DNA of 64,000 nt from a virus. Its lineage: Duplodnaviria; Heunggongvirae; Uroviricota; Caudoviricetes. Positions 1 through 64,000 of the stretch are shown here, piece after piece (position 1 is the first letter of the stretch; the number at the start of each line of letters is the position of its first letter). The position numbers were made by a program, and so were the translations under genes. Location of the stretch: IMG/VR virus record IMGVR_UViG_3300024269_000002; one strand, written 5' to 3'. The notes beneath the pieces are model-generated. The model was not told the origin of the DNA, ran no database searches, and worked only from the letters and a program-made list of their open reading frames with translations.

Positions 1-1
1 C

Positions 2-1489
2 GAGAGTAACATTGACTGTGACAAGGGCACAGTAGTTTACCTTGCAAGTACTGATGCAGGATTGAGATACAAACTTCTAGCAAGAGTCGTTCCGGAAGAT
101 AGTTCTCTAGCGGATTCAATCTTGCATGTTTCAGATTCTGTTGATAAGTTACGCAAGCGAGTTGAATTGCTAGAAATGGAGCAATCAAACTTCACTACTC
201 AGTTATCAGAACTTGTTGATCAAGTTGAAGATCATGAGACTGAATCTAAATATCAGTTTGAAGCTGTAACGACTGCCATTCAAGCAACAGTAAAGGATCT
301 TGAGGAAGTTAATGAAGATATTGCAGATGTTAGAGATGATATCAAACATCTCTCTGACGATTTTCAAACAGTTAATCACGATATCCACGATATCCTGCAC
401 AGTCACGAAACAAGATTAAATAGTTTTGAAAATTCTTTTGCTACAAAAGAATCGGTTGAGGATCTTGAAAAGAAAATTGACTCAATTCCTCAAGTTAGTC
501 TCGATGGTTATGCAACTGAACAGTATGTTAAGGATCAGATTGCCGGAATACAAGCTCCCGATATGAGCGGATATGCTACTATTGCCGACATTGATGCAAA
601 AGTTGCTGCTCTTGTTGATGGTGCTCCTTCGGCACTCAACACATTAGCCGAACTTGCTGAGGCTCTGAATGATCAGAAAGATGTTCTTGATACATTTGCA
701 ACAAAATCTGATCTTGCTCCTGTAGCTACATCGGGTAGTTACAAAGATCTAGTTGATACTCCTGAAATTCCATCAGTTGAGGGTCTTGCTTCAGAAATAT
801 ATGTGCAAGAAGCAATCAAAGCTATCCCTTCTGTTGACTTGACTGGTTATGCAAAAGCAGAGGATATTCCCGATGTTAGCAAGTTTGTTACTGCTGAGGA
901 TCTTCCTGCAGTTCCAACAAAGGTTAGCGAGCTAGAAAATGACTCAGGTTACTTAACGGAACATCAAAGTTTGGATGGATTAGCTACTGAAGAATTTGTA
1001 CAACAGCAAATTGATGCTATTCCTGATGTTGATCTAAGTAACTATGCAAAGAAGAGCGATCTTCCTGACACAAGTAAATTCTTAACTGAAGTTCCTCAGG
1101 AGTATATAACAGAGAGTGAGCTTGATGCAAAGGGTTATTTAACAGAGCATCAAAGTTTAGAAGGCTTAGCAACAGAAGAGTTCGTTCGTCAACAGATTGA
1201 TGCGATTCCTGAAGTAGACACAAGTGAATTAGCATCAAAAGCTGACCTTGAGCTTAAAGCGGATAAAACTTATGTTGATCAACAGTTAGATAATGTAACT
1301 GTTGACTTAACAGGTTATGCGACTGAGGATTTTGTTAGAACTGAGATTGCTAATGCTCAGCTCGGTGATGATGGTGAAACAATCATTGATTTATCATACC
1401 TTGCAACAAAAACCGATCTTTCAAATGAAGTTGCAACATTGAACAGACGCATTGACGAATTAAAAGTTATTCAGTATGGAACATTCTAA
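2..1489 (+). CDS. Tail fibre-like repeat protein, 5'-truncated by the window edge
   Basis: The frame is open from base 2 (ESNIDCDKG...), so the TTG at 62 is not the true start. Coiled-coil N-part, AALVDGAPSALNTLAELAEAL fibre motif, repeated GYATExYV / DLSNYAKK / GYLTEHQSL units (two GYLTEHQSLxGLATEEFVxQQIDAIPxVD copies 62 aa apart). Confidence 0.7.
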   Translation, partial: ESNIDCDKGTVVYLASTDAGLRYKLLARVVPEDSSLADSILHVSDSVDKLRKRVELLEMEQSNFTTQLSELVDQVEDHETESKYQFEAVTTAIQATVKDLEEVNEDIADVRDDIKHLSDDFQTVNHDIHDILHSHETRLNSFENSFATKESVEDLEKKIDSIPQVSLDGYATEQYVKDQIAGIQAPDMSGYATIADIDAKVAALVDGAPSALNTLAELAEALNDQKDVLDTFATKSDLAPVATSGSYKDLVDTPEIPSVEGLASEIYVQEAIKAIPSVDLTGYAKAEDIPDVSKFVTAEDLPAVPTKVSELENDSGYLTEHQSLDGLATEEFVQQQIDAIPDVDLSNYAKKSDLPDTSKFLTEVPQEYITESELDAKGYLTEHQSLEGLATEEFVRQQIDAIPEVDTSELASKADLELKADKTYVDQQLDNVTVDLTGYATEDFVRTEIANAQLGDDGETIIDLSYLATKTDLSNEVATLNRRIDELKVIQYGTF

Positions 1490-1506
1490 GAAAGGAGGAA
1501 CATGTA

Positions 1507-1905
1507 GTGCAATTTCAGATTAAGTATGGATTAAGAAGAAACATTGACAAGATTGCTGATGCAAACAAGATTGAAGGTTGTTGGTATATTTGTACTGATA
1601 CATTTGAAGTCTTTGTGTGCTTGAATGGTAATCTTGAGCCAATCAAAGCTGCCTCCTCTTTTGACGATGATATTGTCGACCTGAAAGCTCGTGTTCAAGC
1701 GTTGGAAGATGCTTCTGAGTCTGAGGTCAAAATAAATACAATCTTTGATCTTCCTGAACAAGGTCTTAGTAACATTGTATATATTGTTGTTAAGGATAAT
1801 GCTGCATACAGATGGAATGAAGACACAGGCAACTATGTATGCATCGGTAGAGACTGGATGGAAATCAATCGTATCAACGGTGGAGATGCAGCCTCTGTAT
1901 TCTGA
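1507..1905 (+). CDS. Small fibre-associated/adaptor protein
   Basis: GTG start 8 nt after AGGAGG (1493-1498). Contains YRWN...YVCIG and ends RINGGDAASVF. Confidence 0.6.
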   Translation: MQFQIKYGLRRNIDKIADANKIEGCWYICTDTFEVFVCLNGNLEPIKAASSFDDDIVDLKARVQALEDASESEVKINTIFDLPEQGLSNIVYIVVKDNAAYRWNEDTGNYVCIGRDWMEINRINGGDAASVF

Positions 1906-1986
1906 TAACAACACATAGATAATCAAGTATTTACTTGCTGTGGATATTAGTTTGTAATTATAATTATGAAAGGTACATAATCAGTT

Positions 1987-3123
1987 ATGGCAGAATTAAA
2001 AACTCAAATTCTAATCCGTAATGATTCCGCAGAAAACTGGACTACAAAGAATCCTGTTCTCGGTGTTGGTGAGTTTGGTGTCGAAGTTGGTGCTAATGAT
2101 AACAAGCTGAAGATTGGTGATGGCCAAACAGCTTGGAACGCACTTCCTTATACCTACAACTTAACTGAACTTCAAAGAATTGCATTGTTTGAGAATGACT
2201 TAACAATGACTATGCAGTTCGGTAAGTACACTCCTGATGCTAGCGGATCCGTTGTTGTTCCTGCAGCAGGCATGACTGCTGAGCAAGTTTTGCTCGGAGC
2301 ATTTGCGGAAGCAAAAGATCCTACAGTTAATGATCCTACTCTGAGTTTAACAACTAGCGGTAATCAGTCAGGTGAGGTTGGTACAGCTTATGCTTTGCCA
2401 CACGCTACAGCTTCTGTTACTACAGGTTCTTATGAATATGGTTCAAAAGATGCTTCTGATGTTAAGTACAGTGACACTGGCACAGGCATCACATTCACAT
2501 CAATCAAAGTGTCTTGCGAGGATCCGGCTAAGGAAACTTCAAGCTCTAACTCCAATGCTAATCTGCAATTGAAGTTGACAACAACTGAACTTCCTGACGC
2601 TAACAGAAAGTTTGAAACTACAGCAAAGACTATCAAGTTCAGTGCTGAGGCAACTCATCCTGCGTCTGCTCGCACACCTGTTAATAACTTGGGAACAAAG
2701 GTTGATGATCTCGCAATTGATGGTGAAACATTAACCGCAACTGCTTCTTTAACTATTACAGGCTATCGTTGCTGGTTTACTTATGTTGGAGCTGACTGCA
2801 CATCAACAGTTGACTCTGCATTCATCCGTAATAACGCAACTAATAAGGGCAATCATGTAAATGCAGGAAATGTTACTTTAACAGTTAGAGACGGTAATCT
2901 TGACAAGCGTGTGCTGATTGCAATTCCTGCAACAGGTAAGAACTTGACTAAGGTAATTGACGTTAAGGGTATGGGTCTTGACATCTTTGCTGGTGGTAAG
3001 TTTACTCACAAGGTTGTTTCTGTTGAAGGTGCTAATGGTTATAGTGCTATCAACTATGACGTTTGGGTGTACGAGAATGCAAATGGTTTTGCAGGAACTA
3101 CACTTAACTGCACAATCGGTTAA
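1987..3123 (+). CDS. Tail fibre/collar protein with Mtd_N/hyaluronidase-N-like N-terminal domain
   Basis: N-terminus QILIRNDSAENWTTKNPVLGVGEFGVE...KIGDGQTAWNALPY matches the phage fibre N-terminal motif; the rest is a Thr-rich beta-type body. Confidence 0.65.
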   Translation: MAELKTQILIRNDSAENWTTKNPVLGVGEFGVEVGANDNKLKIGDGQTAWNALPYTYNLTELQRIALFENDLTMTMQFGKYTPDASGSVVVPAAGMTAEQVLLGAFAEAKDPTVNDPTLSLTTSGNQSGEVGTAYALPHATASVTTGSYEYGSKDASDVKYSDTGTGITFTSIKVSCEDPAKETSSSNSNANLQLKLTTTELPDANRKFETTAKTIKFSAEATHPASARTPVNNLGTKVDDLAIDGETLTATASLTITGYRCWFTYVGADCTSTVDSAFIRNNATNKGNHVNAGNVTLTVRDGNLDKRVLIAIPATGKNLTKVIDVKGMGLDIFAGGKFTHKVVSVEGANGYSAINYDVWVYENANGFAGTTLNCTIG

Positions 3124-3146
3124 TCAAGTGAGAGGAGAATAACATA

Positions 3147-5039
3147 ATGGCATACGAATATCAAGGTTTTGCCACACTTGGCGTTAACCTGAATCGTCAG
3201 AACTACGGTGCACTTGATATTTCTCAGGTGTTTACAAGCCTGAACGATTTGAAGTACTATGTAAGTAAGGGCGCATATACAACAGACGTATCTACTTACT
3301 GGTACGAATCTGAAGATAAGAAAGTTGTTCCTTATCCTTATGCTGGTCAATATTTGGCCCTTGTCGATAATGACACTCGTAAGGTAACAGCTTATATTCT
3401 GGAAGAGAAAGCAGACGGCACATTTGACTACAAGGAAGTTGGCATCACTCCTATCGGTGATGATAAGACTGTTGATGTTGATGCAGCTGGTAAGATCACT
3501 CTTCATGGAATTGATGGACTTGACACTTCTAAAGTCTTTGTTCCTAAGCTAGTTGACGGTGAGCTTGTGTGGGCTGAGCCTTCTGCAGTTACTGTTGAGG
3601 GTCTGGATCAGAGACTCGGTGAAGCTGAAAAAGATATCGGTGCATTAGAAGCAAAAGATACAGAGCTTGCAGGAGAGATCGAAGCAGTTGAGAAAACTGT
3701 TGGTGAGCATACAACTGCTATCGGTGAGTTAGAGGCAGCTGATACAGCCCTCGGTGGCCGTATCGATGGTCACGACACTCGTCTTGCCAATCTTGAAGCC
3801 ACTGTTAATGGCAAGGACGCTGTTGGTACTGAGGGAGAGGATGGCTATCAGCCCGCAGTAACTGGTCTAACCGATAAGGTTGCAGATCATGAAACTCGTA
3901 TCGGAGCTGTTGAAGGAGCCGTTGCTAACGTCTATACAAAGTCTCAGACTGACGAAAAGATTGCTTCTGAAATTGGTAAGCAAGCTCACTTCAGTGCAAA
4001 AGTTGTAACTAGTACAACTGAGATGACCGATGCTACCACTCTGTATCTCATGAAGACTGCTGAAACAGGTGAAGATCTTTATGAAGAGTGGATTCTGATT
4101 GGTGGCGTTGCTACAAAGATCGGCACAACTGCAACCGATTTAACTGATTATGCAACTACTGAGGAAGTAGAATCACTTATCAGTGGTGCAAAGACAGAGA
4201 TTGAAGCAGCTTATGGTGCAGCTGACCAAGCCCTTGGCGAGCGTATCGATGGCGTTCAGCAGACAATCAATGGCTTAGGTAGTACTTATGCAACCATCGA
4301 GGAGATGAATAAGAAAGCTGCTCAAGCTGATCTTAATACAACTAACGATAATCTCGGTAAGTTAACAGAGAGAGTCGGATCTCTTGAAGCAACTGATCAC
4401 ACTCATACCAACAAGGGCGTTCTTGATGGTATTACTGAAGCAAAAGTTGCAGAGTGGGACAAGGCTGAAGAAAACCTTGTTAAGTCTGTTAAGGAAGGTG
4501 AACTGGCTGTTTCTGAAGCTGGTGAACTGTCCGTCGTCACAATTCCTCAAAGTAAGGTAACTGGTCTTACTGACAAGATTGCTGGTATTGAGGGTGATAT
4601 TGCAGGTAAGGTTGACGCTAAATCTGGCTATGGCTTGATCAGCGATGAAAATCTTGCTAAGCTAACTAAGCTGAGTTCTGATGGCACACTTGCTGCAGAA
4701 AATGTTACAGGTCTCGACACTTGGGTAAACAACAATCGTGAAACAGTCGGCGGACTGCTAAGTGCTGCAGATGAGGCAAAGCTCGATGGAATTTCTGCTG
4801 GCGCTCAAGTCAACGTTATTGAGGGTGTTTCTGTTGCTGGCGGTCAGCTGACTCCTGATAACAAGATTGTTGACATTCCTTTTGCAACTAATGCTGTTTA
4901 CGGTGTTGTCAAGGGAGCTGAAGCGGTTAACGCAGTTATGATCAATACATCCAATCAGATGGAAGTTCATAGCTTGAATGTTAACAAGCTTGTTCAAGAT
5001 GAGAATACTGTTCTTATTCTGAACGGTGGAAATGCTTAA
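3147..5039 (+). CDS. Tail fibre-like coiled-coil protein
   Basis: Heptad-like stretches, DHTHTNKGVLDGIT motif, AQVNVIEGV motif, C-terminal LILNGGNA. RBS GAGGAG upstream. Confidence 0.6.
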   Translation: MAYEYQGFATLGVNLNRQNYGALDISQVFTSLNDLKYYVSKGAYTTDVSTYWYESEDKKVVPYPYAGQYLALVDNDTRKVTAYILEEKADGTFDYKEVGITPIGDDKTVDVDAAGKITLHGIDGLDTSKVFVPKLVDGELVWAEPSAVTVEGLDQRLGEAEKDIGALEAKDTELAGEIEAVEKTVGEHTTAIGELEAADTALGGRIDGHDTRLANLEATVNGKDAVGTEGEDGYQPAVTGLTDKVADHETRIGAVEGAVANVYTKSQTDEKIASEIGKQAHFSAKVVTSTTEMTDATTLYLMKTAETGEDLYEEWILIGGVATKIGTTATDLTDYATTEEVESLISGAKTEIEAAYGAADQALGERIDGVQQTINGLGSTYATIEEMNKKAAQADLNTTNDNLGKLTERVGSLEATDHTHTNKGVLDGITEAKVAEWDKAEENLVKSVKEGELAVSEAGELSVVTIPQSKVTGLTDKIAGIEGDIAGKVDAKSGYGLISDENLAKLTKLSSDGTLAAENVTGLDTWVNNNRETVGGLLSAADEAKLDGISAGAQVNVIEGVSVAGGQLTPDNKIVDIPFATNAVYGVVKGAEAVNAVMINTSNQMEVHSLNVNKLVQDENTVLILNGGNA

Positions 5040-5060
5040 TCAACATTGAAATAACTTAAC

Positions 5061-5101
5061 ATTGTCCCTCTATAATGTATATCAATTTATAGAGGGACAA
5101 T
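5061..5101 (+). terminator. Hairpin/terminator after 3147-5039
   Basis: ATTGTCCCTCTATAA / TTATAGAGGGACAAT 15-bp stem, 11-nt loop, followed by TTATTTTG. Confidence 0.7.
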
Positions 5102-5131
5102 TTATTTTGTAGAAGTTGAGGTATTCGGTAT

Positions 5132-6244
5132 ATGGCAGATATTATTGAAAAAACACTGCAAACAAGAATTATAAACAAGCACGCTGCTTACTCAGACTGG
5201 GCAGCAAGTGACCTTGTTCTGCTTGATGGTGAAATTGCGCTTGCTAAGTTTACTGTCGCACAAGAAGCAACTGATGCTAATGGGAATGTGACTGTTCAGT
5301 ATGTTCCTACATACTTAATGAAGATTGGTGATGGAACAAACAAGTTCTCAGCACTGAGCTGGCTATCCGCTCCTGCATCCGATGTTTATGCTTGGGCAAA
5401 GAGCAAGTCTATCAATGATGTGGATCTGAGTTCACACACAGCAATCACAGGATTACAAGCTGCGATTGATGCTCTTGATTATTCTGATACAACTGCAGGA
5501 TTTGTAACAGCTGTTACTCAGACGAACGGTAAGATTTCAGTTTCAAAGAAAGCGTTAACACTTTCTGACATCACTGATTTTGAAGCAGATGCATTTGCCT
5601 CCGCAAGTGCCTTGGAAGCATTAGAGAAGCGAGTTACAGCTCTTGAATCTCGTATGACAGATCTTGACAACGTCATGAAGTCCGTTACAGGAGCTATGCA
5701 CTTTGTTGGTATTACAACAACTAATCCTGCAACAACAGGAGCAACTGTTCAGATTCCAAAAGCTGAGGGAGAAGGAACAGAAGTTAAGTCCTCTTACTTG
5801 ATTGGTGATGTTGTAATCTACAAAGTTGCAGAGACAACTGTGGATGGTGCAAAAATCCCTGCTCATGATATTGAATTTGTTAATATTGATGGTAACAACA
5901 CGGCTGCATCTTGGGTGGAGCTAGGTGATGTTACTGATGAGCAGAGAAGACTTTCAGATCTCGAAACAGATGTTGCTGAGATCTTGGCAAAGGTTCCTAA
6001 CATTCATACTCATGCAAACAAGGAACTTCTTGATTCCATCACGGAAGATAATGTTCATACTCATGAGAACAAAGAAGTAATTGATGGAATTACCGCACAA
6101 GATGTTATAAACTGGAATGCCATCTTTGCACGAGATCAAGATATTACGAATAATGATGCAAGAATTGTTGCTCTGTATCAGAAATTTGGTGATGGCACAA
6201 ATCTTGCAGACACATTCATTCTTGATTGCGGTGGTGTATCCTGA
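5132..6244 (+). CDS. Tail fibre-like protein (KIGDG N-domain, HTHxNK repeats)
   Basis: N-terminal ...DGEIALAK...MKIGDGTNKFSALSW; GFVTAVTQTNGKISV fibre motif; two HTHxNKExxDxIT repeats; ends FILDCGGVS. Confidence 0.65.
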   Translation: MADIIEKTLQTRIINKHAAYSDWAASDLVLLDGEIALAKFTVAQEATDANGNVTVQYVPTYLMKIGDGTNKFSALSWLSAPASDVYAWAKSKSINDVDLSSHTAITGLQAAIDALDYSDTTAGFVTAVTQTNGKISVSKKALTLSDITDFEADAFASASALEALEKRVTALESRMTDLDNVMKSVTGAMHFVGITTTNPATTGATVQIPKAEGEGTEVKSSYLIGDVVIYKVAETTVDGAKIPAHDIEFVNIDGNNTAASWVELGDVTDEQRRLSDLETDVAEILAKVPNIHTHANKELLDSITEDNVHTHENKEVIDGITAQDVINWNAIFARDQDITNNDARIVALYQKFGDGTNLADTFILDCGGVS

Positions 6245-6258
6245 TTCAGTTAAACTAC

Positions 6259-6294
6259 AAAATAGAGTCGTGTTTTTACACGACTCTATTTTTA
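6259..6294 (+). terminator. Intrinsic terminator
   Basis: AAAATAGAGTCGTGT-TTTT-ACACGACTCTATTTT followed by a T run. Confidence 0.8.
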
Positions 6295-6364
6295 TAACTG
6301 TTACACTCATCACAATTGTATATAACTGTATAAGAAGTTTATTCTAATAAGGAGTGTAAGACAC

Positions 6365-9300
6365 GTGGCAAAATTCATTACACAATTGAGACACGGAACT
6401 ACATCTGATTGGCAGAAGTCTTCAGTCATTCCTGCAAAGAATGAGTTAGTTGTTGAATATAGAGAAGACGGATCCCGTAGATTCAAACTGGGTGATGGCT
6501 CTTCTAGCTTCATCAATCTCGACTACATTGACGGTGATATTGAGCGCGCAGTTGATGTGATCAACGCAAGAGTTTCAAATTTGATTGTTCCTCCCTCTGG
6601 AGCAATTTCTTGTGATGACGAGGTTGAGGATATTCGTGTAGGCTATGATGGAACTACATTCGATAAAGCAGGTGATGCTGTTCGTGCTGTAGGAGATGAT
6701 GTTCATAATCTCAGAAAGAGCTTACAGCAGTTTATCAATGGTGATGCCGTTGATGGATTACTGTATGAAGATAATCTTCTATACTTGACAGCTGATGGTG
6801 TGATTGTCTCTGATCCTGTTGAAATCAAAGGTGGCTCTGGCGGCGGTGGCGGAACAAGCGATTCAAGTGTTAAAGTTAGAATCAAGAATGATACTGGAGT
6901 CTCTGCAATTTCTGCTGCAACTGGTTCTCCTGTTATTCTGAAATTTACATATATATCTCTTGAGGATGAAGTTCCTACAGGAGATTATACTTGCTCAATT
7001 TCTGTTAACGGTAAAGTTGTTAGAACTACAACTCTATCTCAAACGGCTCAGACTATTGATGTTGCTGAATATCTAGATGCTGGCACGAATAATGTTCGTG
7101 TCACTTGTACAGATATTTACGGCAATGCAAGAAGCTTAGCATATACTTGTACTGTTATTGATTTGAGTCTTGTTTCTTCTTTCAACTCAAGCATTCCATT
7201 CGATAGTGATATTACTTTCAAGTATATCCCTAGGGGTGATATTGAGAAAGTTGTTTACTTCTTCATTGATGGAAAAGAAATTGCTCATCAAACAATTACT
7301 TCTTCAGGAAGACAAACAACTCAGATTATTCCTCTGCAGTCACATGGATCTCACAAGCTTGAGGTTTATGCAACAGCTGTTCTGAATGATCAAACAATCA
7401 AGAGTAACACACTTGTTTATGATGTTATGTGTATTGGAGCTGGAAGAGATGAGCCACTCATTGCTTCCGCATATACTGTAACAGAAACAAAACAAGGAAA
7501 CATTCTTTCAATTCCATATGTTGTATATGACCCTTTGAAAACTGAGGCCGAAATTGAACTTATCATTACTCAGATTGTAAACGGTGTTGAGACTCACTAT
7601 GACACAACACCATTGACTGTTGATAGAACTCAACATTACTGGAATGTTAGAAAATATCCTACAGGAACAGTTAAGTTTACAATTGCGTATTCTACTGAGA
7701 AATATCCCGACACTAAAGTTTCACACATTGTTCTTGTTGAGGCATCTGACTTGAGTGTTGAGCCTATTACTGATAGTTTGGCTCTACATTTGTCCGCAGT
7801 TGGTAGATCAAATGACGAAAAGAATCCTGCTGTTTGGACCTACGGAGATGTTACAACTACATTCCGAGATTTTAACTGGGAAACTAACGGATGGGTTGAG
7901 GATGAGGAGAAAGATACTTGTCTGAGACTTAACGGTGACGCAAGAATTGAAATTGGTTACAAATTGTTTGGTCGTGACTTCCGTGAAATGGGTAAAACCA
8001 TTGAGCTAGAATTTGCTATCAGAGATGTTAATGATCGTGACGCTATTGTTATTGATTGTACTGATGGTGATGTTAGCTTACAGGTTACCGCAGATACAGC
8101 TACACTTTCAGGCTCAGGTGCAAAAGTTAACTGTACTTACCGTGAAAATGAAAGAGTAAGAGTTGGCTTTACTGTTGGTATCGGAACTAATGGTACCAGA
8201 TTTGTGTCTACTTACATTGATGGAATCTTATCAAATATCACTCAGTATCCAACAACAGGCAACTTTGAGCAAAAGACAAAAAGAAACATTTCAATCGGTT
8301 CTGGTTTGTGCGGAATCGACTTGTATACAATTCGTGTTTACGATAATGAACTTGCTCCTAATGAGATGGTTCAAAACTATATCGCAGACGCAACTATTCC
8401 TAGTGTGAAGCAAGAACTCTTTGAGGACAATGATATCTATGATAGCAACGGAAAAGTTAGCTATGAAAAGATCAAATCAAAGATTCCTGTAGTAACATTT
8501 GTTGGTGCAATGCCTACTTACAAGGGTGACAAGAAAAAGAATTCTGTAAGAATGATTTTCGAGCATCCGGAACATCCTGAACTCAACTTTAATGAAATAT
8601 TGAAAGAAATCGATGTTCAGGGTACATCTTCTCAGTTCTATGTTCGCAAGAACTGGAAGACAAAACATAATGATTATCATCAGCACATGTTGGATGAAGT
8701 TCCTGCAAAAGTATTCTGTATGAAGGTTGACTATGCAGAGGCAACCGGTACACACAACACTCAAGTCGCAAACTTTGCAGAAACTCTGTACACTGAGAAG
8801 ATTCCTCCACAGACTGAGGATCCTCGTGTTAGAACAACAATTGCTGGTTTCCCGTGTGTAATCTTTGAAAAAGAAACTGACGATTCCACTCCAGTATTCT
8901 CTTCAAAAGCAAACTTCAACTTTGATAAAGGTGCAGAGAATGCTTTCGGATTTACAGATAAATACGACACAGAATGCTGGGAATTCTGCAACAATACATC
9001 AAATTCTTGTAACTTCCTCGGAGAAATTCCCGCGGACTGGCGAGCTGACTTTGAGCCTCGTTACTGTGGATTAAAAACAACAGTTACAAAAGACGATGGT
9101 GAAGAAGAAACAGTTGGTGTATGGGACAGAATTGAAGAATTGAGAGAAAAAGAAGAAGCATTAAGTGCTGAAGGTCAGACTCTAAGTGAACTTGAACAAG
9201 AAGAGCTTGCAGAGCTTCATGCAACTGCAATTGCTAGATTCAAGGTAATGCACGATTGGGTTCGGAGTACCGCAACGGTTTATCCTACAGGAGATGGCGC

Positions 9301-12300
9301 TGTTGCTGATATTGACTTCAGTAATCCTGCAGATCTTCCTGCTCCTGTGATGTATAAGGGTGTTTCTTATACACAAGATACAAAAGAATATCGTCTTGCA
9401 AAGTTTGAAGCGGAGTTTGAGAACTACTTCAACATGCACTACTCCTTGGTGTACTATGTGTTTACATTCTTCGCATTGATGGTTGACCAGAGAGCAAAGA
9501 ATATGTTCTTGACTTACTGGAATGGTAAGTGGTATCCTTACTTGTACGATAATGATACATCATTCGGAATTAACAACGAAGGCGCAAGAGTATTTGATTA
9601 CTACCATGAGGATACTGACACGCTTGGAACTTCAAATGTTTACAACGGTCAGAACAGCACACTGTGGGTAAACTTTAGACAGTGTTTCCCGCAAAAGATT
9701 CGTTCAATGTATTCCACCCTTCGTAGTGACAAGAAGATTACTTACGACATCTTGGTTGACAAGTTTATTACAAATGGTTCAGAACAGTGGAGTGCGTCTC
9801 TTTACAATGAGGATGCTGAGTTCAAATACATCACAATGGCTCGTCCAGAGCTTGTTGGTGAAGAGAATGTGGACACTGCAAACTTGTATCAAGTAAAAGG
9901 TTCCGCCGAACATCATTTTAAGTACTTTGTTGAGAATAGACTTATGTACTGTGATAGCAAGTGGAATTGTGGTGATTATCCTTCCGACTATGCTTTCTTG
10001 CGTATCTATACGCCACAGTTAACAGGTGGTAACACACCGATACAGAAAAATGGTACATGGTGGATTGAGGATACTGACACAGGTATTGAAATTACAACAG
10101 ACTCCGAAGGAGCTGTTATCGCGCCAATCGTCGGTGATAACGGTAACTGGTACATCAACAATACTGACACAGGAATTCTTGCAACAGGTAATGCCCTTGT
10201 TGTTCCTGCAGATCCAAGAATTACAGTAACTCCGTTCTCTAACATGTACGCAGGTGTCAAATACAAAGCAAACGGAATCTTCCAGAGTAAGCGTCTCGGT
10301 GCTGGAGAGTCTTGGAAGTTTGCTCCTCCTGGATATGATACTGGAAACAGAGAAATCTTCAACGATACAGAAACAGGTATCTACGGTGCAAGTGAGTTGT
10401 CATCTCTGGGTGACTTGTCTGGATTGTACTGTGGTGTTATCAATGTGTCTGCATGTAAGAAGTTAACTGATCTAATTATCGGAAATCGTACTCCGGGATA
10501 TGCTAATGACAACTTCCGCGAGTTAAGTATTGGTAGTAACAAACTGTTAACCATACTGGATGTTACCAACTGTACAGGACTCGGACTTGATCACGGTAAC
10601 GGTACTCCTCAGGAAACATTGTCCGTTAAGAACTGTCCGAATATTGAAGAGGTTTGGGCTCATGGTACACATATCAAGACAATCGAACTTCCTGAATCTG
10701 GTTACTTGAGAGTACTTCATGCTCCTGAAACACTCACATCTCTTACTATTAAGAATCAGTTGTATCTCGAACTGGAAACAGAAGAGAATGCAGCTAAAGA
10801 AGTATACGGTTTGAATATTCCTGACTGGAAAAACATCAAACAGTTGTACATTGATAACTGTCCGAAACTGGACACAGTCGCTATCCTGAATGAATGTAAG
10901 GATGACAATGGTAACTGGACTGTTGAGCGTATCAGATTGACGAATGTTCACTGGGACCTTGACGACATTACATTCCTACAGTCACTATATAGTGTAGCCG
11001 GTCGTGACCAGAATGAAATGAACACAGAGCATGCTTACTTGATTGGTACTTGCCACATCAAGAAGCTGACTGGTGCTGAGATGGCTGAAATCAATGCTGC
11101 ATATCCTTATCTGGATATTACATTTGATGAATTAAACGCAGAACTAACATTCAAAGATCTCCAAGGTAACACAATTGACTTCGGTGAAAGCTTTGCTAAC
11201 CCTCAGAAGATCAAAGCTGTTAATAACATTGGCGGAACCTGCGAGTGTCCTATAACTTCCGGATACTATGATATTCCTGTTCGTGCTGAGGATGCTCAGT
11301 ATACTTATGAATGGGGTGGATGGTCAAGATTCCTCGATGAAGAACCTGAAGCAGATGCTCTGACAAACATTCGTGGAGATAGAACAGTTTATATAGCATT
11401 CAAAAAGACTGTTAAGAAGTATCCGATTGATTTCTACAATGATGATATGTTCTTAGTAACTGTCACAACTCCGTATGGATCCACAGCTGTTTATCCTTAT
11501 GGTGAACCTCAAAAGCTCGGAACTGATAACCCCGATCTTTATGAATTCCGTGGCTGGGCTCCTTCTCCTGTGGAGATAACAGGCCCTATGAAAGTTTATG
11601 CTCAGTTCCAAGTTGATGATGACACTTGGCATGTGCTAGGTCTAAACGATATCAAGTATTCACTTGATTCCTCAAAAATGACAATGGCTATTACAAGCTA
11701 CGATGCTGTTGAGCCAGTTGTTCAAGTTCCTGCAACATTCGGTGCATCCGGTTCGACTTATACGGTAACATCAATTGATGGATTTAATACAAAGCCTGTT
11801 GAGTTGATTGATCTTCCAGATACATTAACTGAATTTGGTGAATATGCATTCAAGGATTGTACTTCGCTATCAAATGTGGAGGTTCCGGTGAATGTGTCCA
11901 AGATAGGTAATGGAGCATTTGCTAACTGTACAAATCTTGATTTGGTCCAGTATGATGCAACAAATGCAAGCGTTGTTTGTACAAATGTTACTCAAGGACC
12001 ATTCAACGGTTGTGTATCCGATAAGGGATTCATTGCAACTATCGGTAAGAATGTTCTTACTATTCCTGACTCGTTGTTCGCTCAAGGCGCGTTCAAAGAA
12101 AATACATTGACAAACGTTACATTTGAGTCTGGTAGCTCTTGTACTACAATCGGTAGTTATTCTTTCAGCCGTGTGTCTCTTGAAGATCTTCATCTTCCTT
12201 CAAGTGTTAGAACAATTGAGAATCATGCGTTCTTGGAGAACAACTACATTACAAGTTTAGAACTACCTGAGGGTGTTCAAACACTTGGAGATAGTTCCTT

Positions 12301-12994
12301 CTCTGGATGGAAGAAGCTACAAACTGTTACATTGCCAAGTACAATAACATCAATTGGAACAGGTGTGTTCAGTGATTGTCCAAAACTAGAACAGATATCA
12401 ATTGCTTCTGGCAACAAGGTTTACAAAGTTGTTGATAACTGTTTGATTGATATCTCAAGAAACTTGCTTGTGCAAGGTTGCATGAACAGTGTTATCCCTT
12501 CAAGTGTCATTGCACTTCAAGCAAATGCATTCCAAGGATGCTCACAGCTTGCTAGTGTAACAATCCCTTCCGGAGTAAGTTTAATTCCTGCTTATGCATT
12601 CGATGATTGTACTAATCTGACAAGTGTAGTTATTCCTTCAACTGTTACAGACATTGAAATGCTTGCGTTCTACAACTGCGGTAAGTTACAGATTGAGCTT
12701 CCAGACTCAGTGGAGTATATCCGAAGTCACGCATTTGCCTACAATATTGCTCTTGAGAGGGTTTCCTTACCAAAGAATCTTAAGATTCTTGCAGAGCGTG
12801 TCTTCAGATACTGTAAAGCACTTCACACTGTGACATTTAGAGGAACTCCTTCTCAGATTGATGCTCTTGCACTTGCAGATTGTACCGCATTAACTACAAT
12901 CAATGTTCCGTGGTCACAAACAGATGCAATCAATGCAAACGCACCTTGGGGAGCTACTGGTGCAACAATTAACTACAACTACACAGGAGAATGA
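6365..12994 (+). CDS. Giant multidomain fibre/receptor-binding protein (KxGDG N-domain, LamG-like, CotH-like, LRR, B-repeat-like, BspA-type LRR)
   Basis: 2209 aa, GTG start. N-terminal QLRHGTTSDW...FKLGDG; LamG-like GKTIELEF...IDLYTIRVYD; CotH-like QGTSS..RKNW and DQRAKNMF..W..YLYDNDTSFG; GW-containing B-repeat-like units; C-terminal IxLPxxLxxIGxxAFxxCxxL repeats. Confidence 0.7.
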   Translation: MAKFITQLRHGTTSDWQKSSVIPAKNELVVEYREDGSRRFKLGDGSSSFINLDYIDGDIERAVDVINARVSNLIVPPSGAISCDDEVEDIRVGYDGTTFDKAGDAVRAVGDDVHNLRKSLQQFINGDAVDGLLYEDNLLYLTADGVIVSDPVEIKGGSGGGGGTSDSSVKVRIKNDTGVSAISAATGSPVILKFTYISLEDEVPTGDYTCSISVNGKVVRTTTLSQTAQTIDVAEYLDAGTNNVRVTCTDIYGNARSLAYTCTVIDLSLVSSFNSSIPFDSDITFKYIPRGDIEKVVYFFIDGKEIAHQTITSSGRQTTQIIPLQSHGSHKLEVYATAVLNDQTIKSNTLVYDVMCIGAGRDEPLIASAYTVTETKQGNILSIPYVVYDPLKTEAEIELIITQIVNGVETHYDTTPLTVDRTQHYWNVRKYPTGTVKFTIAYSTEKYPDTKVSHIVLVEASDLSVEPITDSLALHLSAVGRSNDEKNPAVWTYGDVTTTFRDFNWETNGWVEDEEKDTCLRLNGDARIEIGYKLFGRDFREMGKTIELEFAIRDVNDRDAIVIDCTDGDVSLQVTADTATLSGSGAKVNCTYRENERVRVGFTVGIGTNGTRFVSTYIDGILSNITQYPTTGNFEQKTKRNISIGSGLCGIDLYTIRVYDNELAPNEMVQNYIADATIPSVKQELFEDNDIYDSNGKVSYEKIKSKIPVVTFVGAMPTYKGDKKKNSVRMIFEHPEHPELNFNEILKEIDVQGTSSQFYVRKNWKTKHNDYHQHMLDEVPAKVFCMKVDYAEATGTHNTQVANFAETLYTEKIPPQTEDPRVRTTIAGFPCVIFEKETDDSTPVFSSKANFNFDKGAENAFGFTDKYDTECWEFCNNTSNSCNFLGEIPADWRADFEPRYCGLKTTVTKDDGEEETVGVWDRIEELREKEEALSAEGQTLSELEQEELAELHATAIARFKVMHDWVRSTATVYPTGDGAVADIDFSNPADLPAPVMYKGVSYTQDTKEYRLAKFEAEFENYFNMHYSLVYYVFTFFALMVDQRAKNMFLTYWNGKWYPYLYDNDTSFGINNEGARVFDYYHEDTDTLGTSNVYNGQNSTLWVNFRQCFPQKIRSMYSTLRSDKKITYDILVDKFITNGSEQWSASLYNEDAEFKYITMARPELVGEENVDTANLYQVKGSAEHHFKYFVENRLMYCDSKWNCGDYPSDYAFLRIYTPQLTGGNTPIQKNGTWWIEDTDTGIEITTDSEGAVIAPIVGDNGNWYINNTDTGILATGNALVVPADPRITVTPFSNMYAGVKYKANGIFQSKRLGAGESWKFAPPGYDTGNREIFNDTETGIYGASELSSLGDLSGLYCGVINVSACKKLTDLIIGNRTPGYANDNFRELSIGSNKLLTILDVTNCTGLGLDHGNGTPQETLSVKNCPNIEEVWAHGTHIKTIELPESGYLRVLHAPETLTSLTIKNQLYLELETEENAAKEVYGLNIPDWKNIKQLYIDNCPKLDTVAILNECKDDNGNWTVERIRLTNVHWDLDDITFLQSLYSVAGRDQNEMNTEHAYLIGTCHIKKLTGAEMAEINAAYPYLDITFDELNAELTFKDLQGNTIDFGESFANPQKIKAVNNIGGTCECPITSGYYDIPVRAEDAQYTYEWGGWSRFLDEEPEADALTNIRGDRTVYIAFKKTVKKYPIDFYNDDMFLVTVTTPYGSTAVYPYGEPQKLGTDNPDLYEFRGWAPSPVEITGPMKVYAQFQVDDDTWHVLGLNDIKYSLDSSKMTMAITSYDAVEPVVQVPATFGASGSTYTVTSIDGFNTKPVELIDLPDTLTEFGEYAFKDCTSLSNVEVPVNVSKIGNGAFANCTNLDLVQYDATNASVVCTNVTQGPFNGCVSDKGFIATIGKNVLTIPDSLFAQGAFKENTLTNVTFESGSSCTTIGSYSFSRVSLEDLHLPSSVRTIENHAFLENNYITSLELPEGVQTLGDSSFSGWKKLQTVTLPSTITSIGTGVFSDCPKLEQISIASGNKVYKVVDNCLIDISRNLLVQGCMNSVIPSSVIALQANAFQGCSQLASVTIPSGVSLIPAYAFDDCTNLTSVVIPSTVTDIEMLAFYNCGKLQIELPDSVEYIRSHAFAYNIALERVSLPKNLKILAERVFRYCKALHTVTFRGTPSQIDALALADCTALTTINVPWSQTDAINANAPWGATGATINYNYTGE

Positions 12995-13698
12995 TCATGT
13001 ATAAACTTATCACAAGAGATGTTGTTGTAGATGTTTTAGAAACTGTTAAATATGTGAGATGGCTCAAGAAGTCAAAACGATTTGTTCTAACTGACAGAAC
13101 AAGTGCTCATGGTGTTTACGGTTCCGACAATAAAACTGTTTATGTTCTTGAGGGCAGTAACTGCCCTCAAGTTCTTCCTAATACTGTTGTTAAACTGATT
13201 CAGATTACAGAATCTGAATTCACTCGTCTGAAGTCTTTACTACATGGTAAAGTAACTGTTGATGCTGATATTGTTTTGTTGAATAAAACGAAAGATGAAA
13301 AGCTTCAAGAGTTATCTAAGAAATGTAAAGCTGCAATCGAGGCGGGTGTTAGTGTCATGTTCTCTGACAACAAGTCTCATGAATTCCGATTAACAGTTGA
13401 GGATCAGTTAAATCTATGGTCGATTGAAAAGGAAATTCAAGCTGGCAGCTTAGCTGTACTTTATCATGAAACCGGAAAAGCCTGTAAGATGTACCGAGCT
13501 AGTGATATCATTAAATTGATTCAAGCTGCCGATTTACATAAAAAGCATCATACAACATACTATAACATCCTCAAACATTGTATAAACAATATGTACAGTA
13601 AAGAGGAAGTTGATCGTGTTTACTACGGTATTCCTTTGGAGGATCTTCCGATGTCGGATGATGTACAATATCTTGTAAAGGAGCAACACATTGTCTGA
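12991..13698 (+). CDS. Tail fibre assembly chaperone-like protein (DUF4376-like)
   Basis: ATGA overlap with the giant fibre. C-half LSKKCKAAIEAGV...FRLTVEDQLNL...YH..G..C..Y...HHTTYYN resembles phage DUF4376-type proteins that follow fibres. Confidence 0.55.
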   Translation: MIMYKLITRDVVVDVLETVKYVRWLKKSKRFVLTDRTSAHGVYGSDNKTVYVLEGSNCPQVLPNTVVKLIQITESEFTRLKSLLHGKVTVDADIVLLNKTKDEKLQELSKKCKAAIEAGVSVMFSDNKSHEFRLTVEDQLNLWSIEKEIQAGSLAVLYHETGKACKMYRASDIIKLIQAADLHKKHHTTYYNILKHCINNMYSKEEVDRVYYGIPLEDLPMSDDVQYLVKEQHIV

Positions 13699-13957
13699 TA
13701 AAACACTACATGCTCGAATTATCAATATACATGATGTCGAGTACAACTGGAATCAAGCAAAAGACTTTGTTCCTAAAGCGGGGGAGATTGTTGTTTATGA
13801 TGTTGATCAGGGGCACACTTATCCACGATTCAAGATGGGCGACGGAAAGACATCTGTTGTTGATCTTCCATTTACATTAGATGCTACAATTAGTGATTTC
13901 TTCGGAGGAGCGTCCGGAGTAATCTACCTCAATGGTGGCAACATCAATGACTACTGA
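13691..13957 (+). CDS. Minimal fibre adaptor (KxGDG domain plus C-terminal LNGG)
   Basis: 88 aa, TTG start overlapping the upstream gene. FVPKAGEIVVYD...RFKMGDGKTSVVDLPF, ending IYLNGGNINDY. Confidence 0.6.
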   Translation: MSDKTLHARIINIHDVEYNWNQAKDFVPKAGEIVVYDVDQGHTYPRFKMGDGKTSVVDLPFTLDATISDFFGGASGVIYLNGGNINDY

Positions 13958-13967
13958 GAGGTAGAAC

Positions 13968-14492
13968 ATGTTAGAAAAAGTTATTGTATCTAGAGTAAAA
14001 CAAAAAATGGCCACTCTAGCTGAGTGGCAAGCAGTGTGGCAAACGTTCGTTCCACTTCGTGGTGAACAGTGTGTTATCATCATTCCTGCAAATTCTACGG
14101 AAGGTGAAGCTCTTGGATTTACAAGGTCTGAGGATATTCGTCATGTTTCAAAAACAGGTGATGGTACATCATTCATTGGAGACTTACCTTGGGATGCAGA
14201 TAGCTCAAATGTTTCTCAAGCTCTAGCTTCAAATGAGCAAGAAATCAATAGAGTATCTGCTCTTGTTGGTGAGGAAACAGTTGCTACACAGATTACAAAA
14301 GCTTTCAGTGAAAAGTTCTTCATTGGTACTACAGCTGAGTACAAAACAGCTTATGATGCAGGATTGATTACTGATGGTATGGTTGTTTTCTTAACAGATG
14401 ATGATGGAATGATTAACAGTGGCGAAATGGATAGTAGTTCAACATCAGCTGTTCTTGGCTTGGCTGTGCTAGGTCAAATGGTTCTAGGTTAA
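13968..14492 (+). CDS. Fibre adaptor-like protein
   Basis: GAGAGG RBS. FVPLRGE...SKTGDGTSFIGDLPW N-domain; C-terminal SAVLGLAVLGQMVLG. Confidence 0.55.
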   Translation: MLEKVIVSRVKQKMATLAEWQAVWQTFVPLRGEQCVIIIPANSTEGEALGFTRSEDIRHVSKTGDGTSFIGDLPWDADSSNVSQALASNEQEINRVSALVGEETVATQITKAFSEKFFIGTTAEYKTAYDAGLITDGMVVFLTDDDGMINSGEMDSSSTSAVLGLAVLGQMVLG

Positions 14493-14514
14493 CAAAATAT
14501 ACGAGGGATAAACA

Positions 14515-15606
14515 ATGATTATTACATTAAAAGGAGCCAATTTTAGTACAAATAAGATTGGCACATTATCAAACTGGACAATCACTCCTGTTATTGACTC
14601 CGGAACAGTTTACAGTGGTGTACGGTCTGTTAAGAAGGGTGATCCATTTTCTGCAACGTTGACACTTCAGGCGAATTATGCGTATTCAAATGGTGTTGAA
14701 GTTACAATGGGCGGTGGTGGAACAATTACAAAAACCGAAAATGGTAATGTTACCACAATCAGTACAACTAGCACTACAGGCAATATCACAATCAAAGCAC
14801 TAACATACAATACATCCACGGGAGAGAGTGGCGGCGGTGGAGAGGTTGTTGATCCAACTCCTGGCGATACAACTGGTACTGTAACTTGGGAGATGGGCGC
14901 AATCAATAGTGGAGGTGGCCCTAACTCTACTGATATGCCTAAACAGAGAATACGCACTGCTGGTTATTTACAAGTAGAAAGCTCAATTACTATTAAAGCA
15001 ACTGGTAATGTAGAATTCTGTCCTGTCTACTATAGAACAGATAAGACTTACATTTCTTCTCCAAATAAATATCAAACCACTGATTGTGTGGTAAATGCTA
15101 GTGAATATCCATTAGTTCGTTTAATGATTAGAGATAAAACTAGTACCTCTGCTGATTTAACTTCTAAGTTAACTGAGTTGGGTAATAGTATAGTTATTAC
15201 TGGTAATTTCGTTGAAATTCCTTATGGTTCAGGAGAAGAACCTGATGAGCCTGAGACTCCCACTAGAATTATTCCACCTCTTGCAGATACAACAACTTGG
15301 TATGTTGGTGCATTAAATAGCCAGAATGGTGAAGTTGTTTCGTCAATGAAGACTAGACTTTATAGTAACCGCTTTGCTTTAACTAGCTCTCCAATGACCA
15401 TTACAGTATCTGGTAATGCAGAAATTTGTCCCGTTTGGTATAATAGCGACGGCAGTATGAAGTCAACCCCTGCTGTATATCAGACAACCTCTATCACTAC
15501 AACTTCAACGGACGGACACTCTATCGCATTTATGATAAGAGATAAATCAAATACTAATGCTACATTAACTACAGACTTTGGTTCAAATGTTACCATTAGT
15601 AAATAA
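14515..15606 (+). CDS. Putative receptor-binding/carbohydrate-binding appendage protein
   Basis: Ig-like Thr-rich N-half, Gly/Pro/Glu linkers, and two ~95-aa repeats (WxxGAxNS...R..., E[FI]CPVxY..., MIRDK). Confidence 0.5.
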   Translation: MIITLKGANFSTNKIGTLSNWTITPVIDSGTVYSGVRSVKKGDPFSATLTLQANYAYSNGVEVTMGGGGTITKTENGNVTTISTTSTTGNITIKALTYNTSTGESGGGGEVVDPTPGDTTGTVTWEMGAINSGGGPNSTDMPKQRIRTAGYLQVESSITIKATGNVEFCPVYYRTDKTYISSPNKYQTTDCVVNASEYPLVRLMIRDKTSTSADLTSKLTELGNSIVITGNFVEIPYGSGEEPDEPETPTRIIPPLADTTTWYVGALNSQNGEVVSSMKTRLYSNRFALTSSPMTITVSGNAEICPVWYNSDGSMKSTPAVYQTTSITTTSTDGHSIAFMIRDKSNTNATLTTDFGSNVTISK

Positions 15607-15619
15607 GGAGGTTTAACTT

Positions 15620-16933
15620 ATGGCTTATGTAAAACAAACCTTCGAAAATGGCAAGGTGTTACATGATAGTGATTTGAATCAAATGAGCCAGGGTATTGTC
15701 GACAATTGGCAAATTTTATCAACTGGTTTTCTAGGCACTCCCACACAGGTAACTCCTGTGTGGAGTGTCGGAGCAATCAATTCACAAAACGGTGAAGATG
15801 CAGCTATGACAACTCGTATCAGAACTGATTTTATTGAAGTAACCGAGGATTTGATTGTCCAAGTGGGTGGAACTGGTGCAGAATTTTGTCCAACTTATTA
15901 TGACGCTTCTAAAAAATTTATAAGCAGTCCTGGACAATATCAAGTAAGCGATTTAACTGTTTCGCCATCGATGTGCAGTTATGTTCGTATTATGGCTAGA
16001 GATAAAGCAAATGTGAATAATACATTAAGTGCTAGTTATGGTCAAAATGTATCAATTATGACTGGTGGACAAAGAATGATCTATACTGCCGCAGAAATTG
16101 ATACAAAACTAGGAGGAGCTTCTGCTAACGGAGCAGCATCTGGATTAACTGGCAAAAAAATTGTCTTTTTAGGAGATAGTATTCCCCATGGACAAACCAC
16201 ATCTGGTTCAATTGAAATTCCATATCCTCAAGTTGTTGCAAAAAATCTAGGAATGACACTTAAAAATTACGGTATTGGTGGCTCAACTATTGCTCAAAAA
16301 GAAAATTATGGCGGCGCCTTCAAAACCAAGGCTGAATTGGATGCTGCAACGAAAGATACTTCTAAATACTATCAAGTTATCAATGGACAATCTTATACTA
16401 GCTATAAATATAATGGAAGTTCGTGGGTGACAACCTCTGATGCTCTAAGAACTCCTGTTACTGCACGATATGACTTTATGGACAATGACGCAGAGATTAT
16501 TTGTGTGCATTGTACTACAAACGACTGGAATTACGATTGGACTCCTCTTGGTGATTTTTCAAGTACAAGCGTCAATACATACTATGGCGCATTAAAACAG
16601 CTGCTTGAAAATTTAATCGCTAAATATCCAACAAAAACAATTATTTTTTTAACGCCTTTGAAAAGAGGTCAAGATCCTTATAATCAACCAGATTCTAAGA
16701 ACGCCAATGGCAAAACCTTAAAAGATTATAGAGATATTATTATTGAAGTTTGCGAATATTATGGTATTCCTGTGATTGATTTGTTTGCGATTAGTGGATT
16801 AAATCCACATTTAGCAAGTCAAGCAAATTTATTTGACAAAGTAAAAACTCACCCATTAACAGTAGGACATAAGAAAATGGGAGATATTGTAGCAAGTCAA
16901 ATTTTAGCATTAAGACAATTTGTTACTGCCTAA
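15620..16933 (+). CDS. SGNH/GDSL-family esterase, probably tail-associated
   Basis: IVFLGDS (block I, 16160-16180), NYGIGGST (block II), TND (block III) and D...HP (block V, His at 16850). N-terminal MAYVKQTF..LN.M..GI fibre-anchor motif. Confidence 0.75.
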   Translation: MAYVKQTFENGKVLHDSDLNQMSQGIVDNWQILSTGFLGTPTQVTPVWSVGAINSQNGEDAAMTTRIRTDFIEVTEDLIVQVGGTGAEFCPTYYDASKKFISSPGQYQVSDLTVSPSMCSYVRIMARDKANVNNTLSASYGQNVSIMTGGQRMIYTAAEIDTKLGGASANGAASGLTGKKIVFLGDSIPHGQTTSGSIEIPYPQVVAKNLGMTLKNYGIGGSTIAQKENYGGAFKTKAELDAATKDTSKYYQVINGQSYTSYKYNGSSWVTTSDALRTPVTARYDFMDNDAEIICVHCTTNDWNYDWTPLGDFSSTSVNTYYGALKQLLENLIAKYPTKTIIFLTPLKRGQDPYNQPDSKNANGKTLKDYRDIIIEVCEYYGIPVIDLFAISGLNPHLASQANLFDKVKTHPLTVGHKKMGDIVASQILALRQFVTA

Positions 16934-17007
16934 TATTATCTAATTTTAGGATGTGAACACACGACGCTTCTAGAAATAGTTTACTAATTCTATGCAATGT
17001 TATAAAC

Positions 17008-17043
17008 AGTGCTACTAAGCTAACATGTTAGCTTAGTAGCACT
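17008..17043. repeat. 36-nt perfect palindrome (probable terminator)
   Basis: AGTGCTACTAAGCTAACATGTTAGCTTAGTAGCACT equals its own reverse complement; followed by TATTTTAT. Confidence 0.85.
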
Positions 17044-17126
17044 TATTTTATATACTTTCTAATCAGTTGATTGTATTGTATATATATTATGTATAGAACT
17101 AAGATTTCATGTAAGAGGGATTAAAC

Positions 17127-20100
17127 ATGAGTGTAAATATTCAAACTCCCGGCGGTCTATTGAAGATTTCTGGAGACAGAGTAACAAAGGAGAACATCAA
17201 CAAAGCTCTTGGATACACTCCTGCAAATGTTGATGAGCTCCCTGAAATTGTAGACGATGCTTCTGAGAGCTTAGTTATTGCAGATCCTTCTGGTAACATA
17301 GCGACACAGATTGATGGACAAGGTATACAAACTGTTAATGATGTTGTTATTCAAACTACAACAAATTCACACAGTGTTGTTAGCCACGTTGAAGATGAAA
17401 CACGACATATTACAGCTGCTGAAAGAACGAAATGGGATAATAAATCCGATTTTTCTGGTGACTATCATGACTTAACAAATCAGCCAAACATCGAAGAGGA
17501 TGAGTCTGGCATGATTCAGATTGCAGATAGTAACGGTAACATCATTGCTCAGATTGATGGTGCCGGTATTACGACTCATGAAGTTATTGTTGATGGTGAG
17601 GGCCTTAGTAAGAAGCTCAAAGATCATGAAGCTGATATGGTTTCTCATGTAACTTCAACTGAAAGAGTTACTTGGAACAACAAATCTGATTTTAGCGGAA
17701 ACTACAATGATCTAGTTGATGCTCCGTCTATTCAAGAAGAAGCTGATGGTACGGAAGTTGTTGTTGCAGACAATGACGGCAACATAATTGCAAGAATTGA
17801 TTCCGAAGGTTTAACTACACATGATGTTATTGTTAACAAATCCGGTGAGAGCGTTGCAGAACACCACAACAACACAACAAGTCATATCACAGCGGATGAG
17901 CGTATTAGCTGGAACAACAAGTCGGAATTCTCCGGCAACTATACGGACTTAGTTGGAGAACCAAACATTACTGAGGATGAGTCAGGAGAATTATCTATTG
18001 CAGACTCAGCTGGTAATGTTATAGCTCGTGTTGACGAAACCGGAATTACTGCTCATGAAGTTACTGTTAACGGTACCGCCCTTGGTGATACTGCTGTTAA
18101 ACATGATGCTAGAATCGGTGTTCTTGAAAGACTTGTTGTGGGACCGGCTGCTGAAGATGATAAGTCTTCTGTTCCTCTTGTAGATATTGTAGCTGAACAC
18201 ATCGAAAATTCTGGTATTCATGTAACTACTGATGACAAAGCTCGTTGGGACGGCAAGACTACAATGAGTGAAGTTGAAGCAAAAGATTATGCAACAAACA
18301 CTCGAGTTGCAGGTCTTGAGGGAACGGTAAACACACATACAAGTGATACAAATATCCACATCACTGCAGAAGAGCGAGTTGCGTGGAACAACAAGTCTGA
18401 ATTTAGTGGTAACTACACTGACCTTGTTGGTGAACCAGACATCACAGAAGATGAGAGTGCGGAACTGAATGTTGCAGATCCTTCTGGTAATGTTATCTTG
18501 AGAGTGGATGAAACTGGTGCACGAACACGAAACATTGTTATTGGACCTCATGAAGAAACTGCAGAGGATCCAATCTGGGATGTTGCAGAAACACTCAAGT
18601 CTCACAAAGCTCATGTAGACGATACAGTAGTACATGTGACTCAAGCCGACAAAGACTACTGGAACGAAAAACCGACCTGGAGCGGTGTTGATGGTAAGTT
18701 TGTAACAAAGGAAACATTCGACTCTCATGTAACAGAAAATAATAAACATGTAGAAGATTTCAATAAACATGTTGCTGCTTATGAAACACATACTAAACTA
18801 GTAATTGCGACAGAAACACTCCCGTCTCATGTAACATTAGCTGAAAGAACAAGCTGGAACGCGAAGCCTACAACGGAAGAAGTTGAAACTGCAATTACCA
18901 GTAAGAAATATGCAACTCAAGCAAATCTTGATGCAACAAATAAAGCTCTAAATGAGACAGATGCAGCTCTTACGGAACACACAAGTAATACTACAATTCA
19001 TGTAACGGCTGATGATAAACTGCAGTGGAATAACAAATCAGAATTCAGTGGCAATTATACAGATCTTGTAGGGGAGCCTGACATTACTGACGAGGGTGAA
19101 TCTCAGAAAGAACTTACAGTTGCTGACAGCTCAGGTAATGTTAAACTAAGAGTTGATGAAGATGGTGCTCGAGTTGATGTACTTGTTGTCGGTCCCTATG
19201 AAGCAACAACCGATAGACCGGTCTACGATGTAGGTCGAACTCTCAAGTTGCATGCGGATACTATAACACAAGATAGAAGTGATTTTGATGCTCATGATGA
19301 TGATTCAGTACGACACATCACAGCTGCTGAAAGAACAAGTTGGAATGGAAAAACAACTTACTCAGCAATTGAAGCGGATTTTGTAAAACAATCAACATTC
19401 AATACGCATACAGATGAGTTTTCCGCACACACCACCGACACTGTAAAGCACATTACTGCTGGAGAGAGAACAAAGTGGAATACTGCCTCCACTGATGCTG
19501 CTGCAATCAAAGCTGATTATGCAACTAATACTGCACTTCAAGAGCACATCAAGACTGCTGCAAGCACTTATGAAACAATAACAAATGTTAACAAAGTTTC
19601 TGCCGCGTTAGATACTCACAAAGCTGTGCTTACAGGAGACGGTTCTCATATTACACATAAAGAACGACAAGCTTGGAATGCTAAACAAACAGCCACACAG
19701 GTACAAACAGCAATAAATAATGCAGGTCATGCAAAACAAACTGATCTTGATACTACTAACAAGAATCTAACTGAAACAACAGCAAAGATTGATAATCATC
19801 TAGCTGCAACAAATACTCACTTCTCAGGTTACTATGTTGACTTAGTCGGTGAACCAAATATTGAGGAAGATGAATCTGGTGAAGTTTCCTTTGCAGATAG
19901 TGATGGAAATGTTATCATGCGAGTTGATAACGATGGTGTTCGTGTTAATCAAGTTGTTATTGGAGCTGCAGAAGATCCTGTTGATGTTGGTGTGAAACTT
20001 GATCAACTTGATAGACGCTTGATTGAAGTTGGTGATCTGCGTGGTGACTGGGGAGTTGCTTCTGAATTCATTACTGACTACACAATTCCTGCTGATGGTA

Positions 20101-20447
20101 AAGCAACAGCTAATGTAGAAGTTCACATGTTTGAGACATTCTACATTCATCCTGAATATGCTGACACATATACAGTCAGTGTAACATATGATGAATGGGC
20201 AGGAACAGTTTGTGACAGAAGAATTCTTGCGGAGCATACAGGCACACATGTTGTTAAAGTGGCTCGTAAAGACGGTACTGCTGTTACAAGTGGTGAGCTA
20301 AGTACAATCAGTAATATTGTGGAACATATCAAAACAGCATTTAGTGTTTATTTTGATAAACTGCACACAATGATACTTAATAACACAACTGAAGTTTCAG
20401 AATCTGCTATAGCATTCGATACAACAAAGTTGGTTGCCTCTGAATAA
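17127..20447 (+). CDS. Long repetitive tail fibre protein
   Basis: 1106 aa with 11 H[IV]Txx[ED][RK]xxW motifs and about 6 FSGxYxDLxxxPxIxED...AD..GN...[IV]D..G modules. Confidence 0.7.
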   Translation: MSVNIQTPGGLLKISGDRVTKENINKALGYTPANVDELPEIVDDASESLVIADPSGNIATQIDGQGIQTVNDVVIQTTTNSHSVVSHVEDETRHITAAERTKWDNKSDFSGDYHDLTNQPNIEEDESGMIQIADSNGNIIAQIDGAGITTHEVIVDGEGLSKKLKDHEADMVSHVTSTERVTWNNKSDFSGNYNDLVDAPSIQEEADGTEVVVADNDGNIIARIDSEGLTTHDVIVNKSGESVAEHHNNTTSHITADERISWNNKSEFSGNYTDLVGEPNITEDESGELSIADSAGNVIARVDETGITAHEVTVNGTALGDTAVKHDARIGVLERLVVGPAAEDDKSSVPLVDIVAEHIENSGIHVTTDDKARWDGKTTMSEVEAKDYATNTRVAGLEGTVNTHTSDTNIHITAEERVAWNNKSEFSGNYTDLVGEPDITEDESAELNVADPSGNVILRVDETGARTRNIVIGPHEETAEDPIWDVAETLKSHKAHVDDTVVHVTQADKDYWNEKPTWSGVDGKFVTKETFDSHVTENNKHVEDFNKHVAAYETHTKLVIATETLPSHVTLAERTSWNAKPTTEEVETAITSKKYATQANLDATNKALNETDAALTEHTSNTTIHVTADDKLQWNNKSEFSGNYTDLVGEPDITDEGESQKELTVADSSGNVKLRVDEDGARVDVLVVGPYEATTDRPVYDVGRTLKLHADTITQDRSDFDAHDDDSVRHITAAERTSWNGKTTYSAIEADFVKQSTFNTHTDEFSAHTTDTVKHITAGERTKWNTASTDAAAIKADYATNTALQEHIKTAASTYETITNVNKVSAALDTHKAVLTGDGSHITHKERQAWNAKQTATQVQTAINNAGHAKQTDLDTTNKNLTETTAKIDNHLAATNTHFSGYYVDLVGEPNIEEDESGEVSFADSDGNVIMRVDNDGVRVNQVVIGAAEDPVDVGVKLDQLDRRLIEVGDLRGDWGVASEFITDYTIPADGKATANVEVHMFETFYIHPEYADTYTVSVTYDEWAGTVCDRRILAEHTGTHVVKVARKDGTAVTSGELSTISNIVEHIKTAFSVYFDKLHTMILNNTTEVSESAIAFDTTKLVASE

Positions 20448-20460
20448 AATCAATACAACA

Positions 20461-20492
20461 AATGACGACCGGGAGTACTCCCGGTCGTCATT
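20461..20492. repeat. 32-nt perfect GC-rich palindrome
   Basis: AATGACGACCGGGAGTACTCCCGGTCGTCATT is self-complementary; no T-tract follows on the + strand. Confidence 0.85.
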
Positions 20493-20536
20493 GTATATAA
20501 TAGTATAACATTCTACCAATGTTGAGGTATTTTATT

Positions 20537-20977
20537 ATGACTGTTACTGAAGCTATAGTAAAACTTAGAAACGATATTATCTCATGGTGTACGCTGAATT
20601 TCAAGAATAAAGTAGATGTAAGTACTACAAATGCAATGCAGTCGAAGCTTGACACACTTGAGGTTCATCCAACACACACTGCTAGAAGCTTGACCAGTGC
20701 TATAAACTTAACTGTTAACGAAAAAGGTCATGTAACTAATGCAAGTGCAGGAACATTTGTTAACCAGATCACACCGAAAATTACATCAGGACATGAGATT
20801 GCTACAGGTAAGAAAACAGCACTTGCTACAAGCACAAATTTCTCGTTATATTCTCCAACAATAACTGAATTGTGTAAAACAGATACAATTATATTAACAA
20901 AGGATCTACAGTATGGAGATCAGACTCCGTCTAATCCTGTTAATGGTCAGTTGTTCTTCTTGAAAGTTCAGGAGTAA
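20537..20977 (+). CDS. Small fibre-associated protein
   Basis: Start moved to ATG 20537 (GAGGT RBS). LTVNEKGHVTNAS fibre motif; C-terminal QYGDQTPSNPVNGQLFF. Confidence 0.5.
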   Translation: MTVTEAIVKLRNDIISWCTLNFKNKVDVSTTNAMQSKLDTLEVHPTHTARSLTSAINLTVNEKGHVTNASAGTFVNQITPKITSGHEIATGKKTALATSTNFSLYSPTITELCKTDTIILTKDLQYGDQTPSNPVNGQLFFLKVQE

Positions 20978-21053
20978 TTAGATAGTGCGCTGCTTTGACT
21001 GATTCAATAGATCAATAAACTACTGTAAACATGTTACTTTGAGGAGATAACTG

Positions 21054-22880
21054 ATGACATTTCATTACTACATTAGATATTACTATGGTGATGACAGTAC
21101 ATTTAACTATAAGGACGTTAGAGTATACTCTTCAACTAGTAATTCCATCTCAGGAGTAACATTTACTCCTGTAATCCCTACCACATGTGGAGGATCAGAA
21201 TATAACACTGGAAAAACAAAGAAAATAACATACAAAGCATTAAATGCATCTGGAGGAGACACTCTCGGCATATCCTGGTCTGTTAATGAGCCTATCTTAA
21301 AGAAATTTCATACTGATACGTGGTCAGGTAAGATAGGTAGTAAAACAAGTGTCAAGATTAGTGATCTTGCATGGGAGTCTGTTATTGAATCTAATGTACA
21401 ACGATTTACACACACAACATATAGAGTAGCCCTAGGAGAATATGTTAGGTTATCTCTTCCTGAAAAATATGAATTCAACGGATTCTATGCAACATCTGAT
21501 GTAAAATATCTAACAGTTAATTATGGTTACAACAAAGATAACAAAAAGATTTCCTTGAACTCTCAAGTATACTCACGAGTAAAGATACGTCACTGGAACT
21601 CAGGTGAAGGAGATGAATTAACTCCTGGTACATCTGTTGATGTGAATACCGCAACTGTTGCTAGTACATACGGTGGACCATACTCTTCACTAACATATCA
21701 TACTCGCAGCGATGCAAAAACATATCAACAACTACTATCTTCCATCGATACAACTCGACCGAATGAAGATTGTTCTTTTCAAGTTAGTCTTAGATCTGAT
21801 CCTGAACAGTTTCATAACTCGGAAACATTGAATGTTAGTGCATACAATACATATCAATTCAACAAGTGGAAAACAGATTCCGGAGATCTTAATCTTTCTA
21901 ATAAACCATCTACAAGCAATGTAACTGTATATGCCGATTGGACTCATACTGACACAGTTGTTCAAACGTCATTACCACAATGGACAACAACTCAGAAGCT
22001 ACAATCCGGATCTAATTCTTTAACTTTGAGTTGCTTTAAAGAGAACACTGACACAATACCATACTTCACAAAAACAGCGTTGAAATATGAGTTCAAACCT
22101 GCAAAGCATGTTAGATGGAAAGTGGGATCAACAAATTACTCGATTGGAACAGTAGTAACCGAAGGTGCGGGAACAACTTATACCGCAGTATGGGAAGTTG
22201 ATTCATCTGGAACATCAACATACGAAATAACAGATAATGTTGTGACGCTTCCTGTACCAACAAAATCAAACTATAGCTTTGGTGGTTGGTGGAATCGCAC
22301 ATCAAGCATTGATTCATCTGTTGTCGGATCTAATTCTTTGTTAAAAAGTTATATTTATCCGCAAGCATGGCTGTACGAGGATACAGGTAGTTATGATGAA
22401 TATACTAAACCTGACACAGAAGTTTTTGTTGCGTACGGATACCTTCTAAATAATCAGGGTGTGAGTGTTCCCGTGCTGTACAAGACTGATCTTGATATAA
22501 CAACGGAGCCTGACTGGGATGAACCATTCTACTATGTTGGAACTGAAGTTTATCAAGGTACAACATATGATAAGTGGAGAAAGATTGAAAATCATCCGGA
22601 GGGGACTCTAGATTGGACTTCAATAGCCTCCTTGTATGTATATACACAACAGATTGTTGTTAATTCAGGGGCTACACATACAGGAACATACACAATTGAT
22701 TCAAATGTTGCACTGTATGCAGTTTGGAAACTAAACTCCGGAACTGTTGAAATATACAATAGCGCAACAAAACAATTTGATAAATATCAGATTGTTATCT
22801 ACAACGAATCCACAGGCGAATGGGATAGATACATTCCAAAGATTGGAAATGGATCTGACTGGTCTGATACATATATGTAA
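21054..22880 (+). CDS. Appendage/receptor-binding protein, paralog A (InlB B-repeat-like motifs)
   Basis: GAGGAG RBS. VYADW / YTAVW / LYAVW and PTKSNYSFGGW motifs typical of B-repeat (Flg_new) units; C-terminal YQIVIY...W..YIPKI.NG.DW. Confidence 0.55.
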   Translation: MTFHYYIRYYYGDDSTFNYKDVRVYSSTSNSISGVTFTPVIPTTCGGSEYNTGKTKKITYKALNASGGDTLGISWSVNEPILKKFHTDTWSGKIGSKTSVKISDLAWESVIESNVQRFTHTTYRVALGEYVRLSLPEKYEFNGFYATSDVKYLTVNYGYNKDNKKISLNSQVYSRVKIRHWNSGEGDELTPGTSVDVNTATVASTYGGPYSSLTYHTRSDAKTYQQLLSSIDTTRPNEDCSFQVSLRSDPEQFHNSETLNVSAYNTYQFNKWKTDSGDLNLSNKPSTSNVTVYADWTHTDTVVQTSLPQWTTTQKLQSGSNSLTLSCFKENTDTIPYFTKTALKYEFKPAKHVRWKVGSTNYSIGTVVTEGAGTTYTAVWEVDSSGTSTYEITDNVVTLPVPTKSNYSFGGWWNRTSSIDSSVVGSNSLLKSYIYPQAWLYEDTGSYDEYTKPDTEVFVAYGYLLNNQGVSVPVLYKTDLDITTEPDWDEPFYYVGTEVYQGTTYDKWRKIENHPEGTLDWTSIASLYVYTQQIVVNSGATHTGTYTIDSNVALYAVWKLNSGTVEIYNSATKQFDKYQIVIYNESTGEWDRYIPKIGNGSDWSDTYM

Positions 22881-22890
22881 GGAATAAAGT

Positions 22891-24360
22891 ATGGTAGATA
22901 TTTACTATATCAGATATTATCATGGACATGATAGTACATTTGATTATACAGATGTAAAAGTACATACTTCTACATCTTCAAATGTTTCGGGAGTAACATT
23001 TATTCCGGTCCTACCGTCTAAATACGGATCTCAGTCATATAACACTGGAACAACAAAGAAAATAACATACAAACCGTTGAACCGCTCCGGTCAGGATACT
23101 CTCGGCATATCCTGGTCTGTCAACGAGCCGATTATTAAAACTTATTCGAGCAGTTCTTGGAGTTCTTTTGATACTGGTAGCAGCGTGGCTATTCTTGACT
23201 TACACTGGCAAAGCAATGCAATTGAAGGTAATGTAAGAAACTTTGTACACACTGTGTATAAAGATGTAGAAGGAGAATATGTTAAGTTATCTCTTCCTGA
23301 AAAATATGAGTTTAACGGATTCTATTCTGTTAGTGATGTTACATATCTGACAGTTAATTATGGTTACAACAAACCTTCCAAACAAATTTCCTTGAACTCT
23401 CAAGTATACTCACGAGTGACAGTTAACTACTGGAACTCAGGTGAAGGAGATGAATTAACTCCTGGTACATCTGTGCTTGTACCCACAGGTATTGTAGCGG
23501 ACACATACAGTGGGCCGTACTCTTCAATAACATATCACACACGAAGTAATGCTAAAACATATAGTGAGCTTTTATCAGGTATTGATACCACTCGGCCTGA
23601 GGAAGATTGTTCTTTTCAAGTTACACTCAAATCCAATCCAGAGGAGTTGCATGTTTCTGAACAGCTGAATGTTGCTGCTTACAAACAGTATCAGTTCAAT
23701 ACTTGGAAAACAGATTCCGGCACTCTTGATCTCAGTAAGAAACCATCAACAAGTAATGTCACAGTGTATGCGGATTGGACGCATACAGGCACTGTTGTTA
23801 GAACAACTTTTCCGGAGTGGACAACTGATCAGTTGTTACCTTATGGATCTGATCCAATTCGATATGTTACACTTAGATGTTACATGAAAGCTCAAGGAGA
23901 TGAGTACTATTCAAAACAGTTTGGCGTCTACGTTTCTAAAAAAGGAAAACATATAAAATGGTCAGACGGTAGTAGTGAATATTCAATAGCAAGTACTATT
24001 CCACTGAATACCGGTGCAGAATATACAGCTGTGTGGGAAGCAGATGCGTCGGCAGCGGCAGTAGAGGGTATTCCTGGCAACACTATGCAAATACCTGATC
24101 CACCACAACGTCCTGGATATACTTATCTTGGAGTAGCATCAGTAGAGACTGCAAAGATTCCAGAGTATGATCCTGGTGCAACAATTCGTGTTGAATCCGA
24201 TACAACCTTGTGGGCTGTATGGAAGGCGAATGGTTCTGGACACTTGTTTGATGGAACAAGTTACAAGCTGTATCAGATATATATTTATGATGGTAATAAC
24301 TGGAAACTCTACTTACCAAAAATATACAACGGAACTGACTGGAACACAGTTTATATGTAA
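22891..24360 (+). CDS. Appendage/receptor-binding protein, paralog B
   Basis: N-terminal ~315 aa aligns with 21054-22880 (56 of the first 81 residues identical by hand count). PQRPGYTYLG, LWAVW and the same C-terminal motif. Confidence 0.55.
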   Translation: MVDIYYIRYYHGHDSTFDYTDVKVHTSTSSNVSGVTFIPVLPSKYGSQSYNTGTTKKITYKPLNRSGQDTLGISWSVNEPIIKTYSSSSWSSFDTGSSVAILDLHWQSNAIEGNVRNFVHTVYKDVEGEYVKLSLPEKYEFNGFYSVSDVTYLTVNYGYNKPSKQISLNSQVYSRVTVNYWNSGEGDELTPGTSVLVPTGIVADTYSGPYSSITYHTRSNAKTYSELLSGIDTTRPEEDCSFQVTLKSNPEELHVSEQLNVAAYKQYQFNTWKTDSGTLDLSKKPSTSNVTVYADWTHTGTVVRTTFPEWTTDQLLPYGSDPIRYVTLRCYMKAQGDEYYSKQFGVYVSKKGKHIKWSDGSSEYSIASTIPLNTGAEYTAVWEADASAAAVEGIPGNTMQIPDPPQRPGYTYLGVASVETAKIPEYDPGATIRVESDTTLWAVWKANGSGHLFDGTSYKLYQIYIYDGNNWKLYLPKIYNGTDWNTVYM

Positions 24361-24371
24361 GGAGACATGAA

Positions 24372-24614
24372 ATGGCATACTCAAAATTGACTTGGCAAAA
24401 TAACGTTACACCACTTAATGCAGCAAACTTGAATAGAATGGAAGATGGTATTCAGGAAGCTCTTGAGGCAAAAGCAGACCTCATTGATCTCGATCAAGAA
24501 GTTCAAACTCTAAATACAAATGTAACTAATCTTACCAATCAAGTTAATGCTAAGAAAACAGTAACAACATCGTTTGATAGTTCAACAGGAACTCTCAAGT
24601 TTACTACAACTTGA
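24372..24614 (+). CDS. Small fibre-anchor protein
   Basis: AAGGAG RBS. MAYSKLTW..PLNAANLNRMEDGI motif followed by a short coiled coil. Confidence 0.55.
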   Translation: MAYSKLTWQNNVTPLNAANLNRMEDGIQEALEAKADLIDLDQEVQTLNTNVTNLTNQVNAKKTVTTSFDSSTGTLKFTTT

Positions 24615-24620
24615 TAATTC

Positions 24621-24655
24621 AAAATAACTCCAGTGAAGATCACTGGAGTTATTTT
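24621..24655 (+). terminator. Intrinsic terminator ending the fibre array
   Basis: AAAATAACTCCAGTGA-AGA-TCACTGGAGTTATTTT. Confidence 0.8.
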
Positions 24656-24704
24656 ATCTTTACTTGTATAATATAATATACTTACTTATAAAGCGAGCTA
24701 TGTT

Positions 24705-25541
24705 ATGAAGTACAGAGACAATGTTTTTGAGGGATATCTCGATGCAGAAGAGAAATTCTATGACTATAGAACATCTGAAATTTCAGGAAATGACATCTTT
24801 GATAAAACAACTACAGGAGTATCATTCTACAATCAATTTCTTGATTCAAAGGATTCAGAGTACCTTCTAAAGAAGAAAAATCTTAGGGGTGAAGTTGTTG
24901 AAATGAGTCCGGAGGAGTACTACATTGAATGTGGTAAACATGGATTTGGTCATCCTGTTAGTCCTGAAAGTTTGAAATCGCAACGAGCATCAGACAAAGA
25001 AACAATTGAACACTTGAAACAAGTGCTAACTGTATACAAGAAAAGATTTCCTATGCCATTCATCAACTATGCAGAAAACGGTCAAGAAGGATTACATAGA
25101 ATGTATGTTGCAGGAGAACTTCTTGGATGGAATTCTCCTAAACATCCTGTTCTGTGTATCTACTGGGCTGATGAAGAGCGTCATAACAGAGAAGTACAAG
25201 AAAAACAACGTGCTGAAATAGAATCAGCTATTGAGTCTGCAGTTAATGATTCTTTACATTACAAATATGCTGATGCTTCTGAATTCGAGGATCAGTTACA
25301 ATATGATCTTGATCGTAGATTTGAATATTTTAACGAAGTTGATAAACCCGTTAGATTTTCTTTATCCTGTAACAATAATGTTGTATCAGTAACAGTTGCT
25401 GATGTTACTTACAAATTTGATGAAGATCAGATACAAGTTGTAGAATCATCTGACATAGATGATATGGATATAGAACTGGATCTTGATGACATTGATCTGG
25501 ACGATGACTTTTTGAAGAAGTATCTAGGTAAAGCTATATAA
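24705..25541 (+). CDS. ParB/Srx-like domain protein with acidic tail
   Basis: EMSPEEY...MPFINY...QEGLHRM resembles the ParB-N DGxHR motif; D/E-rich C-terminus. Confidence 0.45.
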   Translation: MKYRDNVFEGYLDAEEKFYDYRTSEISGNDIFDKTTTGVSFYNQFLDSKDSEYLLKKKNLRGEVVEMSPEEYYIECGKHGFGHPVSPESLKSQRASDKETIEHLKQVLTVYKKRFPMPFINYAENGQEGLHRMYVAGELLGWNSPKHPVLCIYWADEERHNREVQEKQRAEIESAIESAVNDSLHYKYADASEFEDQLQYDLDRRFEYFNEVDKPVRFSLSCNNNVVSVTVADVTYKFDEDQIQVVESSDIDDMDIELDLDDIDLDDDFLKKYLGKAI

Positions 25542-25553
25542 TACGGAGTACTG

Positions 25554-27605
25554 ATGGTTGCAGAAAATAATTTGGACTTATCAGCGCTTGACAGTCTTTC
25601 ACAGGAAGAACGGGACTATGCGCTAAAAGTTCTACAGGAATATGCGTGTGGTTCCGCTCAACTTTTTGATGAGCTAAAATATGCAGACTACAAAGAAATT
25701 CCTGTAGACATTGTTACATTCATAAAAGATCCGATGTATCTTGGAAAAGCATGGCATCTATCGGATGGTAAATGTAAGCTATTCCCTTTCTGGGAAAAGA
25801 AACTACAGGAATTGTTTCCTGATAACATAACTACTTCATATAACACATTTATTGAATCCGGTGCTCGTGGTTTAGGTAAATCTGAAATAGCTGTTGCGGT
25901 ATCGTTGTATCTGATGCATCGACTTATGTGTTTGAAAGATCCGTACTTAACATTGAACTTAAAGCCTACCGAACAAGTTGCATTTGCGTTCATGAATATT
26001 ACACAGGATCTTGCTCTTGATATCGGTATGGTTAAGTTTCAGAATACTGTACAATGTTCTCCTTGGTTTATGGAAAGAGGAACAATGTCAGGACGAAAAG
26101 TTCCGCAGTGGAATCCTCCTCCATTTATAAATATTATCATCGGATCTCAATCAAGTGATGTTATCGGACAAGCTGTTTATTATGCGTTCTTCGACGAGAT
26201 CAGCTTTATTCGTAACCAAGATGTTGAAGTACAGAAAGCTAAGGCACTTGATATGATTGACACCGCAATCGGTGGTATGATGACTCGTTTTACAAACAAA
26301 GGTCAAAACCCCACGTTGTTGTGTCTAGCTTCTTCAAAAAGATCAGAAAAATCCTTCATGGAAGAACATATAAAGAAGAAGTCAAAAACAGACAGCATGA
26401 AAACACTCATTGTTGATGAGCCTGTTTGGAATGTTCGTCCTGCAAGTGAGTACTCTGGAAAAAGATTCTATGTTGCTCAAGGTAACAGATTCCTGAACTC
26501 TGAAGTTTTACCACTCGACATTGAAGAGGAATCTCTAACTTTGTGGAGGAACAAAGGTTATAGAATTCTCGATGTTCCTATTGAATACTATGCAAAGTTT
26601 GTTGAAGAAATTGACCGTGCTCTTTGCGACTATGCTGGAGTTTCTTCAAGTGACTTACTTACATACATCAGTGGTAGCCGATTAGCAGAAACAAAGACGG
26701 ACACATATAAGAATCCATTCACAAAAGATATCATTGAGTGTGGCAATGCTCCTGATGATCATACTCAATATTATAATTTCTTTGATCTTAGTTGCATTCC
26801 TCCTAAGATGAAGTCAAAGCCCTTGTATATACATTTGGATATGTCCGTTAGCGGAGACAAAACAGGTATTGCAGGAACTTGGATTGCAGACAAGCGTCCA
26901 GCAGCTGAGGGTGAGCCTAGTTCGAAAGAATTACATTACCAATTAGCTTTTTCTGTCTCTGTTAAGGCTCCGAAAGGCTATCAAGTATCCTTTGAAAAAA
27001 ATCGTCAGTTTATATACTGGTTGAAGGAACAAGGATTTGTTATCCGAGGTGTATCAAGTGATACATATCAGAGTGCTGACTTGAAACAACAGCTGATATC
27101 TAAAGGATACAAATTTGAAACTATCTCTGTTGATAGAGTTTCACCTACAAGTAAAGTGTGTGAACCTTATCAATATTTGAAAAATACAATCTATGAAAAA
27201 CGAATCATTATGTATGATTCAGCTTTACTTACGGAAGAGTTACTAGGTCTTGAAAAAAATAGTAGTAACGGTAAGATTGACCACAGCCCACTTGGAATAA
27301 ATAGCAAGGACGCGGCGGACGCGGTTTGTGGATCAGTTTGGAATGCATCACGAAATGCTGATGAATACGATTATGATTACGGTGAAAATATTGAAACAAT
27401 GGCTGCTGTCAGCAGTGGCGAAAACTATATGGCTGCCGCACAACAGATTGCAGTTGACTTTGAGGCTGAAATGCAGAAATTATTAGACCCCGTAAGAGCT
27501 ACTGATTCTGAAAAGAAACAAACAGTTCACACGGATTTTGGACTTGGTGTTGCTCAGCCTCTATATAACAGCCCTTATGTGGCTGATGGAATAATTGTTT
27601 GGTGA
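25554..27605 (+). CDS. terL: Terminase large subunit
   Basis: Walker A GARGLGKS, Walker B FFDE, RNase-H-type YIHLD nuclease Asp, and C-terminal KD.AD.V; lies directly upstream of the portal. Confidence 0.9.
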   Translation: MVAENNLDLSALDSLSQEERDYALKVLQEYACGSAQLFDELKYADYKEIPVDIVTFIKDPMYLGKAWHLSDGKCKLFPFWEKKLQELFPDNITTSYNTFIESGARGLGKSEIAVAVSLYLMHRLMCLKDPYLTLNLKPTEQVAFAFMNITQDLALDIGMVKFQNTVQCSPWFMERGTMSGRKVPQWNPPPFINIIIGSQSSDVIGQAVYYAFFDEISFIRNQDVEVQKAKALDMIDTAIGGMMTRFTNKGQNPTLLCLASSKRSEKSFMEEHIKKKSKTDSMKTLIVDEPVWNVRPASEYSGKRFYVAQGNRFLNSEVLPLDIEEESLTLWRNKGYRILDVPIEYYAKFVEEIDRALCDYAGVSSSDLLTYISGSRLAETKTDTYKNPFTKDIIECGNAPDDHTQYYNFFDLSCIPPKMKSKPLYIHLDMSVSGDKTGIAGTWIADKRPAAEGEPSSKELHYQLAFSVSVKAPKGYQVSFEKNRQFIYWLKEQGFVIRGVSSDTYQSADLKQQLISKGYKFETISVDRVSPTSKVCEPYQYLKNTIYEKRIIMYDSALLTEELLGLEKNSSNGKIDHSPLGINSKDAADAVCGSVWNASRNADEYDYDYGENIETMAAVSSGENYMAAAQQIAVDFEAEMQKLLDPVRATDSEKKQTVHTDFGLGVAQPLYNSPYVADGIIVW

Positions 27606-27614
27606 GGATGTTGA

Positions 27615-29459
27615 ATGGATAAAGAAACATTAAGAAATAGTGCATTTCCTGAACAGGATCCTTCACTATTTGACAAACAAGTAAAGCCTGTCGCTGTTCC
27701 TCAACATGAGATTGGAATTGATCTTGACAATCATGTTCTCGACAATGTTGTTGAAACAATGGAGACAAGTCAGTTTGATATCAACGCATTGAACTCATTT
27801 ACTCAGGTTTCTAGAAGTCGTAATGATATCTACGACACGCTAGACGAGATGGGGGATGATTCAATCATTGCTGCTGTTCTCGAAACATATGCTGAGGACG
27901 CTACTGAAACTAATGATGCAGGTTCCATTGTGTGGGCGGAATCAAATGATAGTGAAGCACTGAAATTTGTTACTTACTTGTTGAACGCATTGAATGTAGA
28001 CAAGAATGTTTACAAGTGGACTTACAGTTTATGTAAATATGGAGATGTTTATCTTCGTTTGTACAGAGAGTCAGAGTATGATGACTTGCTGTTTGATAAG
28101 CCTCAACAAGGAAAGAAGAATCTGAATGAGGATATCAAGATTGTTGCATACAGTAAACACGATAACTATGTGCATTACCTTGAACAGATGCCTAATCCTG
28201 CTCAAGTTTTCGAGTTAACACGATTTGGCAAAACTGCCGCTTACATCAAGACGGATGTGCAATCAACAAGAACTCCTAAAGATAGTTATTCAACTGTTTC
28301 AAGTTTAGCAAATAGATATTCTTTCTATAAGAATGATGTTGAGCTATATCCTCCAACAGAGTTCGTTCATGGTTGTTTAGAAGATAACAGTAGCAGAACT
28401 CCGGAAGAAGTTGAGCTCTTTGTTAGCGACGATAAGTCGATAAGTTACAATGTAAAGCGTGGCCAATCACTGTTGTACAGTACTTATAAGATCTGGCGAC
28501 AACTCATGTTACTAGAAAACTCTGTCTTGTTAAACAGAGTTACACAATCTTCAATTGTTCGTGTCATTGGTGTTGAAGTTGGTGATATGCCGAAAGAGAA
28601 TGTTCAACCTCACTTAATGAGTGTTAAACAGCTGATTGAACAGAAAGCATCGCTTGATGTTGGCAAATCGATGAATGAGTACTCTAACCCGGGCCCAATT
28701 ATCAACAATGTTTACATCCCAACAAGAAATCAGCAAGGTGTTATTACTACACAACAAATTGGTGGCGATGTTAAAATCGGTGATCTAGCTGACCTAGATT
28801 ATTATCAGGATAAGTTCTTTGGTAACTTGAGAGTTCCTAAGCAATACTTTGGTGTTACGGATGACGGAGCTGGTTTCAGTGGTGGTCAGTCCTTGTCTAT
28901 CATTTCATCTCGTTACGCAAAGATGATCAAGCGTATTCAGAATACAATCATTCAAATGTTAACAGATGCTATCAATCTAATTCTGATTGATACTGGTAAC
29001 GATGCTTACATCAACAAGTTCACCCTGAAAATGCAAGCCCCTACAACTCAGGAAGAAGTTGATCGTAGAGATAATCTAAGTAACAAAGTTGGACTGGTTC
29101 GTGATATCATGGACACACTTGGAGACATTGAGACTCCTACAACTAAGCTGAAAATTCTAAAATCTCTACTGAGTAACACAATTGCCGATACTGATGTTAT
29201 TCAGCTGTTGGAAGAAGAGATTGAAAATATTGAAGCTGAGCAAGAAGCAATGGATGAAGAAACTCCAGTTGAAGAACCTGATGACTTCTCTGATGATACT
29301 CCGATGGACTTCTCTTCAGATAGTAATTCTGACTTCGGCAACTTCGATTCTGAAACAGTTACAACAGATGACTCAGTTGAGGAAGACGAGACATTACCAA
29401 CCCCAGGTGACCTCGACATTGGTGATGTATCTGATGCAACAAACCCTAATCTTGATTAA
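27615..29459 (+). CDS. Portal protein (T4 gp20-like)
   Basis: IAAVLETYAEDAT, LCKYGDVYL, WRQLMLLENSVLLNR..RV..VEVG.MP, DLDYYQDKFF..L.VPK; acidic tail; position between terL and protease. Confidence 0.88.
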   Translation: MDKETLRNSAFPEQDPSLFDKQVKPVAVPQHEIGIDLDNHVLDNVVETMETSQFDINALNSFTQVSRSRNDIYDTLDEMGDDSIIAAVLETYAEDATETNDAGSIVWAESNDSEALKFVTYLLNALNVDKNVYKWTYSLCKYGDVYLRLYRESEYDDLLFDKPQQGKKNLNEDIKIVAYSKHDNYVHYLEQMPNPAQVFELTRFGKTAAYIKTDVQSTRTPKDSYSTVSSLANRYSFYKNDVELYPPTEFVHGCLEDNSSRTPEEVELFVSDDKSISYNVKRGQSLLYSTYKIWRQLMLLENSVLLNRVTQSSIVRVIGVEVGDMPKENVQPHLMSVKQLIEQKASLDVGKSMNEYSNPGPIINNVYIPTRNQQGVITTQQIGGDVKIGDLADLDYYQDKFFGNLRVPKQYFGVTDDGAGFSGGQSLSIISSRYAKMIKRIQNTIIQMLTDAINLILIDTGNDAYINKFTLKMQAPTTQEEVDRRDNLSNKVGLVRDIMDTLGDIETPTTKLKILKSLLSNTIADTDVIQLLEEEIENIEAEQEAMDEETPVEEPDDFSDDTPMDFSSDSNSDFGNFDSETVTTDDSVEEDETLPTPGDLDIGDVSDATNPNLD

Positions 29460-29463
29460 GTAA

Positions 29464-29506
29464 ATCTTCCTAAACTACAACAATATTTGATTTAGTTTAG
29501 GAAGAT
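29464..29506 (+). terminator. Hairpin after portal
   Basis: ATCTTCCTAAACTA / TAGTTTAGGAAGAT 14-bp stem, 15-nt loop; no T-tract. Confidence 0.45.
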
Positions 29507-29600
29507 ACCCTTAACTCTAATATAAATTATCATGTGCAATTTGCGCCTTAGCGCAAGGAGTTTAGCCAGTAATAACTGGGAAAGGAAATTGTATAATATT

Positions 29601-30065
29601 ATGATAACAAGAAGAGATTGTATTTTGTTACTTTCCGAGCTATCGGGTAAAGGAATTGATACTACCGCAATGTTGAACAAAGCAATTAAAAGCTCCGATG
29701 TTGACATTGCAGTTGTTAAATTTATTAACAGTCATAGACCTTTTGATGCAAACTTGTTCTACGAAAAACTAAGAAAGAGCTATAATCACAAGAAGTCCAA
29801 TCTATACAAAAATATTGTTACTTGTGATGAAGTTGACTGTTCAGATCATGTTTTAACAACTTTAGCTGCTCTCAATTTACAGATTCTTCTTTACATGAAC
29901 AGTGTTGAGGATTCAAAGATGTTCATGTCACACACAAGATTTGAAGAGATCAATCAAGTACTACTCAATTATAGTAGAACCTATGATCTTGTTCCTTGTA
30001 TCAAAGTTTTACAAATTATCAAAGCTGATTTGAAAGCATTTGAATACATCAGCAAAAATATTTGA
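29601..30065 (+). CDS. Hypothetical head-module protein
   Basis: Likely start ATG 29601 (MITRRDC); helical, lies between portal and protease. Confidence 0.55.
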   Translation: MITRRDCILLLSELSGKGIDTTAMLNKAIKSSDVDIAVVKFINSHRPFDANLFYEKLRKSYNHKKSNLYKNIVTCDEVDCSDHVLTTLAALNLQILLYMNSVEDSKMFMSHTRFEEINQVLLNYSRTYDLVPCIKVLQIIKADLKAFEYISKNI

Positions 30066-30103
30066 TAACAGTATTCAAAAATAATTAAGTCAGATAATAA
30101 GCG

Positions 30104-30117
30104 CTAAATTGTATAAC
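30104..30117 (+). promoter_or_regulatory. Candidate phage-specific (late) promoter motif, representative copy CTAAATTGTATAAC
   Basis: The TTGTATA core recurs upstream of genes at 6316, 17076, 20491, 24664, 29589, 30109, 33878, 33906, 43173 and 60154. Confidence 0.5.
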
Positions 30118-30170
30118 ATTTTATCAATAGAAATTAGTACGCTTTGCTGCACTTGAGGAAAGGTGATTGT

Positions 30171-31745
30171 ATGATGTTAGAGCATTACAATGTGAATAAC
30201 GAAATGCAGTACCAGAAACTGACTGCCGAAGAACAGCAAGCGCGTGGTATTCTAGGCAGACTCGTTGGTATCATTGCAGATTTTAAGAACGCCACCAGAA
30301 ATGGTCGTAAATATACAGAAGAGTTGTGGGATAAAGCATTTAACAATCCGATCATTAAAGAGAAGTTTGAAAATAGATGCTTATTCGGCGAGCTCGGCCA
30401 TCCTGTTGACAGACAGGAAGTTGATATGGAAAAAGTTTGTATCTGTTTAGCCGAACCTCCGAAGAAAGGCAACGATGGCAAACTATATGGCGTGTTTGAT
30501 ATTCTTGACACCCCCAATGGTAGAATTCTAAAAACTTTCTGTGACTATGGAACAAGAATTGGTGTGTCCAGTAGAGGTTCCGGTGACACGTTTGAAGATT
30601 ACAATGGTGATGAAACCGTTGATCCTGATTCTTATGATTGTGAGTGCTGGGATGCAGTATTGCTTCCTGCTGTGAAAGCAGCTCGTCCCGTGTATGTAAC
30701 AGAGTCTTATGATCCTAGTAAGAGAACATTAAAGAAAGCTCTTCAGGAAGCACTGGAAAGCTCAACTGAGGATGAAAAGAAGATCATGATTGAAACTTTG
30801 AATGATCTTGAAGTAGATTATACTTCAGAAGAAAATACCAGTGCTGTTGAAGAATCAACAGCTACTGATAATATAAGTGAAGAAGTAACCCTTGAGGATG
30901 ATCCTATGGCAGCCGAAGATGACGGAGCCAAAGAATTGATTCAAGAGTTACAAGAAGCACTAAAGACACAGCAAGATTTAGAGCAACAAGTAAAATCGTT
31001 ACAAGAGAAGTTGTCAGTTTGTTATACAAAGGAAGCTCGATATAGTGCGGTTTTAGGAAAAACTCGTGATGAGTTAGCTCAAGTTAAGTCTGAAAACAAA
31101 CAACTTGTTGAACAGTTAGAAACAGTAAACTTTGAAAAGGAAACTGCAAATTCAACTGTTGCTAATCAACAAGAGCGCATCCGAAAGCTTCAAGAGCGTT
31201 TGGGTGAAGGAAGAGGACAGAATCAAAAGTTAACTGAAAGTTTAACTAGTAAAGATTCTGTAATCTCAGAACTAAGAAGCACAATTAGTTCCTTGCAAGA
31301 GGACTTGAAGAAGTCTGATGCAGATAAGGATGCTGAATGTGCAAGACTTACTGAGGCTCTTGCCGAAAGTAAGAAGGATTCAAAGATTATCAGAAGTCAG
31401 GCTTCTGCAAAAGTAGCTCAAGCTCAGCAGTTGACTGAAAAGTACAAGACAATTGCTAAAACAGCAGTTGATAAGTACATCAAGTCTCAAGCTATTCGTA
31501 TTGGAGTATCTCCTGAAGATATCAAGAATCGCTTGAATGAAAATTATTCCTTCAATGATATTGATCGTGTTTGCGAAAGTTTACAGAAGTATAAACTCAA
31601 TGTTAACGCGCTACCATTCAATGTTAGAAGTGATAAGCCTGTTCGGATGACAATCAAGGAATCAAGAGAAGTAATTCATCCTGTAAACAATGACGACAGG
31701 ATTGATGACGAGGTTGATACAACCTTAAGTAACTTCCTAAACTAA
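30171..31745 (+). CDS. Prohead protease (T4 gp21/U9-like) fused to coiled-coil scaffold
   Basis: NATRNGRKY, GELGHP and GVSSRGSG motifs; C-terminal ~330 aa acidic coiled coil. Start placed after the AAGGTGA RBS. Confidence 0.88.
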   Translation: MMLEHYNVNNEMQYQKLTAEEQQARGILGRLVGIIADFKNATRNGRKYTEELWDKAFNNPIIKEKFENRCLFGELGHPVDRQEVDMEKVCICLAEPPKKGNDGKLYGVFDILDTPNGRILKTFCDYGTRIGVSSRGSGDTFEDYNGDETVDPDSYDCECWDAVLLPAVKAARPVYVTESYDPSKRTLKKALQEALESSTEDEKKIMIETLNDLEVDYTSEENTSAVEESTATDNISEEVTLEDDPMAAEDDGAKELIQELQEALKTQQDLEQQVKSLQEKLSVCYTKEARYSAVLGKTRDELAQVKSENKQLVEQLETVNFEKETANSTVANQQERIRKLQERLGEGRGQNQKLTESLTSKDSVISELRSTISSLQEDLKKSDADKDAECARLTEALAESKKDSKIIRSQASAKVAQAQQLTEKYKTIAKTAVDKYIKSQAIRIGVSPEDIKNRLNENYSFNDIDRVCESLQKYKLNVNALPFNVRSDKPVRMTIKESREVIHPVNNDDRIDDEVDTTLSNFLN

Positions 31746-31798
31746 GTCGTCATTGATTGTTTTTACATAATTAAAATAACATATTTGGAGAAAGTATA

Positions 31799-33058
31799 AT
31801 GGCTACTAAGTCTTTATTTGAGGCCTACAAGAACCGCCTCGCTGTTGCCAACACTGTTTATGGCAAGATGCACAATGGCGAAACAATGAGCCAGAATCGT
31901 AAGCTCGTTACCGCTAAGTGCTTAGAGAACGTTAACCGTTTCATGAACGAAGCTTTTGAGCAGTCTGCTGGCACTCAGAGAGCTGACATGGGTATGTTCA
32001 AGAAGTTTGCTCTGAACTTGACTACTGTTGCTCTGCCTAACTTGATCGCTCACGATCTTGTTATTGTTCATCCTATGAGCTCTATGTCTGGTTACATCAC
32101 CTACATTGAGTATCAGTATGCTTCCAACAAGGGTGCTACTAAGCAGGGTGACCTGATTAGCAATCCTTTCGGATTCGGTAATGTTGATACTGACTTCACT
32201 GGTGCAAAAGTTGTTGAGACTATTGCAGAAGGTCAGACTGAACTTGCATGGAAGCCTATCGCTGGTTCCGTTGAGAAGTTCGCTGATGGTGCATGGACTG
32301 CTGTAGAAGGCGAGTACAAGCCCGTTGCTGGTGACAAAGTTCGTTATCATTACGATAACATTGTAATTCCTCAGAATGATCTTCCTATGATCAAGGCTGA
32401 GATGAAGTCTATGTCTCTCGTGGCTAAGGCTCGTAGAATTGCTGTTTACTACAGCCAGATCGCTGCTTATCAGGCTAAGACAGACTACGGTGTAGATCTC
32501 GGTGATCAGCTGGCTGAGAAGGCAGTTGGTGAGTTGTCTTACGAGATTGACACTGAGATTACAAACATGCTCGTTGAGAATGCAAAGGAAGACGCAGAGC
32601 TTGTTTGGAGTAAGACTCTTCCGATGGGTGTGTCTAAGGCTGAGCACTACGAAGGATTTGTTGAGATCCTTGAGATTGCTAAGCAGAAGATCTACGACGC
32701 AACTAAGAAGTTTGCTCCTAACTACGTGATCTGTGCTTCTAACTTGCTGCCTGTTCTCTCTGTTGTTAAGAGCTGGAACGCTGCTCCTGCTGGTCAGATC
32801 AATGGTCCTTACTTCGCTGGTACTATCAATGGCTTGAAGGTTTTCGTAACTCCTAACATTGAGGCTGGTAAGTTCGTTGTTGGTTGCAACGGTAACGATA
32901 TGATGAGCTCCGCTGCTGTTTACGCACCTTACATGGCTATCGTTCCTACTCAGCTGCTCGGTTATGCTGATGGTGGAATGAGCCAGGGCTGGTCTACTTT
33001 GTATGACCTCAAGATGCTGAACGACAAGCTACTCATTGCTGGTCGTGTTACTGCTTGA
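31799..33058 (+). CDS. Major capsid protein (T4 gp23-like)
   Basis: VHPMSSMSGYITY, AKARRIAVYYS..AAYQ...YG.D, LSYEIDTEI, YAPY motifs; strongly biased codons; followed by a strong terminator. Confidence 0.92.
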   Translation: MATKSLFEAYKNRLAVANTVYGKMHNGETMSQNRKLVTAKCLENVNRFMNEAFEQSAGTQRADMGMFKKFALNLTTVALPNLIAHDLVIVHPMSSMSGYITYIEYQYASNKGATKQGDLISNPFGFGNVDTDFTGAKVVETIAEGQTELAWKPIAGSVEKFADGAWTAVEGEYKPVAGDKVRYHYDNIVIPQNDLPMIKAEMKSMSLVAKARRIAVYYSQIAAYQAKTDYGVDLGDQLAEKAVGELSYEIDTEITNMLVENAKEDAELVWSKTLPMGVSKAEHYEGFVEILEIAKQKIYDATKKFAPNYVICASNLLPVLSVVKSWNAAPAGQINGPYFAGTINGLKVFVTPNIEAGKFVVGCNGNDMMSSAAVYAPYMAIVPTQLLGYADGGMSQGWSTLYDLKMLNDKLLIAGRVTA

Positions 33059-33091
33059 TTATAAGTAGAATAACATATTCATATCTCTAAC

Positions 33092-33131
33092 AAATACGGA
33101 GGAGGAAAATAAATCCTCCTCCGTATTTTTA
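33092..33131 (+). terminator. Intrinsic terminator after major capsid gene
   Basis: AAATACGGAGGAGGA-AAATAAA-TCCTCCTCCGTATTT plus TT. Confidence 0.85.
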
Positions 33132-33216
33132 TTGATCATAGAAAACCAATCGTACGTGTACAAACTGTTTGGTTAGATCATGTATATACAACTATATGAG
33201 GAATTAAACAGTTTGT

Positions 33217-33245
33217 TTGGATTGTTGTTATTCCTTTACTATAAT
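33217..33245 (+). promoter_or_regulatory. Sigma-A/70-type promoter for 33290
   Basis: TTGGAT-17 nt-TATAAT. Confidence 0.5.
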
Positions 33246-33289
33246 TATATGATGATTTGATATAGTATTCAACTATAGGAAAGAGTAAC

Positions 33290-33778
33290 ATGGACTTAAC
33301 TGCACAAAATATTGGAATGGTCATTCTTGTGCTAATTGTAATGGTTCCACAACTGATCAAGTCAGTGCAGTGGGTGCTAAAAGTTGTTAAAGAGCATAAG
33401 AAAAACCAGAGAGAAGCTTTTGAAGCTGGTCAAGCTGATCAAGCAAAGACCGAAGAGGTTGAAGAGCGTTTCGAAGCCGGTGAAGAAAAGATTGAGAAAC
33501 TAATACAGGAAGAGAGCGCAATTCTAACTTCACTTGAATCAATAAGACAATGTTTGGAATGGTTGAACGAATCTGATAACTTGAATATAAAATATGTTAT
33601 CAAGCGTTCTTGGGAACAAACTGTTGTTGAGGGAAAACCTCTTGATCATTATGAGCATGAATTACTTGAGCATAGATATGCAATCTATAGATTGCGTGGC
33701 GGAAACAGCTGGGCTGAAGGTATGATGAACGAAATTCGTGATGCTCGTAAAAAGTATTACAAGAATCAAAATCATTGA
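33290..33778 (+). CDS. Holin-like/membrane protein (one N-terminal TM segment, coiled coil, YxxxGGN motif)
   Basis: Hydrophobic IGMVILVLIVMVPQLI, then coiled coil, then YAIYRLRGGNSW, a motif common in lysis-adjacent Bacillota phage proteins. Confidence 0.45.
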   Translation: MDLTAQNIGMVILVLIVMVPQLIKSVQWVLKVVKEHKKNQREAFEAGQADQAKTEEVEERFEAGEEKIEKLIQEESAILTSLESIRQCLEWLNESDNLNIKYVIKRSWEQTVVEGKPLDHYEHELLEHRYAIYRLRGGNSWAEGMMNEIRDARKKYYKNQNH

Positions 33779-33785
33779 TTTCAAG

Positions 33786-33814
33786 TTGAATTAACATTTT
33801 TACACATATATAAT
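33786..33814 (+). promoter_or_regulatory. Sigma-A/70-type promoter upstream of 33948
   Basis: TTGAAT-17 nt-TATAAT. Confidence 0.55.
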
Positions 33815-33947
33815 ACGAACGAAGTGAGTATTATATTAAATGTAGTAAATATAAGTTAGTGACTATTAGTCACTAAATTGTATATAACAATATATAACTA
33901 TAGAGTTGTATACATTCAAATAACTAATTATTCTTAGGAGATTAACT

Positions 33948-34214
33948 ATGTTTGTATATCAGAATGCAAATCGTGATATCTGCGTAACATTCAAGAACAA
34001 CAAGCCAGTGGCCGATCCTGAGTATGTGATTTCTATCAATAATGCTACAGGTACTGTTACTGTTAATGGTAAGTTAGTGGAGGTGGCTTCAAAAGAGGCT
34101 GCAAAACCTGCTGCTACTGAGAAGGCAGCAAAGGCTACTACAAAGACAACAACCAAGGCTGCAGCTCCTGCTGTTGAACCTGTTGTTGAAGAGCCAGAGG
34201 CTAAAGAGGAATAA
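33948..34214 (+). CDS. Small hypothetical protein with Ala/Lys/Glu-rich tail
   Basis: TAGGAG RBS; 88 aa with MCP-like codon bias. Confidence 0.6.
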   Translation: MFVYQNANRDICVTFKNNKPVADPEYVISINNATGTVTVNGKLVEVASKEAAKPAATEKAAKATTKTTTKAAAPAVEPVVEEPEAKEE

Positions 34215-34289
34215 TATACGCTGGTGAGCTTTTTGTTTTTCAAATAAGAGATACATTAAGCTCACTATTACTTATGAGGTGAGTTATTG

Positions 34290-35009
34290 ATGGATATGCA
34301 AGCTGTAAAAGATGAAATTCTGTTGAAACTCACAGGTGATGTTCTTGAGATGGAACTTTCTGATGCCTCGTTGACGAAGATCATCAATTCTAGTTTACGA
34401 GAAATTCAGCGATACATTGACACTGTTGTACTTGAAACAATTCCATATTCAAAATGTATTGATATGTCGCAATGCACACACAAAGTAAGCTCTGTTATCG
34501 GTGTTAGAAGATCGGAAGGCTACATGATAGATTCTGAAGACACAACATCTGCGGTAATGGATCCGATGTATGCAAGTCAATGGCAGATTCTTTCAGGTTT
34601 AGGAAATGTTACAAACTTAACAGACTATGCGTATAATTACGCATCATGGAATACTATTCTCCAGATCAAGAATACAACTTCAACTGACCTTGCATTTCAT
34701 TATGACAAGATGAGTAACAAGTTATATATCAATGTTGCAAGTAACTTACCTAAAAATGTCACGGTGATATATGTTCCAAGATTTGATGATGTTTCACAGA
34801 TTACATCAGACTTCTGGATTGACGTTTTGATTCGACATGCTGTTGCTCAAACAAAGGTTGTAGTTGGCCGCGTTAGAACTAAATTCAAGCAGTCTAATGC
34901 CTTGTGGGTTTTGGACGGAGATACTTTGTTACAAGAGGGAACTACTGAATTAGCTGCTTTGAGAGAAGAGCTACGAAGTAGCACACAACTTGTTTACGGT
35001 ATCGACTAA
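34290..35009 (+). CDS. Neck/head-tail adaptor (T4 gp13-like)
   Basis: EILLKLTG.VLEMELSD; C-terminal HAVAQTK...GR.R.KF...LDG..L..EG..E...LREEL. GAGGTGA RBS places the start at 34290. Confidence 0.7.
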   Translation: MDMQAVKDEILLKLTGDVLEMELSDASLTKIINSSLREIQRYIDTVVLETIPYSKCIDMSQCTHKVSSVIGVRRSEGYMIDSEDTTSAVMDPMYASQWQILSGLGNVTNLTDYAYNYASWNTILQIKNTTSTDLAFHYDKMSNKLYINVASNLPKNVTVIYVPRFDDVSQITSDFWIDVLIRHAVAQTKVVVGRVRTKFKQSNALWVLDGDTLLQEGTTELAALREELRSSTQLVYGID

Positions 35010-35058
35010 GATAACTTGTGATTGATAACTTATAAAATATGAGGAGAATAATTGAACA

Positions 35059-36384
35059 ATGAGCTTTGATTATATCAATGAAGCATTCAAGAGACTTGAT
35101 GCTCTGAACGAAGATATGTTCGATACTTCTTTAACAGGATTGAATAGTTTGTCTGACTTCATGGATCAAGATGACGCTTCTGACATTGTTAAGGTTATTG
35201 ATCCTACCGCTGAAACAGAAGATGCTGTATCCGATTCTTACATTGGTAAGGTAATTATCAATTGTAATGTTTGCCACTCTCATATTTTTGAGAGCAAAGA
35301 AGACATTGTTATTGACGAGGATGGTGTTGTAAATCCTGAAATGCAGTGTCCATATTGCGGCGAGATGTCTGGTTTTACTGTGGTTGGTGAGATCATGCCA
35401 TTCGAACAAACTGCTGATGAAACTCCTGCCGAGGATCCCACTGCAGAAATTCCTGCAGAAGATGCTGAGGTTGAAGCTCCTGCTGAAGATCCTGTTGTCG
35501 AAGATGTTGATAAGAAACTTGACGAAGGATTCAACTTTGATACTGCTATGAGTGACATTGAAACTCTAAAGGGTTTCTTACGCTCTAAAGGGCATGCTTG
35601 TAAGAGCAAAGAAGCAATTACGTATCTCTGGTCTGTAATTGATTTGTTTGAGGCTGGCGATCAAGAGCTCAGCGTGGAAAATATTGCACAGTGGTACGAA
35701 GATACTTGTCGTAACTTCCCAGAGGATCTCGAGCTTTTTGAATCCTGTGAAGTTATTGATGAGTCTGTATTAACTGAAGATGTTAACAATGTTAATGTTG
35801 AAACTGATGATAGCGTTGTTAATGTTCACACAGAAGATAACGGTAAAGTTGTTGTTACAACTGAGCCAAAAACTGACGCTGTTTCTGCCGAGGGAGGAGA
35901 GATGACTATCTCTCCAGTTTCTGATCAAACAGTTGCAGACATCACAGCAAATAATGATATTGATTCCGAACCTCTTGAATTAGATGATGAAGAAGTTCCT
36001 GTTGATGAGATTGATCTTGACATTGACGAGGTTGATGAGGAAGGACTTGATGAACTAGGTGAGTCTTATCTGAAAAATATCTATGAGAATGTCGAATCTT
36101 TTAAGACAACTTCAGTTTCCACTAATGATACTCAGATGATTGTGGAAGGCATCATTACATTCAATTCAGGTGTGAAGAAAACAACTGGTTTCATCTTTGA
36201 GTCTCATTCTGCATCAAAGGATGGTTACGTAAAGTTTGTTGGAAAGAACGAGCATTTCAGCAAGTCTGAAAGTGCATTTGCGCTTACTGGAAAGGTTGCT
36301 GAAAAGAAACTTCTTCCTGAAAGTTTGAGTTATAACTACAAAGTTGGAGATCAAACTGTTAGCGGAACTGTTAACAAGCAGTGA
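35059..36384 (+). CDS. Acidic internal head/prohead-core-like protein with Zn ribbon
   Basis: CNVC...CPYC; very acidic; many L/I/F-x-E motifs (INE, LNE, LDE, LFE, IDE, LTE). Confidence 0.5.
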   Translation: MSFDYINEAFKRLDALNEDMFDTSLTGLNSLSDFMDQDDASDIVKVIDPTAETEDAVSDSYIGKVIINCNVCHSHIFESKEDIVIDEDGVVNPEMQCPYCGEMSGFTVVGEIMPFEQTADETPAEDPTAEIPAEDAEVEAPAEDPVVEDVDKKLDEGFNFDTAMSDIETLKGFLRSKGHACKSKEAITYLWSVIDLFEAGDQELSVENIAQWYEDTCRNFPEDLELFESCEVIDESVLTEDVNNVNVETDDSVVNVHTEDNGKVVVTTEPKTDAVSAEGGEMTISPVSDQTVADITANNDIDSEPLELDDEEVPVDEIDLDIDEVDEEGLDELGESYLKNIYENVESFKTTSVSTNDTQMIVEGIITFNSGVKKTTGFIFESHSASKDGYVKFVGKNEHFSKSESAFALTGKVAEKKLLPESLSYNYKVGDQTVSGTVNKQ

Positions 36385-36394
36385 GGTGCGGTCA

Positions 36395-37537
36395 ATGGCA
36401 TACGATATCTTTGATACATATAAGAAAAGACTCAATGAGTCAGTAGGACGTTTTGAGGATGTTGAGACCTGTGAAACATGTAGTACGGACAAGCTTTCTC
36501 GCGAAGAACTGTTTGATACCGCATTTAACAATGTTTACGGCATCGATCTGGAAGAGTCAACAGCATTAACAGAGGACTTTGGAGAATTTCCTGACTGGTT
36601 AAAGAATTTCCTTTCCAAGAGAAAAGACGTTAAAGAACGTTTAACAAAGATGGGTGTGGATCTTGCTAGAGCAACATTCATCTCTGGACAGTTGCCTCGT
36701 AATGCTCGTGATCCTGCCTTCAAAGATCCAACCAGAGTTGCTGTTTTCCGTATGGTGGATAGTATCGGCGGAAACTACGAAGTTATCTACATTCCTGGAA
36801 TTACAGATCCAGATGTTTATCCTGATGAAAATAATCGTTGGGCAAGATACAATGCGAGTGCAATTTCTAAGAAGAAGCTACTTGAGTTAACACGCGAATA
36901 CGGTTACATCGATATGAACGATGCTCGTAATAGTAATCTTGCTCTTAGAAAAGAAAGATCTGACGCTAAGCGCGACATGGTGTATCGTGATCGCAAGGCT
37001 GGTCAAGTTCCTCAGAAAACAAATGTCCAGTATGCGCAAGACGAGCGCGGTCGCACTAACTGGGATAAACCGATTAGTTGGGATATAAAGTGGGTAACAA
37101 AGCGTGGTTACGACAAATCAGGCTATCCTCTTGATCCTGACAAATATGGCCGTATGTTAGACAATGTTGGTCTTGAAGATTATTCTACCAGACTGGAAAT
37201 GTTGTATAACAAGATTGAAACAGCAAGAACCAGATTGATTGCTGTTATGAATCAGTATTCAGTTTCTGACTCTACAAAAGTTAGAGTTAAGAGCTCTTGG
37301 GAAAGAAACATCTTTGGTGACATTGCAAGAATTGCTCAAGACTTTAGTAGAGCTATTGATGCATATCGTGAGCTCGAAGAGGGAGTTCAGCAGATTGTAT
37401 CCGCTGAAGATATGGAAGATGCTGAAAAGAGCAAGAGAATTAGTTATGTTTTCAAATGGAACGGAAAACGAGTTCGTGATTATTTGAATGATGTAACTTC
37501 TGCTCTGAAAGCTGCAGAGACAGCTGAGAAGATCTAA
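36395..37537 (+). CDS. Hypothetical protein, probable internal head protein
   Basis: True start probably ATG 36395 (GAGGTG RBS). N-terminal RLNES...LEES.ALTED motifs precede a basic domain. Confidence 0.55.
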   Translation: MAYDIFDTYKKRLNESVGRFEDVETCETCSTDKLSREELFDTAFNNVYGIDLEESTALTEDFGEFPDWLKNFLSKRKDVKERLTKMGVDLARATFISGQLPRNARDPAFKDPTRVAVFRMVDSIGGNYEVIYIPGITDPDVYPDENNRWARYNASAISKKKLLELTREYGYIDMNDARNSNLALRKERSDAKRDMVYRDRKAGQVPQKTNVQYAQDERGRTNWDKPISWDIKWVTKRGYDKSGYPLDPDKYGRMLDNVGLEDYSTRLEMLYNKIETARTRLIAVMNQYSVSDSTKVRVKSSWERNIFGDIARIAQDFSRAIDAYRELEEGVQQIVSAEDMEDAEKSKRISYVFKWNGKRVRDYLNDVTSALKAAETAEKI

Positions 37538-37560
37538 CAGTTTAGTTGAGGAGTAATACA

Positions 37561-38055
37561 ATGGGTGAAAATTATGGATTGCTCCTTAATGAGCGTGATA
37601 TAAAACTACAGCGTAAGTATTTCGATGAAATGTGCACGATGGTTGGCATTAAAGTCATCCATCGTGCTCCTCGAGCAGGAAAGTCCTATACAACTTACAG
37701 TGAGATTGATTCAAACTATTTTGAGCCACACTTAACTGGTTGTATTTTCGAAGAGCATCCGAATCAACGAACAATGAAGAAACTTGGTTGGAATTCTGAA
37801 TTATCAGAGACTGCCTCTATTATATCAGTCCCTTATGATTTGAAAGGGCTACAACAAGGATCATTGTTTATTGTGCCTAGTGCATTCGATAAGACTCATG
37901 GAAGAGTGTTTCGTGTTGTTGAGATAACAGGGATAATGATCTATCCGTGCTCGTTAACATGTAAATTAGTTCCTGAACTAGAAAATACATTTACACCGAA
38001 TACTTACCTACATAAAACAAACAGTTTTAACTTGCTCAATCGTGAGGAAGACTGA
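37561..38055 (+). CDS. Head-closure/neck protein (T4 gp14-like)
   Basis: KLQRKYFDEM..MVGI.V...P; FEEHP...KKLGW; position in the neck module. GAGGAG RBS. Confidence 0.6.
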   Translation: MGENYGLLLNERDIKLQRKYFDEMCTMVGIKVIHRAPRAGKSYTTYSEIDSNYFEPHLTGCIFEEHPNQRTMKKLGWNSELSETASIISVPYDLKGLQQGSLFIVPSAFDKTHGRVFRVVEITGIMIYPCSLTCKLVPELENTFTPNTYLHKTNSFNLLNREED

Positions 38056-38477
38056 TGAAGTTACGCATTGAAGATCCAACGAACGAGCTAGATCTTGCCT
38101 TTGGATTCTGGTTGATAAGAAAAATTAAACAGCATTTCAATGCGTCATTAGATCCGAGAAAGTTGATTCAGTGGGACAAGTTTTTCAATGAGTCAGAAGA
38201 GTTTGTTAGCCTCTATGGGAAAGTAAGCTCTCAACATTTGATGAGAACTGCAATCTCAAACTTGATGGTAAAAAAGCTTCCTGATTCGATTGAAATATTT
38301 GTTAATAAGAATCTTTTTGCTCCGGGACTGGATAGAGTTAAGTTAGATACTGTTTGTAGATTGATTACTTTTGGTAATCAATCAGTAAAGGGTTATCCTG
38401 TATTGTTGGATACATTTCAATACTTTGTTGATAACATAAATCATTACATTGACTTGTATGATGAGGGGATTGACTGA
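38055..38477 (+). CDS. Hypothetical neck/tail-completion protein
   Basis: TGATG coupling on both sides; identified by position only. Confidence 0.5.
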   Translation: MKLRIEDPTNELDLAFGFWLIRKIKQHFNASLDPRKLIQWDKFFNESEEFVSLYGKVSSQHLMRTAISNLMVKKLPDSIEIFVNKNLFAPGLDRVKLDTVCRLITFGNQSVKGYPVLLDTFQYFVDNINHYIDLYDEGID

Positions 38478-39112
38478 TGGCAGTTAGATTTTATGATGAA
38501 GCACTACTTGCTAAATTCAAAAAGTGGACTGCTGACACGCAAGTTCAACTTACAGGAGTGAATGAAACGAAGCGACTGTTTGAAGTTGTTTCAGATAAAA
38601 CAGATGATTCAACAATCAAACTTCCTTTGATTGCACTCAGTAGATCTGGTGGTTATGCTATTCAAGAGAAGTATAAACAACCGAGAAGTTATAATGGTTC
38701 GAAAATGATCATTACAACTGATACTGGTGCAAAGTTAAATGCAGTACCGATCGGGATATCTTATCAGATTGATATCTATACAAGATACCTTGCAGAAGCT
38801 GATGAATATGCACGCAATATTGTATTTAATATTATAAACTACCCCAAGTTAACCATTGAAATTCCGTATGAGGACACAGGTCTTCAACATGATGCGAATA
38901 TTCGGTTAACGACAGATGTTGAAGATAACTCAGATATTCCTGAAAGATTAGTTCCAGGTCAATTTACAAGATTCACTATTGGAATTGATATTGATGATGC
39001 ATATCTGTTTGATGTTAGAATCAAAGATAACATCCGTATAGCAGAAATTTCAAGTCCTATTACATCGACGTTAGGTAAAGAAATACATGTTGAGGATGAG
39101 GGGATATTGTAA
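38477..39112 (+). CDS. Tail terminator/sheath stabiliser (T4 gp15-like)
   Basis: KLPLIALSR, VPIGISYQIDIYTR, FT..I.ID.AYLF; immediately upstream of the sheath. Confidence 0.6.
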   Translation: MAVRFYDEALLAKFKKWTADTQVQLTGVNETKRLFEVVSDKTDDSTIKLPLIALSRSGGYAIQEKYKQPRSYNGSKMIITTDTGAKLNAVPIGISYQIDIYTRYLAEADEYARNIVFNIINYPKLTIEIPYEDTGLQHDANIRLTTDVEDNSDIPERLVPGQFTRFTIGIDIDDAYLFDVRIKDNIRIAEISSPITSTLGKEIHVEDEGIL

Positions 39113-39149
39113 GATATGTTTACTAAAAATTCATAGGAGATTTTTATAA

Positions 39150-40859
39150 ATGGCTAACGAAAATGTAAAAATTATCGTTCAAGAATTCGACGAAACTCGT
39201 CCTAAGGGTTCTGGCGCAAGCAGCGATATTGTTTATGTTCCTGGTCTCGGTAGTGAGTTTGTTTCAGCCGAATATAGAAACGTTCCCGTGCTGTGTTCTA
39301 GTGTGGATGAATTCGAGGGCTACTTTGGATCCTCTCCTTATAGATTTACAGCTGAGGAAACTATCAACGGTGTAACAGTTCGTAAGGGCGATTACGATAG
39401 AGCTTATATTTATGCAAAAGAGCTTATCAACGCAGGATTAACTGTTTTGTACGAAGATATCAGTGCTGATGAGAATGCACACCAGAACATTGCAACATTC
39501 ACTTCAAGTGATGTTTCTAAAGTAGTTAACACTAAGAACGTTTTCCAAACTATCAAGGATAGCACAACAGCCAACATTGCATTTGACCTGGAGGGTGTTA
39601 CTGCTTACGGTAAGGTGTCTCTTGTTGCGAAGGCAGGTGAGTGCAACTCCGTAACAATCAACAGTATTTCTGTGGATTTAGCACACACAGGCATGTTCAC
39701 AGTCAACAACAATGTTATTACTTGGGAAGATGTATCACTCAATGATCTGGAAACAGTTATGTTTACTGCCAATGTGACAATTTCAGGAGCAGGACAGTTC
39801 AGTTTAAGTCTTGTTGTTGGTGATGTTGGTGCAGATGTTCAGGTTACTGATCCTCCATTAAAGTATTTCTACGACAATCTGGCAGCTAGATTTGAGAATC
39901 TGAATGATAAGAATGAGTATACTGTTAAGTATATGACTTCTGGTGGTTATCCCACATTTAATATTTACGATGATGCAACAAGTCACAGAGTCGAAGCAGA
40001 ACTGGCAAGAACTATGCTGGAAGTAGCAAAGACACGAAACGATTGCATTGCTCTGATTGATCATAACGACAGACAACATGCTCCTCTTGCTATTGACGCT
40101 GTTGAGACACAAGCTGGTGTGAAGGTTGCTTCTGTTTACAAGGCTGCAAATGAGTACTTCTCTGAGCCCGGTGTTCCTGGTGAGTTCGGTGCAATGTTTA
40201 CTCCTTGGGGTAACTATACTTGTGTAACAATGTTGAATACAGCAGCTTCTGTACAAGCACTTCCTGCATCTTTTGGTTATCTGATGTGCTTGGCAACAGC
40301 AATCAAGACAAGTCCTAACTGGCTTGCAATGGCTGGTGTAACTCGTGGTATTGTTCCTAATCTGAAGGGATTGAGAACAAATAAGGTTCTGTCCAATGTT
40401 ATTGCTGAAGATTATCAGCCCAAGTATGGTACAGATAAGAACAAGATTGCAATCAATGCAATTACAAATGTTAAGCCTTACGGATTGACTATTTGGGGTA
40501 ACAGAACTCTGAAACCTGTTCATCATAAAGGTACAGTCGCAACAAACTTCTTGAACACTCGTAACATGATCAGTGACATCAAGAAGCTTGCCTACAATAC
40601 TGCAAAGTCTTTGATGTTTGAACAGGATAGTGACACATTGTGGCTCAGCTTCAAGTCAGGTGTCAGCCCGCTCCTTGATCAGTTGAAGAGTGGTTTCGGC
40701 ATCTCCGATTACAAGCTCATTAGAAGCGACAAGAAGTATGATGGTCGTGCTCTAACTCGTGGTGAGATGGCTGCTATCATCAAGATCTTCCCGTTGTATG
40801 CAATCGAGTATTTCGAGATTACAGTTGTTGTCTCTGACAATGACGTTGCTATTTCTTAA
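39150..40859 (+). CDS. Tail sheath protein (T4 gp18-like)
   Basis: R.DCIALID, FTPW, WLAMAGVTRG, INAI....YG..IWGNRTL, R.MI..IKK..FEQ C-terminal sheath motifs. Confidence 0.9.
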   Translation: MANENVKIIVQEFDETRPKGSGASSDIVYVPGLGSEFVSAEYRNVPVLCSSVDEFEGYFGSSPYRFTAEETINGVTVRKGDYDRAYIYAKELINAGLTVLYEDISADENAHQNIATFTSSDVSKVVNTKNVFQTIKDSTTANIAFDLEGVTAYGKVSLVAKAGECNSVTINSISVDLAHTGMFTVNNNVITWEDVSLNDLETVMFTANVTISGAGQFSLSLVVGDVGADVQVTDPPLKYFYDNLAARFENLNDKNEYTVKYMTSGGYPTFNIYDDATSHRVEAELARTMLEVAKTRNDCIALIDHNDRQHAPLAIDAVETQAGVKVASVYKAANEYFSEPGVPGEFGAMFTPWGNYTCVTMLNTAASVQALPASFGYLMCLATAIKTSPNWLAMAGVTRGIVPNLKGLRTNKVLSNVIAEDYQPKYGTDKNKIAINAITNVKPYGLTIWGNRTLKPVHHKGTVATNFLNTRNMISDIKKLAYNTAKSLMFEQDSDTLWLSFKSGVSPLLDQLKSGFGISDYKLIRSDKKYDGRALTRGEMAAIIKIFPLYAIEYFEITVVVSDNDVAIS

Positions 40860-40876
40860 TTACGGAGGAAACTTAA

Positions 40877-41488
40877 ATGCCTATTTATCTTCAGAATCAA
40901 GATAGAGCAAGTACTCTCCATGAGGCTGGCGACAAGCTCGGTACTTACTACTTAACCGATAATCCTAAGCATTATGAAATTCAGAGAAGTAATAACTTTG
41001 TGTTCTATGTTAATGGATTGTCAAAGTCCTTCAGTATTGTGAATAACAAGTATGCTGAAGAGAACGCAGATGATATCATTAAGTTGTCTGTTAACAAAGC
41101 ATCCATTCCTCATTTCGAGCAGGGTGTAATCAAAGTTAAGCGTGGCAACAATGAGATGAAGTTTGCTGGAGCTCCTGAATTCAGTGCTGGTGAGATTTCT
41201 CTGAATGACTACATTGGTGCTGGTACTAAGGATGTTCTGATGGCTTGGCAGAGTAAGTCCTATGACGTTAGAACTGAAAAAGTTGGTCTTGCTTCCGACT
41301 ACAAGAGAGATGCTTATCTGTTGGAGTACACTCCTGATTATCAGCTAGTTCGTACTTGGAAGTTGATGGGTTGCTGGATCAGCAGCTTGTCTGAGGATGC
41401 CTATTCTCATGACTCTGCTGAAAAGCATCAGATCAATGCAACTATTCAGTACGATAAAGCCTGGATTGATATCTCTGACATTGATTGA
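40877..41488 (+). CDS. Tail tube protein (T4 gp19-like)
   Basis: RSNNF, GNNEMKFAG, YKRDAYLLEYTPD..LVRTWKL.GCW; follows the sheath and precedes a terminator. Confidence 0.85.
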   Translation: MPIYLQNQDRASTLHEAGDKLGTYYLTDNPKHYEIQRSNNFVFYVNGLSKSFSIVNNKYAEENADDIIKLSVNKASIPHFEQGVIKVKRGNNEMKFAGAPEFSAGEISLNDYIGAGTKDVLMAWQSKSYDVRTEKVGLASDYKRDAYLLEYTPDYQLVRTWKLMGCWISSLSEDAYSHDSAEKHQINATIQYDKAWIDISDID

Positions 41489-41503
41489 TTCATATTGAAC
41501 ATC

Positions 41504-41537
41504 AAACAGGCGAGTAACAACTACTCGCCTGTTTTTA
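41504..41537 (+). terminator. Intrinsic terminator after tail tube gene
   Basis: AAACAGGCGAGTA-ACAAC-TACTCGCCTGTTT plus TT. Confidence 0.8.
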
Positions 41538-41559
41538 TTATCAAAAAGAGGGAATGTTA

Positions 41560-43053
41560 ATGATTCTAACTGAACAGTTTGAAGTTCATGATTGTTTGAA
41601 TCCAAAAATCTGGACTTCTGATAACAAGTTACGAGATGATGTAAAACTTAAGATTCTTGAAATCATTGAACAGTTTGAATCAACTTGTGAGATTCCATTG
41701 AATATGGTTGATGCACATCTTGTAGGAAGTAATGCATCTTATAATTACACACAGTATTCTGATCTTGATGTACATATCATTTCCAACTTTGAGATGTTGG
41801 ATGCTCCGAAAGATATAGCTCAACTAGCTTTCAATGCTGTTAAAGCAAAGTTTAATTCAGATTACGATATTTCTATTCATGGTGTAGATGTTGAGCTCTA
41901 TGTAGAGGATATTCGTTCTGGAGCTGTATCAAACGGTGTCTATTCCCTGTACAGTGACTCTTGGATAAAGTTTCCAAAGAAGTTAACAGATATTCCACAA
42001 GTAGATATTTCTGATGAGCTAGCTCAGTGGACTGATAGATTCAATGCTGCACTTGAAACAGGCAATTCTGATACTATAACTCGTGTTGTTGATGATATCT
42101 ATCTTGTTAGAAAAAATTCTCTTGATGTTGATGGTGAGTATGGTGCAGGAAATCTCCTGTTCAAGGAGCTAAGAAATCTTGGCTTACTTGATAAGGCTAA
42201 AGATGCATACAAATCAGCAAGATCGAAAGAGTTAACACTTGAACGATTACTTTTACACGAGGACTCCAGAACAACATTACTTGCAAAGTCGAAGCGAACT
42301 GACAAAGGCTTCCAGCGATTCAAGCGTCGTGTTAAGTCTCGCGTTGCAAACAGTGTTAAACAATACAACAGCATTGATATGAATAAGTTATTCAAAGACG
42401 ACATTTTAACAGTTGATGTACAAGTCAAAGGAGAAACTGATACATATACTGTTAAGATAAGTTTTGGAGGTTTTCTTGAGCTGTTACATGATCAACTGAA
42501 AGTTCAAGAATTCAATCTGAAAGCTGTTACAAGAGCACTTATCAATGGGTTCAATCGTGATGATGTTTACATTCATTGTAGTTGCCCAGATGCACAGTAT
42601 CGATTTGCATACTGGCAAACAAGAAAGAAAACAAACAGCGGCGATCCAGAAACTCGTCCTGCTAACATAACAAATCCGAATGATACTCTAGGGGAAGGAT
42701 GTAAACATGTTCTCCTGGTGTTATCAAATACAAGTTGGTTGTTAAAAGTTGCGTCTACAATCTTCAATTATGTTAACTACATGGAAAAGCATTATGAAAG
42801 ATTGTACAAAAAAATAATTTTTCCTGCAATTTTCCAGAAGCCCTATGAGGAGCCTGAACAGCTCGAAATTGATGGTGTACATAGCGATGAGCTTGAAACC
42901 GATACTGACATCATCGACAAGTCTAATGTTCATGCAAAAACTAAGAATCAGTTTAAGAAAGGCAATGAATATAGATTCCAAGCCGGACCTGATAAGAACC
43001 AGATATCTTTTGATGATCTGGATGATGCTCCAGATGTACCAGAAGAAACTTGA
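41560..43053 (+). CDS. Nucleotidyltransferase-fold domain fused to SWIM zinc-finger domain
   Basis: LVGSNASYNYTQYSDLDVH (GS...DxD Pol-beta-superfamily motif, 41725-41769) plus DVELYVE; C-half CSCPD...GCKH (42577-42708). Start ATG 41560 fits the GAGGG RBS spacing. Confidence 0.75.
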   Translation: MILTEQFEVHDCLNPKIWTSDNKLRDDVKLKILEIIEQFESTCEIPLNMVDAHLVGSNASYNYTQYSDLDVHIISNFEMLDAPKDIAQLAFNAVKAKFNSDYDISIHGVDVELYVEDIRSGAVSNGVYSLYSDSWIKFPKKLTDIPQVDISDELAQWTDRFNAALETGNSDTITRVVDDIYLVRKNSLDVDGEYGAGNLLFKELRNLGLLDKAKDAYKSARSKELTLERLLLHEDSRTTLLAKSKRTDKGFQRFKRRVKSRVANSVKQYNSIDMNKLFKDDILTVDVQVKGETDTYTVKISFGGFLELLHDQLKVQEFNLKAVTRALINGFNRDDVYIHCSCPDAQYRFAYWQTRKKTNSGDPETRPANITNPNDTLGEGCKHVLLVLSNTSWLLKVASTIFNYVNYMEKHYERLYKKIIFPAIFQKPYEEPEQLEIDGVHSDELETDTDIIDKSNVHAKTKNQFKKGNEYRFQAGPDKNQISFDDLDDAPDVPEET

Positions 43054-43100
43054 TTTCTAGTTAATTGAGACTAGTTTAGAATCAAATAAAAATCTCCATC

Positions 43101-43150
43101 AAATTCATTGTAGTTACGGCAAATATTTGTTGTAGCTACAATGAATTTTT
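43101..43150 (+). terminator. Long near-perfect hairpin after the NTase-SWIM gene
   Basis: 24+24-nt inverted repeat with three G-T pairs, followed by TT. Confidence 0.7.
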
Positions 43151-43223
43151 ATTTAATCTTCAGTGATGGATCTTGTATATTATTATGTATTACAATAAGA
43201 TGACTCAAAGAGATTGGAGATAA

Positions 43224-43979
43224 ATGATGGATTATACTATTGCGAATGAGTACACTCTTCCCAGTTTAGGTAAAGTGTACGGTAAAGAGATAAACCCGCA
43301 ATTCAAACTGCGTTCAATGACTACAGCGGAAGAAATGAAACGATTGAATCATACAGACAGACCTCACAAATCAATGGCTGAGATCATCGATGATTGCTTA
43401 GTTGATAGTATTGGTATTTCAGCATATGATCTTTGTGTTGCTGACTATCAGTATATGTTACATAAGTTGAGAATTGTTACATACGGCCCAAGTTATAGAT
43501 TGGATTCAAATTGTCCGTATTGTAGCTCTTTGAATAAGGATGTACTTAATCTTGAAGATCTTCCTGTTGTTCCTTTTGATGAGGAAGAGTTCAAGAAATG
43601 TACTGAATTCGTTCTTCCGGTAACAGGTAAACATATAAAGCTCAGAGTGCAGACGCCTCGGATACTTGATGAGATTACTTTCCGTGCTAAAGAAGAACGC
43701 CGTAAGAATCCCAAGTTTGTCGGAGACCCTGCATTTTTATTTACTCTTGAGTCTTTGATTGACACAATTGATGGTGTTAAACCTGAGCAATTCAAGTTGA
43801 CTCCGTTTGTCCAGAAGCTACCCATGATGGATACAAACTACATTCTTCGTTCAGCTCAGAAGCTGAATAATTCTTTTGGATTGGATAGCAAACTTACTCA
43901 TGTTTGCAATGTGTGTGGACTAGATTACAATAGTAACTTTCGCACAACATCTGAATTCTTTGGACCCTCAATTGACTGA
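43224..43979 (+). CDS. Tail/baseplate-hub assembly chaperone (T4 gp26-like)
   Basis: YTLPSLG..Y...LRSMTTAEE, DYQY.L..LRI.TYG, CPYC and C-terminal CNVC...EFFGP; two genes upstream of the tape measure. Confidence 0.65.
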   Translation: MMDYTIANEYTLPSLGKVYGKEINPQFKLRSMTTAEEMKRLNHTDRPHKSMAEIIDDCLVDSIGISAYDLCVADYQYMLHKLRIVTYGPSYRLDSNCPYCSSLNKDVLNLEDLPVVPFDEEEFKKCTEFVLPVTGKHIKLRVQTPRILDEITFRAKEERRKNPKFVGDPAFLFTLESLIDTIDGVKPEQFKLTPFVQKLPMMDTNYILRSAQKLNNSFGLDSKLTHVCNVCGLDYNSNFRTTSEFFGPSID

Positions 43980-44181
43980 AGATGGTAAACCTTACGGACC
44001 ACAAAGATACAAGGACATATCGAGAGAGCTGTATCTTGTATCAAAACATACAAATACTTCATATGAAGATGCTAAGAAGATCACTCCATTAGAGAGAGGA
44101 TATATTCTTGAATTTGTTATGGAAGATCTTGAGCGTCAAAAGGAGCTCTATGATAGGGCTAAACAAGAAACTCAGAAGTAA
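43960..44181 (+). CDS. Small tail chaperone (T4 gp51-like, or C-terminal extension of the upstream gene)
   Basis: ELYLVSKHTNTSYED...ITPLERGYIL motif. TTG start without a Shine-Dalgarno site; overlaps the upstream gene in the +1 frame. Confidence 0.55.
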   Translation: MDPQLTEDGKPYGPQRYKDISRELYLVSKHTNTSYEDAKKITPLERGYILEFVMEDLERQKELYDRAKQETQK

Positions 44182-44206
44182 TTCTAGAGAGGAGGTCTAA
44201 GCTCTT

Positions 44207-47200
44207 ATGGCTAAAACAAATGTTCCTAATCCTGAAAATAGTAAGCCTCAGGATTCAAAGAAAAGAGAACAAGTTTCTCGTACACGAACTAAAAAGCATC
44301 ATCAAGAGATGCTAACGTATGAGCGTAACTTCCTGAAAATAAAAGCTGATCTAGAAAAGTCAGCTGAAGAGACACGACTTGAAGAGGCAATCAAGAAATC
44401 AAAAGAAGAAGCAGAAGATCGTATTAAGAACGCTAAGTTAACTATTGTTAACAAAACTCGTTTGGAGGAAGAGCTTAGAACCATTCGTATGCAACATGCA
44501 GCGGAGCTAGCTCGATACGAAATTCAGCTTGTTGAGGAACGACGCAGAGCCGAATATACAGCACATATGCAAGCTGTTAAGAACTCTCAGATTGCAGCTA
44601 GATCTCAAGATCTTTATCAACGTCATCAAACAGCAACAGCAATTGCAGATGCTCATAAAGTTCAAGTAGAACGTTTGAAAGCTGCTAAAGAGTTAGAATT
44701 ACGGCAGCTTGAAACACAGCAGAGCTCTCTAGACATAGCTAGTCCTGACTATGAGTCACAAATTGCTATCATTGAAGCTCGCAAGGCAGAAATCAGCAGT
44801 GAGATTTCTAGTGCACAAGCTGATCTTGATAAATTTCAAGCAAATGTTTCAGAGCTTGCCGAGCGTGTGGCTACGTTTGAATTCAACAGGATGAGCTCTG
44901 CAGGTAAATTGTATAAGAAACAACAAGAGTTACTTCAACTTCAAGCTGAAGAGCAAGAAGGTTTGATTGATCTTGATCAAGTAAGCTCCGAGTTAAGTAA
45001 GAAACGCAGAGAACGTCGTGAGCTTGTTAAGAATGGCGCAACTGAAGAAGATCTTCAACAAGTTGACGATGAGATTGCAACGTTAGTTGCTGCTCGTAAA
45101 ACATTGAAAGATCAACAGCGTAACTTACAAGCTACGATTGCTGCTCTAACAACTGAAGTTGAACAGTATCAAAATCAGGTAACTAAGGATAGTCGAACAA
45201 GAGTGGTACGCAGACAGCAACCGCCTGTAGAAAATGATTCTGAGCACGAAGACGCTGACGAGGAAACAGTCACCACTGATGAAAAAGTTCCGAAAGCTCC
45301 AGAGACTGTAAGTGGAGTTGATATGTCCGCTCAGATTGAGTCATTGTTAGCAGGTATGATTGCAGTTAGTGATGCATTTGGTGCTTATGCACATGAGCTA
45401 GAGTCAAGAGTTGTTCCTGAATCTTCGACTTCAGAAACAGTTCTTGACACAAGTCCTGTGGAGGACACAGTTCGATCTACTTCTGGTGCGCTTGTAAGTC
45501 AGTTAAGGGCTCTAGTGGATCAATCTGTTACAGGAGACATTGAACTAAGATCAGATCTCAATACAAAGATTGACGAACTTAATCAAGTTTTAACTACAAG
45601 TTTGGATAATCCATCAAAAGACTCTGGTAAGGAGTTAGAAAGTACTGTTCTTGACCTGGTTAGTGAGATAACAAGTGCGGTAGAATCGGCAAGGGGTGAA
45701 ACACTCCCTATTGTTGTTAATGCTCCTGAGTCTACTGTTCCCGATGTTGCTAGTAACCTTCAGAGCTCTATTGATCAAGTGGCGTTGTTAACTGGATTAT
45801 TGCAGATTGAAGATACTCTCACAACATTTTTTGGTGCGTTTGAAAACTATGTTGTTGATGTCAGAAGTAAGACTGTACAATCTGGCTCCGAGGCTGTTTC
45901 TTCAGTCATTCCACAAACGACTGTTCAAGATCAATCAACAGCACTATTTCAGCTTTTACAACAGCTTGTTAACGGATCAAACAACCTGAATGACGAACAT
46001 CGTAAAGCATTAGCTGATATATCCAGTGTTCTGAAAAGTCAATCAGAAATGGATGATGCTGTAGATTTTTCTTCACTCGTTAGTTTGCTTGAGTCATTAA
46101 GTTCAGAGGACAGTAAAGATACTTCTTCTGATACTTTGAAGGAACTAACTAAGCTCATGAAGAGCGATCCTAGTAAGTTTTTCAAATCATCTCATCGTAA
46201 TCTTTTCAAGAATAAAGATAATGAGATGGCAACAGGTCAAAGAACTGCAGCAAAACAAGCCGTTGATCAAGAGCTAGAAGATAAGCATGCTGCTCGATTG
46301 GATCAACGTATAGCTAATCTTGCAGTGTGGGAAAAACGTGGTCGATTCTTCCGTAGTGGTGAAAGCGATTATCGTAAAGAAGTTATAAATGAAAAACTTG
46401 TCGGAGCATTACAAAGCACTATTGATGCTCTTGCGGATCTTTCAAAAAGTATTGATAGTAATATCAATGAGTATTTTCAATATCAAGCAGAAATAAATGC
46501 AAAACTTCAAGGCCTTGATCTAGATTATCAAGGTATGCTTGACACACTTACAGATAATCTTGGTATGTCAATGCTTGTTTCACAGAAAGATTACATCAAC
46601 AAATTCAAACAGTTAGTTGATGCTGGTATTGCTCACAACATGGAAACAAGAGCGTTCTTAGCAACTGTTTCCGATAAAGTGGTTAACACATTTGACGCTT
46701 TTGATTCTAATCTACTGCGTCTTGTTAGACTACAACAGCAGGATTCAACTTCAGCAAGACTTGGTTTAGAATCAAGTTTGAATAAGTTGTTCAACTCCAC
46801 ATTCAGTGATTCAAGTTATCTTAGTGACGGCGGTCCTCATGATGCAGTTTCTGCAGCAATCTTAGAGGCTAGCTCTATGCTATCTAATGATATGTCAGTT
46901 GAGTTTGAATACATGGTCCATAAGTGGTTAGGTTCGCTGTATTCACTTGGTATGAGCAGTGATACTCTTGAATCAATTGCTAAAGGATTGAATTATCTAG
47001 GAACTGGTAATGTTGCAGCACTGAATAGTGATCAGTCTTTGCAGACATTATTGGCTATGAGTGCAGCAAGAGGCGGAGAGTCTTATGCAGAAATTCTTGT
47101 TAATGGTCTGGATGCAGATACTACTAACAATCTTCTTGAGGGTATGATAACATATTTGATGGAGATTGCAACTAACACCGATAACAATCAAGTTACAAAA

Positions 47201-48679
47201 TCTGCGTATTCTGATCTGTTTGGTATGCATGTATCTGATCTTAGATCAATCATTAACATGACAGAAAATGATATTTCATCACTTTCAAATCTAACGCTGA
47301 CCTACTCTCAAGCTGTTAATGAAACACAAGATCAACTTTCACAGATTGTTAACAGAACGCATCTTAGCACAATGGTAGATAATCTCTTTGAAAATGCGGT
47401 TCTTGGAGCGTCACTTGACATTGGTAACAATCCAGTTTCCTACGGTTTATGGAAAACATTGAATATTGTTGAAGGTTTAACTGGAGGCATTGCATTACCG
47501 TTTGTTAACGTGTTTGGATCCGGTTTTGATTTGAATACAACTGTTACTCAGTTAGCTAAGGGAGGTATGGCTGGCTTAGCTATGATGGGTAATCTTATCA
47601 GTGCACTTGGATCAGGTGGATCTGATTTTGGAATGAGCCTTGACGCTTGGAATAACGATACGAATATGATTGCAAGAGGTGATGCAAGTAAGTTCTTATC
47701 AAAAGGTTCTGCATCAGGATTTAGCTCAAGTGCTCGTTTGGACTATGCAGGTTCAGGTAGTTCAGGAGACATGAAGAAAACCGAAATGTCAGACGCAACG
47801 GATTCTGCAAAAGAAGATTCAGAAGTAACAAACAAGCACTCTCAAGAAGAGCAATCTGTTCCCGAAAAGATATATGAGCAGACTCAACTTATTTACGGAG
47901 CTCTTGCTGAAGATGACAACACGTTACTGAAACAGAGTGTAGCAACATATACATTGCTGGAGGATAAACTTCAGTCTTTAGGTGTTCTGTCTCAAATAAC
48001 TACTTTGTTAGGACCTTCAAGAGTATTCTTTACAGCTGGCATGGATGACCTCGGTGTTACTGCAGCAAACATTCAGCAAACAAGAGGAGTTGGAAACTCT
48101 ACAACAATCAGTATCTCTGATTATGAAAATCAGTTGTCAACATTGCAAAAAGTTTCTTCAGCTTTCCAAACTGTTATAACAAATAGTAGTGACTTGATCG
48201 GAGCTAATGTTGATATCTGGAGCTTGATTGATGCCAGTAGCAGCTTGTCTGCAAGTAGCTTGAGAAGTGAACTGAAGGAACAATATAGTTCAACTAACGA
48301 AGGATTTTATAACTTTAACAAGTATAATCAGAATACTGATGTTAACACAGAACTTGTTAATAAGCTTGCAACACAGATCCAAACTTCAAGCATTACTGAA
48401 CAAGAGTTGAAACAGTTTGCTCAACTACAACAGTTGAACAAGATTGTTTTCCCTGAGTATGTTCGTGCAACAATTGATGATCTTGCTCCAGGAGTTAAGA
48501 AATATACGGAAGAGCTTCTAAAGAGAGCTGTTGAGATGAGCTTGTATGGAACTGATATTGAATCCAGATATGAGGATCCTGATAACGAGATGCCGATTGT
48601 TAAACAGATGGTCACATATATGCGTGAGATGCTCAGCGATCCAACAACAATATTGAATATAAGAGAAAGTAGATTCTAA
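44207..48679 (+). CDS. Tape measure protein
   Basis: 1490 aa, long helical/coiled coil, located between the chaperones and baseplate genes. AGGAGG RBS. Confidence 0.75.
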   Translation: MAKTNVPNPENSKPQDSKKREQVSRTRTKKHHQEMLTYERNFLKIKADLEKSAEETRLEEAIKKSKEEAEDRIKNAKLTIVNKTRLEEELRTIRMQHAAELARYEIQLVEERRRAEYTAHMQAVKNSQIAARSQDLYQRHQTATAIADAHKVQVERLKAAKELELRQLETQQSSLDIASPDYESQIAIIEARKAEISSEISSAQADLDKFQANVSELAERVATFEFNRMSSAGKLYKKQQELLQLQAEEQEGLIDLDQVSSELSKKRRERRELVKNGATEEDLQQVDDEIATLVAARKTLKDQQRNLQATIAALTTEVEQYQNQVTKDSRTRVVRRQQPPVENDSEHEDADEETVTTDEKVPKAPETVSGVDMSAQIESLLAGMIAVSDAFGAYAHELESRVVPESSTSETVLDTSPVEDTVRSTSGALVSQLRALVDQSVTGDIELRSDLNTKIDELNQVLTTSLDNPSKDSGKELESTVLDLVSEITSAVESARGETLPIVVNAPESTVPDVASNLQSSIDQVALLTGLLQIEDTLTTFFGAFENYVVDVRSKTVQSGSEAVSSVIPQTTVQDQSTALFQLLQQLVNGSNNLNDEHRKALADISSVLKSQSEMDDAVDFSSLVSLLESLSSEDSKDTSSDTLKELTKLMKSDPSKFFKSSHRNLFKNKDNEMATGQRTAAKQAVDQELEDKHAARLDQRIANLAVWEKRGRFFRSGESDYRKEVINEKLVGALQSTIDALADLSKSIDSNINEYFQYQAEINAKLQGLDLDYQGMLDTLTDNLGMSMLVSQKDYINKFKQLVDAGIAHNMETRAFLATVSDKVVNTFDAFDSNLLRLVRLQQQDSTSARLGLESSLNKLFNSTFSDSSYLSDGGPHDAVSAAILEASSMLSNDMSVEFEYMVHKWLGSLYSLGMSSDTLESIAKGLNYLGTGNVAALNSDQSLQTLLAMSAARGGESYAEILVNGLDADTTNNLLEGMITYLMEIATNTDNNQVTKSAYSDLFGMHVSDLRSIINMTENDISSLSNLTLTYSQAVNETQDQLSQIVNRTHLSTMVDNLFENAVLGASLDIGNNPVSYGLWKTLNIVEGLTGGIALPFVNVFGSGFDLNTTVTQLAKGGMAGLAMMGNLISALGSGGSDFGMSLDAWNNDTNMIARGDASKFLSKGSASGFSSSARLDYAGSGSSGDMKKTEMSDATDSAKEDSEVTNKHSQEEQSVPEKIYEQTQLIYGALAEDDNTLLKQSVATYTLLEDKLQSLGVLSQITTLLGPSRVFFTAGMDDLGVTAANIQQTRGVGNSTTISISDYENQLSTLQKVSSAFQTVITNSSDLIGANVDIWSLIDASSSLSASSLRSELKEQYSSTNEGFYNFNKYNQNTDVNTELVNKLATQIQTSSITEQELKQFAQLQQLNKIVFPEYVRATIDDLAPGVKKYTEELLKRAVEMSLYGTDIESRYEDPDNEMPIVKQMVTYMREMLSDPTTILNIRESRF

Positions 48680-48693
48680 GGAAGGAGAATAAC

Positions 48694-50091
48694 ATGTTTC
48701 AAAGATTTCATGAAAATACACAAGTTAGTCGTCTTGTAAAGAATCTACTTTCTTCGGAGCCGATACCGTTGTTGCAAACAATTGTGGATGGTATGCCGCT
48801 AATAGCTGGTTGCAGATATCTTCACGATGGTTTACCAGTTATCTGTAGCCATTCCGGTATATACGGAACTACAGCGGAAATTGACCCTCTTCCACCATTG
48901 AACGTAACAACTACTAATTTTAGTTCAACTGTTGGGTGGTATGATAAGGATACTCACAAGCAACTCGGAGACTACTTAAGATATCTGCGAGATACAAGAT
49001 CTATAGATCTTATGAAATATTACAATTGTTACAATGCTACTGAATTGACAGATGTTTATCTTAATACCGCAGACATTGGTCCACTTGTTTGTTCTGATGA
49101 TCATACTACAGACTCTGAGGGTAACAGAGTAAATAAAGTAGAACCACGAGATGGAACTAAACAGCCTGTACTATACTGTGGTGTGCTCCGTAAGTATGAT
49201 AGTTCAACAACATATAGATTTGGATCACTTCCTGAGTACAAAGTTATTGCAATTCCTATTAGATTTGATACAACATATACAGTTGCAGTAGAAGCTCACA
49301 ATGTTGTTTCTATTAGAGGAATTATCTATAACAATAACGGAATGGTAGAAGATACACATCCTGTTATACCGACAGCTAATCAAGGAAAGGTGTACTATTC
49401 CGATTACCTGAACTATACATGTGCAACTCTTCCGTTTGCTAAGTTTGCTGAACCATTTACATACAGAATTGATCTTGCTTCAGAAAATGTGGAGCTCGAT
49501 ACTGTCACTAAACAATCATTGTACATGAGACAGAAGGATCTATATCTTGTATTGCAAGTTCCGTCCGATAGCTCTTCCTCTATTGTTGTTCTTGAGGGAG
49601 ACTACACAAGAAATCGGCACACTGAAATAACTCAAGGAAGTGTTGTTTTTGACAGAAATATAATAACAGGTGAGACAATTGATTCAAGAGAACTTAATCA
49701 ATTGTATGATACAGATACAATTCCTGAAGATAGATGTTGCGTAAAACATTCAGATAATTTGAGCCTACTCTATTATAACACAGGAGTATCTTACGCGTTT
49801 TCAGATCGACTGATTGAGTATCTTCTGTTAAATGTAGTTACACCACTAGAAACCTTGTCTACAAACATATCGAGAGTTCAGCAAAGTTTAAGACATATAT
49901 ATCCCAGTTACAATGCTAAGCTATTATCAAAACAAGCACGATTGGGTGTTTGGGATGATAGTATTTCAAAATATGTAAGATCGTACATCTTTGATCATCG
50001 TGATAAGATGGACTGCCCGTTTGATCAGGATGGTCATATCAACAAGGATGTTGAGGGCTTACTATCAGCTAATGGAGTGTATATAACATGA
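48694..50091 (+). CDS. Hypothetical baseplate/tail protein
   Basis: AAGGAG RBS; lies between the tape measure and the tube-initiator-like gene. Confidence 0.55.
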   Translation: MFQRFHENTQVSRLVKNLLSSEPIPLLQTIVDGMPLIAGCRYLHDGLPVICSHSGIYGTTAEIDPLPPLNVTTTNFSSTVGWYDKDTHKQLGDYLRYLRDTRSIDLMKYYNCYNATELTDVYLNTADIGPLVCSDDHTTDSEGNRVNKVEPRDGTKQPVLYCGVLRKYDSSTTYRFGSLPEYKVIAIPIRFDTTYTVAVEAHNVVSIRGIIYNNNGMVEDTHPVIPTANQGKVYYSDYLNYTCATLPFAKFAEPFTYRIDLASENVELDTVTKQSLYMRQKDLYLVLQVPSDSSSSIVVLEGDYTRNRHTEITQGSVVFDRNIITGETIDSRELNQLYDTDTIPEDRCCVKHSDNLSLLYYNTGVSYAFSDRLIEYLLLNVVTPLETLSTNISRVQQSLRHIYPSYNAKLLSKQARLGVWDDSISKYVRSYIFDHRDKMDCPFDQDGHINKDVEGLLSANGVYIT

Positions 50092-50765
50092 CGATAACTA
50101 ATACTGTATACACATCACAAAATACTCCTGTTACAAAGGATAATACTTATGCTGGATCTACAGCAAAAGTATTCAACATGATTGATAACTATGTGTATCT
50201 GTATCATACAGATACACTTATAGCGATTCCAACATATCCTGAATCCATAACCGATACAATGAGTGTCAACTTTAATCAAGCGTCTCTACTATCAAGATCT
50301 GCTCCAATCTTTTCTTATGCTAGTTCTGGACCAAGAACTGTAAGCGTATCCCTGCATCTTCACAGGGACATGTTGAACAGTGTGAATGTTACATCTAGTA
50401 ACTTGAAAATTCCTGATCTAGAGAATGAAGATTATGTTGATATGATTATTAAACAGCTACAGGCTGCAGCGTTGCCAAGATATGCTGCTTCAGAAAAAAT
50501 GGTTAATCCTCCGATTGTTGCTGTTAGATTTGGAAGTGATGTTTTCTGCAAAGGAGTTGTAAGTGGTCCTGTTAGCACCACTTACAGCGGTCCGATACTT
50601 AGAACAGATAAGTATGCAGAAGTGCGTGTTGACTTTACATTGAATGAAATTGATCCCTATGATGCGGATTCAGTTATGACAGCGGGGCACTATAGAGGAC
50701 TAAGTACTGATTTGGAGCGTCGTGTTTGGAAATCTACCTCAGCTGGCTCAAACAGAAGGATGTAA
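50088..50765 (+). CDS. Baseplate tube initiator (gp48/gp54-like)
   Basis: PESITD...LSRSAPIFSYASSGPRTVS, NPPIV.VRFG..VFCKGVV; followed by a LysM gene. Confidence 0.6.
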   Translation: MTITNTVYTSQNTPVTKDNTYAGSTAKVFNMIDNYVYLYHTDTLIAIPTYPESITDTMSVNFNQASLLSRSAPIFSYASSGPRTVSVSLHLHRDMLNSVNVTSSNLKIPDLENEDYVDMIIKQLQAAALPRYAASEKMVNPPIVAVRFGSDVFCKGVVSGPVSTTYSGPILRTDKYAEVRVDFTLNEIDPYDADSVMTAGHYRGLSTDLERRVWKSTSAGSNRRM

Positions 50766-50768
50766 TCT

Positions 50769-51086
50769 ATGGATGTCTTAACAAACAAAACTTACAAAGA
50801 CTACGGTAGAATTTCAAGATATAGCCCTTTTCCATACTACTACCACACAGTTGATAACAAGTATATCTACGGAACAACTGCGTATTTGAAGGACACTACT
50901 TTATATACACTGCACACTGTTGTACATGGTGACACGTTTGATTCGCTTGCTCTGCATTATTACAACAACCCAACTCTCTATTGGGTTATCTGCTCATTTA
51001 ACAGAATCAGGGATCCATTCATACCCCTTGTTGAAGGATCAACTATCAAGATTCCGTCCATTTCAAATATAGAATTTGATATCTGA
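50769..51086 (+). CDS. LysM-type baseplate wedge protein (gp53-like)
   Basis: HTVVHGDTFDSLALHYYNNPTLYWVICSFNRIRDPF...GSTIKIPS. Confidence 0.8.
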   Translation: MDVLTNKTYKDYGRISRYSPFPYYYHTVDNKYIYGTTAYLKDTTLYTLHTVVHGDTFDSLALHYYNNPTLYWVICSFNRIRDPFIPLVEGSTIKIPSISNIEFDI

Positions 51087-51100
51087 TTGGAGGTGTCTCT

Positions 51101-52342
51101 ATGGGTTCATCATTAGTTTCAGCACAAAATCATGTAGAGTCTCCGTTCATCATTGTTAAGATCGGCGAGTACACATTCGGACAATGTTCAGATATGTCAA
51201 ATAAAAACAAGATGCGTCAAGCTGGAATGGTCACGTTTCCGAACTTCATGAAATCTTTGAGGATAACAAAGATTAACGGCTCAGTAAATACGTACACACT
51301 TGTTATGGATTATGCTATCACACAAGCAGATGATCCGAATATGTTGGAAAAGGTATTTAGTACTGTTTCTGCAACTAGAAAGGTTGTTCTTAGTTACGGA
51401 GACTGGAATGCTCCCTCGTACATTTACAAAGAAGAGGAAGCATTGATTACTAAGATTCAGAGTAATGTTGACTTTCAAGCTTCTAAGATAACTTACACAT
51501 TACAATGCGTGAGTTCAGCATTAACATTGCAGGCAGGAACTTTCAATTTCCCTGCTCGTAAAGCAAAGCCAAGTGACGTAATCAAGGAATTGTTAAGCAA
51601 CGAGGCTTACGGATTGAGCAAAGTGTTTACAGGCATGAGTAACATGTCTCGAGTAAACATGAGCACATTACTTGCTGGCGACGATAAAGCTGTTAATATC
51701 GAAGCAAAGCCTGGTATCAATATTCTTGATTATATCGGATATCTAGTTAGCTGTATGGTAAGTACCTCTGACTCAGGAGGAACAATCAAAGATGCAAACT
51801 ACTTTTGGGCAGTTTATGACGACGTTAACAATGAGTACGGAGGAACATACTTCAAAGTTGTTAAAGTTGCATCTAATGTTAAGTTCAATCTGACTGGGAG
51901 TACCTTTGAGGTAGATGTTGGTTATCCTTCAGGAAATTATGTTTGTTCTTTCTTGATAAACACAGATGATACATGGTCAATCTTGTACGAGTATTCTGAA
52001 AAGATTAAACAACCACAGTATTCCTACAGAATAAACGATTCAGGACAGCTTGAAAGCTTTCTATCTCCTACGATTACTACTGATAGTAGTAAACTTAAAA
52101 CAACTGAAGAATCAAAAACATGGTGGACACAAGTTACTCAATATCCTATAACTGCAATGTTAACTATAAAGGGTTTGTTAAGACCTGCTTTATTGATGTC
52201 TTATGTTAAAGTTAATGCGTTCTTCTACGGACACAAACATATTTCAAGTGGTTTGTACATAATCACAAAGCAGGAAGATAGTGTCAGTGAAACAGGATAT
52301 AGAACTACATTGAGCTTGACTCGAGTTGGTGGCGACAGTTGA
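51101..52342 (+). CDS. Baseplate hub protein (gp27-like)
   Basis: C-terminal LTIKG.....LMSYV.V.....G..HISSGLYIITKQED.V...GYRTTLSL; position in the baseplate module. Confidence 0.6.
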   Translation: MGSSLVSAQNHVESPFIIVKIGEYTFGQCSDMSNKNKMRQAGMVTFPNFMKSLRITKINGSVNTYTLVMDYAITQADDPNMLEKVFSTVSATRKVVLSYGDWNAPSYIYKEEEALITKIQSNVDFQASKITYTLQCVSSALTLQAGTFNFPARKAKPSDVIKELLSNEAYGLSKVFTGMSNMSRVNMSTLLAGDDKAVNIEAKPGINILDYIGYLVSCMVSTSDSGGTIKDANYFWAVYDDVNNEYGGTYFKVVKVASNVKFNLTGSTFEVDVGYPSGNYVCSFLINTDDTWSILYEYSEKIKQPQYSYRINDSGQLESFLSPTITTDSSKLKTTEESKTWWTQVTQYPITAMLTIKGLLRPALLMSYVKVNAFFYGHKHISSGLYIITKQEDSVSETGYRTTLSLTRVGGDS

Positions 52343-52764
52343 TTTCTTTGAAAGATAAACTTCTTGCTCATGAGGGATTTGTAGATAACGAGTACTTAGA
52401 TAAGTATGTACAGCTTGTTGAGCGAAATAGGAGAACAACACGAAGAGCAGGAAATACTAACAGTCATCATATTGTACCACGATCTTGGTACAAACTTCAT
52501 GACGAGGATGTTGATGATACATTAACTAACCTTGTAATTCTTACATATCGAGATCACACACTTGCTCACTACTATTTATGTTTATGCACTTCAGAGCAGT
52601 TACAATATGCTAACGAGCTTGCATTAGTACTGCTTGTATCTAGAAAAAAATTGAATCTTACCGAAAGACTCCTTGTACAAGGGTTGCCATTGTATAATAA
52701 TATATATGAAGATTACCTGCAGAAAAAACAGTCTGGATATGGGCTGTACAAGGAGAATGGATAA
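52339..52764 (+). CDS. HNH endonuclease-like protein (free-standing homing-type)
   Basis: SHHIVPRSW...NLVILTYRDHTLAHYYL; interrupts the hub-to-spike gene order. Confidence 0.6.
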   Translation: MISLKDKLLAHEGFVDNEYLDKYVQLVERNRRTTRRAGNTNSHHIVPRSWYKLHDEDVDDTLTNLVILTYRDHTLAHYYLCLCTSEQLQYANELALVLLVSRKKLNLTERLLVQGLPLYNNIYEDYLQKKQSGYGLYKENG

Positions 52765-53187
52765 ATGATTACAAGAGGTATCATTGAAAAGTCAGTTGAC
52801 CAGTATCATGTAAAAGTTCGAATCCCTTCAGTTGACAGGATGGACACTTCAAGCGTATATACCTCTACCGATAATCTAAATACTGCTGTATTTGCTACAT
52901 TACCAGGTTGTGAGGTTAGATTACAGCCTGGTGATGTTGTTATTGTATATGTTGATGACGAGAGTGCAACAATTCTCGGTTACTTGTATAGAATAGAATC
53001 AATTGAAAAGCGGATCAGTCAGAATCTAGCATCCTTGAATGTTAGTGAGTCTGTAAAGTTACCGATATCAACAAGTATAGGTGAAGTACTGCCGAAAGAA
53101 ATCGCTTATCTATCTGGAGTGAATGAAAATCTCCAAAAACAACTTGATGCTATAAAAGAACGATTAACATTGCTGGAGGAGTCCTGA
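52765..53187 (+). CDS. Short baseplate spike/puncturing-device-like protein (OB-fold N-domain)
   Basis: RGIIE......KVRIP...LQPGDVVIV...ILGYL; 140 aa; lies between the hub and the gp25-like gene. Confidence 0.5.
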   Translation: MITRGIIEKSVDQYHVKVRIPSVDRMDTSSVYTSTDNLNTAVFATLPGCEVRLQPGDVVIVYVDDESATILGYLYRIESIEKRISQNLASLNVSESVKLPISTSIGEVLPKEIAYLSGVNENLQKQLDAIKERLTLLEES

Positions 53188-53555
53188 TGTACTCATTTAA
53201 TTTTCCAAGCATGTTGAATACAGTAACATCGAAGCTTGTACAGGACAAGGAAGCAATACGGTCAAATGTGTTGTTACTTCTACAATCTGAACGAAAAACT
53301 TTGTTTGGTGATCCGTATTTTGGATCACAGTTAAAAAGAATGTTGTTCGAGCAATCAACAACAATCATTGCAGATCTTGTCATTGATGAGCTGTATACAA
53401 CATTGATAACATTTATACCGCAAATTTTCCTAACAAGAAAAGATATAACACTTACTTGTGATGGTACTGATATATATGCAACTGTTAAGTATGTTTGTGT
53501 GTTAGATAATACTGTTGATTTGTACACAATAAACTTAACAAAATCCGAAGAATGA
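53187..53555 (+). CDS. Baseplate wedge subunit (gp25-like)
   Basis: AIRSNVLLLL.SERKTLFGDPYFGSQL..MLFEQ. Confidence 0.8.
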   Translation: MYSFNFPSMLNTVTSKLVQDKEAIRSNVLLLLQSERKTLFGDPYFGSQLKRMLFEQSTTIIADLVIDELYTTLITFIPQIFLTRKDITLTCDGTDIYATVKYVCVLDNTVDLYTINLTKSEE

Positions 53556-53568
53556 GGTTAGCTGATAG

Positions 53569-56500
53569 ATGTCAAATTATGTAAGAGATTTATCTAATTT
53601 ATCATATACAAATAAAGATTTTGCGGAGATCTATCCTGAGTTGTTAGATCTTGCCAAGAAGATTTCTTACAAGTGGGACCCATCACTTTCAGATGAAAGT
53701 GACCCTGGTGTTGTTCTGCTAAAACTTGCAGCCTTGATGGCTGATAAATGCAACTACAATATCGATAAGAATGTTCTTGAACTCTTCCCTGTATCCGTAA
53801 CTCAGCTATCAAACGCAAGACAGCTTTTTGAGCAGTGTGGTTATAATATGCGTTACTATGAGAGTGCCACAACCAATCTTTCGCTGAGAATGCTGAATGA
53901 GCCAGAAATTACAGATGATGACGTTACTGCGATGCTCGGAACCACTGTAACGTATACAGCAAATACTTTGAAAACTGATTCAAGTGGTGAGCTGCTTCGT
54001 CACTACATTATTCCAAGATTCTCAATGTTCTCTGATGTTGATAATTCGGTGGTTTATACAACTACAGAAGATGTGACAATTTTCTCTGATGGAACTACAT
54101 CAACAGTTCCAGTTATTCAGGGAGCTGTGAGTGAGTATCTTGTCAACGGATCGAATATTATTACTGTTGATATGTTAGATAGTAACAATCGTGTTTACTT
54201 CACTCAGATGAACATTCCAGAAAATGGAATTTTCATTTCTAATGTTGGTAGTGCGGAACGTTGGTCACAATGTAACAATCTACTTCTTGAACCCCTTGGA
54301 ACACATTGTTATAAGTTTGGTTTGACACTTGATGGTTTACGCTGTTATGTGGAATTTCCTTCTGATATTGATACAATCATTGGAAATGGTATAAACATTC
54401 ATTATGTTCAAACAGCAGGAACTGACGGAAATGTGAGAAAGAACTTTATTCGTCAGTTCTTTTCTGACCCCGTCATCATCAGAAAAATTGGCTCTAGTAT
54501 GTTAGAACAGGAAACAGATCTAACAACTGATAATATCTACATCACCAATGAGGACGCTGCAGTAAACGGACGTAATCCGGAAACAATTTCCGAAGCATAT
54601 CAGAATTATGAAAGAGTAAAAACAACATTTGAAACCCTAGTTTCAACAAAGGACTACACTGATTTCTTAATAACAAATAAAGATGTTTCCAACTGTGTTG
54701 TTTGTGATAGATATGATGATGTTCAGTCCGCATATACAGTTTTAACTGAAATTGACGGAGAACCACAACAGATTCCTCATACCAAGACTCACATGAAGGA
54801 ATATCAAGTTGCAGGATCTGCATCTCTCGACGGTGGTAAGAGTTGGTTGAGCAACAATGTTCTTGTTAAATATGAGTCTGAAGAGCCTGAAATGACGGCT
54901 TTTGACTTGAGAGTGTATGGATTAAGATATGTAGATGGATTTACAGATTACAAGAGTTTTTCCAGATCCTTTGATATACTTGACTCTCGTATCCACAATT
55001 CAATTGATTCCTCAACTGCATCCGTTAAATGCTTAGCTCACGATTATAAGCCGTTTGAGGCGGATAGAATCATTCTTTTAAAGAATCGTTACCCTATTGT
55101 TGCAAGAGTTGTATCTCCTTACAAGCTTACCCTTGCTCAGCAAGATGAAATCTTAAGCAGAATCAAGTTAAATCTGTTTAACTTGTTGAATTCCAGAGCA
55201 ATCAAGTTTGGTGAAGAGGTAGATTACAATGAGGTTTACAACACTATTTTGAAATCCGACCCTCGTGTAAGTGCTGTAATTCTCGAAGAAATTGTGTATG
55301 AAACTTATGCAGTTTATTTCAGTAGTTCTACTCAGTCGTTTGAATTGATGAGAATTGACTCAAAATCTGTTCCTCCTGATTCTACTAAAGAGGAAGAGAG
55401 AGCCCGCCTGAAATCTCTGTGGAACGATTTTAGAACTGAAGTATACACTAGATCTGTTCTTTCCGGAAACACACCGCTGTTTGTTCCAGATAGTGTTTTT
55501 GTTTATTCTCTTGCACACGAACAAGCACAGAATGGTGATTTAACATATGAAGTTGAAACAATGTCAACTTCAGTCAATATTCCGTTAACATATAACGGAT
55601 TACATACGTTAACTTCGAGAGAGTTGAAAGATAACGATGTTATAACATTAACATCTCCAAATTTGATTATGGATAAGCGTTATGCAAACTATGTTCAATA
55701 TGTTACTAACATCGGTTGTATTGATGGTCGTCATCCTAACTATGAGGACGCAAATTTAGTTGTTGTTGAGAAAGATGAAGAATATGTTCTTCAAGAGGGA
55801 GAATATATTATATTTTTCTGGAGAACCTCAGACAGTTCAACTGAATGCTATACATATGTAAAGTATACTGGCAGAAAGTCAACACCAGTAATCATCTGTC
55901 CATCATTTGATATGATACAACAACCTAATACTGCAAACTTGAGTAACGTGATATATCGAATTGATGATGATTATTTTGAAAGTCTCGGAGATTATGGATC
56001 TGATTATTCTGATGGAATTCAATTAACTGTTCCGCGAACTGAGATGTATCCACAAGCAAATGGGTCTTTTGTTGATAAGACGCTTGTTCCCAAGGACTAT
56101 AAGGATGAGAATAACAACATTGTTGTTCCTCCACCCGAAATAACTTTGAATGACTTCATTAACAGGTATCTTATTGGAGAAAAGTTTAATGTTAAGTCAA
56201 ACACGATTGAGACAAGAAAAATCAATGAAATACATCTGACAGCTGAAGATAATGGAACAAGTAAGTTCTACTGGATCTTGAATACAGTTACTGATGGTAA
56301 ATACAGATTGTTCCCTGCATCCTCCACTTCAGATGATGACGAATACACGCTTCAAGAGGGTGAACAGCTAATCTATTCAAACGACAACTTAACTCAGTTG
56401 TATATACTAGGTGCAGGAACACTCATAAGAAGACATAAAAAGGCTACGGGAGCAGCTTGTGGTGCATGGGAAGTTCCTGCCCTTGAGCATACCTTAGAAT

Positions 56501-58359
56501 TCTTAAGTGTGGGTCCTCACTACTTTGAAAACACTGATCACGCGTGGTTCAATATAAAGAAACAAGCCGCAAGATTTGAGCTCTATGCGACAGAAATGGC
56601 TTATAGAAAACTAGGCGCAAAAACAAGATTGTCGATACACATTCCGACCGAGAACGGTAGCGAGCTGGAGTTACAGAATGCTAAATACTTCATTGGATCT
56701 TCTGGAATTATAACTGATCAGGGTATTGACTCTGGATTCAAGAGTCATCTAGTTACATATACTGTGATCAATGAATTCGGAGAAGAAGAGAAGCTCGCAA
56801 TTCGTAAGCATAAATCACTTGAGTGGTCAGTTACTTCTTCTTTGAATCTTAAACTATCTACAACTACTCCTATGCGGTTGTATGCTCACCAGAAATTGAG
56901 TTGGCTACCTTATGGAGGATACAATCTAATTGAAATTGAAGGCTCTGACTCTGAAGAATTTTACATTCAGTCTGATAGAACTGTTACAAAATCAGGTGGA
57001 AGTAATCTCGATGTAAGATACTACGATGTTCTTACTGAATCATATGTTCCTTTACAGATCTATATTTACAAGTTGAAAGATGTAAATCTATCAAGTTCAG
57101 AAGATACTAACAACTATGATCTTCCGTGGCAATTCTCGTCTGATGGGATTACTGTATCGGGTAAAGATGTTACATTGACTAACATATCCCTTCCTGAAGG
57201 AGATTACATACTTCCTATAACAATGTCTAATGTTAACTATCCAGTAGATGTATATTGGAATGAGCTTCGTAAGTTAAGAAGTTCAAAACTAACAGAAGAT
57301 GAGGCTAATGAATTAGTAAACTTACAACTTGTTCCTAGAAGTGCATTGCAGCTTGCTGATTCTGACTGGAACAGCGCTCGTAAACCTGTTGAACTTGCTG
57401 ACGTTGTAAAATGGTTATATGGTTCTGTCTCTATTGACGTATCTGATGAATTCCAGAATGAAACTATTGTTTCTGCGTTCAAGAAGATGTTTGTAACTCA
57501 AGACACAACTTTGCAGGATCCGAATGCAGACACTACAAACAATTTTTCCGTGCGGTCACGGAGCGATGTTGAGGCAAATGCACTGCTGCTAGATATGCTT
57601 GTGGGATATGGTGGTTCCAAGTTTACTTCTACAAAAACTGATATTTGTAAAATCGGGGATGTTATTGCTCTGCGTATTGATACAGACACAGCTGGTCTTC
57701 CTGAGTTCAAATATCAGATCTGGGTATATATGCCTTGTAGTGATACCAGCTACGATGAATTTGTTAAAGTAGAGTACGGCCCTGGCATCACACCAGTATG
57801 TGAACGAGATAGTAAACTTGCTGAATCTGTTGCTGCCGCAACATATCACTATCATCTACGTCCTGACAATGTTGCTAGTTCAGTGTCACAAGGAAAAGGA
57901 AGTAGTTTAGCTGAAACAGTAACTAAAGTAAAGCCTGTTAAAAATGGCACATATTACTACATGGTAAGTAGTAACGGTACAAGCGGAGATGGTAGTAATT
58001 CAAAATATAATCTGAGACTTGTTTGTGATATTGGAACAACAAGTCCAGAAGATGTCAAGATGTGGCCTTCCTATACAATACTGGATCCTACAAAGTATAC
58101 TAAGCCAACGTTAACTGCAACTGATTCTACTCCGATTGAATTTTTCGATGATATTCTACGTAGACTTAGAAAAATGGACATTAACAGTTTGTTTAACTAC
58201 ACTTATGATGTTCCAGATTCAGATTTGATCATGTATCCATTGGATTCGATATCCTTCTTAGATTCAAATCACCCATTGAATAGATTTACAATCTGTCAGT
58301 ACGTGATCAATGAATCAAAAACAAGAGGTGATCTTGTTGTGGTTGGTAGATACAAATAA
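53569..58359 (+). CDS. Baseplate wedge protein (gp6/BaseplateJ-like), extended
   Basis: LSYTNKDF..I..EL...W...ESDPGVVLLKL.A...D...Y..D; G.NPETI; LVSTKDY; 1596 aa with a long C-terminal extension. Confidence 0.75.
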   Translation: MSNYVRDLSNLSYTNKDFAEIYPELLDLAKKISYKWDPSLSDESDPGVVLLKLAALMADKCNYNIDKNVLELFPVSVTQLSNARQLFEQCGYNMRYYESATTNLSLRMLNEPEITDDDVTAMLGTTVTYTANTLKTDSSGELLRHYIIPRFSMFSDVDNSVVYTTTEDVTIFSDGTTSTVPVIQGAVSEYLVNGSNIITVDMLDSNNRVYFTQMNIPENGIFISNVGSAERWSQCNNLLLEPLGTHCYKFGLTLDGLRCYVEFPSDIDTIIGNGINIHYVQTAGTDGNVRKNFIRQFFSDPVIIRKIGSSMLEQETDLTTDNIYITNEDAAVNGRNPETISEAYQNYERVKTTFETLVSTKDYTDFLITNKDVSNCVVCDRYDDVQSAYTVLTEIDGEPQQIPHTKTHMKEYQVAGSASLDGGKSWLSNNVLVKYESEEPEMTAFDLRVYGLRYVDGFTDYKSFSRSFDILDSRIHNSIDSSTASVKCLAHDYKPFEADRIILLKNRYPIVARVVSPYKLTLAQQDEILSRIKLNLFNLLNSRAIKFGEEVDYNEVYNTILKSDPRVSAVILEEIVYETYAVYFSSSTQSFELMRIDSKSVPPDSTKEEERARLKSLWNDFRTEVYTRSVLSGNTPLFVPDSVFVYSLAHEQAQNGDLTYEVETMSTSVNIPLTYNGLHTLTSRELKDNDVITLTSPNLIMDKRYANYVQYVTNIGCIDGRHPNYEDANLVVVEKDEEYVLQEGEYIIFFWRTSDSSTECYTYVKYTGRKSTPVIICPSFDMIQQPNTANLSNVIYRIDDDYFESLGDYGSDYSDGIQLTVPRTEMYPQANGSFVDKTLVPKDYKDENNNIVVPPPEITLNDFINRYLIGEKFNVKSNTIETRKINEIHLTAEDNGTSKFYWILNTVTDGKYRLFPASSTSDDDEYTLQEGEQLIYSNDNLTQLYILGAGTLIRRHKKATGAACGAWEVPALEHTLEFLSVGPHYFENTDHAWFNIKKQAARFELYATEMAYRKLGAKTRLSIHIPTENGSELELQNAKYFIGSSGIITDQGIDSGFKSHLVTYTVINEFGEEEKLAIRKHKSLEWSVTSSLNLKLSTTTPMRLYAHQKLSWLPYGGYNLIEIEGSDSEEFYIQSDRTVTKSGGSNLDVRYYDVLTESYVPLQIYIYKLKDVNLSSSEDTNNYDLPWQFSSDGITVSGKDVTLTNISLPEGDYILPITMSNVNYPVDVYWNELRKLRSSKLTEDEANELVNLQLVPRSALQLADSDWNSARKPVELADVVKWLYGSVSIDVSDEFQNETIVSAFKKMFVTQDTTLQDPNADTTNNFSVRSRSDVEANALLLDMLVGYGGSKFTSTKTDICKIGDVIALRIDTDTAGLPEFKYQIWVYMPCSDTSYDEFVKVEYGPGITPVCERDSKLAESVAAATYHYHLRPDNVASSVSQGKGSSLAETVTKVKPVKNGTYYYMVSSNGTSGDGSNSKYNLRLVCDIGTTSPEDVKMWPSYTILDPTKYTKPTLTATDSTPIEFFDDILRRLRKMDINSLFNYTYDVPDSDLIMYPLDSISFLDSNHPLNRFTICQYVINESKTRGDLVVVGRYK

Positions 58360-58370
58360 AGGAGCAATTC

Positions 58371-59045
58371 ATGTTTAGAGTACAAAATAATGTTCCTGAG
58401 GTGTATCCTGATAAGTCACGAGATTTCCAGATGTTCTGTAGATTGTTTGATGTTTCTTTTAATAGCGTCAAACAATCTATTGACTCACTTCAATACGTTA
58501 CAGACACACAAGCATGTGACGCAAGATTGTTGCCATTGTTGAAAAGTAAACTTGGATTCTTCTCCAATCTTGATTTAAGTGATACTGACATACGATATGT
58601 CTTGCAAGCATTTCCAACAATAGTTCGATACAAAGGCTCTTATCAAGCACTTGTTTATGTTACTAACTTGTACTCAAGGTTGGTAAGTTCAATTGCAACT
58701 TCTGAAGAAGTCAGAATTCTTTCTAATAAAGAAGAATACAGAATTGAGGTCTCTTCTGAAAAGGCTGTGGCCAAATCAGAATTGTTGTTTGAGTTGTTGA
58801 AATATGTTCTTCCAACTGGATATGTTATTGACTACTTCATTACAGAATATCATGATTCAGCCACACAGTTATTTACAACAAACTCACTTCTGTATCATGT
58901 TGAGTATCCCGATAACACATCCAAGAAAGCTGTTATTGTTTTGAAGCCAGCAATTACCTCAGCTCAGCAACCTGAAGCAGCAGAGCTTCCAAATATCATT
59001 AACATTACAAACATCCAGGAGGTTTCACCTGATGGCACAGAATAA
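58371..59045 (+). CDS. Baseplate wedge protein (gp7/P2 gpI-like)
   Basis: VPEVY...SRDFQ..CRL, LL.LL..KLGF, IVRYKGS, YVLPTG; follows the gp6-like gene. Confidence 0.6.
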   Translation: MFRVQNNVPEVYPDKSRDFQMFCRLFDVSFNSVKQSIDSLQYVTDTQACDARLLPLLKSKLGFFSNLDLSDTDIRYVLQAFPTIVRYKGSYQALVYVTNLYSRLVSSIATSEEVRILSNKEEYRIEVSSEKAVAKSELLFELLKYVLPTGYVIDYFITEYHDSATQLFTTNSLLYHVEYPDNTSKKAVIVLKPAITSAQQPEAAELPNIINITNIQEVSPDGTE

Positions 59046-59541
59046 AATACTGATTATCAAGCCGGAGGTTGTGAAGGATATCGAACTTGTAGAACGTAGT
59101 TACTGCACTAAATATCTATCTAGCTTGTTTGCAAGTTTCTTAACAGGAGGTGCAACCTCCATCATGCATATTCAGAAATACTTTGAGGTATACAGGTATG
59201 CCCCAGCCGATCTTAGAAGTGATTACGAAGCGGGTGTTGCTCTTCGTAATCCTCTGATTGCTAGATTTCCTGTAAGAGTAAATTCAACTTCAGTCACTGA
59301 GGATGTCCATTATGCTACATTTATTGCAACATATCAGCATAAAGACGGAGGCATTGAAAACATCGCGCTTGATAGCCAAGAGGAGTTATCAATTGCACTC
59401 ATTGTAGGTGACATGATCTTAGCAGTTGCTCCGTTCAGTCTTGAGACTTATAGAGCTATATGTAATGGAGCTAGAGTTGAGATCAAGTGGAAACTTCAAC
59501 TACGAGATCTTTCAAACATACTTGAAGTTGTGGAGGAATAA
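59032..59541 (+). CDS. Hypothetical baseplate/fibre-attachment protein
   Basis: Overlaps the upstream gene by 14 nt; ends ...IKWKLQL; identified by position only. Confidence 0.5.
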   Translation: MAQNKILIIKPEVVKDIELVERSYCTKYLSSLFASFLTGGATSIMHIQKYFEVYRYAPADLRSDYEAGVALRNPLIARFPVRVNSTSVTEDVHYATFIATYQHKDGGIENIALDSQEELSIALIVGDMILAVAPFSLETYRAICNGARVEIKWKLQLRDLSNILEVVEE

Positions 59542-59546
59542 TTAAC

Positions 59547-60107
59547 ATGGCAAACACACTTGAAACACTTAGCGGAAGCTTCTTTGATTCAGAAAATATT
59601 CTCAAAATGTTTCCAGTTAGCTTCGAAAGAGCTAACAGCTACGACAGGGTCTTGTCTGAAGAAAATCTTGTAGATTGGTTCAGAGGTATTGCTTTCGATT
59701 CTGCAGATATAGATAAGAATTCTAGATATAGTTATGTAATTACTGACACACTGAATACTGATTTTGGAAAAAGTGATACTATTCATTATCTTGAATTCAT
59801 CATCGGTGGCTACTATGTTAAGATGACGGATCAAGGATTTCGTAATTTTGCAGGAAGCTGCGACATATATGCGGTTATTGATGAGGTGAGCTCAACTGAT
59901 TTTAGACACCTTGCTTATGGTGACTCTATAACAAATGGAAAATTTTCTGCGATTAGATTTATTTTTGTAACCCCTGGGGACAAACCTACAAATACAACCA
60001 CAAGCATGTATAGATTGCATATACTCACTAAGACTGATACTGAATTTACAATTCCTGCTGAGTCAAAGAGATCCACATATGATGTGGACGGAGGAGAAAT
60101 TGATTAA
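59547..60107 (+). CDS. Hypothetical baseplate protein
   Basis: GGAGG RBS; last gene before a terminator; ends YDVDGGEID. Confidence 0.55.
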   Translation: MANTLETLSGSFFDSENILKMFPVSFERANSYDRVLSEENLVDWFRGIAFDSADIDKNSRYSYVITDTLNTDFGKSDTIHYLEFIIGGYYVKMTDQGFRNFAGSCDIYAVIDEVSSTDFRHLAYGDSITNGKFSAIRFIFVTPGDKPTNTTTSMYRLHILTKTDTEFTIPAESKRSTYDVDGGEID

Positions 60108-60161
60108 ATTTCAATAAATTTCTTTGAAAAACCTTGTATTTACCCCTATCAACTTGTATAT

Positions 60162-60197
60162 AATACTGTGGGAATATTTGATTCCCACAGTATTTTA
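60162..60197 (+). terminator. Intrinsic terminator ending the baseplate operon
   Basis: AATACTGTGGGAAT-ATTTG-ATTCCCACAGTATT plus TTAT. Confidence 0.75.
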
Positions 60198-60214
60198 TGC
60201 TTTTAGGATAAACT

Positions 60215-60526
60215 ATGAAGACTCGTAAATTTGAAATTATTCAGTGTCCAAAATGCGGAAGAGAATATCTACCTGCAGAAATTTTTGTGCCTAACGCATT
60301 TTTTGGGAAGCCTCAAGATATTGTTCGTGATGTGTATGGAAGAATTCTTGATTACGATGGAACATCTGTTGATGCACTTGAGACTTACACATGTGACAAA
60401 TGTAATACGTTGTTCCAAGTAAGAGCAAAGATGACATTTGTTGTAGAGAATACCGTTCTTGGAGATGTGGATGAAGACTACACTTCCTCACTACATAAGA
60501 ACACATTATTCATGGATGAAACATGA
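60215..60526 (+). CDS. Zinc-ribbon protein
   Basis: CPKC...CDKC; ATGA-coupled to the helicase. Confidence 0.6.
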   Translation: MKTRKFEIIQCPKCGREYLPAEIFVPNAFFGKPQDIVRDVYGRILDYDGTSVDALETYTCDKCNTLFQVRAKMTFVVENTVLGDVDEDYTSSLHKNTLFMDET

Positions 60527-62205
60527 TACGGATACAAGAAAGACAAACAGTTAAAGTTCCAGGAATAACATCACTTTTTGTATCATTCGACTTCAACAAG
60601 TTAATAGTTGATGAGCTCAAGCTCTTACAAGGTTGTGTATACAACGCCGATACAAAAGAGTGGGAAATGCCTTTAACTAACTTAACTGAATTTGTTGATC
60701 GTGTATGCAAACTAGATAATATAACAGTTGAAACAATACCGCAAGTAGTAACATCAGATACTCATTTTGATCTGATGCAGTATCAAACAAAGCCTTTTGA
60801 TTATCAGGAAGAAGGTATTCAGTTTGGACTGAATCATGACTGTTTTCTACTTTTGGATGCTCCTGGATTGGGTAAAACATTACAGTTAACCTATCTTGCT
60901 CAAGAGCTGAAAGAGCGAGAAGGACTAGAGCACTGCTTGATCATATGTGGAATCAACACATTGAAAACAAACTGGAAGAACGAGATTGAAAAACATTCCA
61001 ATCTTTCTTGCAGAATTCTGGGACAAAGAATAAATCGTAAAGGAAAACTTGTTGTTGATGGTATTCCAGAACGACTTAAACAGCTTAAAGCTCCGATTGA
61101 AGAATTCTTTGTTATTACAAATATAGAAACACTTCGTGACGAGAAGATTGTTGCTGCTCTTTTGAAGAATAAGTATAACAAGTTTGATATGATTGTTGTT
61201 GATGAAATACATAAAGCAAAGAGTTCTACTTCTCAACAAGGTAAACATCTTCTCAAACTTAACAAGGCAAAACACAGGATCGGTGCCACAGGTACTTTGC
61301 TATTAAATAATCCCCTCGATTCTTATGCACCCCTGAAGTGGATAGGAGCTGAAAGATCCACTTATAGTAATTTCAGATATTATTACTGTAACTATGGTGG
61401 ACCTTTCGGTAACATGCTGCTCGGATTCAAGAATGTACATATTCTTCAGGATCAGATAAAGAAGTATTCTTTGAGAAGAACTAAGGATATCTTGAACCTG
61501 CCTCCAAAAACATTCATTCCCGAGTACGTAGATATGAGTGACTCTCAAACAATCTTCTACAACAATGTCAAAGATGGTATTGCTCAAGAAGTTAATCAAA
61601 TGAAAGTCAAGTTAAGTACAGCAAACATGTTAGCTCTTGTTGCAAGACTTCGTCAAGCTACAGCTTGCCCCTCAATCTTGACTACGGATAATATCCAGTC
61701 TTCCAAAATTGAGCGAGCGGTTGATTTAGCTGAACAGATCGTTGATAGTGGAGATAAAGTTGTTATCTTCTCAACATTCAAAGAAACTGTTTATGAATTA
61801 CAGAGACAGTTGAATCATCTAGGGTTAGTTGTTGCAACAGGTGACCAGTCTGACGAAAAGATTGAATACGCAAAAAATGCTCTTCAGACAGATCCTAACA
61901 CAAAAATTTTTGTAGGAACTTGGCAAAAGTGCGGAACTGGCATCACGTTAACCGCTGCAAGTTATCTAATCTTTATCGATACTCCGTGGACGGCTGCAGA
62001 AACAGAGCAAGCAAGTGACAGAATCTATCGTATAGGTACAAAAGATTCGGTGTTTATTTACAACCTCATTGCTCGTGACACAATTGACGAGCGTGTATGG
62101 GAACTTGTTAACGACAAAGAAGCAATTGCGGATTACATTGTTGATGAAAAAATAACAGAAAAAGGTATTGACAGTCTTCGTAAGTATATTGAAGAATTCA
62201 TATAG
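60523..62205 (+). CDS. SNF2-family helicase/translocase with N-terminal HARP-like segment
   Basis: DAPGLGKT (motif I), DEIH (II), ATGT..N.P.D (III), GTGITLTAA..IF.D.PW, QA.DRIYRIG (VI). Confidence 0.88.
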   Translation: MIRIQERQTVKVPGITSLFVSFDFNKLIVDELKLLQGCVYNADTKEWEMPLTNLTEFVDRVCKLDNITVETIPQVVTSDTHFDLMQYQTKPFDYQEEGIQFGLNHDCFLLLDAPGLGKTLQLTYLAQELKEREGLEHCLIICGINTLKTNWKNEIEKHSNLSCRILGQRINRKGKLVVDGIPERLKQLKAPIEEFFVITNIETLRDEKIVAALLKNKYNKFDMIVVDEIHKAKSSTSQQGKHLLKLNKAKHRIGATGTLLLNNPLDSYAPLKWIGAERSTYSNFRYYYCNYGGPFGNMLLGFKNVHILQDQIKKYSLRRTKDILNLPPKTFIPEYVDMSDSQTIFYNNVKDGIAQEVNQMKVKLSTANMLALVARLRQATACPSILTTDNIQSSKIERAVDLAEQIVDSGDKVVIFSTFKETVYELQRQLNHLGLVVATGDQSDEKIEYAKNALQTDPNTKIFVGTWQKCGTGITLTAASYLIFIDTPWTAAETEQASDRIYRIGTKDSVFIYNLIARDTIDERVWELVNDKEAIADYIVDEKITEKGIDSLRKYIEEFI

Positions 62206-62268
62206 TTGATAAACGCTCATTTACATATTATTCTATATGTAACAAGTAAGTGAGCTCATTGTATCAAT

Positions 62269-62303
62269 AATGCCCTCACAGGAATGTGAGGGCATTTATT
62301 TTT
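62269..62303 (+). terminator. Intrinsic terminator after helicase
   Basis: AATGCCCTCACA-GGAA-TGTGAGGGCATT plus TATTTTT. Confidence 0.8.
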
Positions 62304-62307
62304 GTAG

Positions 62308-62336
62308 TTGATGTTCTTCGATAATCATACTATAAT
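62308..62336 (+). promoter_or_regulatory. Sigma-A/70-type promoter for the sigma-like gene
   Basis: TTGATG-17 nt-TATAAT, directly after a terminator and 30 nt before the start codon. Confidence 0.55.
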
Positions 62337-62365
62337 AATGATGAATACTACCAGAGGGAGGGATC

Positions 62366-63199
62366 ATGCTAGAAGACTACAAAGAATCATTTCGACAATG
62401 TGCTAATCTTGTTGACGGCTGGCAAGAATTATCTAAGAATGACTTGTGCCGAAAGTATGTTGAGAGTGAGGGTAATCCACATCTTCAGAATTCATACTTT
62501 AGTGCAATCATGTATCGATATTGGAATCTGATTGCAAAATATCATTACATGAGTAGTAATGTTGCTTCTCCTGAAGATTGTTATGAATGGCTTGAAGACT
62601 CCGTGTACTGTTGTTTGACTTCAAAGAGTTGGGAAAAGAAAGATAGTTCCATATATAAAGATCCTAACGGACCTGATAAAGTTATCAACAGATGCATGAA
62701 ATGTGCAAGACTTACATACTATCAGTTTATCAATAGAAAGAAACGGAAAGACAATTTCGGTCTGTTGAGTTTGGATGAGCTCACGGAGTTGTTTGGAACA
62801 ACAGTGAGTGAACCGGAAAGTACTGAAAATCTTGAGGAGGATATTGGCCGATGGGCAATTGAAGATTACATAAGATATCTGTTTGTTCAGAAAGATTATT
62901 TTGCAGCTGTTATGCTGGATGTAATTCAGACACAAGATGTGTTTGATGTTACAGTGTCAAAAGAATATGGCAGTCAAATTAAGTTTAGTTTACGGAAGCT
63001 GACAAAGTTTATGTCAACGATTGAAGATGAATATGTTCACAAGTTTGCTGATAAATATCATTTTACATATGAAGAAGCCGATTACGGTATGTCATACTTT
63101 CGCAGACTGAAACAACCAACAATCAAAGCAAAGATTCAAACAGTGCTTGAGAGACTGCAAAATGACGCATTTATCAAGTTATTGAAAGAGGGTCGCTGA
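62366..63199 (+). CDS. Putative phage sigma-70-family sigma factor
   Basis: Region-2-like pattern (AIMYRYW...EDCYEWLEDSV...W...NRCM...Y....RKKR...LSLDEL) and a basic helical C-terminus; GAGGGAGG RBS; consensus host promoter upstream. Confidence 0.45.
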   Translation: MLEDYKESFRQCANLVDGWQELSKNDLCRKYVESEGNPHLQNSYFSAIMYRYWNLIAKYHYMSSNVASPEDCYEWLEDSVYCCLTSKSWEKKDSSIYKDPNGPDKVINRCMKCARLTYYQFINRKKRKDNFGLLSLDELTELFGTTVSEPESTENLEEDIGRWAIEDYIRYLFVQKDYFAAVMLDVIQTQDVFDVTVSKEYGSQIKFSLRKLTKFMSTIEDEYVHKFADKYHFTYEEADYGMSYFRRLKQPTIKAKIQTVLERLQNDAFIKLLKEGR

Positions 63200-63948
63200 T
63201 GCTGATAGACTTACTTAGTATGTCAAACTATGTGCATTTCAATGTTAAGTTGGCGCACATTATTGGACTGAACGCATCCATCTATCTGAGTCAGATTATG
63301 GATATCAACGAGAAAGCAATTCGTAAAGAAAAGACAGATAAGAACTTCTTCACAATTGATCGTGAATACATAACAAAGAGAACTACAATCTCAGAAAAAG
63401 AGCAGAAAGAAATTGAGAACAACTTAATCAAGATCGGCGTCCTTGAGAGATCAACTGAAAATGCTGATACTATCTTGTTAAATATCACTGTTCTCACAAG
63501 TATTCTAATGTCTCCTGATGAAGAGTTGATTCGTGATATTTCTTCTTTGTCAAAACCAAAACAGAAGAGGACTAAGGCAGATGCAATCAAAGATTCTCTG
63601 AAGCAGAATATTGTTACTACGAATCTTGAACTTCGTAATGCTTACATATCCTGGATTGACGCAGTCTATGAAAAAGATGGTTTCATGACGAAACAAGCAG
63701 TAGTTGCTGCTCAAGCAAGAGTTGATGAATTTTCTAACAGAAATCTTGATATTGCTCTAAAAGTACTAGAAATTGCTTCAATCAATGGATATAGAGACAT
63801 TACATGGGCAATCAATGCATACAACAAAGATTACAGAGTGGGATATACATTCTCTTCGAAGAATTGTTCTTCTGAAACTGGTGCTGTTACAACTGTTACT
63901 AAAACAGCTCCTCCCACAAGAAAAAGATTGAGCGATGCAGTATTCTAA
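63199..63948 (+). CDS. Winged-HTH replication-initiator/replisome-organiser-like protein
   Basis: LAHIIGLNASIYLSQI...FFTIDREYITKRTTIS.KEQ..I...LIKIGVL wHTH pattern; TGATG coupling. Confidence 0.5.
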   Translation: MLIDLLSMSNYVHFNVKLAHIIGLNASIYLSQIMDINEKAIRKEKTDKNFFTIDREYITKRTTISEKEQKEIENNLIKIGVLERSTENADTILLNITVLTSILMSPDEELIRDISSLSKPKQKRTKADAIKDSLKQNIVTTNLELRNAYISWIDAVYEKDGFMTKQAVVAAQARVDEFSNRNLDIALKVLEIASINGYRDITWAINAYNKDYRVGYTFSSKNCSSETGAVTTVTKTAPPTRKRLSDAVF

Positions 63949-64000
63949 GCTGATGAAGGAGGCAATGTGGCAGGAATTCAGTTAAGTGATGAGTGTTATC

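What the first reader, a model, noticed from the sequence alone, without database searches (positions are those of the whole stretch)
1507..14492. Apparent plug-and-socket code chaining fibre subunits in gene order
Seen: five genes begin with the same K-x-GDG domain (1987 KIGDG, 5132 KIGDG, 6365 KLGDG, 13691 KMGDG, 13968 KTGDG). Four genes end in a hydrophobic-[ND]-x(0,1)-GG peptide (1507 INGG, 3147 LNGG, 5132 LDCGG, 13691 LNGG). In all four cases the GG-ending gene is immediately followed by a KxGDG-starting gene. Established: the KxGDG domain resembles the Mtd_N/hyaluronidase N-terminal fibre domain. Inference: the C-terminal GG peptide docks into the next subunit's N-domain, giving an extensible, branched fibre chain whose order is written in the genome.
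Basis: partly seen in the sequence, partly recalled or inferred. Interest (0 to 1): 0.78.

Follow-up and report, generated by a model that had tools for sequence, protein, structure and literature searches.

The report
Peptide-and-cap joints linking phage fibre proteins
In this jumbo phage, as in many other phages, a short Asp/Asn-Gly-Gly peptide ending one tail-fibre protein is followed by a gene that starts with a conserved K-x-GDG cap, so the two probably form a joint that clips separate fibre proteins end to end; binding itself is still untested.

Summary
In this 204-kb phage genome only five window genes (plus one small orphan ORF outside the window) start with the Mtd_N/HylP-type K-x-GDG head. 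Only four genes end in the h-[ND]-x-GG tail, and each of those four is followed directly by a head gene.

The block alone is weak evidence (permutation p = 0.043). The rule is general, though:
- Sampled by head only, 36% of upstream genes carry the tail, against 2.3% of background ORFs (p = 2e-28).
- Sampled by tail only, 65% of carriers are followed by a head.
- Inside single proteins, 40% of internal heads are preceded by the tail, against 2.8% of control windows.
- One body and distal domain occurs joined directly, joined through tail plus head, or split at the tail|head boundary.
- BPP-1 Bbp9→Mtd, the S. pyogenes prophage gene before HylP, and Arthrobacter Persistence gp30→gp31 all follow the rule.

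A Shine-Dalgarno artefact was excluded. Direct docking remains inferred: two single-chain AlphaFold models gave no confident contact and no solved structure shows the joint. Branching and a pair-specific "code" are unsupported. I found no published description, but this scan has already noted the same joint on other DNA.

The parts
2..1489 (+). 3' part of a 570-aa coiled-coil fibre protein that starts 223 nt before the window. It has neither a K-x-GDG head nor a GG tail.
   Evidence: ORF list, translations, PHROG tail-fibre hits.
1507..1905 (+). 132-aa tail carrier and first link of chain A. The tail INRINGGDAASVF lies at 1864-1902.
   Evidence: The tail profile scores it at E 1e-4. Its C-terminal domain is homologous to the 104-aa gene upstream of a head gene in L042.
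1987..3123 (+). 378-aa terminal fibre of chain A. The head lies at 1987-2160 (KIGDG) and there is no tail.
   Evidence: Pfam Mtd_N at E 2.4e-5, PHROG tail-fibre and hyaluronidase heads, head HMM at E 5e-24.
3147..5039 (+). 630-aa fibre shaft and first link of chain B. It has no K-x-GDG head. The tail VLILNGGNA lies at 5010-5036.
   Evidence: DUF7310 coiled coil; best tail-profile score in the genome, E 3e-7. Locus L093 has an analogous 626-aa protein ending ...LVIFGGNA that is followed by a head gene.
5062..5100 (+). Hairpin followed by a U-run between genes 3147 and 5132; it looks like an intrinsic terminator.
   Evidence: RNA fold of 5040-5131: -27.4 kcal/mol, z = -4.6.
5132..6244 (+). 370-aa middle link of chain B. 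The head lies at 5132-5380 (KIGDG) and a two-unit tail KFGDGTNLADTF-ILDCGGVS lies at 6182-6241.
   Evidence: Head HMM at E 2e-14, tail alignment A4, tail profile at E 2.5e-5.
6259..6292 (+). Hairpin followed by a U-run between genes 5132 and 6365; it looks like an intrinsic terminator.
   Evidence: RNA fold of 6245-6364: -35 kcal/mol, z = -6.3.
6365..12994 (+). 2209-aa terminal fibre of chain B. The head lies at 6365-6538 (KLGDG). The C-terminal region carries BspA-type leucine-rich repeats, so this is the probable adhesin. There is no tail.
   Evidence: Head HMM at E 9e-16; Pfam LRR_5 at E 3e-71 and a weak CotH match at E 0.003.
12991..13698 (+). 235-aa protein with neither head nor tail. It overlaps both neighbouring genes and its role is unknown (possibly a fibre accessory or assembly protein).
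   Evidence: phrog_1348 'tail fiber protein' at E 3e-13; translation.
13691..13957 (+). 88-aa minimal adaptor that consists only of a head (13691-13888, KMGDG) and a two-unit tail FFGGASGVIY-LNGGNINDY (13898-13954). It is the first visible link of chain C, and no tail-bearing gene precedes it.
   Evidence: Similar 64-119-aa head-plus-tail proteins occur in L013, L027/L080, L054, L191, L201 and L213.
13968..14492 (+). 174-aa terminal member of chain C. The head lies at 13968-14210 (KTGDG, with an insertion) and there is no tail.
   Evidence: Head HMM at E 3e-10; translation.

Best explanation
The region is the tail-fibre module of an uncultured ~204-kb phage. Its fibres are built from separate, presumably trimeric, proteins that are joined end to end by a two-part connector. 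One part is a short C-terminal peptide of one to four units of roughly h-[DN]-G-G-x-[AP]-x-[ST]-x-[YF], ending h-[DN]-(x)-G-G plus 1-8 residues. The other part is the ~55-residue Mtd_N/HylP-type N-terminal cap (W...GE...K-x-GDG...L-x-Y) of the next protein.

In the window this gives three linear chains:
- 1507 -> 1987
- 3147 -> 5132 -> 6365, where 6365 is a 2209-aa protein with BspA-type leucine-rich repeats and is the likely adhesin
- (unknown anchor) -> 13691 -> 13968

Middle links carry both a head and a tail. Distal, receptor-binding members carry only a head.

What is shown: the motifs, their strict adjacency here, their strong two-way association in other viruses, and their occurrence as one contiguous module inside single proteins.

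What is inferred: that tail and head touch each other, most likely as a composite trimeric beta-structure assembled from two proteins, and that this contact is what holds the fibre segments together.
For: 1. Head-only sampling of viral contigs (123 of 125 pattern hits are true N-terminal heads). The gene immediately upstream ends in the tail in 40 of 110 cases, against 24 of 1064 other ORFs in the same loci (OR 25, p 2e-28).
2. Tail-only sampling. 52 of 80 ORFs ending IDGGTA are followed by a head.
3. It is not a ribosome-binding-site artefact. An embedded GGAGG before head genes is read as Gly-Gly in 23 of 24 cases, against 18 of 48 in other coupled gene pairs. 15 of 40 tails lie more than 25 nt from the next start codon. 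The window tails are 10-120 nt from the next gene.
4. Fusions. L062 (P0001) carries body, DGG unit, head and distal domain in one 302-aa ORF. Its head-plus-distal part is a separate gene preceded by a tail gene in L094 and L086. P0002-P0006 join the same body and distal domain directly, with neither tail nor head.
5. Among 1.84 billion representative proteins the head occurs in 39,554. Within the 150 best-scoring hits, 31 of 77 internal heads preceded by non-head sequence have the tail within 24 residues, against 17 of 598 control windows (OR 23, p 1e-20).
6. Tail carriers are structurally diverse, which fits a portable docking tag. They include small 60-200-aa proteins, an FII-like head-tail attachment protein, collagen-like fibres, a tail endopeptidase and head-bearing fibres.
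7. Studied phages obey the rule. BPP-1 fibre protein Bbp9 ends LADLGGIA and the next gene is mtd; Mtd sits at the ends of the tail fibres (PMC2408619). In S. pyogenes prophage Javan521 a 684-aa tail endopeptidase ends QIILDGGNQ and overlaps the start of HylP. Arthrobacter phage Persistence gp30 (71 aa) ends in a two-unit tail directly before the head of gp31.
8. In the window, terminal members lack tails, and gene 13691 is head plus tail only.
Against: - There is no direct evidence of contact. The AlphaFold2 monomer model of the natural fusion leaves the tail at pLDDT below 55. The read-through model of 1507C-1987N folds the head (pLDDT 89-96) but not the tail (below 50). Neither model can represent a trimer-trimer joint.
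- No PDB chain carries the tail, and only isolated HylP enzymes carry the head.
- The pairing is not exclusive. 28 of 80 IDGGTA tails precede other genes, mostly three other recurrent N-terminal families. About half of the heads have other upstream partners, for example acidic-tailed coiled-coil proteins in T4-like cyanophages.
- Head 13691 has no tail-bearing gene in front of it.
- Within the window alone, the gene order is significant only at p = 0.043.
Confidence: 0.68

Rival explanations
1. The tail is an intrinsic C-terminal cap or trimerisation/folding element of proximal fibre segments. The head is a generic N-terminal cap of distal segments. They co-occur only because proximal and distal fibre genes sit next to each other, and the real contact between the proteins is made by other surfaces.
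For: Tails also precede three other N-terminal families. The single-chain models show no tail-head contact. Head units can stack directly on each other in tandem arrays without any DGG unit between them.
Against: The tail sits on unrelated carriers, including an FII-like neck protein, an endopeptidase, collagen-like fibres and 60-aa proteins, so it is not part of any one fold. In fused proteins it lies immediately before the head (6-15 residues) at the same ~40% frequency as in split genes. Proteins made only of head plus tail exist, such as 13691, L191 and L213.
Confidence: 0.17
2. The conserved tail and head sequences mark a recombination boundary that lets phages swap distal fibre cassettes. 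They have no role in holding the proteins together.
For: Fibre modules are notoriously mosaic. The same distal domain is found behind different bodies. The head is very widespread, with 39,554 representative proteins.
Against: Conservation is at the protein level across contigs with no DNA similarity: megablast of the window region finds nothing. The reading frame through an embedded GGAGG is fixed as Gly-Gly. Gaps between the tail gene and the head gene vary from -26 to +186 nt.
Confidence: 0.07
3. The joint is covalent: a spontaneous isopeptide bond forms between the Asp/Asn of the tail and the Lys of K-x-GDG, helped by the conserved Glu, in the manner of SpyTag/SpyCatcher.
For: All five window heads have the Lys and the Glu, and the tails have an invariant Asp or Asn after a hydrophobic strand.
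Against: The Lys is Arg in the crystallised HylP proteins 2yvv and 2c3f (ARAGDG), and Arg in the orphan head of this genome (FRIGDG). It is absent in Mtd (VVHDG). So this cannot be the general mechanism.
Confidence: 0.03
4. The terminal Gly-Gly is only a by-product of the downstream gene's Shine-Dalgarno sequence (GGAGG) lying inside the upstream reading frame.
For: 21 of 40 tail GG dipeptides are encoded as GGA-GGN, and 17 of 40 lie 5-20 nt before the head gene's start codon.
Against: The frame test gives 23 of 24 read as Gly-Gly, against 18 of 48 in controls. 15 of 40 tails lie further than 25 nt from the start, and 15 of 40 have second units 7-16 residues upstream. Tails occur inside fused proteins, where no start codon follows. 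The window tails are 10-120 nt from the next gene.
Confidence: 0.02

Closest known systems
Bordetella phage BPP-1: tail fibre Bbp9 and the receptor-binding protein Mtd (founder of Pfam PF18454 Mtd_N)
   Same: Mtd trimers sit at the distal ends of the tail fibres (PMC2408619). mtd directly follows bbp9, and Bbp9 ends LADLGGIA, which fits the tail pattern. The window heads belong to the same N-terminal domain family.
   Different: How Mtd is attached to the fibre has not been described in the papers I could read. The Mtd head is divergent (VVHDG, no Lys). BPP-1 has one joint, whereas this window has four joints in three chains.
Streptococcus pyogenes prophage hyaluronidase HylP (PDB 2c3f, 2dp5, 2yvv, 3eka, 6x3m)
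   Same: The head profile matches the first ~55 residues of HylP at E 7e-14 to 6e-11. In prophage Javan521 the upstream tail endopeptidase ends QIILDGGNQ and overlaps the hylP start.
   Different: The crystal structures are of the isolated enzyme, so no partner peptide is present. HylP is a terminal enzyme, not a chain link.
Phage T4 long tail fibre gp34-gp35-gp36-gp37 (from my own knowledge; review PMC3004832)
   Same: Separate proteins are joined end to end non-covalently, and the genes lie in the order of the proteins in the fibre.
   Different: There is no sequence relationship, and no shared recognisable tail/cap motif pair has been reported. The T4 joints include the monomeric gp35.
Anchor-and-branch receptor-binding protein systems (Klebsiella phages, G7C, CBA120; PMC6872550)
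   Same: Conserved N-terminal anchor domains attach one receptor-binding protein to another or to an adaptor. The systems are modular and exchangeable.
   Different: Those systems use T4 gp10-like or T7 gp17-like anchor domains and give branched assemblies. Here the cap is Mtd_N-like, its partner is a terminal peptide, and the chains are linear.

Membership tests
Mtd_N / HylP N-terminal domain (Pfam PF18454) | Match to the Pfam model above its gathering score | tested here: inconclusive
   Gene 1987 scores 24.6 bits (E 2.4e-5) against a cut-off of 26.3. The other four heads are not reported by Pfam.
Mtd_N / HylP N-terminal domain (Pfam PF18454) | Profile-level homology to proteins whose N-terminal domain structure is solved | tested here: met
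   A profile of the 5 window heads plus 69 heads from other contigs hits HylP residues ~2-57 in 6x3m, 2dp5, 2yvv, 2c3f and 3eka at E 7e-14 to 6e-11. A profile of the window heads alone hits 6x3m at E 5e-4. Many database homologues carry a precomputed PF18454 annotation.
Mtd_N / HylP N-terminal domain (Pfam PF18454) | Position at the extreme N-terminus of a phage fibre or receptor-binding protein | tested here: met
   All five heads start at residues 1-6 of their proteins. The genes lie in a tail-fibre module according to PHROGs.
Mtd_N / HylP N-terminal domain (Pfam PF18454) | Trimeric beta-prism fold | tested here: inconclusive
   The monomer AlphaFold2 model gives a confident beta/alpha unit for the 1987 head (pLDDT 89-96). 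Oligomeric state cannot be modelled with these tools, and I ran no fold search.
DGG-tail / Mtd_N-cap fibre joint (candidate connector; not found in the literature searched) | C-terminal h-[DN]-(x)-G-G within the last ~14 residues of the upstream protein | tested here: met
   Genes 1507, 3147, 5132 and 13691. 5132 and 13691 fit the two-unit consensus.
DGG-tail / Mtd_N-cap fibre joint (candidate connector; not found in the literature searched) | The next gene on the same strand begins with the head | tested here: met
   4 of 4 in the window. In other contigs: 36% against 2.3% background, and 65% in the converse direction.
DGG-tail / Mtd_N-cap fibre joint (candidate connector; not found in the literature searched) | Physical binding of the tail to the head | not testable with these tools
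   Only single-chain AlphaFold2 is available, and both attempts left the tail unstructured. No solved structure contains the joint.
T4-type long tail fibre (gp34-gp37) | Sequence homology to gp34, gp35, gp36 or gp37 | tested here: not met
   No such family appears among the Pfam or PHROG hits of the module. The resemblance is functional only.

The most novel reading that the evidence does not exclude
The DGG tail and the Mtd_N cap are the two halves of a very widespread connector that can be read from sequence. The head family alone has about 40,000 representative protein clusters, spanning phages of cyanobacteria, actinobacteria, firmicutes and proteobacteria. Within one virion, sequence variants of tail and cap would pair specifically, so that the composition and order of multi-protein fibres could be read from a genome and re-wired by swapping tails.
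Probability: 0.3. Interest if true: 0.85.

Novelty: new variant of a known kind. Interest (0 to 1): 0.66.

Why it matters
Host range of tailed phages is set by fibres that are often built from several proteins, and for uncultured phages nobody can currently say which protein sits on which.

A recognisable tail/cap pair would allow three things:
- Annotators could order fibre proteins directly from sequence. Here that gives three chains, with the 2209-aa leucine-rich-repeat protein as one distal tip.
- It would explain the many tiny 'hypothetical' genes found in front of fibre genes: they would be adaptors or docking tags.
- It would give phage engineers a small portable tag for hanging new receptor-binding proteins on an existing virion.

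It would also supply the missing attachment partner for two classic proteins, Mtd and HylP.

Tried and rejected
- **Close relatives.** Megablast of the region against 50,697 phage records found nothing. Close-relative loci of the 630-aa protein in viral contigs: none. tblastn with the 1987 head gave only 4 records. I therefore used degenerate DNA patterns instead.
- **Tail as a degenerate second head.** MAFFT twice aligned NGG tails onto KIGDG. I rejected this for gene 5132, whose KFGDG...DCGG fits the two-unit tail consensus. A distant relationship between the tail unit and the head hairpin is not excluded.
- **Shine-Dalgarno artefact.** Tested and rejected.
- **Covalent isopeptide link.** Rejected as a general mechanism because the Lys is not conserved.
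- **Translational coupling or co-translational assembly as the reason for adjacency.** This is unlikely in the window, because terminator-like hairpins separate 3147 | 5132 | 6365.
- **Structure.** AlphaFold2 of the natural fusion and of a read-through of 1507-1987 gave no confident tail-head contact. PDB searches with the head and tail profiles found no joint.
- **Literature.** Searches for Mtd_N, Bbp9, HylP anchors, 'DGG motif' and C-terminal motifs in branched fibres found no description of the pairing.
Full report
**What is in the window.** The window is G000:C1:51371-115370 of a single 204,199-base viral contig, 92% complete by CheckV. It has no close relative among deposited phages. All genes between 1 and 17 kb lie on the + strand, and their PHROG matches are tail-fibre families.

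Five genes (1987, 5132, 6365, 13691, 13968) open with a domain of 55-80 residues that contains an invariant W, a GE pair and K-x-GDG (alignment A2). Four genes (1507, 3147, 5132, 13691) end in INGG+6, LNGG+2, LDCGG+2 and LNGG+5 residues. Each of these four is followed directly by a head gene.

Across ~280 ORFs of the genome, K.GDG occurs only in these five genes. A head HMM adds only a ~68-aa orphan ORF far outside the window. A tail profile ranks the same four genes on top and nothing else convincingly, though the four tails were part of that profile's training set. The head is the Mtd_N/HylP N-terminal domain. Pfam PF18454 hits gene 1987 just under threshold, and a 74-sequence head profile hits the crystallised HylP hyaluronidases at E 7e-14.

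**Is it more than chance?** Inside the 8-gene block, a random gene order gives four tail-to-head adjacencies with p = 0.043, so the window alone is weak evidence. I therefore sampled other viruses in both directions.

- *Sampling by head.* A degenerate DNA pattern for K-I-G-D-G-x-T-x-W, which says nothing about the upstream gene, retrieved 120 loci from IMG/VR. 123 of the 125 matches are true N-terminal heads. The gene immediately upstream ends in h-[ND]-x?-GG within its last 14 residues in 40 of 110 non-redundant cases. The figure for other ORFs in the same, mostly structural, loci is 24 of 1064 (odds ratio 25, Fisher p = 2e-28). Several of those 'background' tails are in fact also followed by heads, so the true rate is higher.
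- *Sampling by tail.* A pattern for I-D-G-G-T-A-stop retrieved another 120 loci. Of 80 non-redundant ORFs of at least 50 aa that end this way, 52 (65%) are followed by a head.

**What the tail looks like.** Alignment of about 90 tails shows a unit of roughly h-D-G-G-x-[AP]-x-[ST]-x-[YF], repeated one to four times and ending in h-[DN]-(x)-G-G plus 1-8 residues. The tails of 13691 (FFGGASGVIY-LNGGNINDY) and 5132 (KFGDGTNLADTF-ILDCGGVS) fit the two-unit form. The 'second KFGDG' of 5132 is therefore part of the tail, not a second head. The D-C-G-G variant recurs elsewhere (L004, and many fused proteins).

**A confounder, tested.** Gly-Gly is encoded by GGN-GGN, which can contain the Shine-Dalgarno core GGAGG. 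Indeed 21 of 40 tail GG dipeptides are GGA-GGN, and 17 of 40 lie 5-20 nt before the head gene's start. If the dipeptide were only a by-product, the upstream frame through GGAGG should be random. It is read as Gly-Gly in 23 of 24 cases before head genes, against 18 of 48 in other coupled pairs of the same loci. In addition, 15 of 40 tails lie more than 25 nt from the next start, and 15 of 40 have a second unit 7-16 residues upstream. In the window the tails are 10-120 nt away from the next gene. The motif is therefore selected at the protein level, and compact genomes merely reuse it as a ribosome-binding site.

**Evidence that tail and head belong together physically.**

1. *Three architectures of one protein.* L062 (P0001, 302 aa, with its own ATG and SD) reads body, then ...SFDGGTADSPSP, then head, then distal domain. 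Its head-plus-distal part is a separate gene in L094 and L086, and in both it is preceded by a tail-bearing gene. P0002-P0006 join the same body and distal domain directly, with neither tail nor head. Tail plus head can thus replace a covalent link.
2. *Fused forms at large scale.* An exhaustive profile search finds the head in 39,554 representative proteins. Among the 150 best-scoring, 31 of 77 internal heads preceded by non-head sequence have the tail within 24 residues before the head, often the full two-unit form. Control windows give 17 of 598 (OR 23, p = 1e-20). The ~40% association is the same whether or not a gene boundary separates the two parts.
3. *Diverse carriers.* Tail carriers include 60-200-aa proteins, an FII-like head-tail attachment protein (PF05354), collagen-like fibres, a tail endopeptidase and head-bearing fibres. 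This is how a portable docking tag would behave.
4. *Chains and minimal adaptors.* Chains occur elsewhere too: L038 runs 170 aa -> 417 aa -> 300 aa, and L093 runs 154 -> 626 -> 168+ aa. Minimal proteins of 64-119 aa made only of head plus tail are common.
5. *Studied phages.* BPP-1 Bbp9 ends LADLGGIA and is followed by mtd, and Mtd sits at the fibre ends (PMC2408619). In S. pyogenes prophage Javan521 the tail endopeptidase ends QIILDGGNQ and overlaps hylP. Arthrobacter phage Persistence gp30 (71 aa) ends in a two-unit tail directly before the head of gp31. S-CBS3 gp18 ends LILQAGGAES before the fibre gene gp19. The head is present in 604 deposited phage genomes, of cyanobacteria, actinobacteria, streptococci, Xanthomonas and others.

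**Limits.** Contact between tail and head is inferred, not shown. AlphaFold2 is available only for single chains. The natural fusion gave a confident distal domain and a moderately confident head, but a tail at pLDDT below 55. A read-through of the in-frame pair 1507-1987, with paired rows from nine other in-frame pairs, folded the head (pLDDT 89-96) but not the tail. These results neither support nor refute a trimer-trimer joint. No PDB chain carries the tail, and only isolated HylP enzymes carry the head.

The partnership is also not exclusive. The 28 IDGGTA tails not followed by a head mostly precede three other recurrent N-terminal families. About half of head genes have other upstream neighbours, including small coiled-coil proteins with acidic tails in T4-like cyanophages and a 92-aa family. 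In some proteins head units abut each other in tandem arrays with no DGG unit between them. This shows that the head can also stack on itself.

**Reading of the window.** There are three linear chains:
- Chain A: 1507 (tail) -> 1987 (head only).
- Chain B: 3147 (tail) -> 5132 (head and tail) -> 6365 (head only; 2209 aa with BspA-type LRR_5 at E 3e-71).
- Chain C: 13691 (head and tail, 88 aa) -> 13968 (head only). The upstream partner of 13691 is unknown, since 12991 has no tail.

Nothing indicates branching. Whether the four different tails select their own heads (a 'code') was not testable here. Terminator-like hairpins lie between 3147 | 5132 | 6365, so translational coupling cannot explain the adjacency in this phage.

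**Novelty.** It is textbook knowledge that phage fibres attach through conserved N-terminal domains, and that gene order can mirror assembly order (T4 gp34-37; PMC12143355 and PMC3004832 for the general statements). I found no paper describing the C-terminal DGG peptide or its pairing with Mtd_N. I therefore class it as a new variant of a known kind.

This scan has already noted the same joint on other DNA, in giant viruses, T4-like phages and cyanophages. Those are unchecked AI notes. I read them after my own survey, and they agree with it but are not independent evidence.

Noticed in passing
window 5062-5100 and 6259-6292: Strong hairpins followed by U-runs sit in the 92-nt and 120-nt gaps between fibre genes 3147 | 5132 | 6365 (z = -4.6 and -6.3). 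They look like intrinsic terminators or attenuators and might grade expression along the fibre chain. The simple terminator scan missed them.
   Followed up: partly
G000:C1 about 158730-158960 (outside the window): An orphan ORF of ~68 aa consists almost only of a head domain (…FRIGDG…; head HMM E 4e-14). It lies in a non-structural region and has no tail-bearing neighbour.
   Followed up: partly
G000:C1:144040-144426 (outside the window): A 128-aa ORF starts with a related 'KR...GE...YVGDG' type of fibre cap (head HMM E 2e-4). A similar cap heads P0077, which itself ends in a two-unit DGG tail.
   Followed up: no
G000:C1:49780-51132 (ends 238 nt before the window): A 450-aa protein ends ...FIDAGTAPI, a weak tail-like ending (tail profile E 0.3). 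It is followed by the 570-aa coiled-coil fibre protein that runs into the window, so this may be a further, divergent joint.
   Followed up: no
proteins P0121, P0122, P0123, P0142, P0164 (metagenomic): These proteins are built from 2-8 head units in direct tandem (period ~48 aa) with no DGG unit between them. The Mtd_N-like unit can evidently serve as a shaft repeat as well as a cap.
   Followed up: partly
L243 (Prochlorococcus phage P-SSM4) and loci L003, L031, L037, L097, L106, L116: In T4-like cyanophages the giant head-bearing structural protein is preceded not by a DGG tail but by a ~75-aa coiled-coil protein ending ...LEYxNPP followed by an acidic tail. This is a second recurrent class of upstream partner.
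   Followed up: no
loci L127, L133, L139, L142, L143, L153, L162, L182, L191, L195, L198, L201, L213, L218, L222, L239: Tails ending IDGGTA that are not followed by a K-x-GDG head mostly precede one of two recurrent N-terminal families: 'M-x-x-P-[ST]-N-[VIL]-x-YGTV-x-G-x-F-[IL]LA' or 'M-x-x-Y-x-x-F-x-Y...' with an FN3-like region. These may be alternative sockets.
   Followed up: no
window 6365-12994: Besides the BspA-type LRR_5 repeats (E 3e-71), the 2209-aa fibre protein has weak CotH (E 0.003) and CE2_N (E 0.005) matches. Another first-reader note (e1-5446740) flags the CotH-like segment.
   Followed up: no
window 15620-16933: A 437-aa protein carries a GDSL/SGNH esterase domain (Pfam E 2e-14) and matches phrog_5240 'tail fiber protein' at E 8e-49. 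It is probably a fibre-borne deacetylase/esterase. A 16-bp-stem terminator follows at 17008-17043.
   Followed up: no
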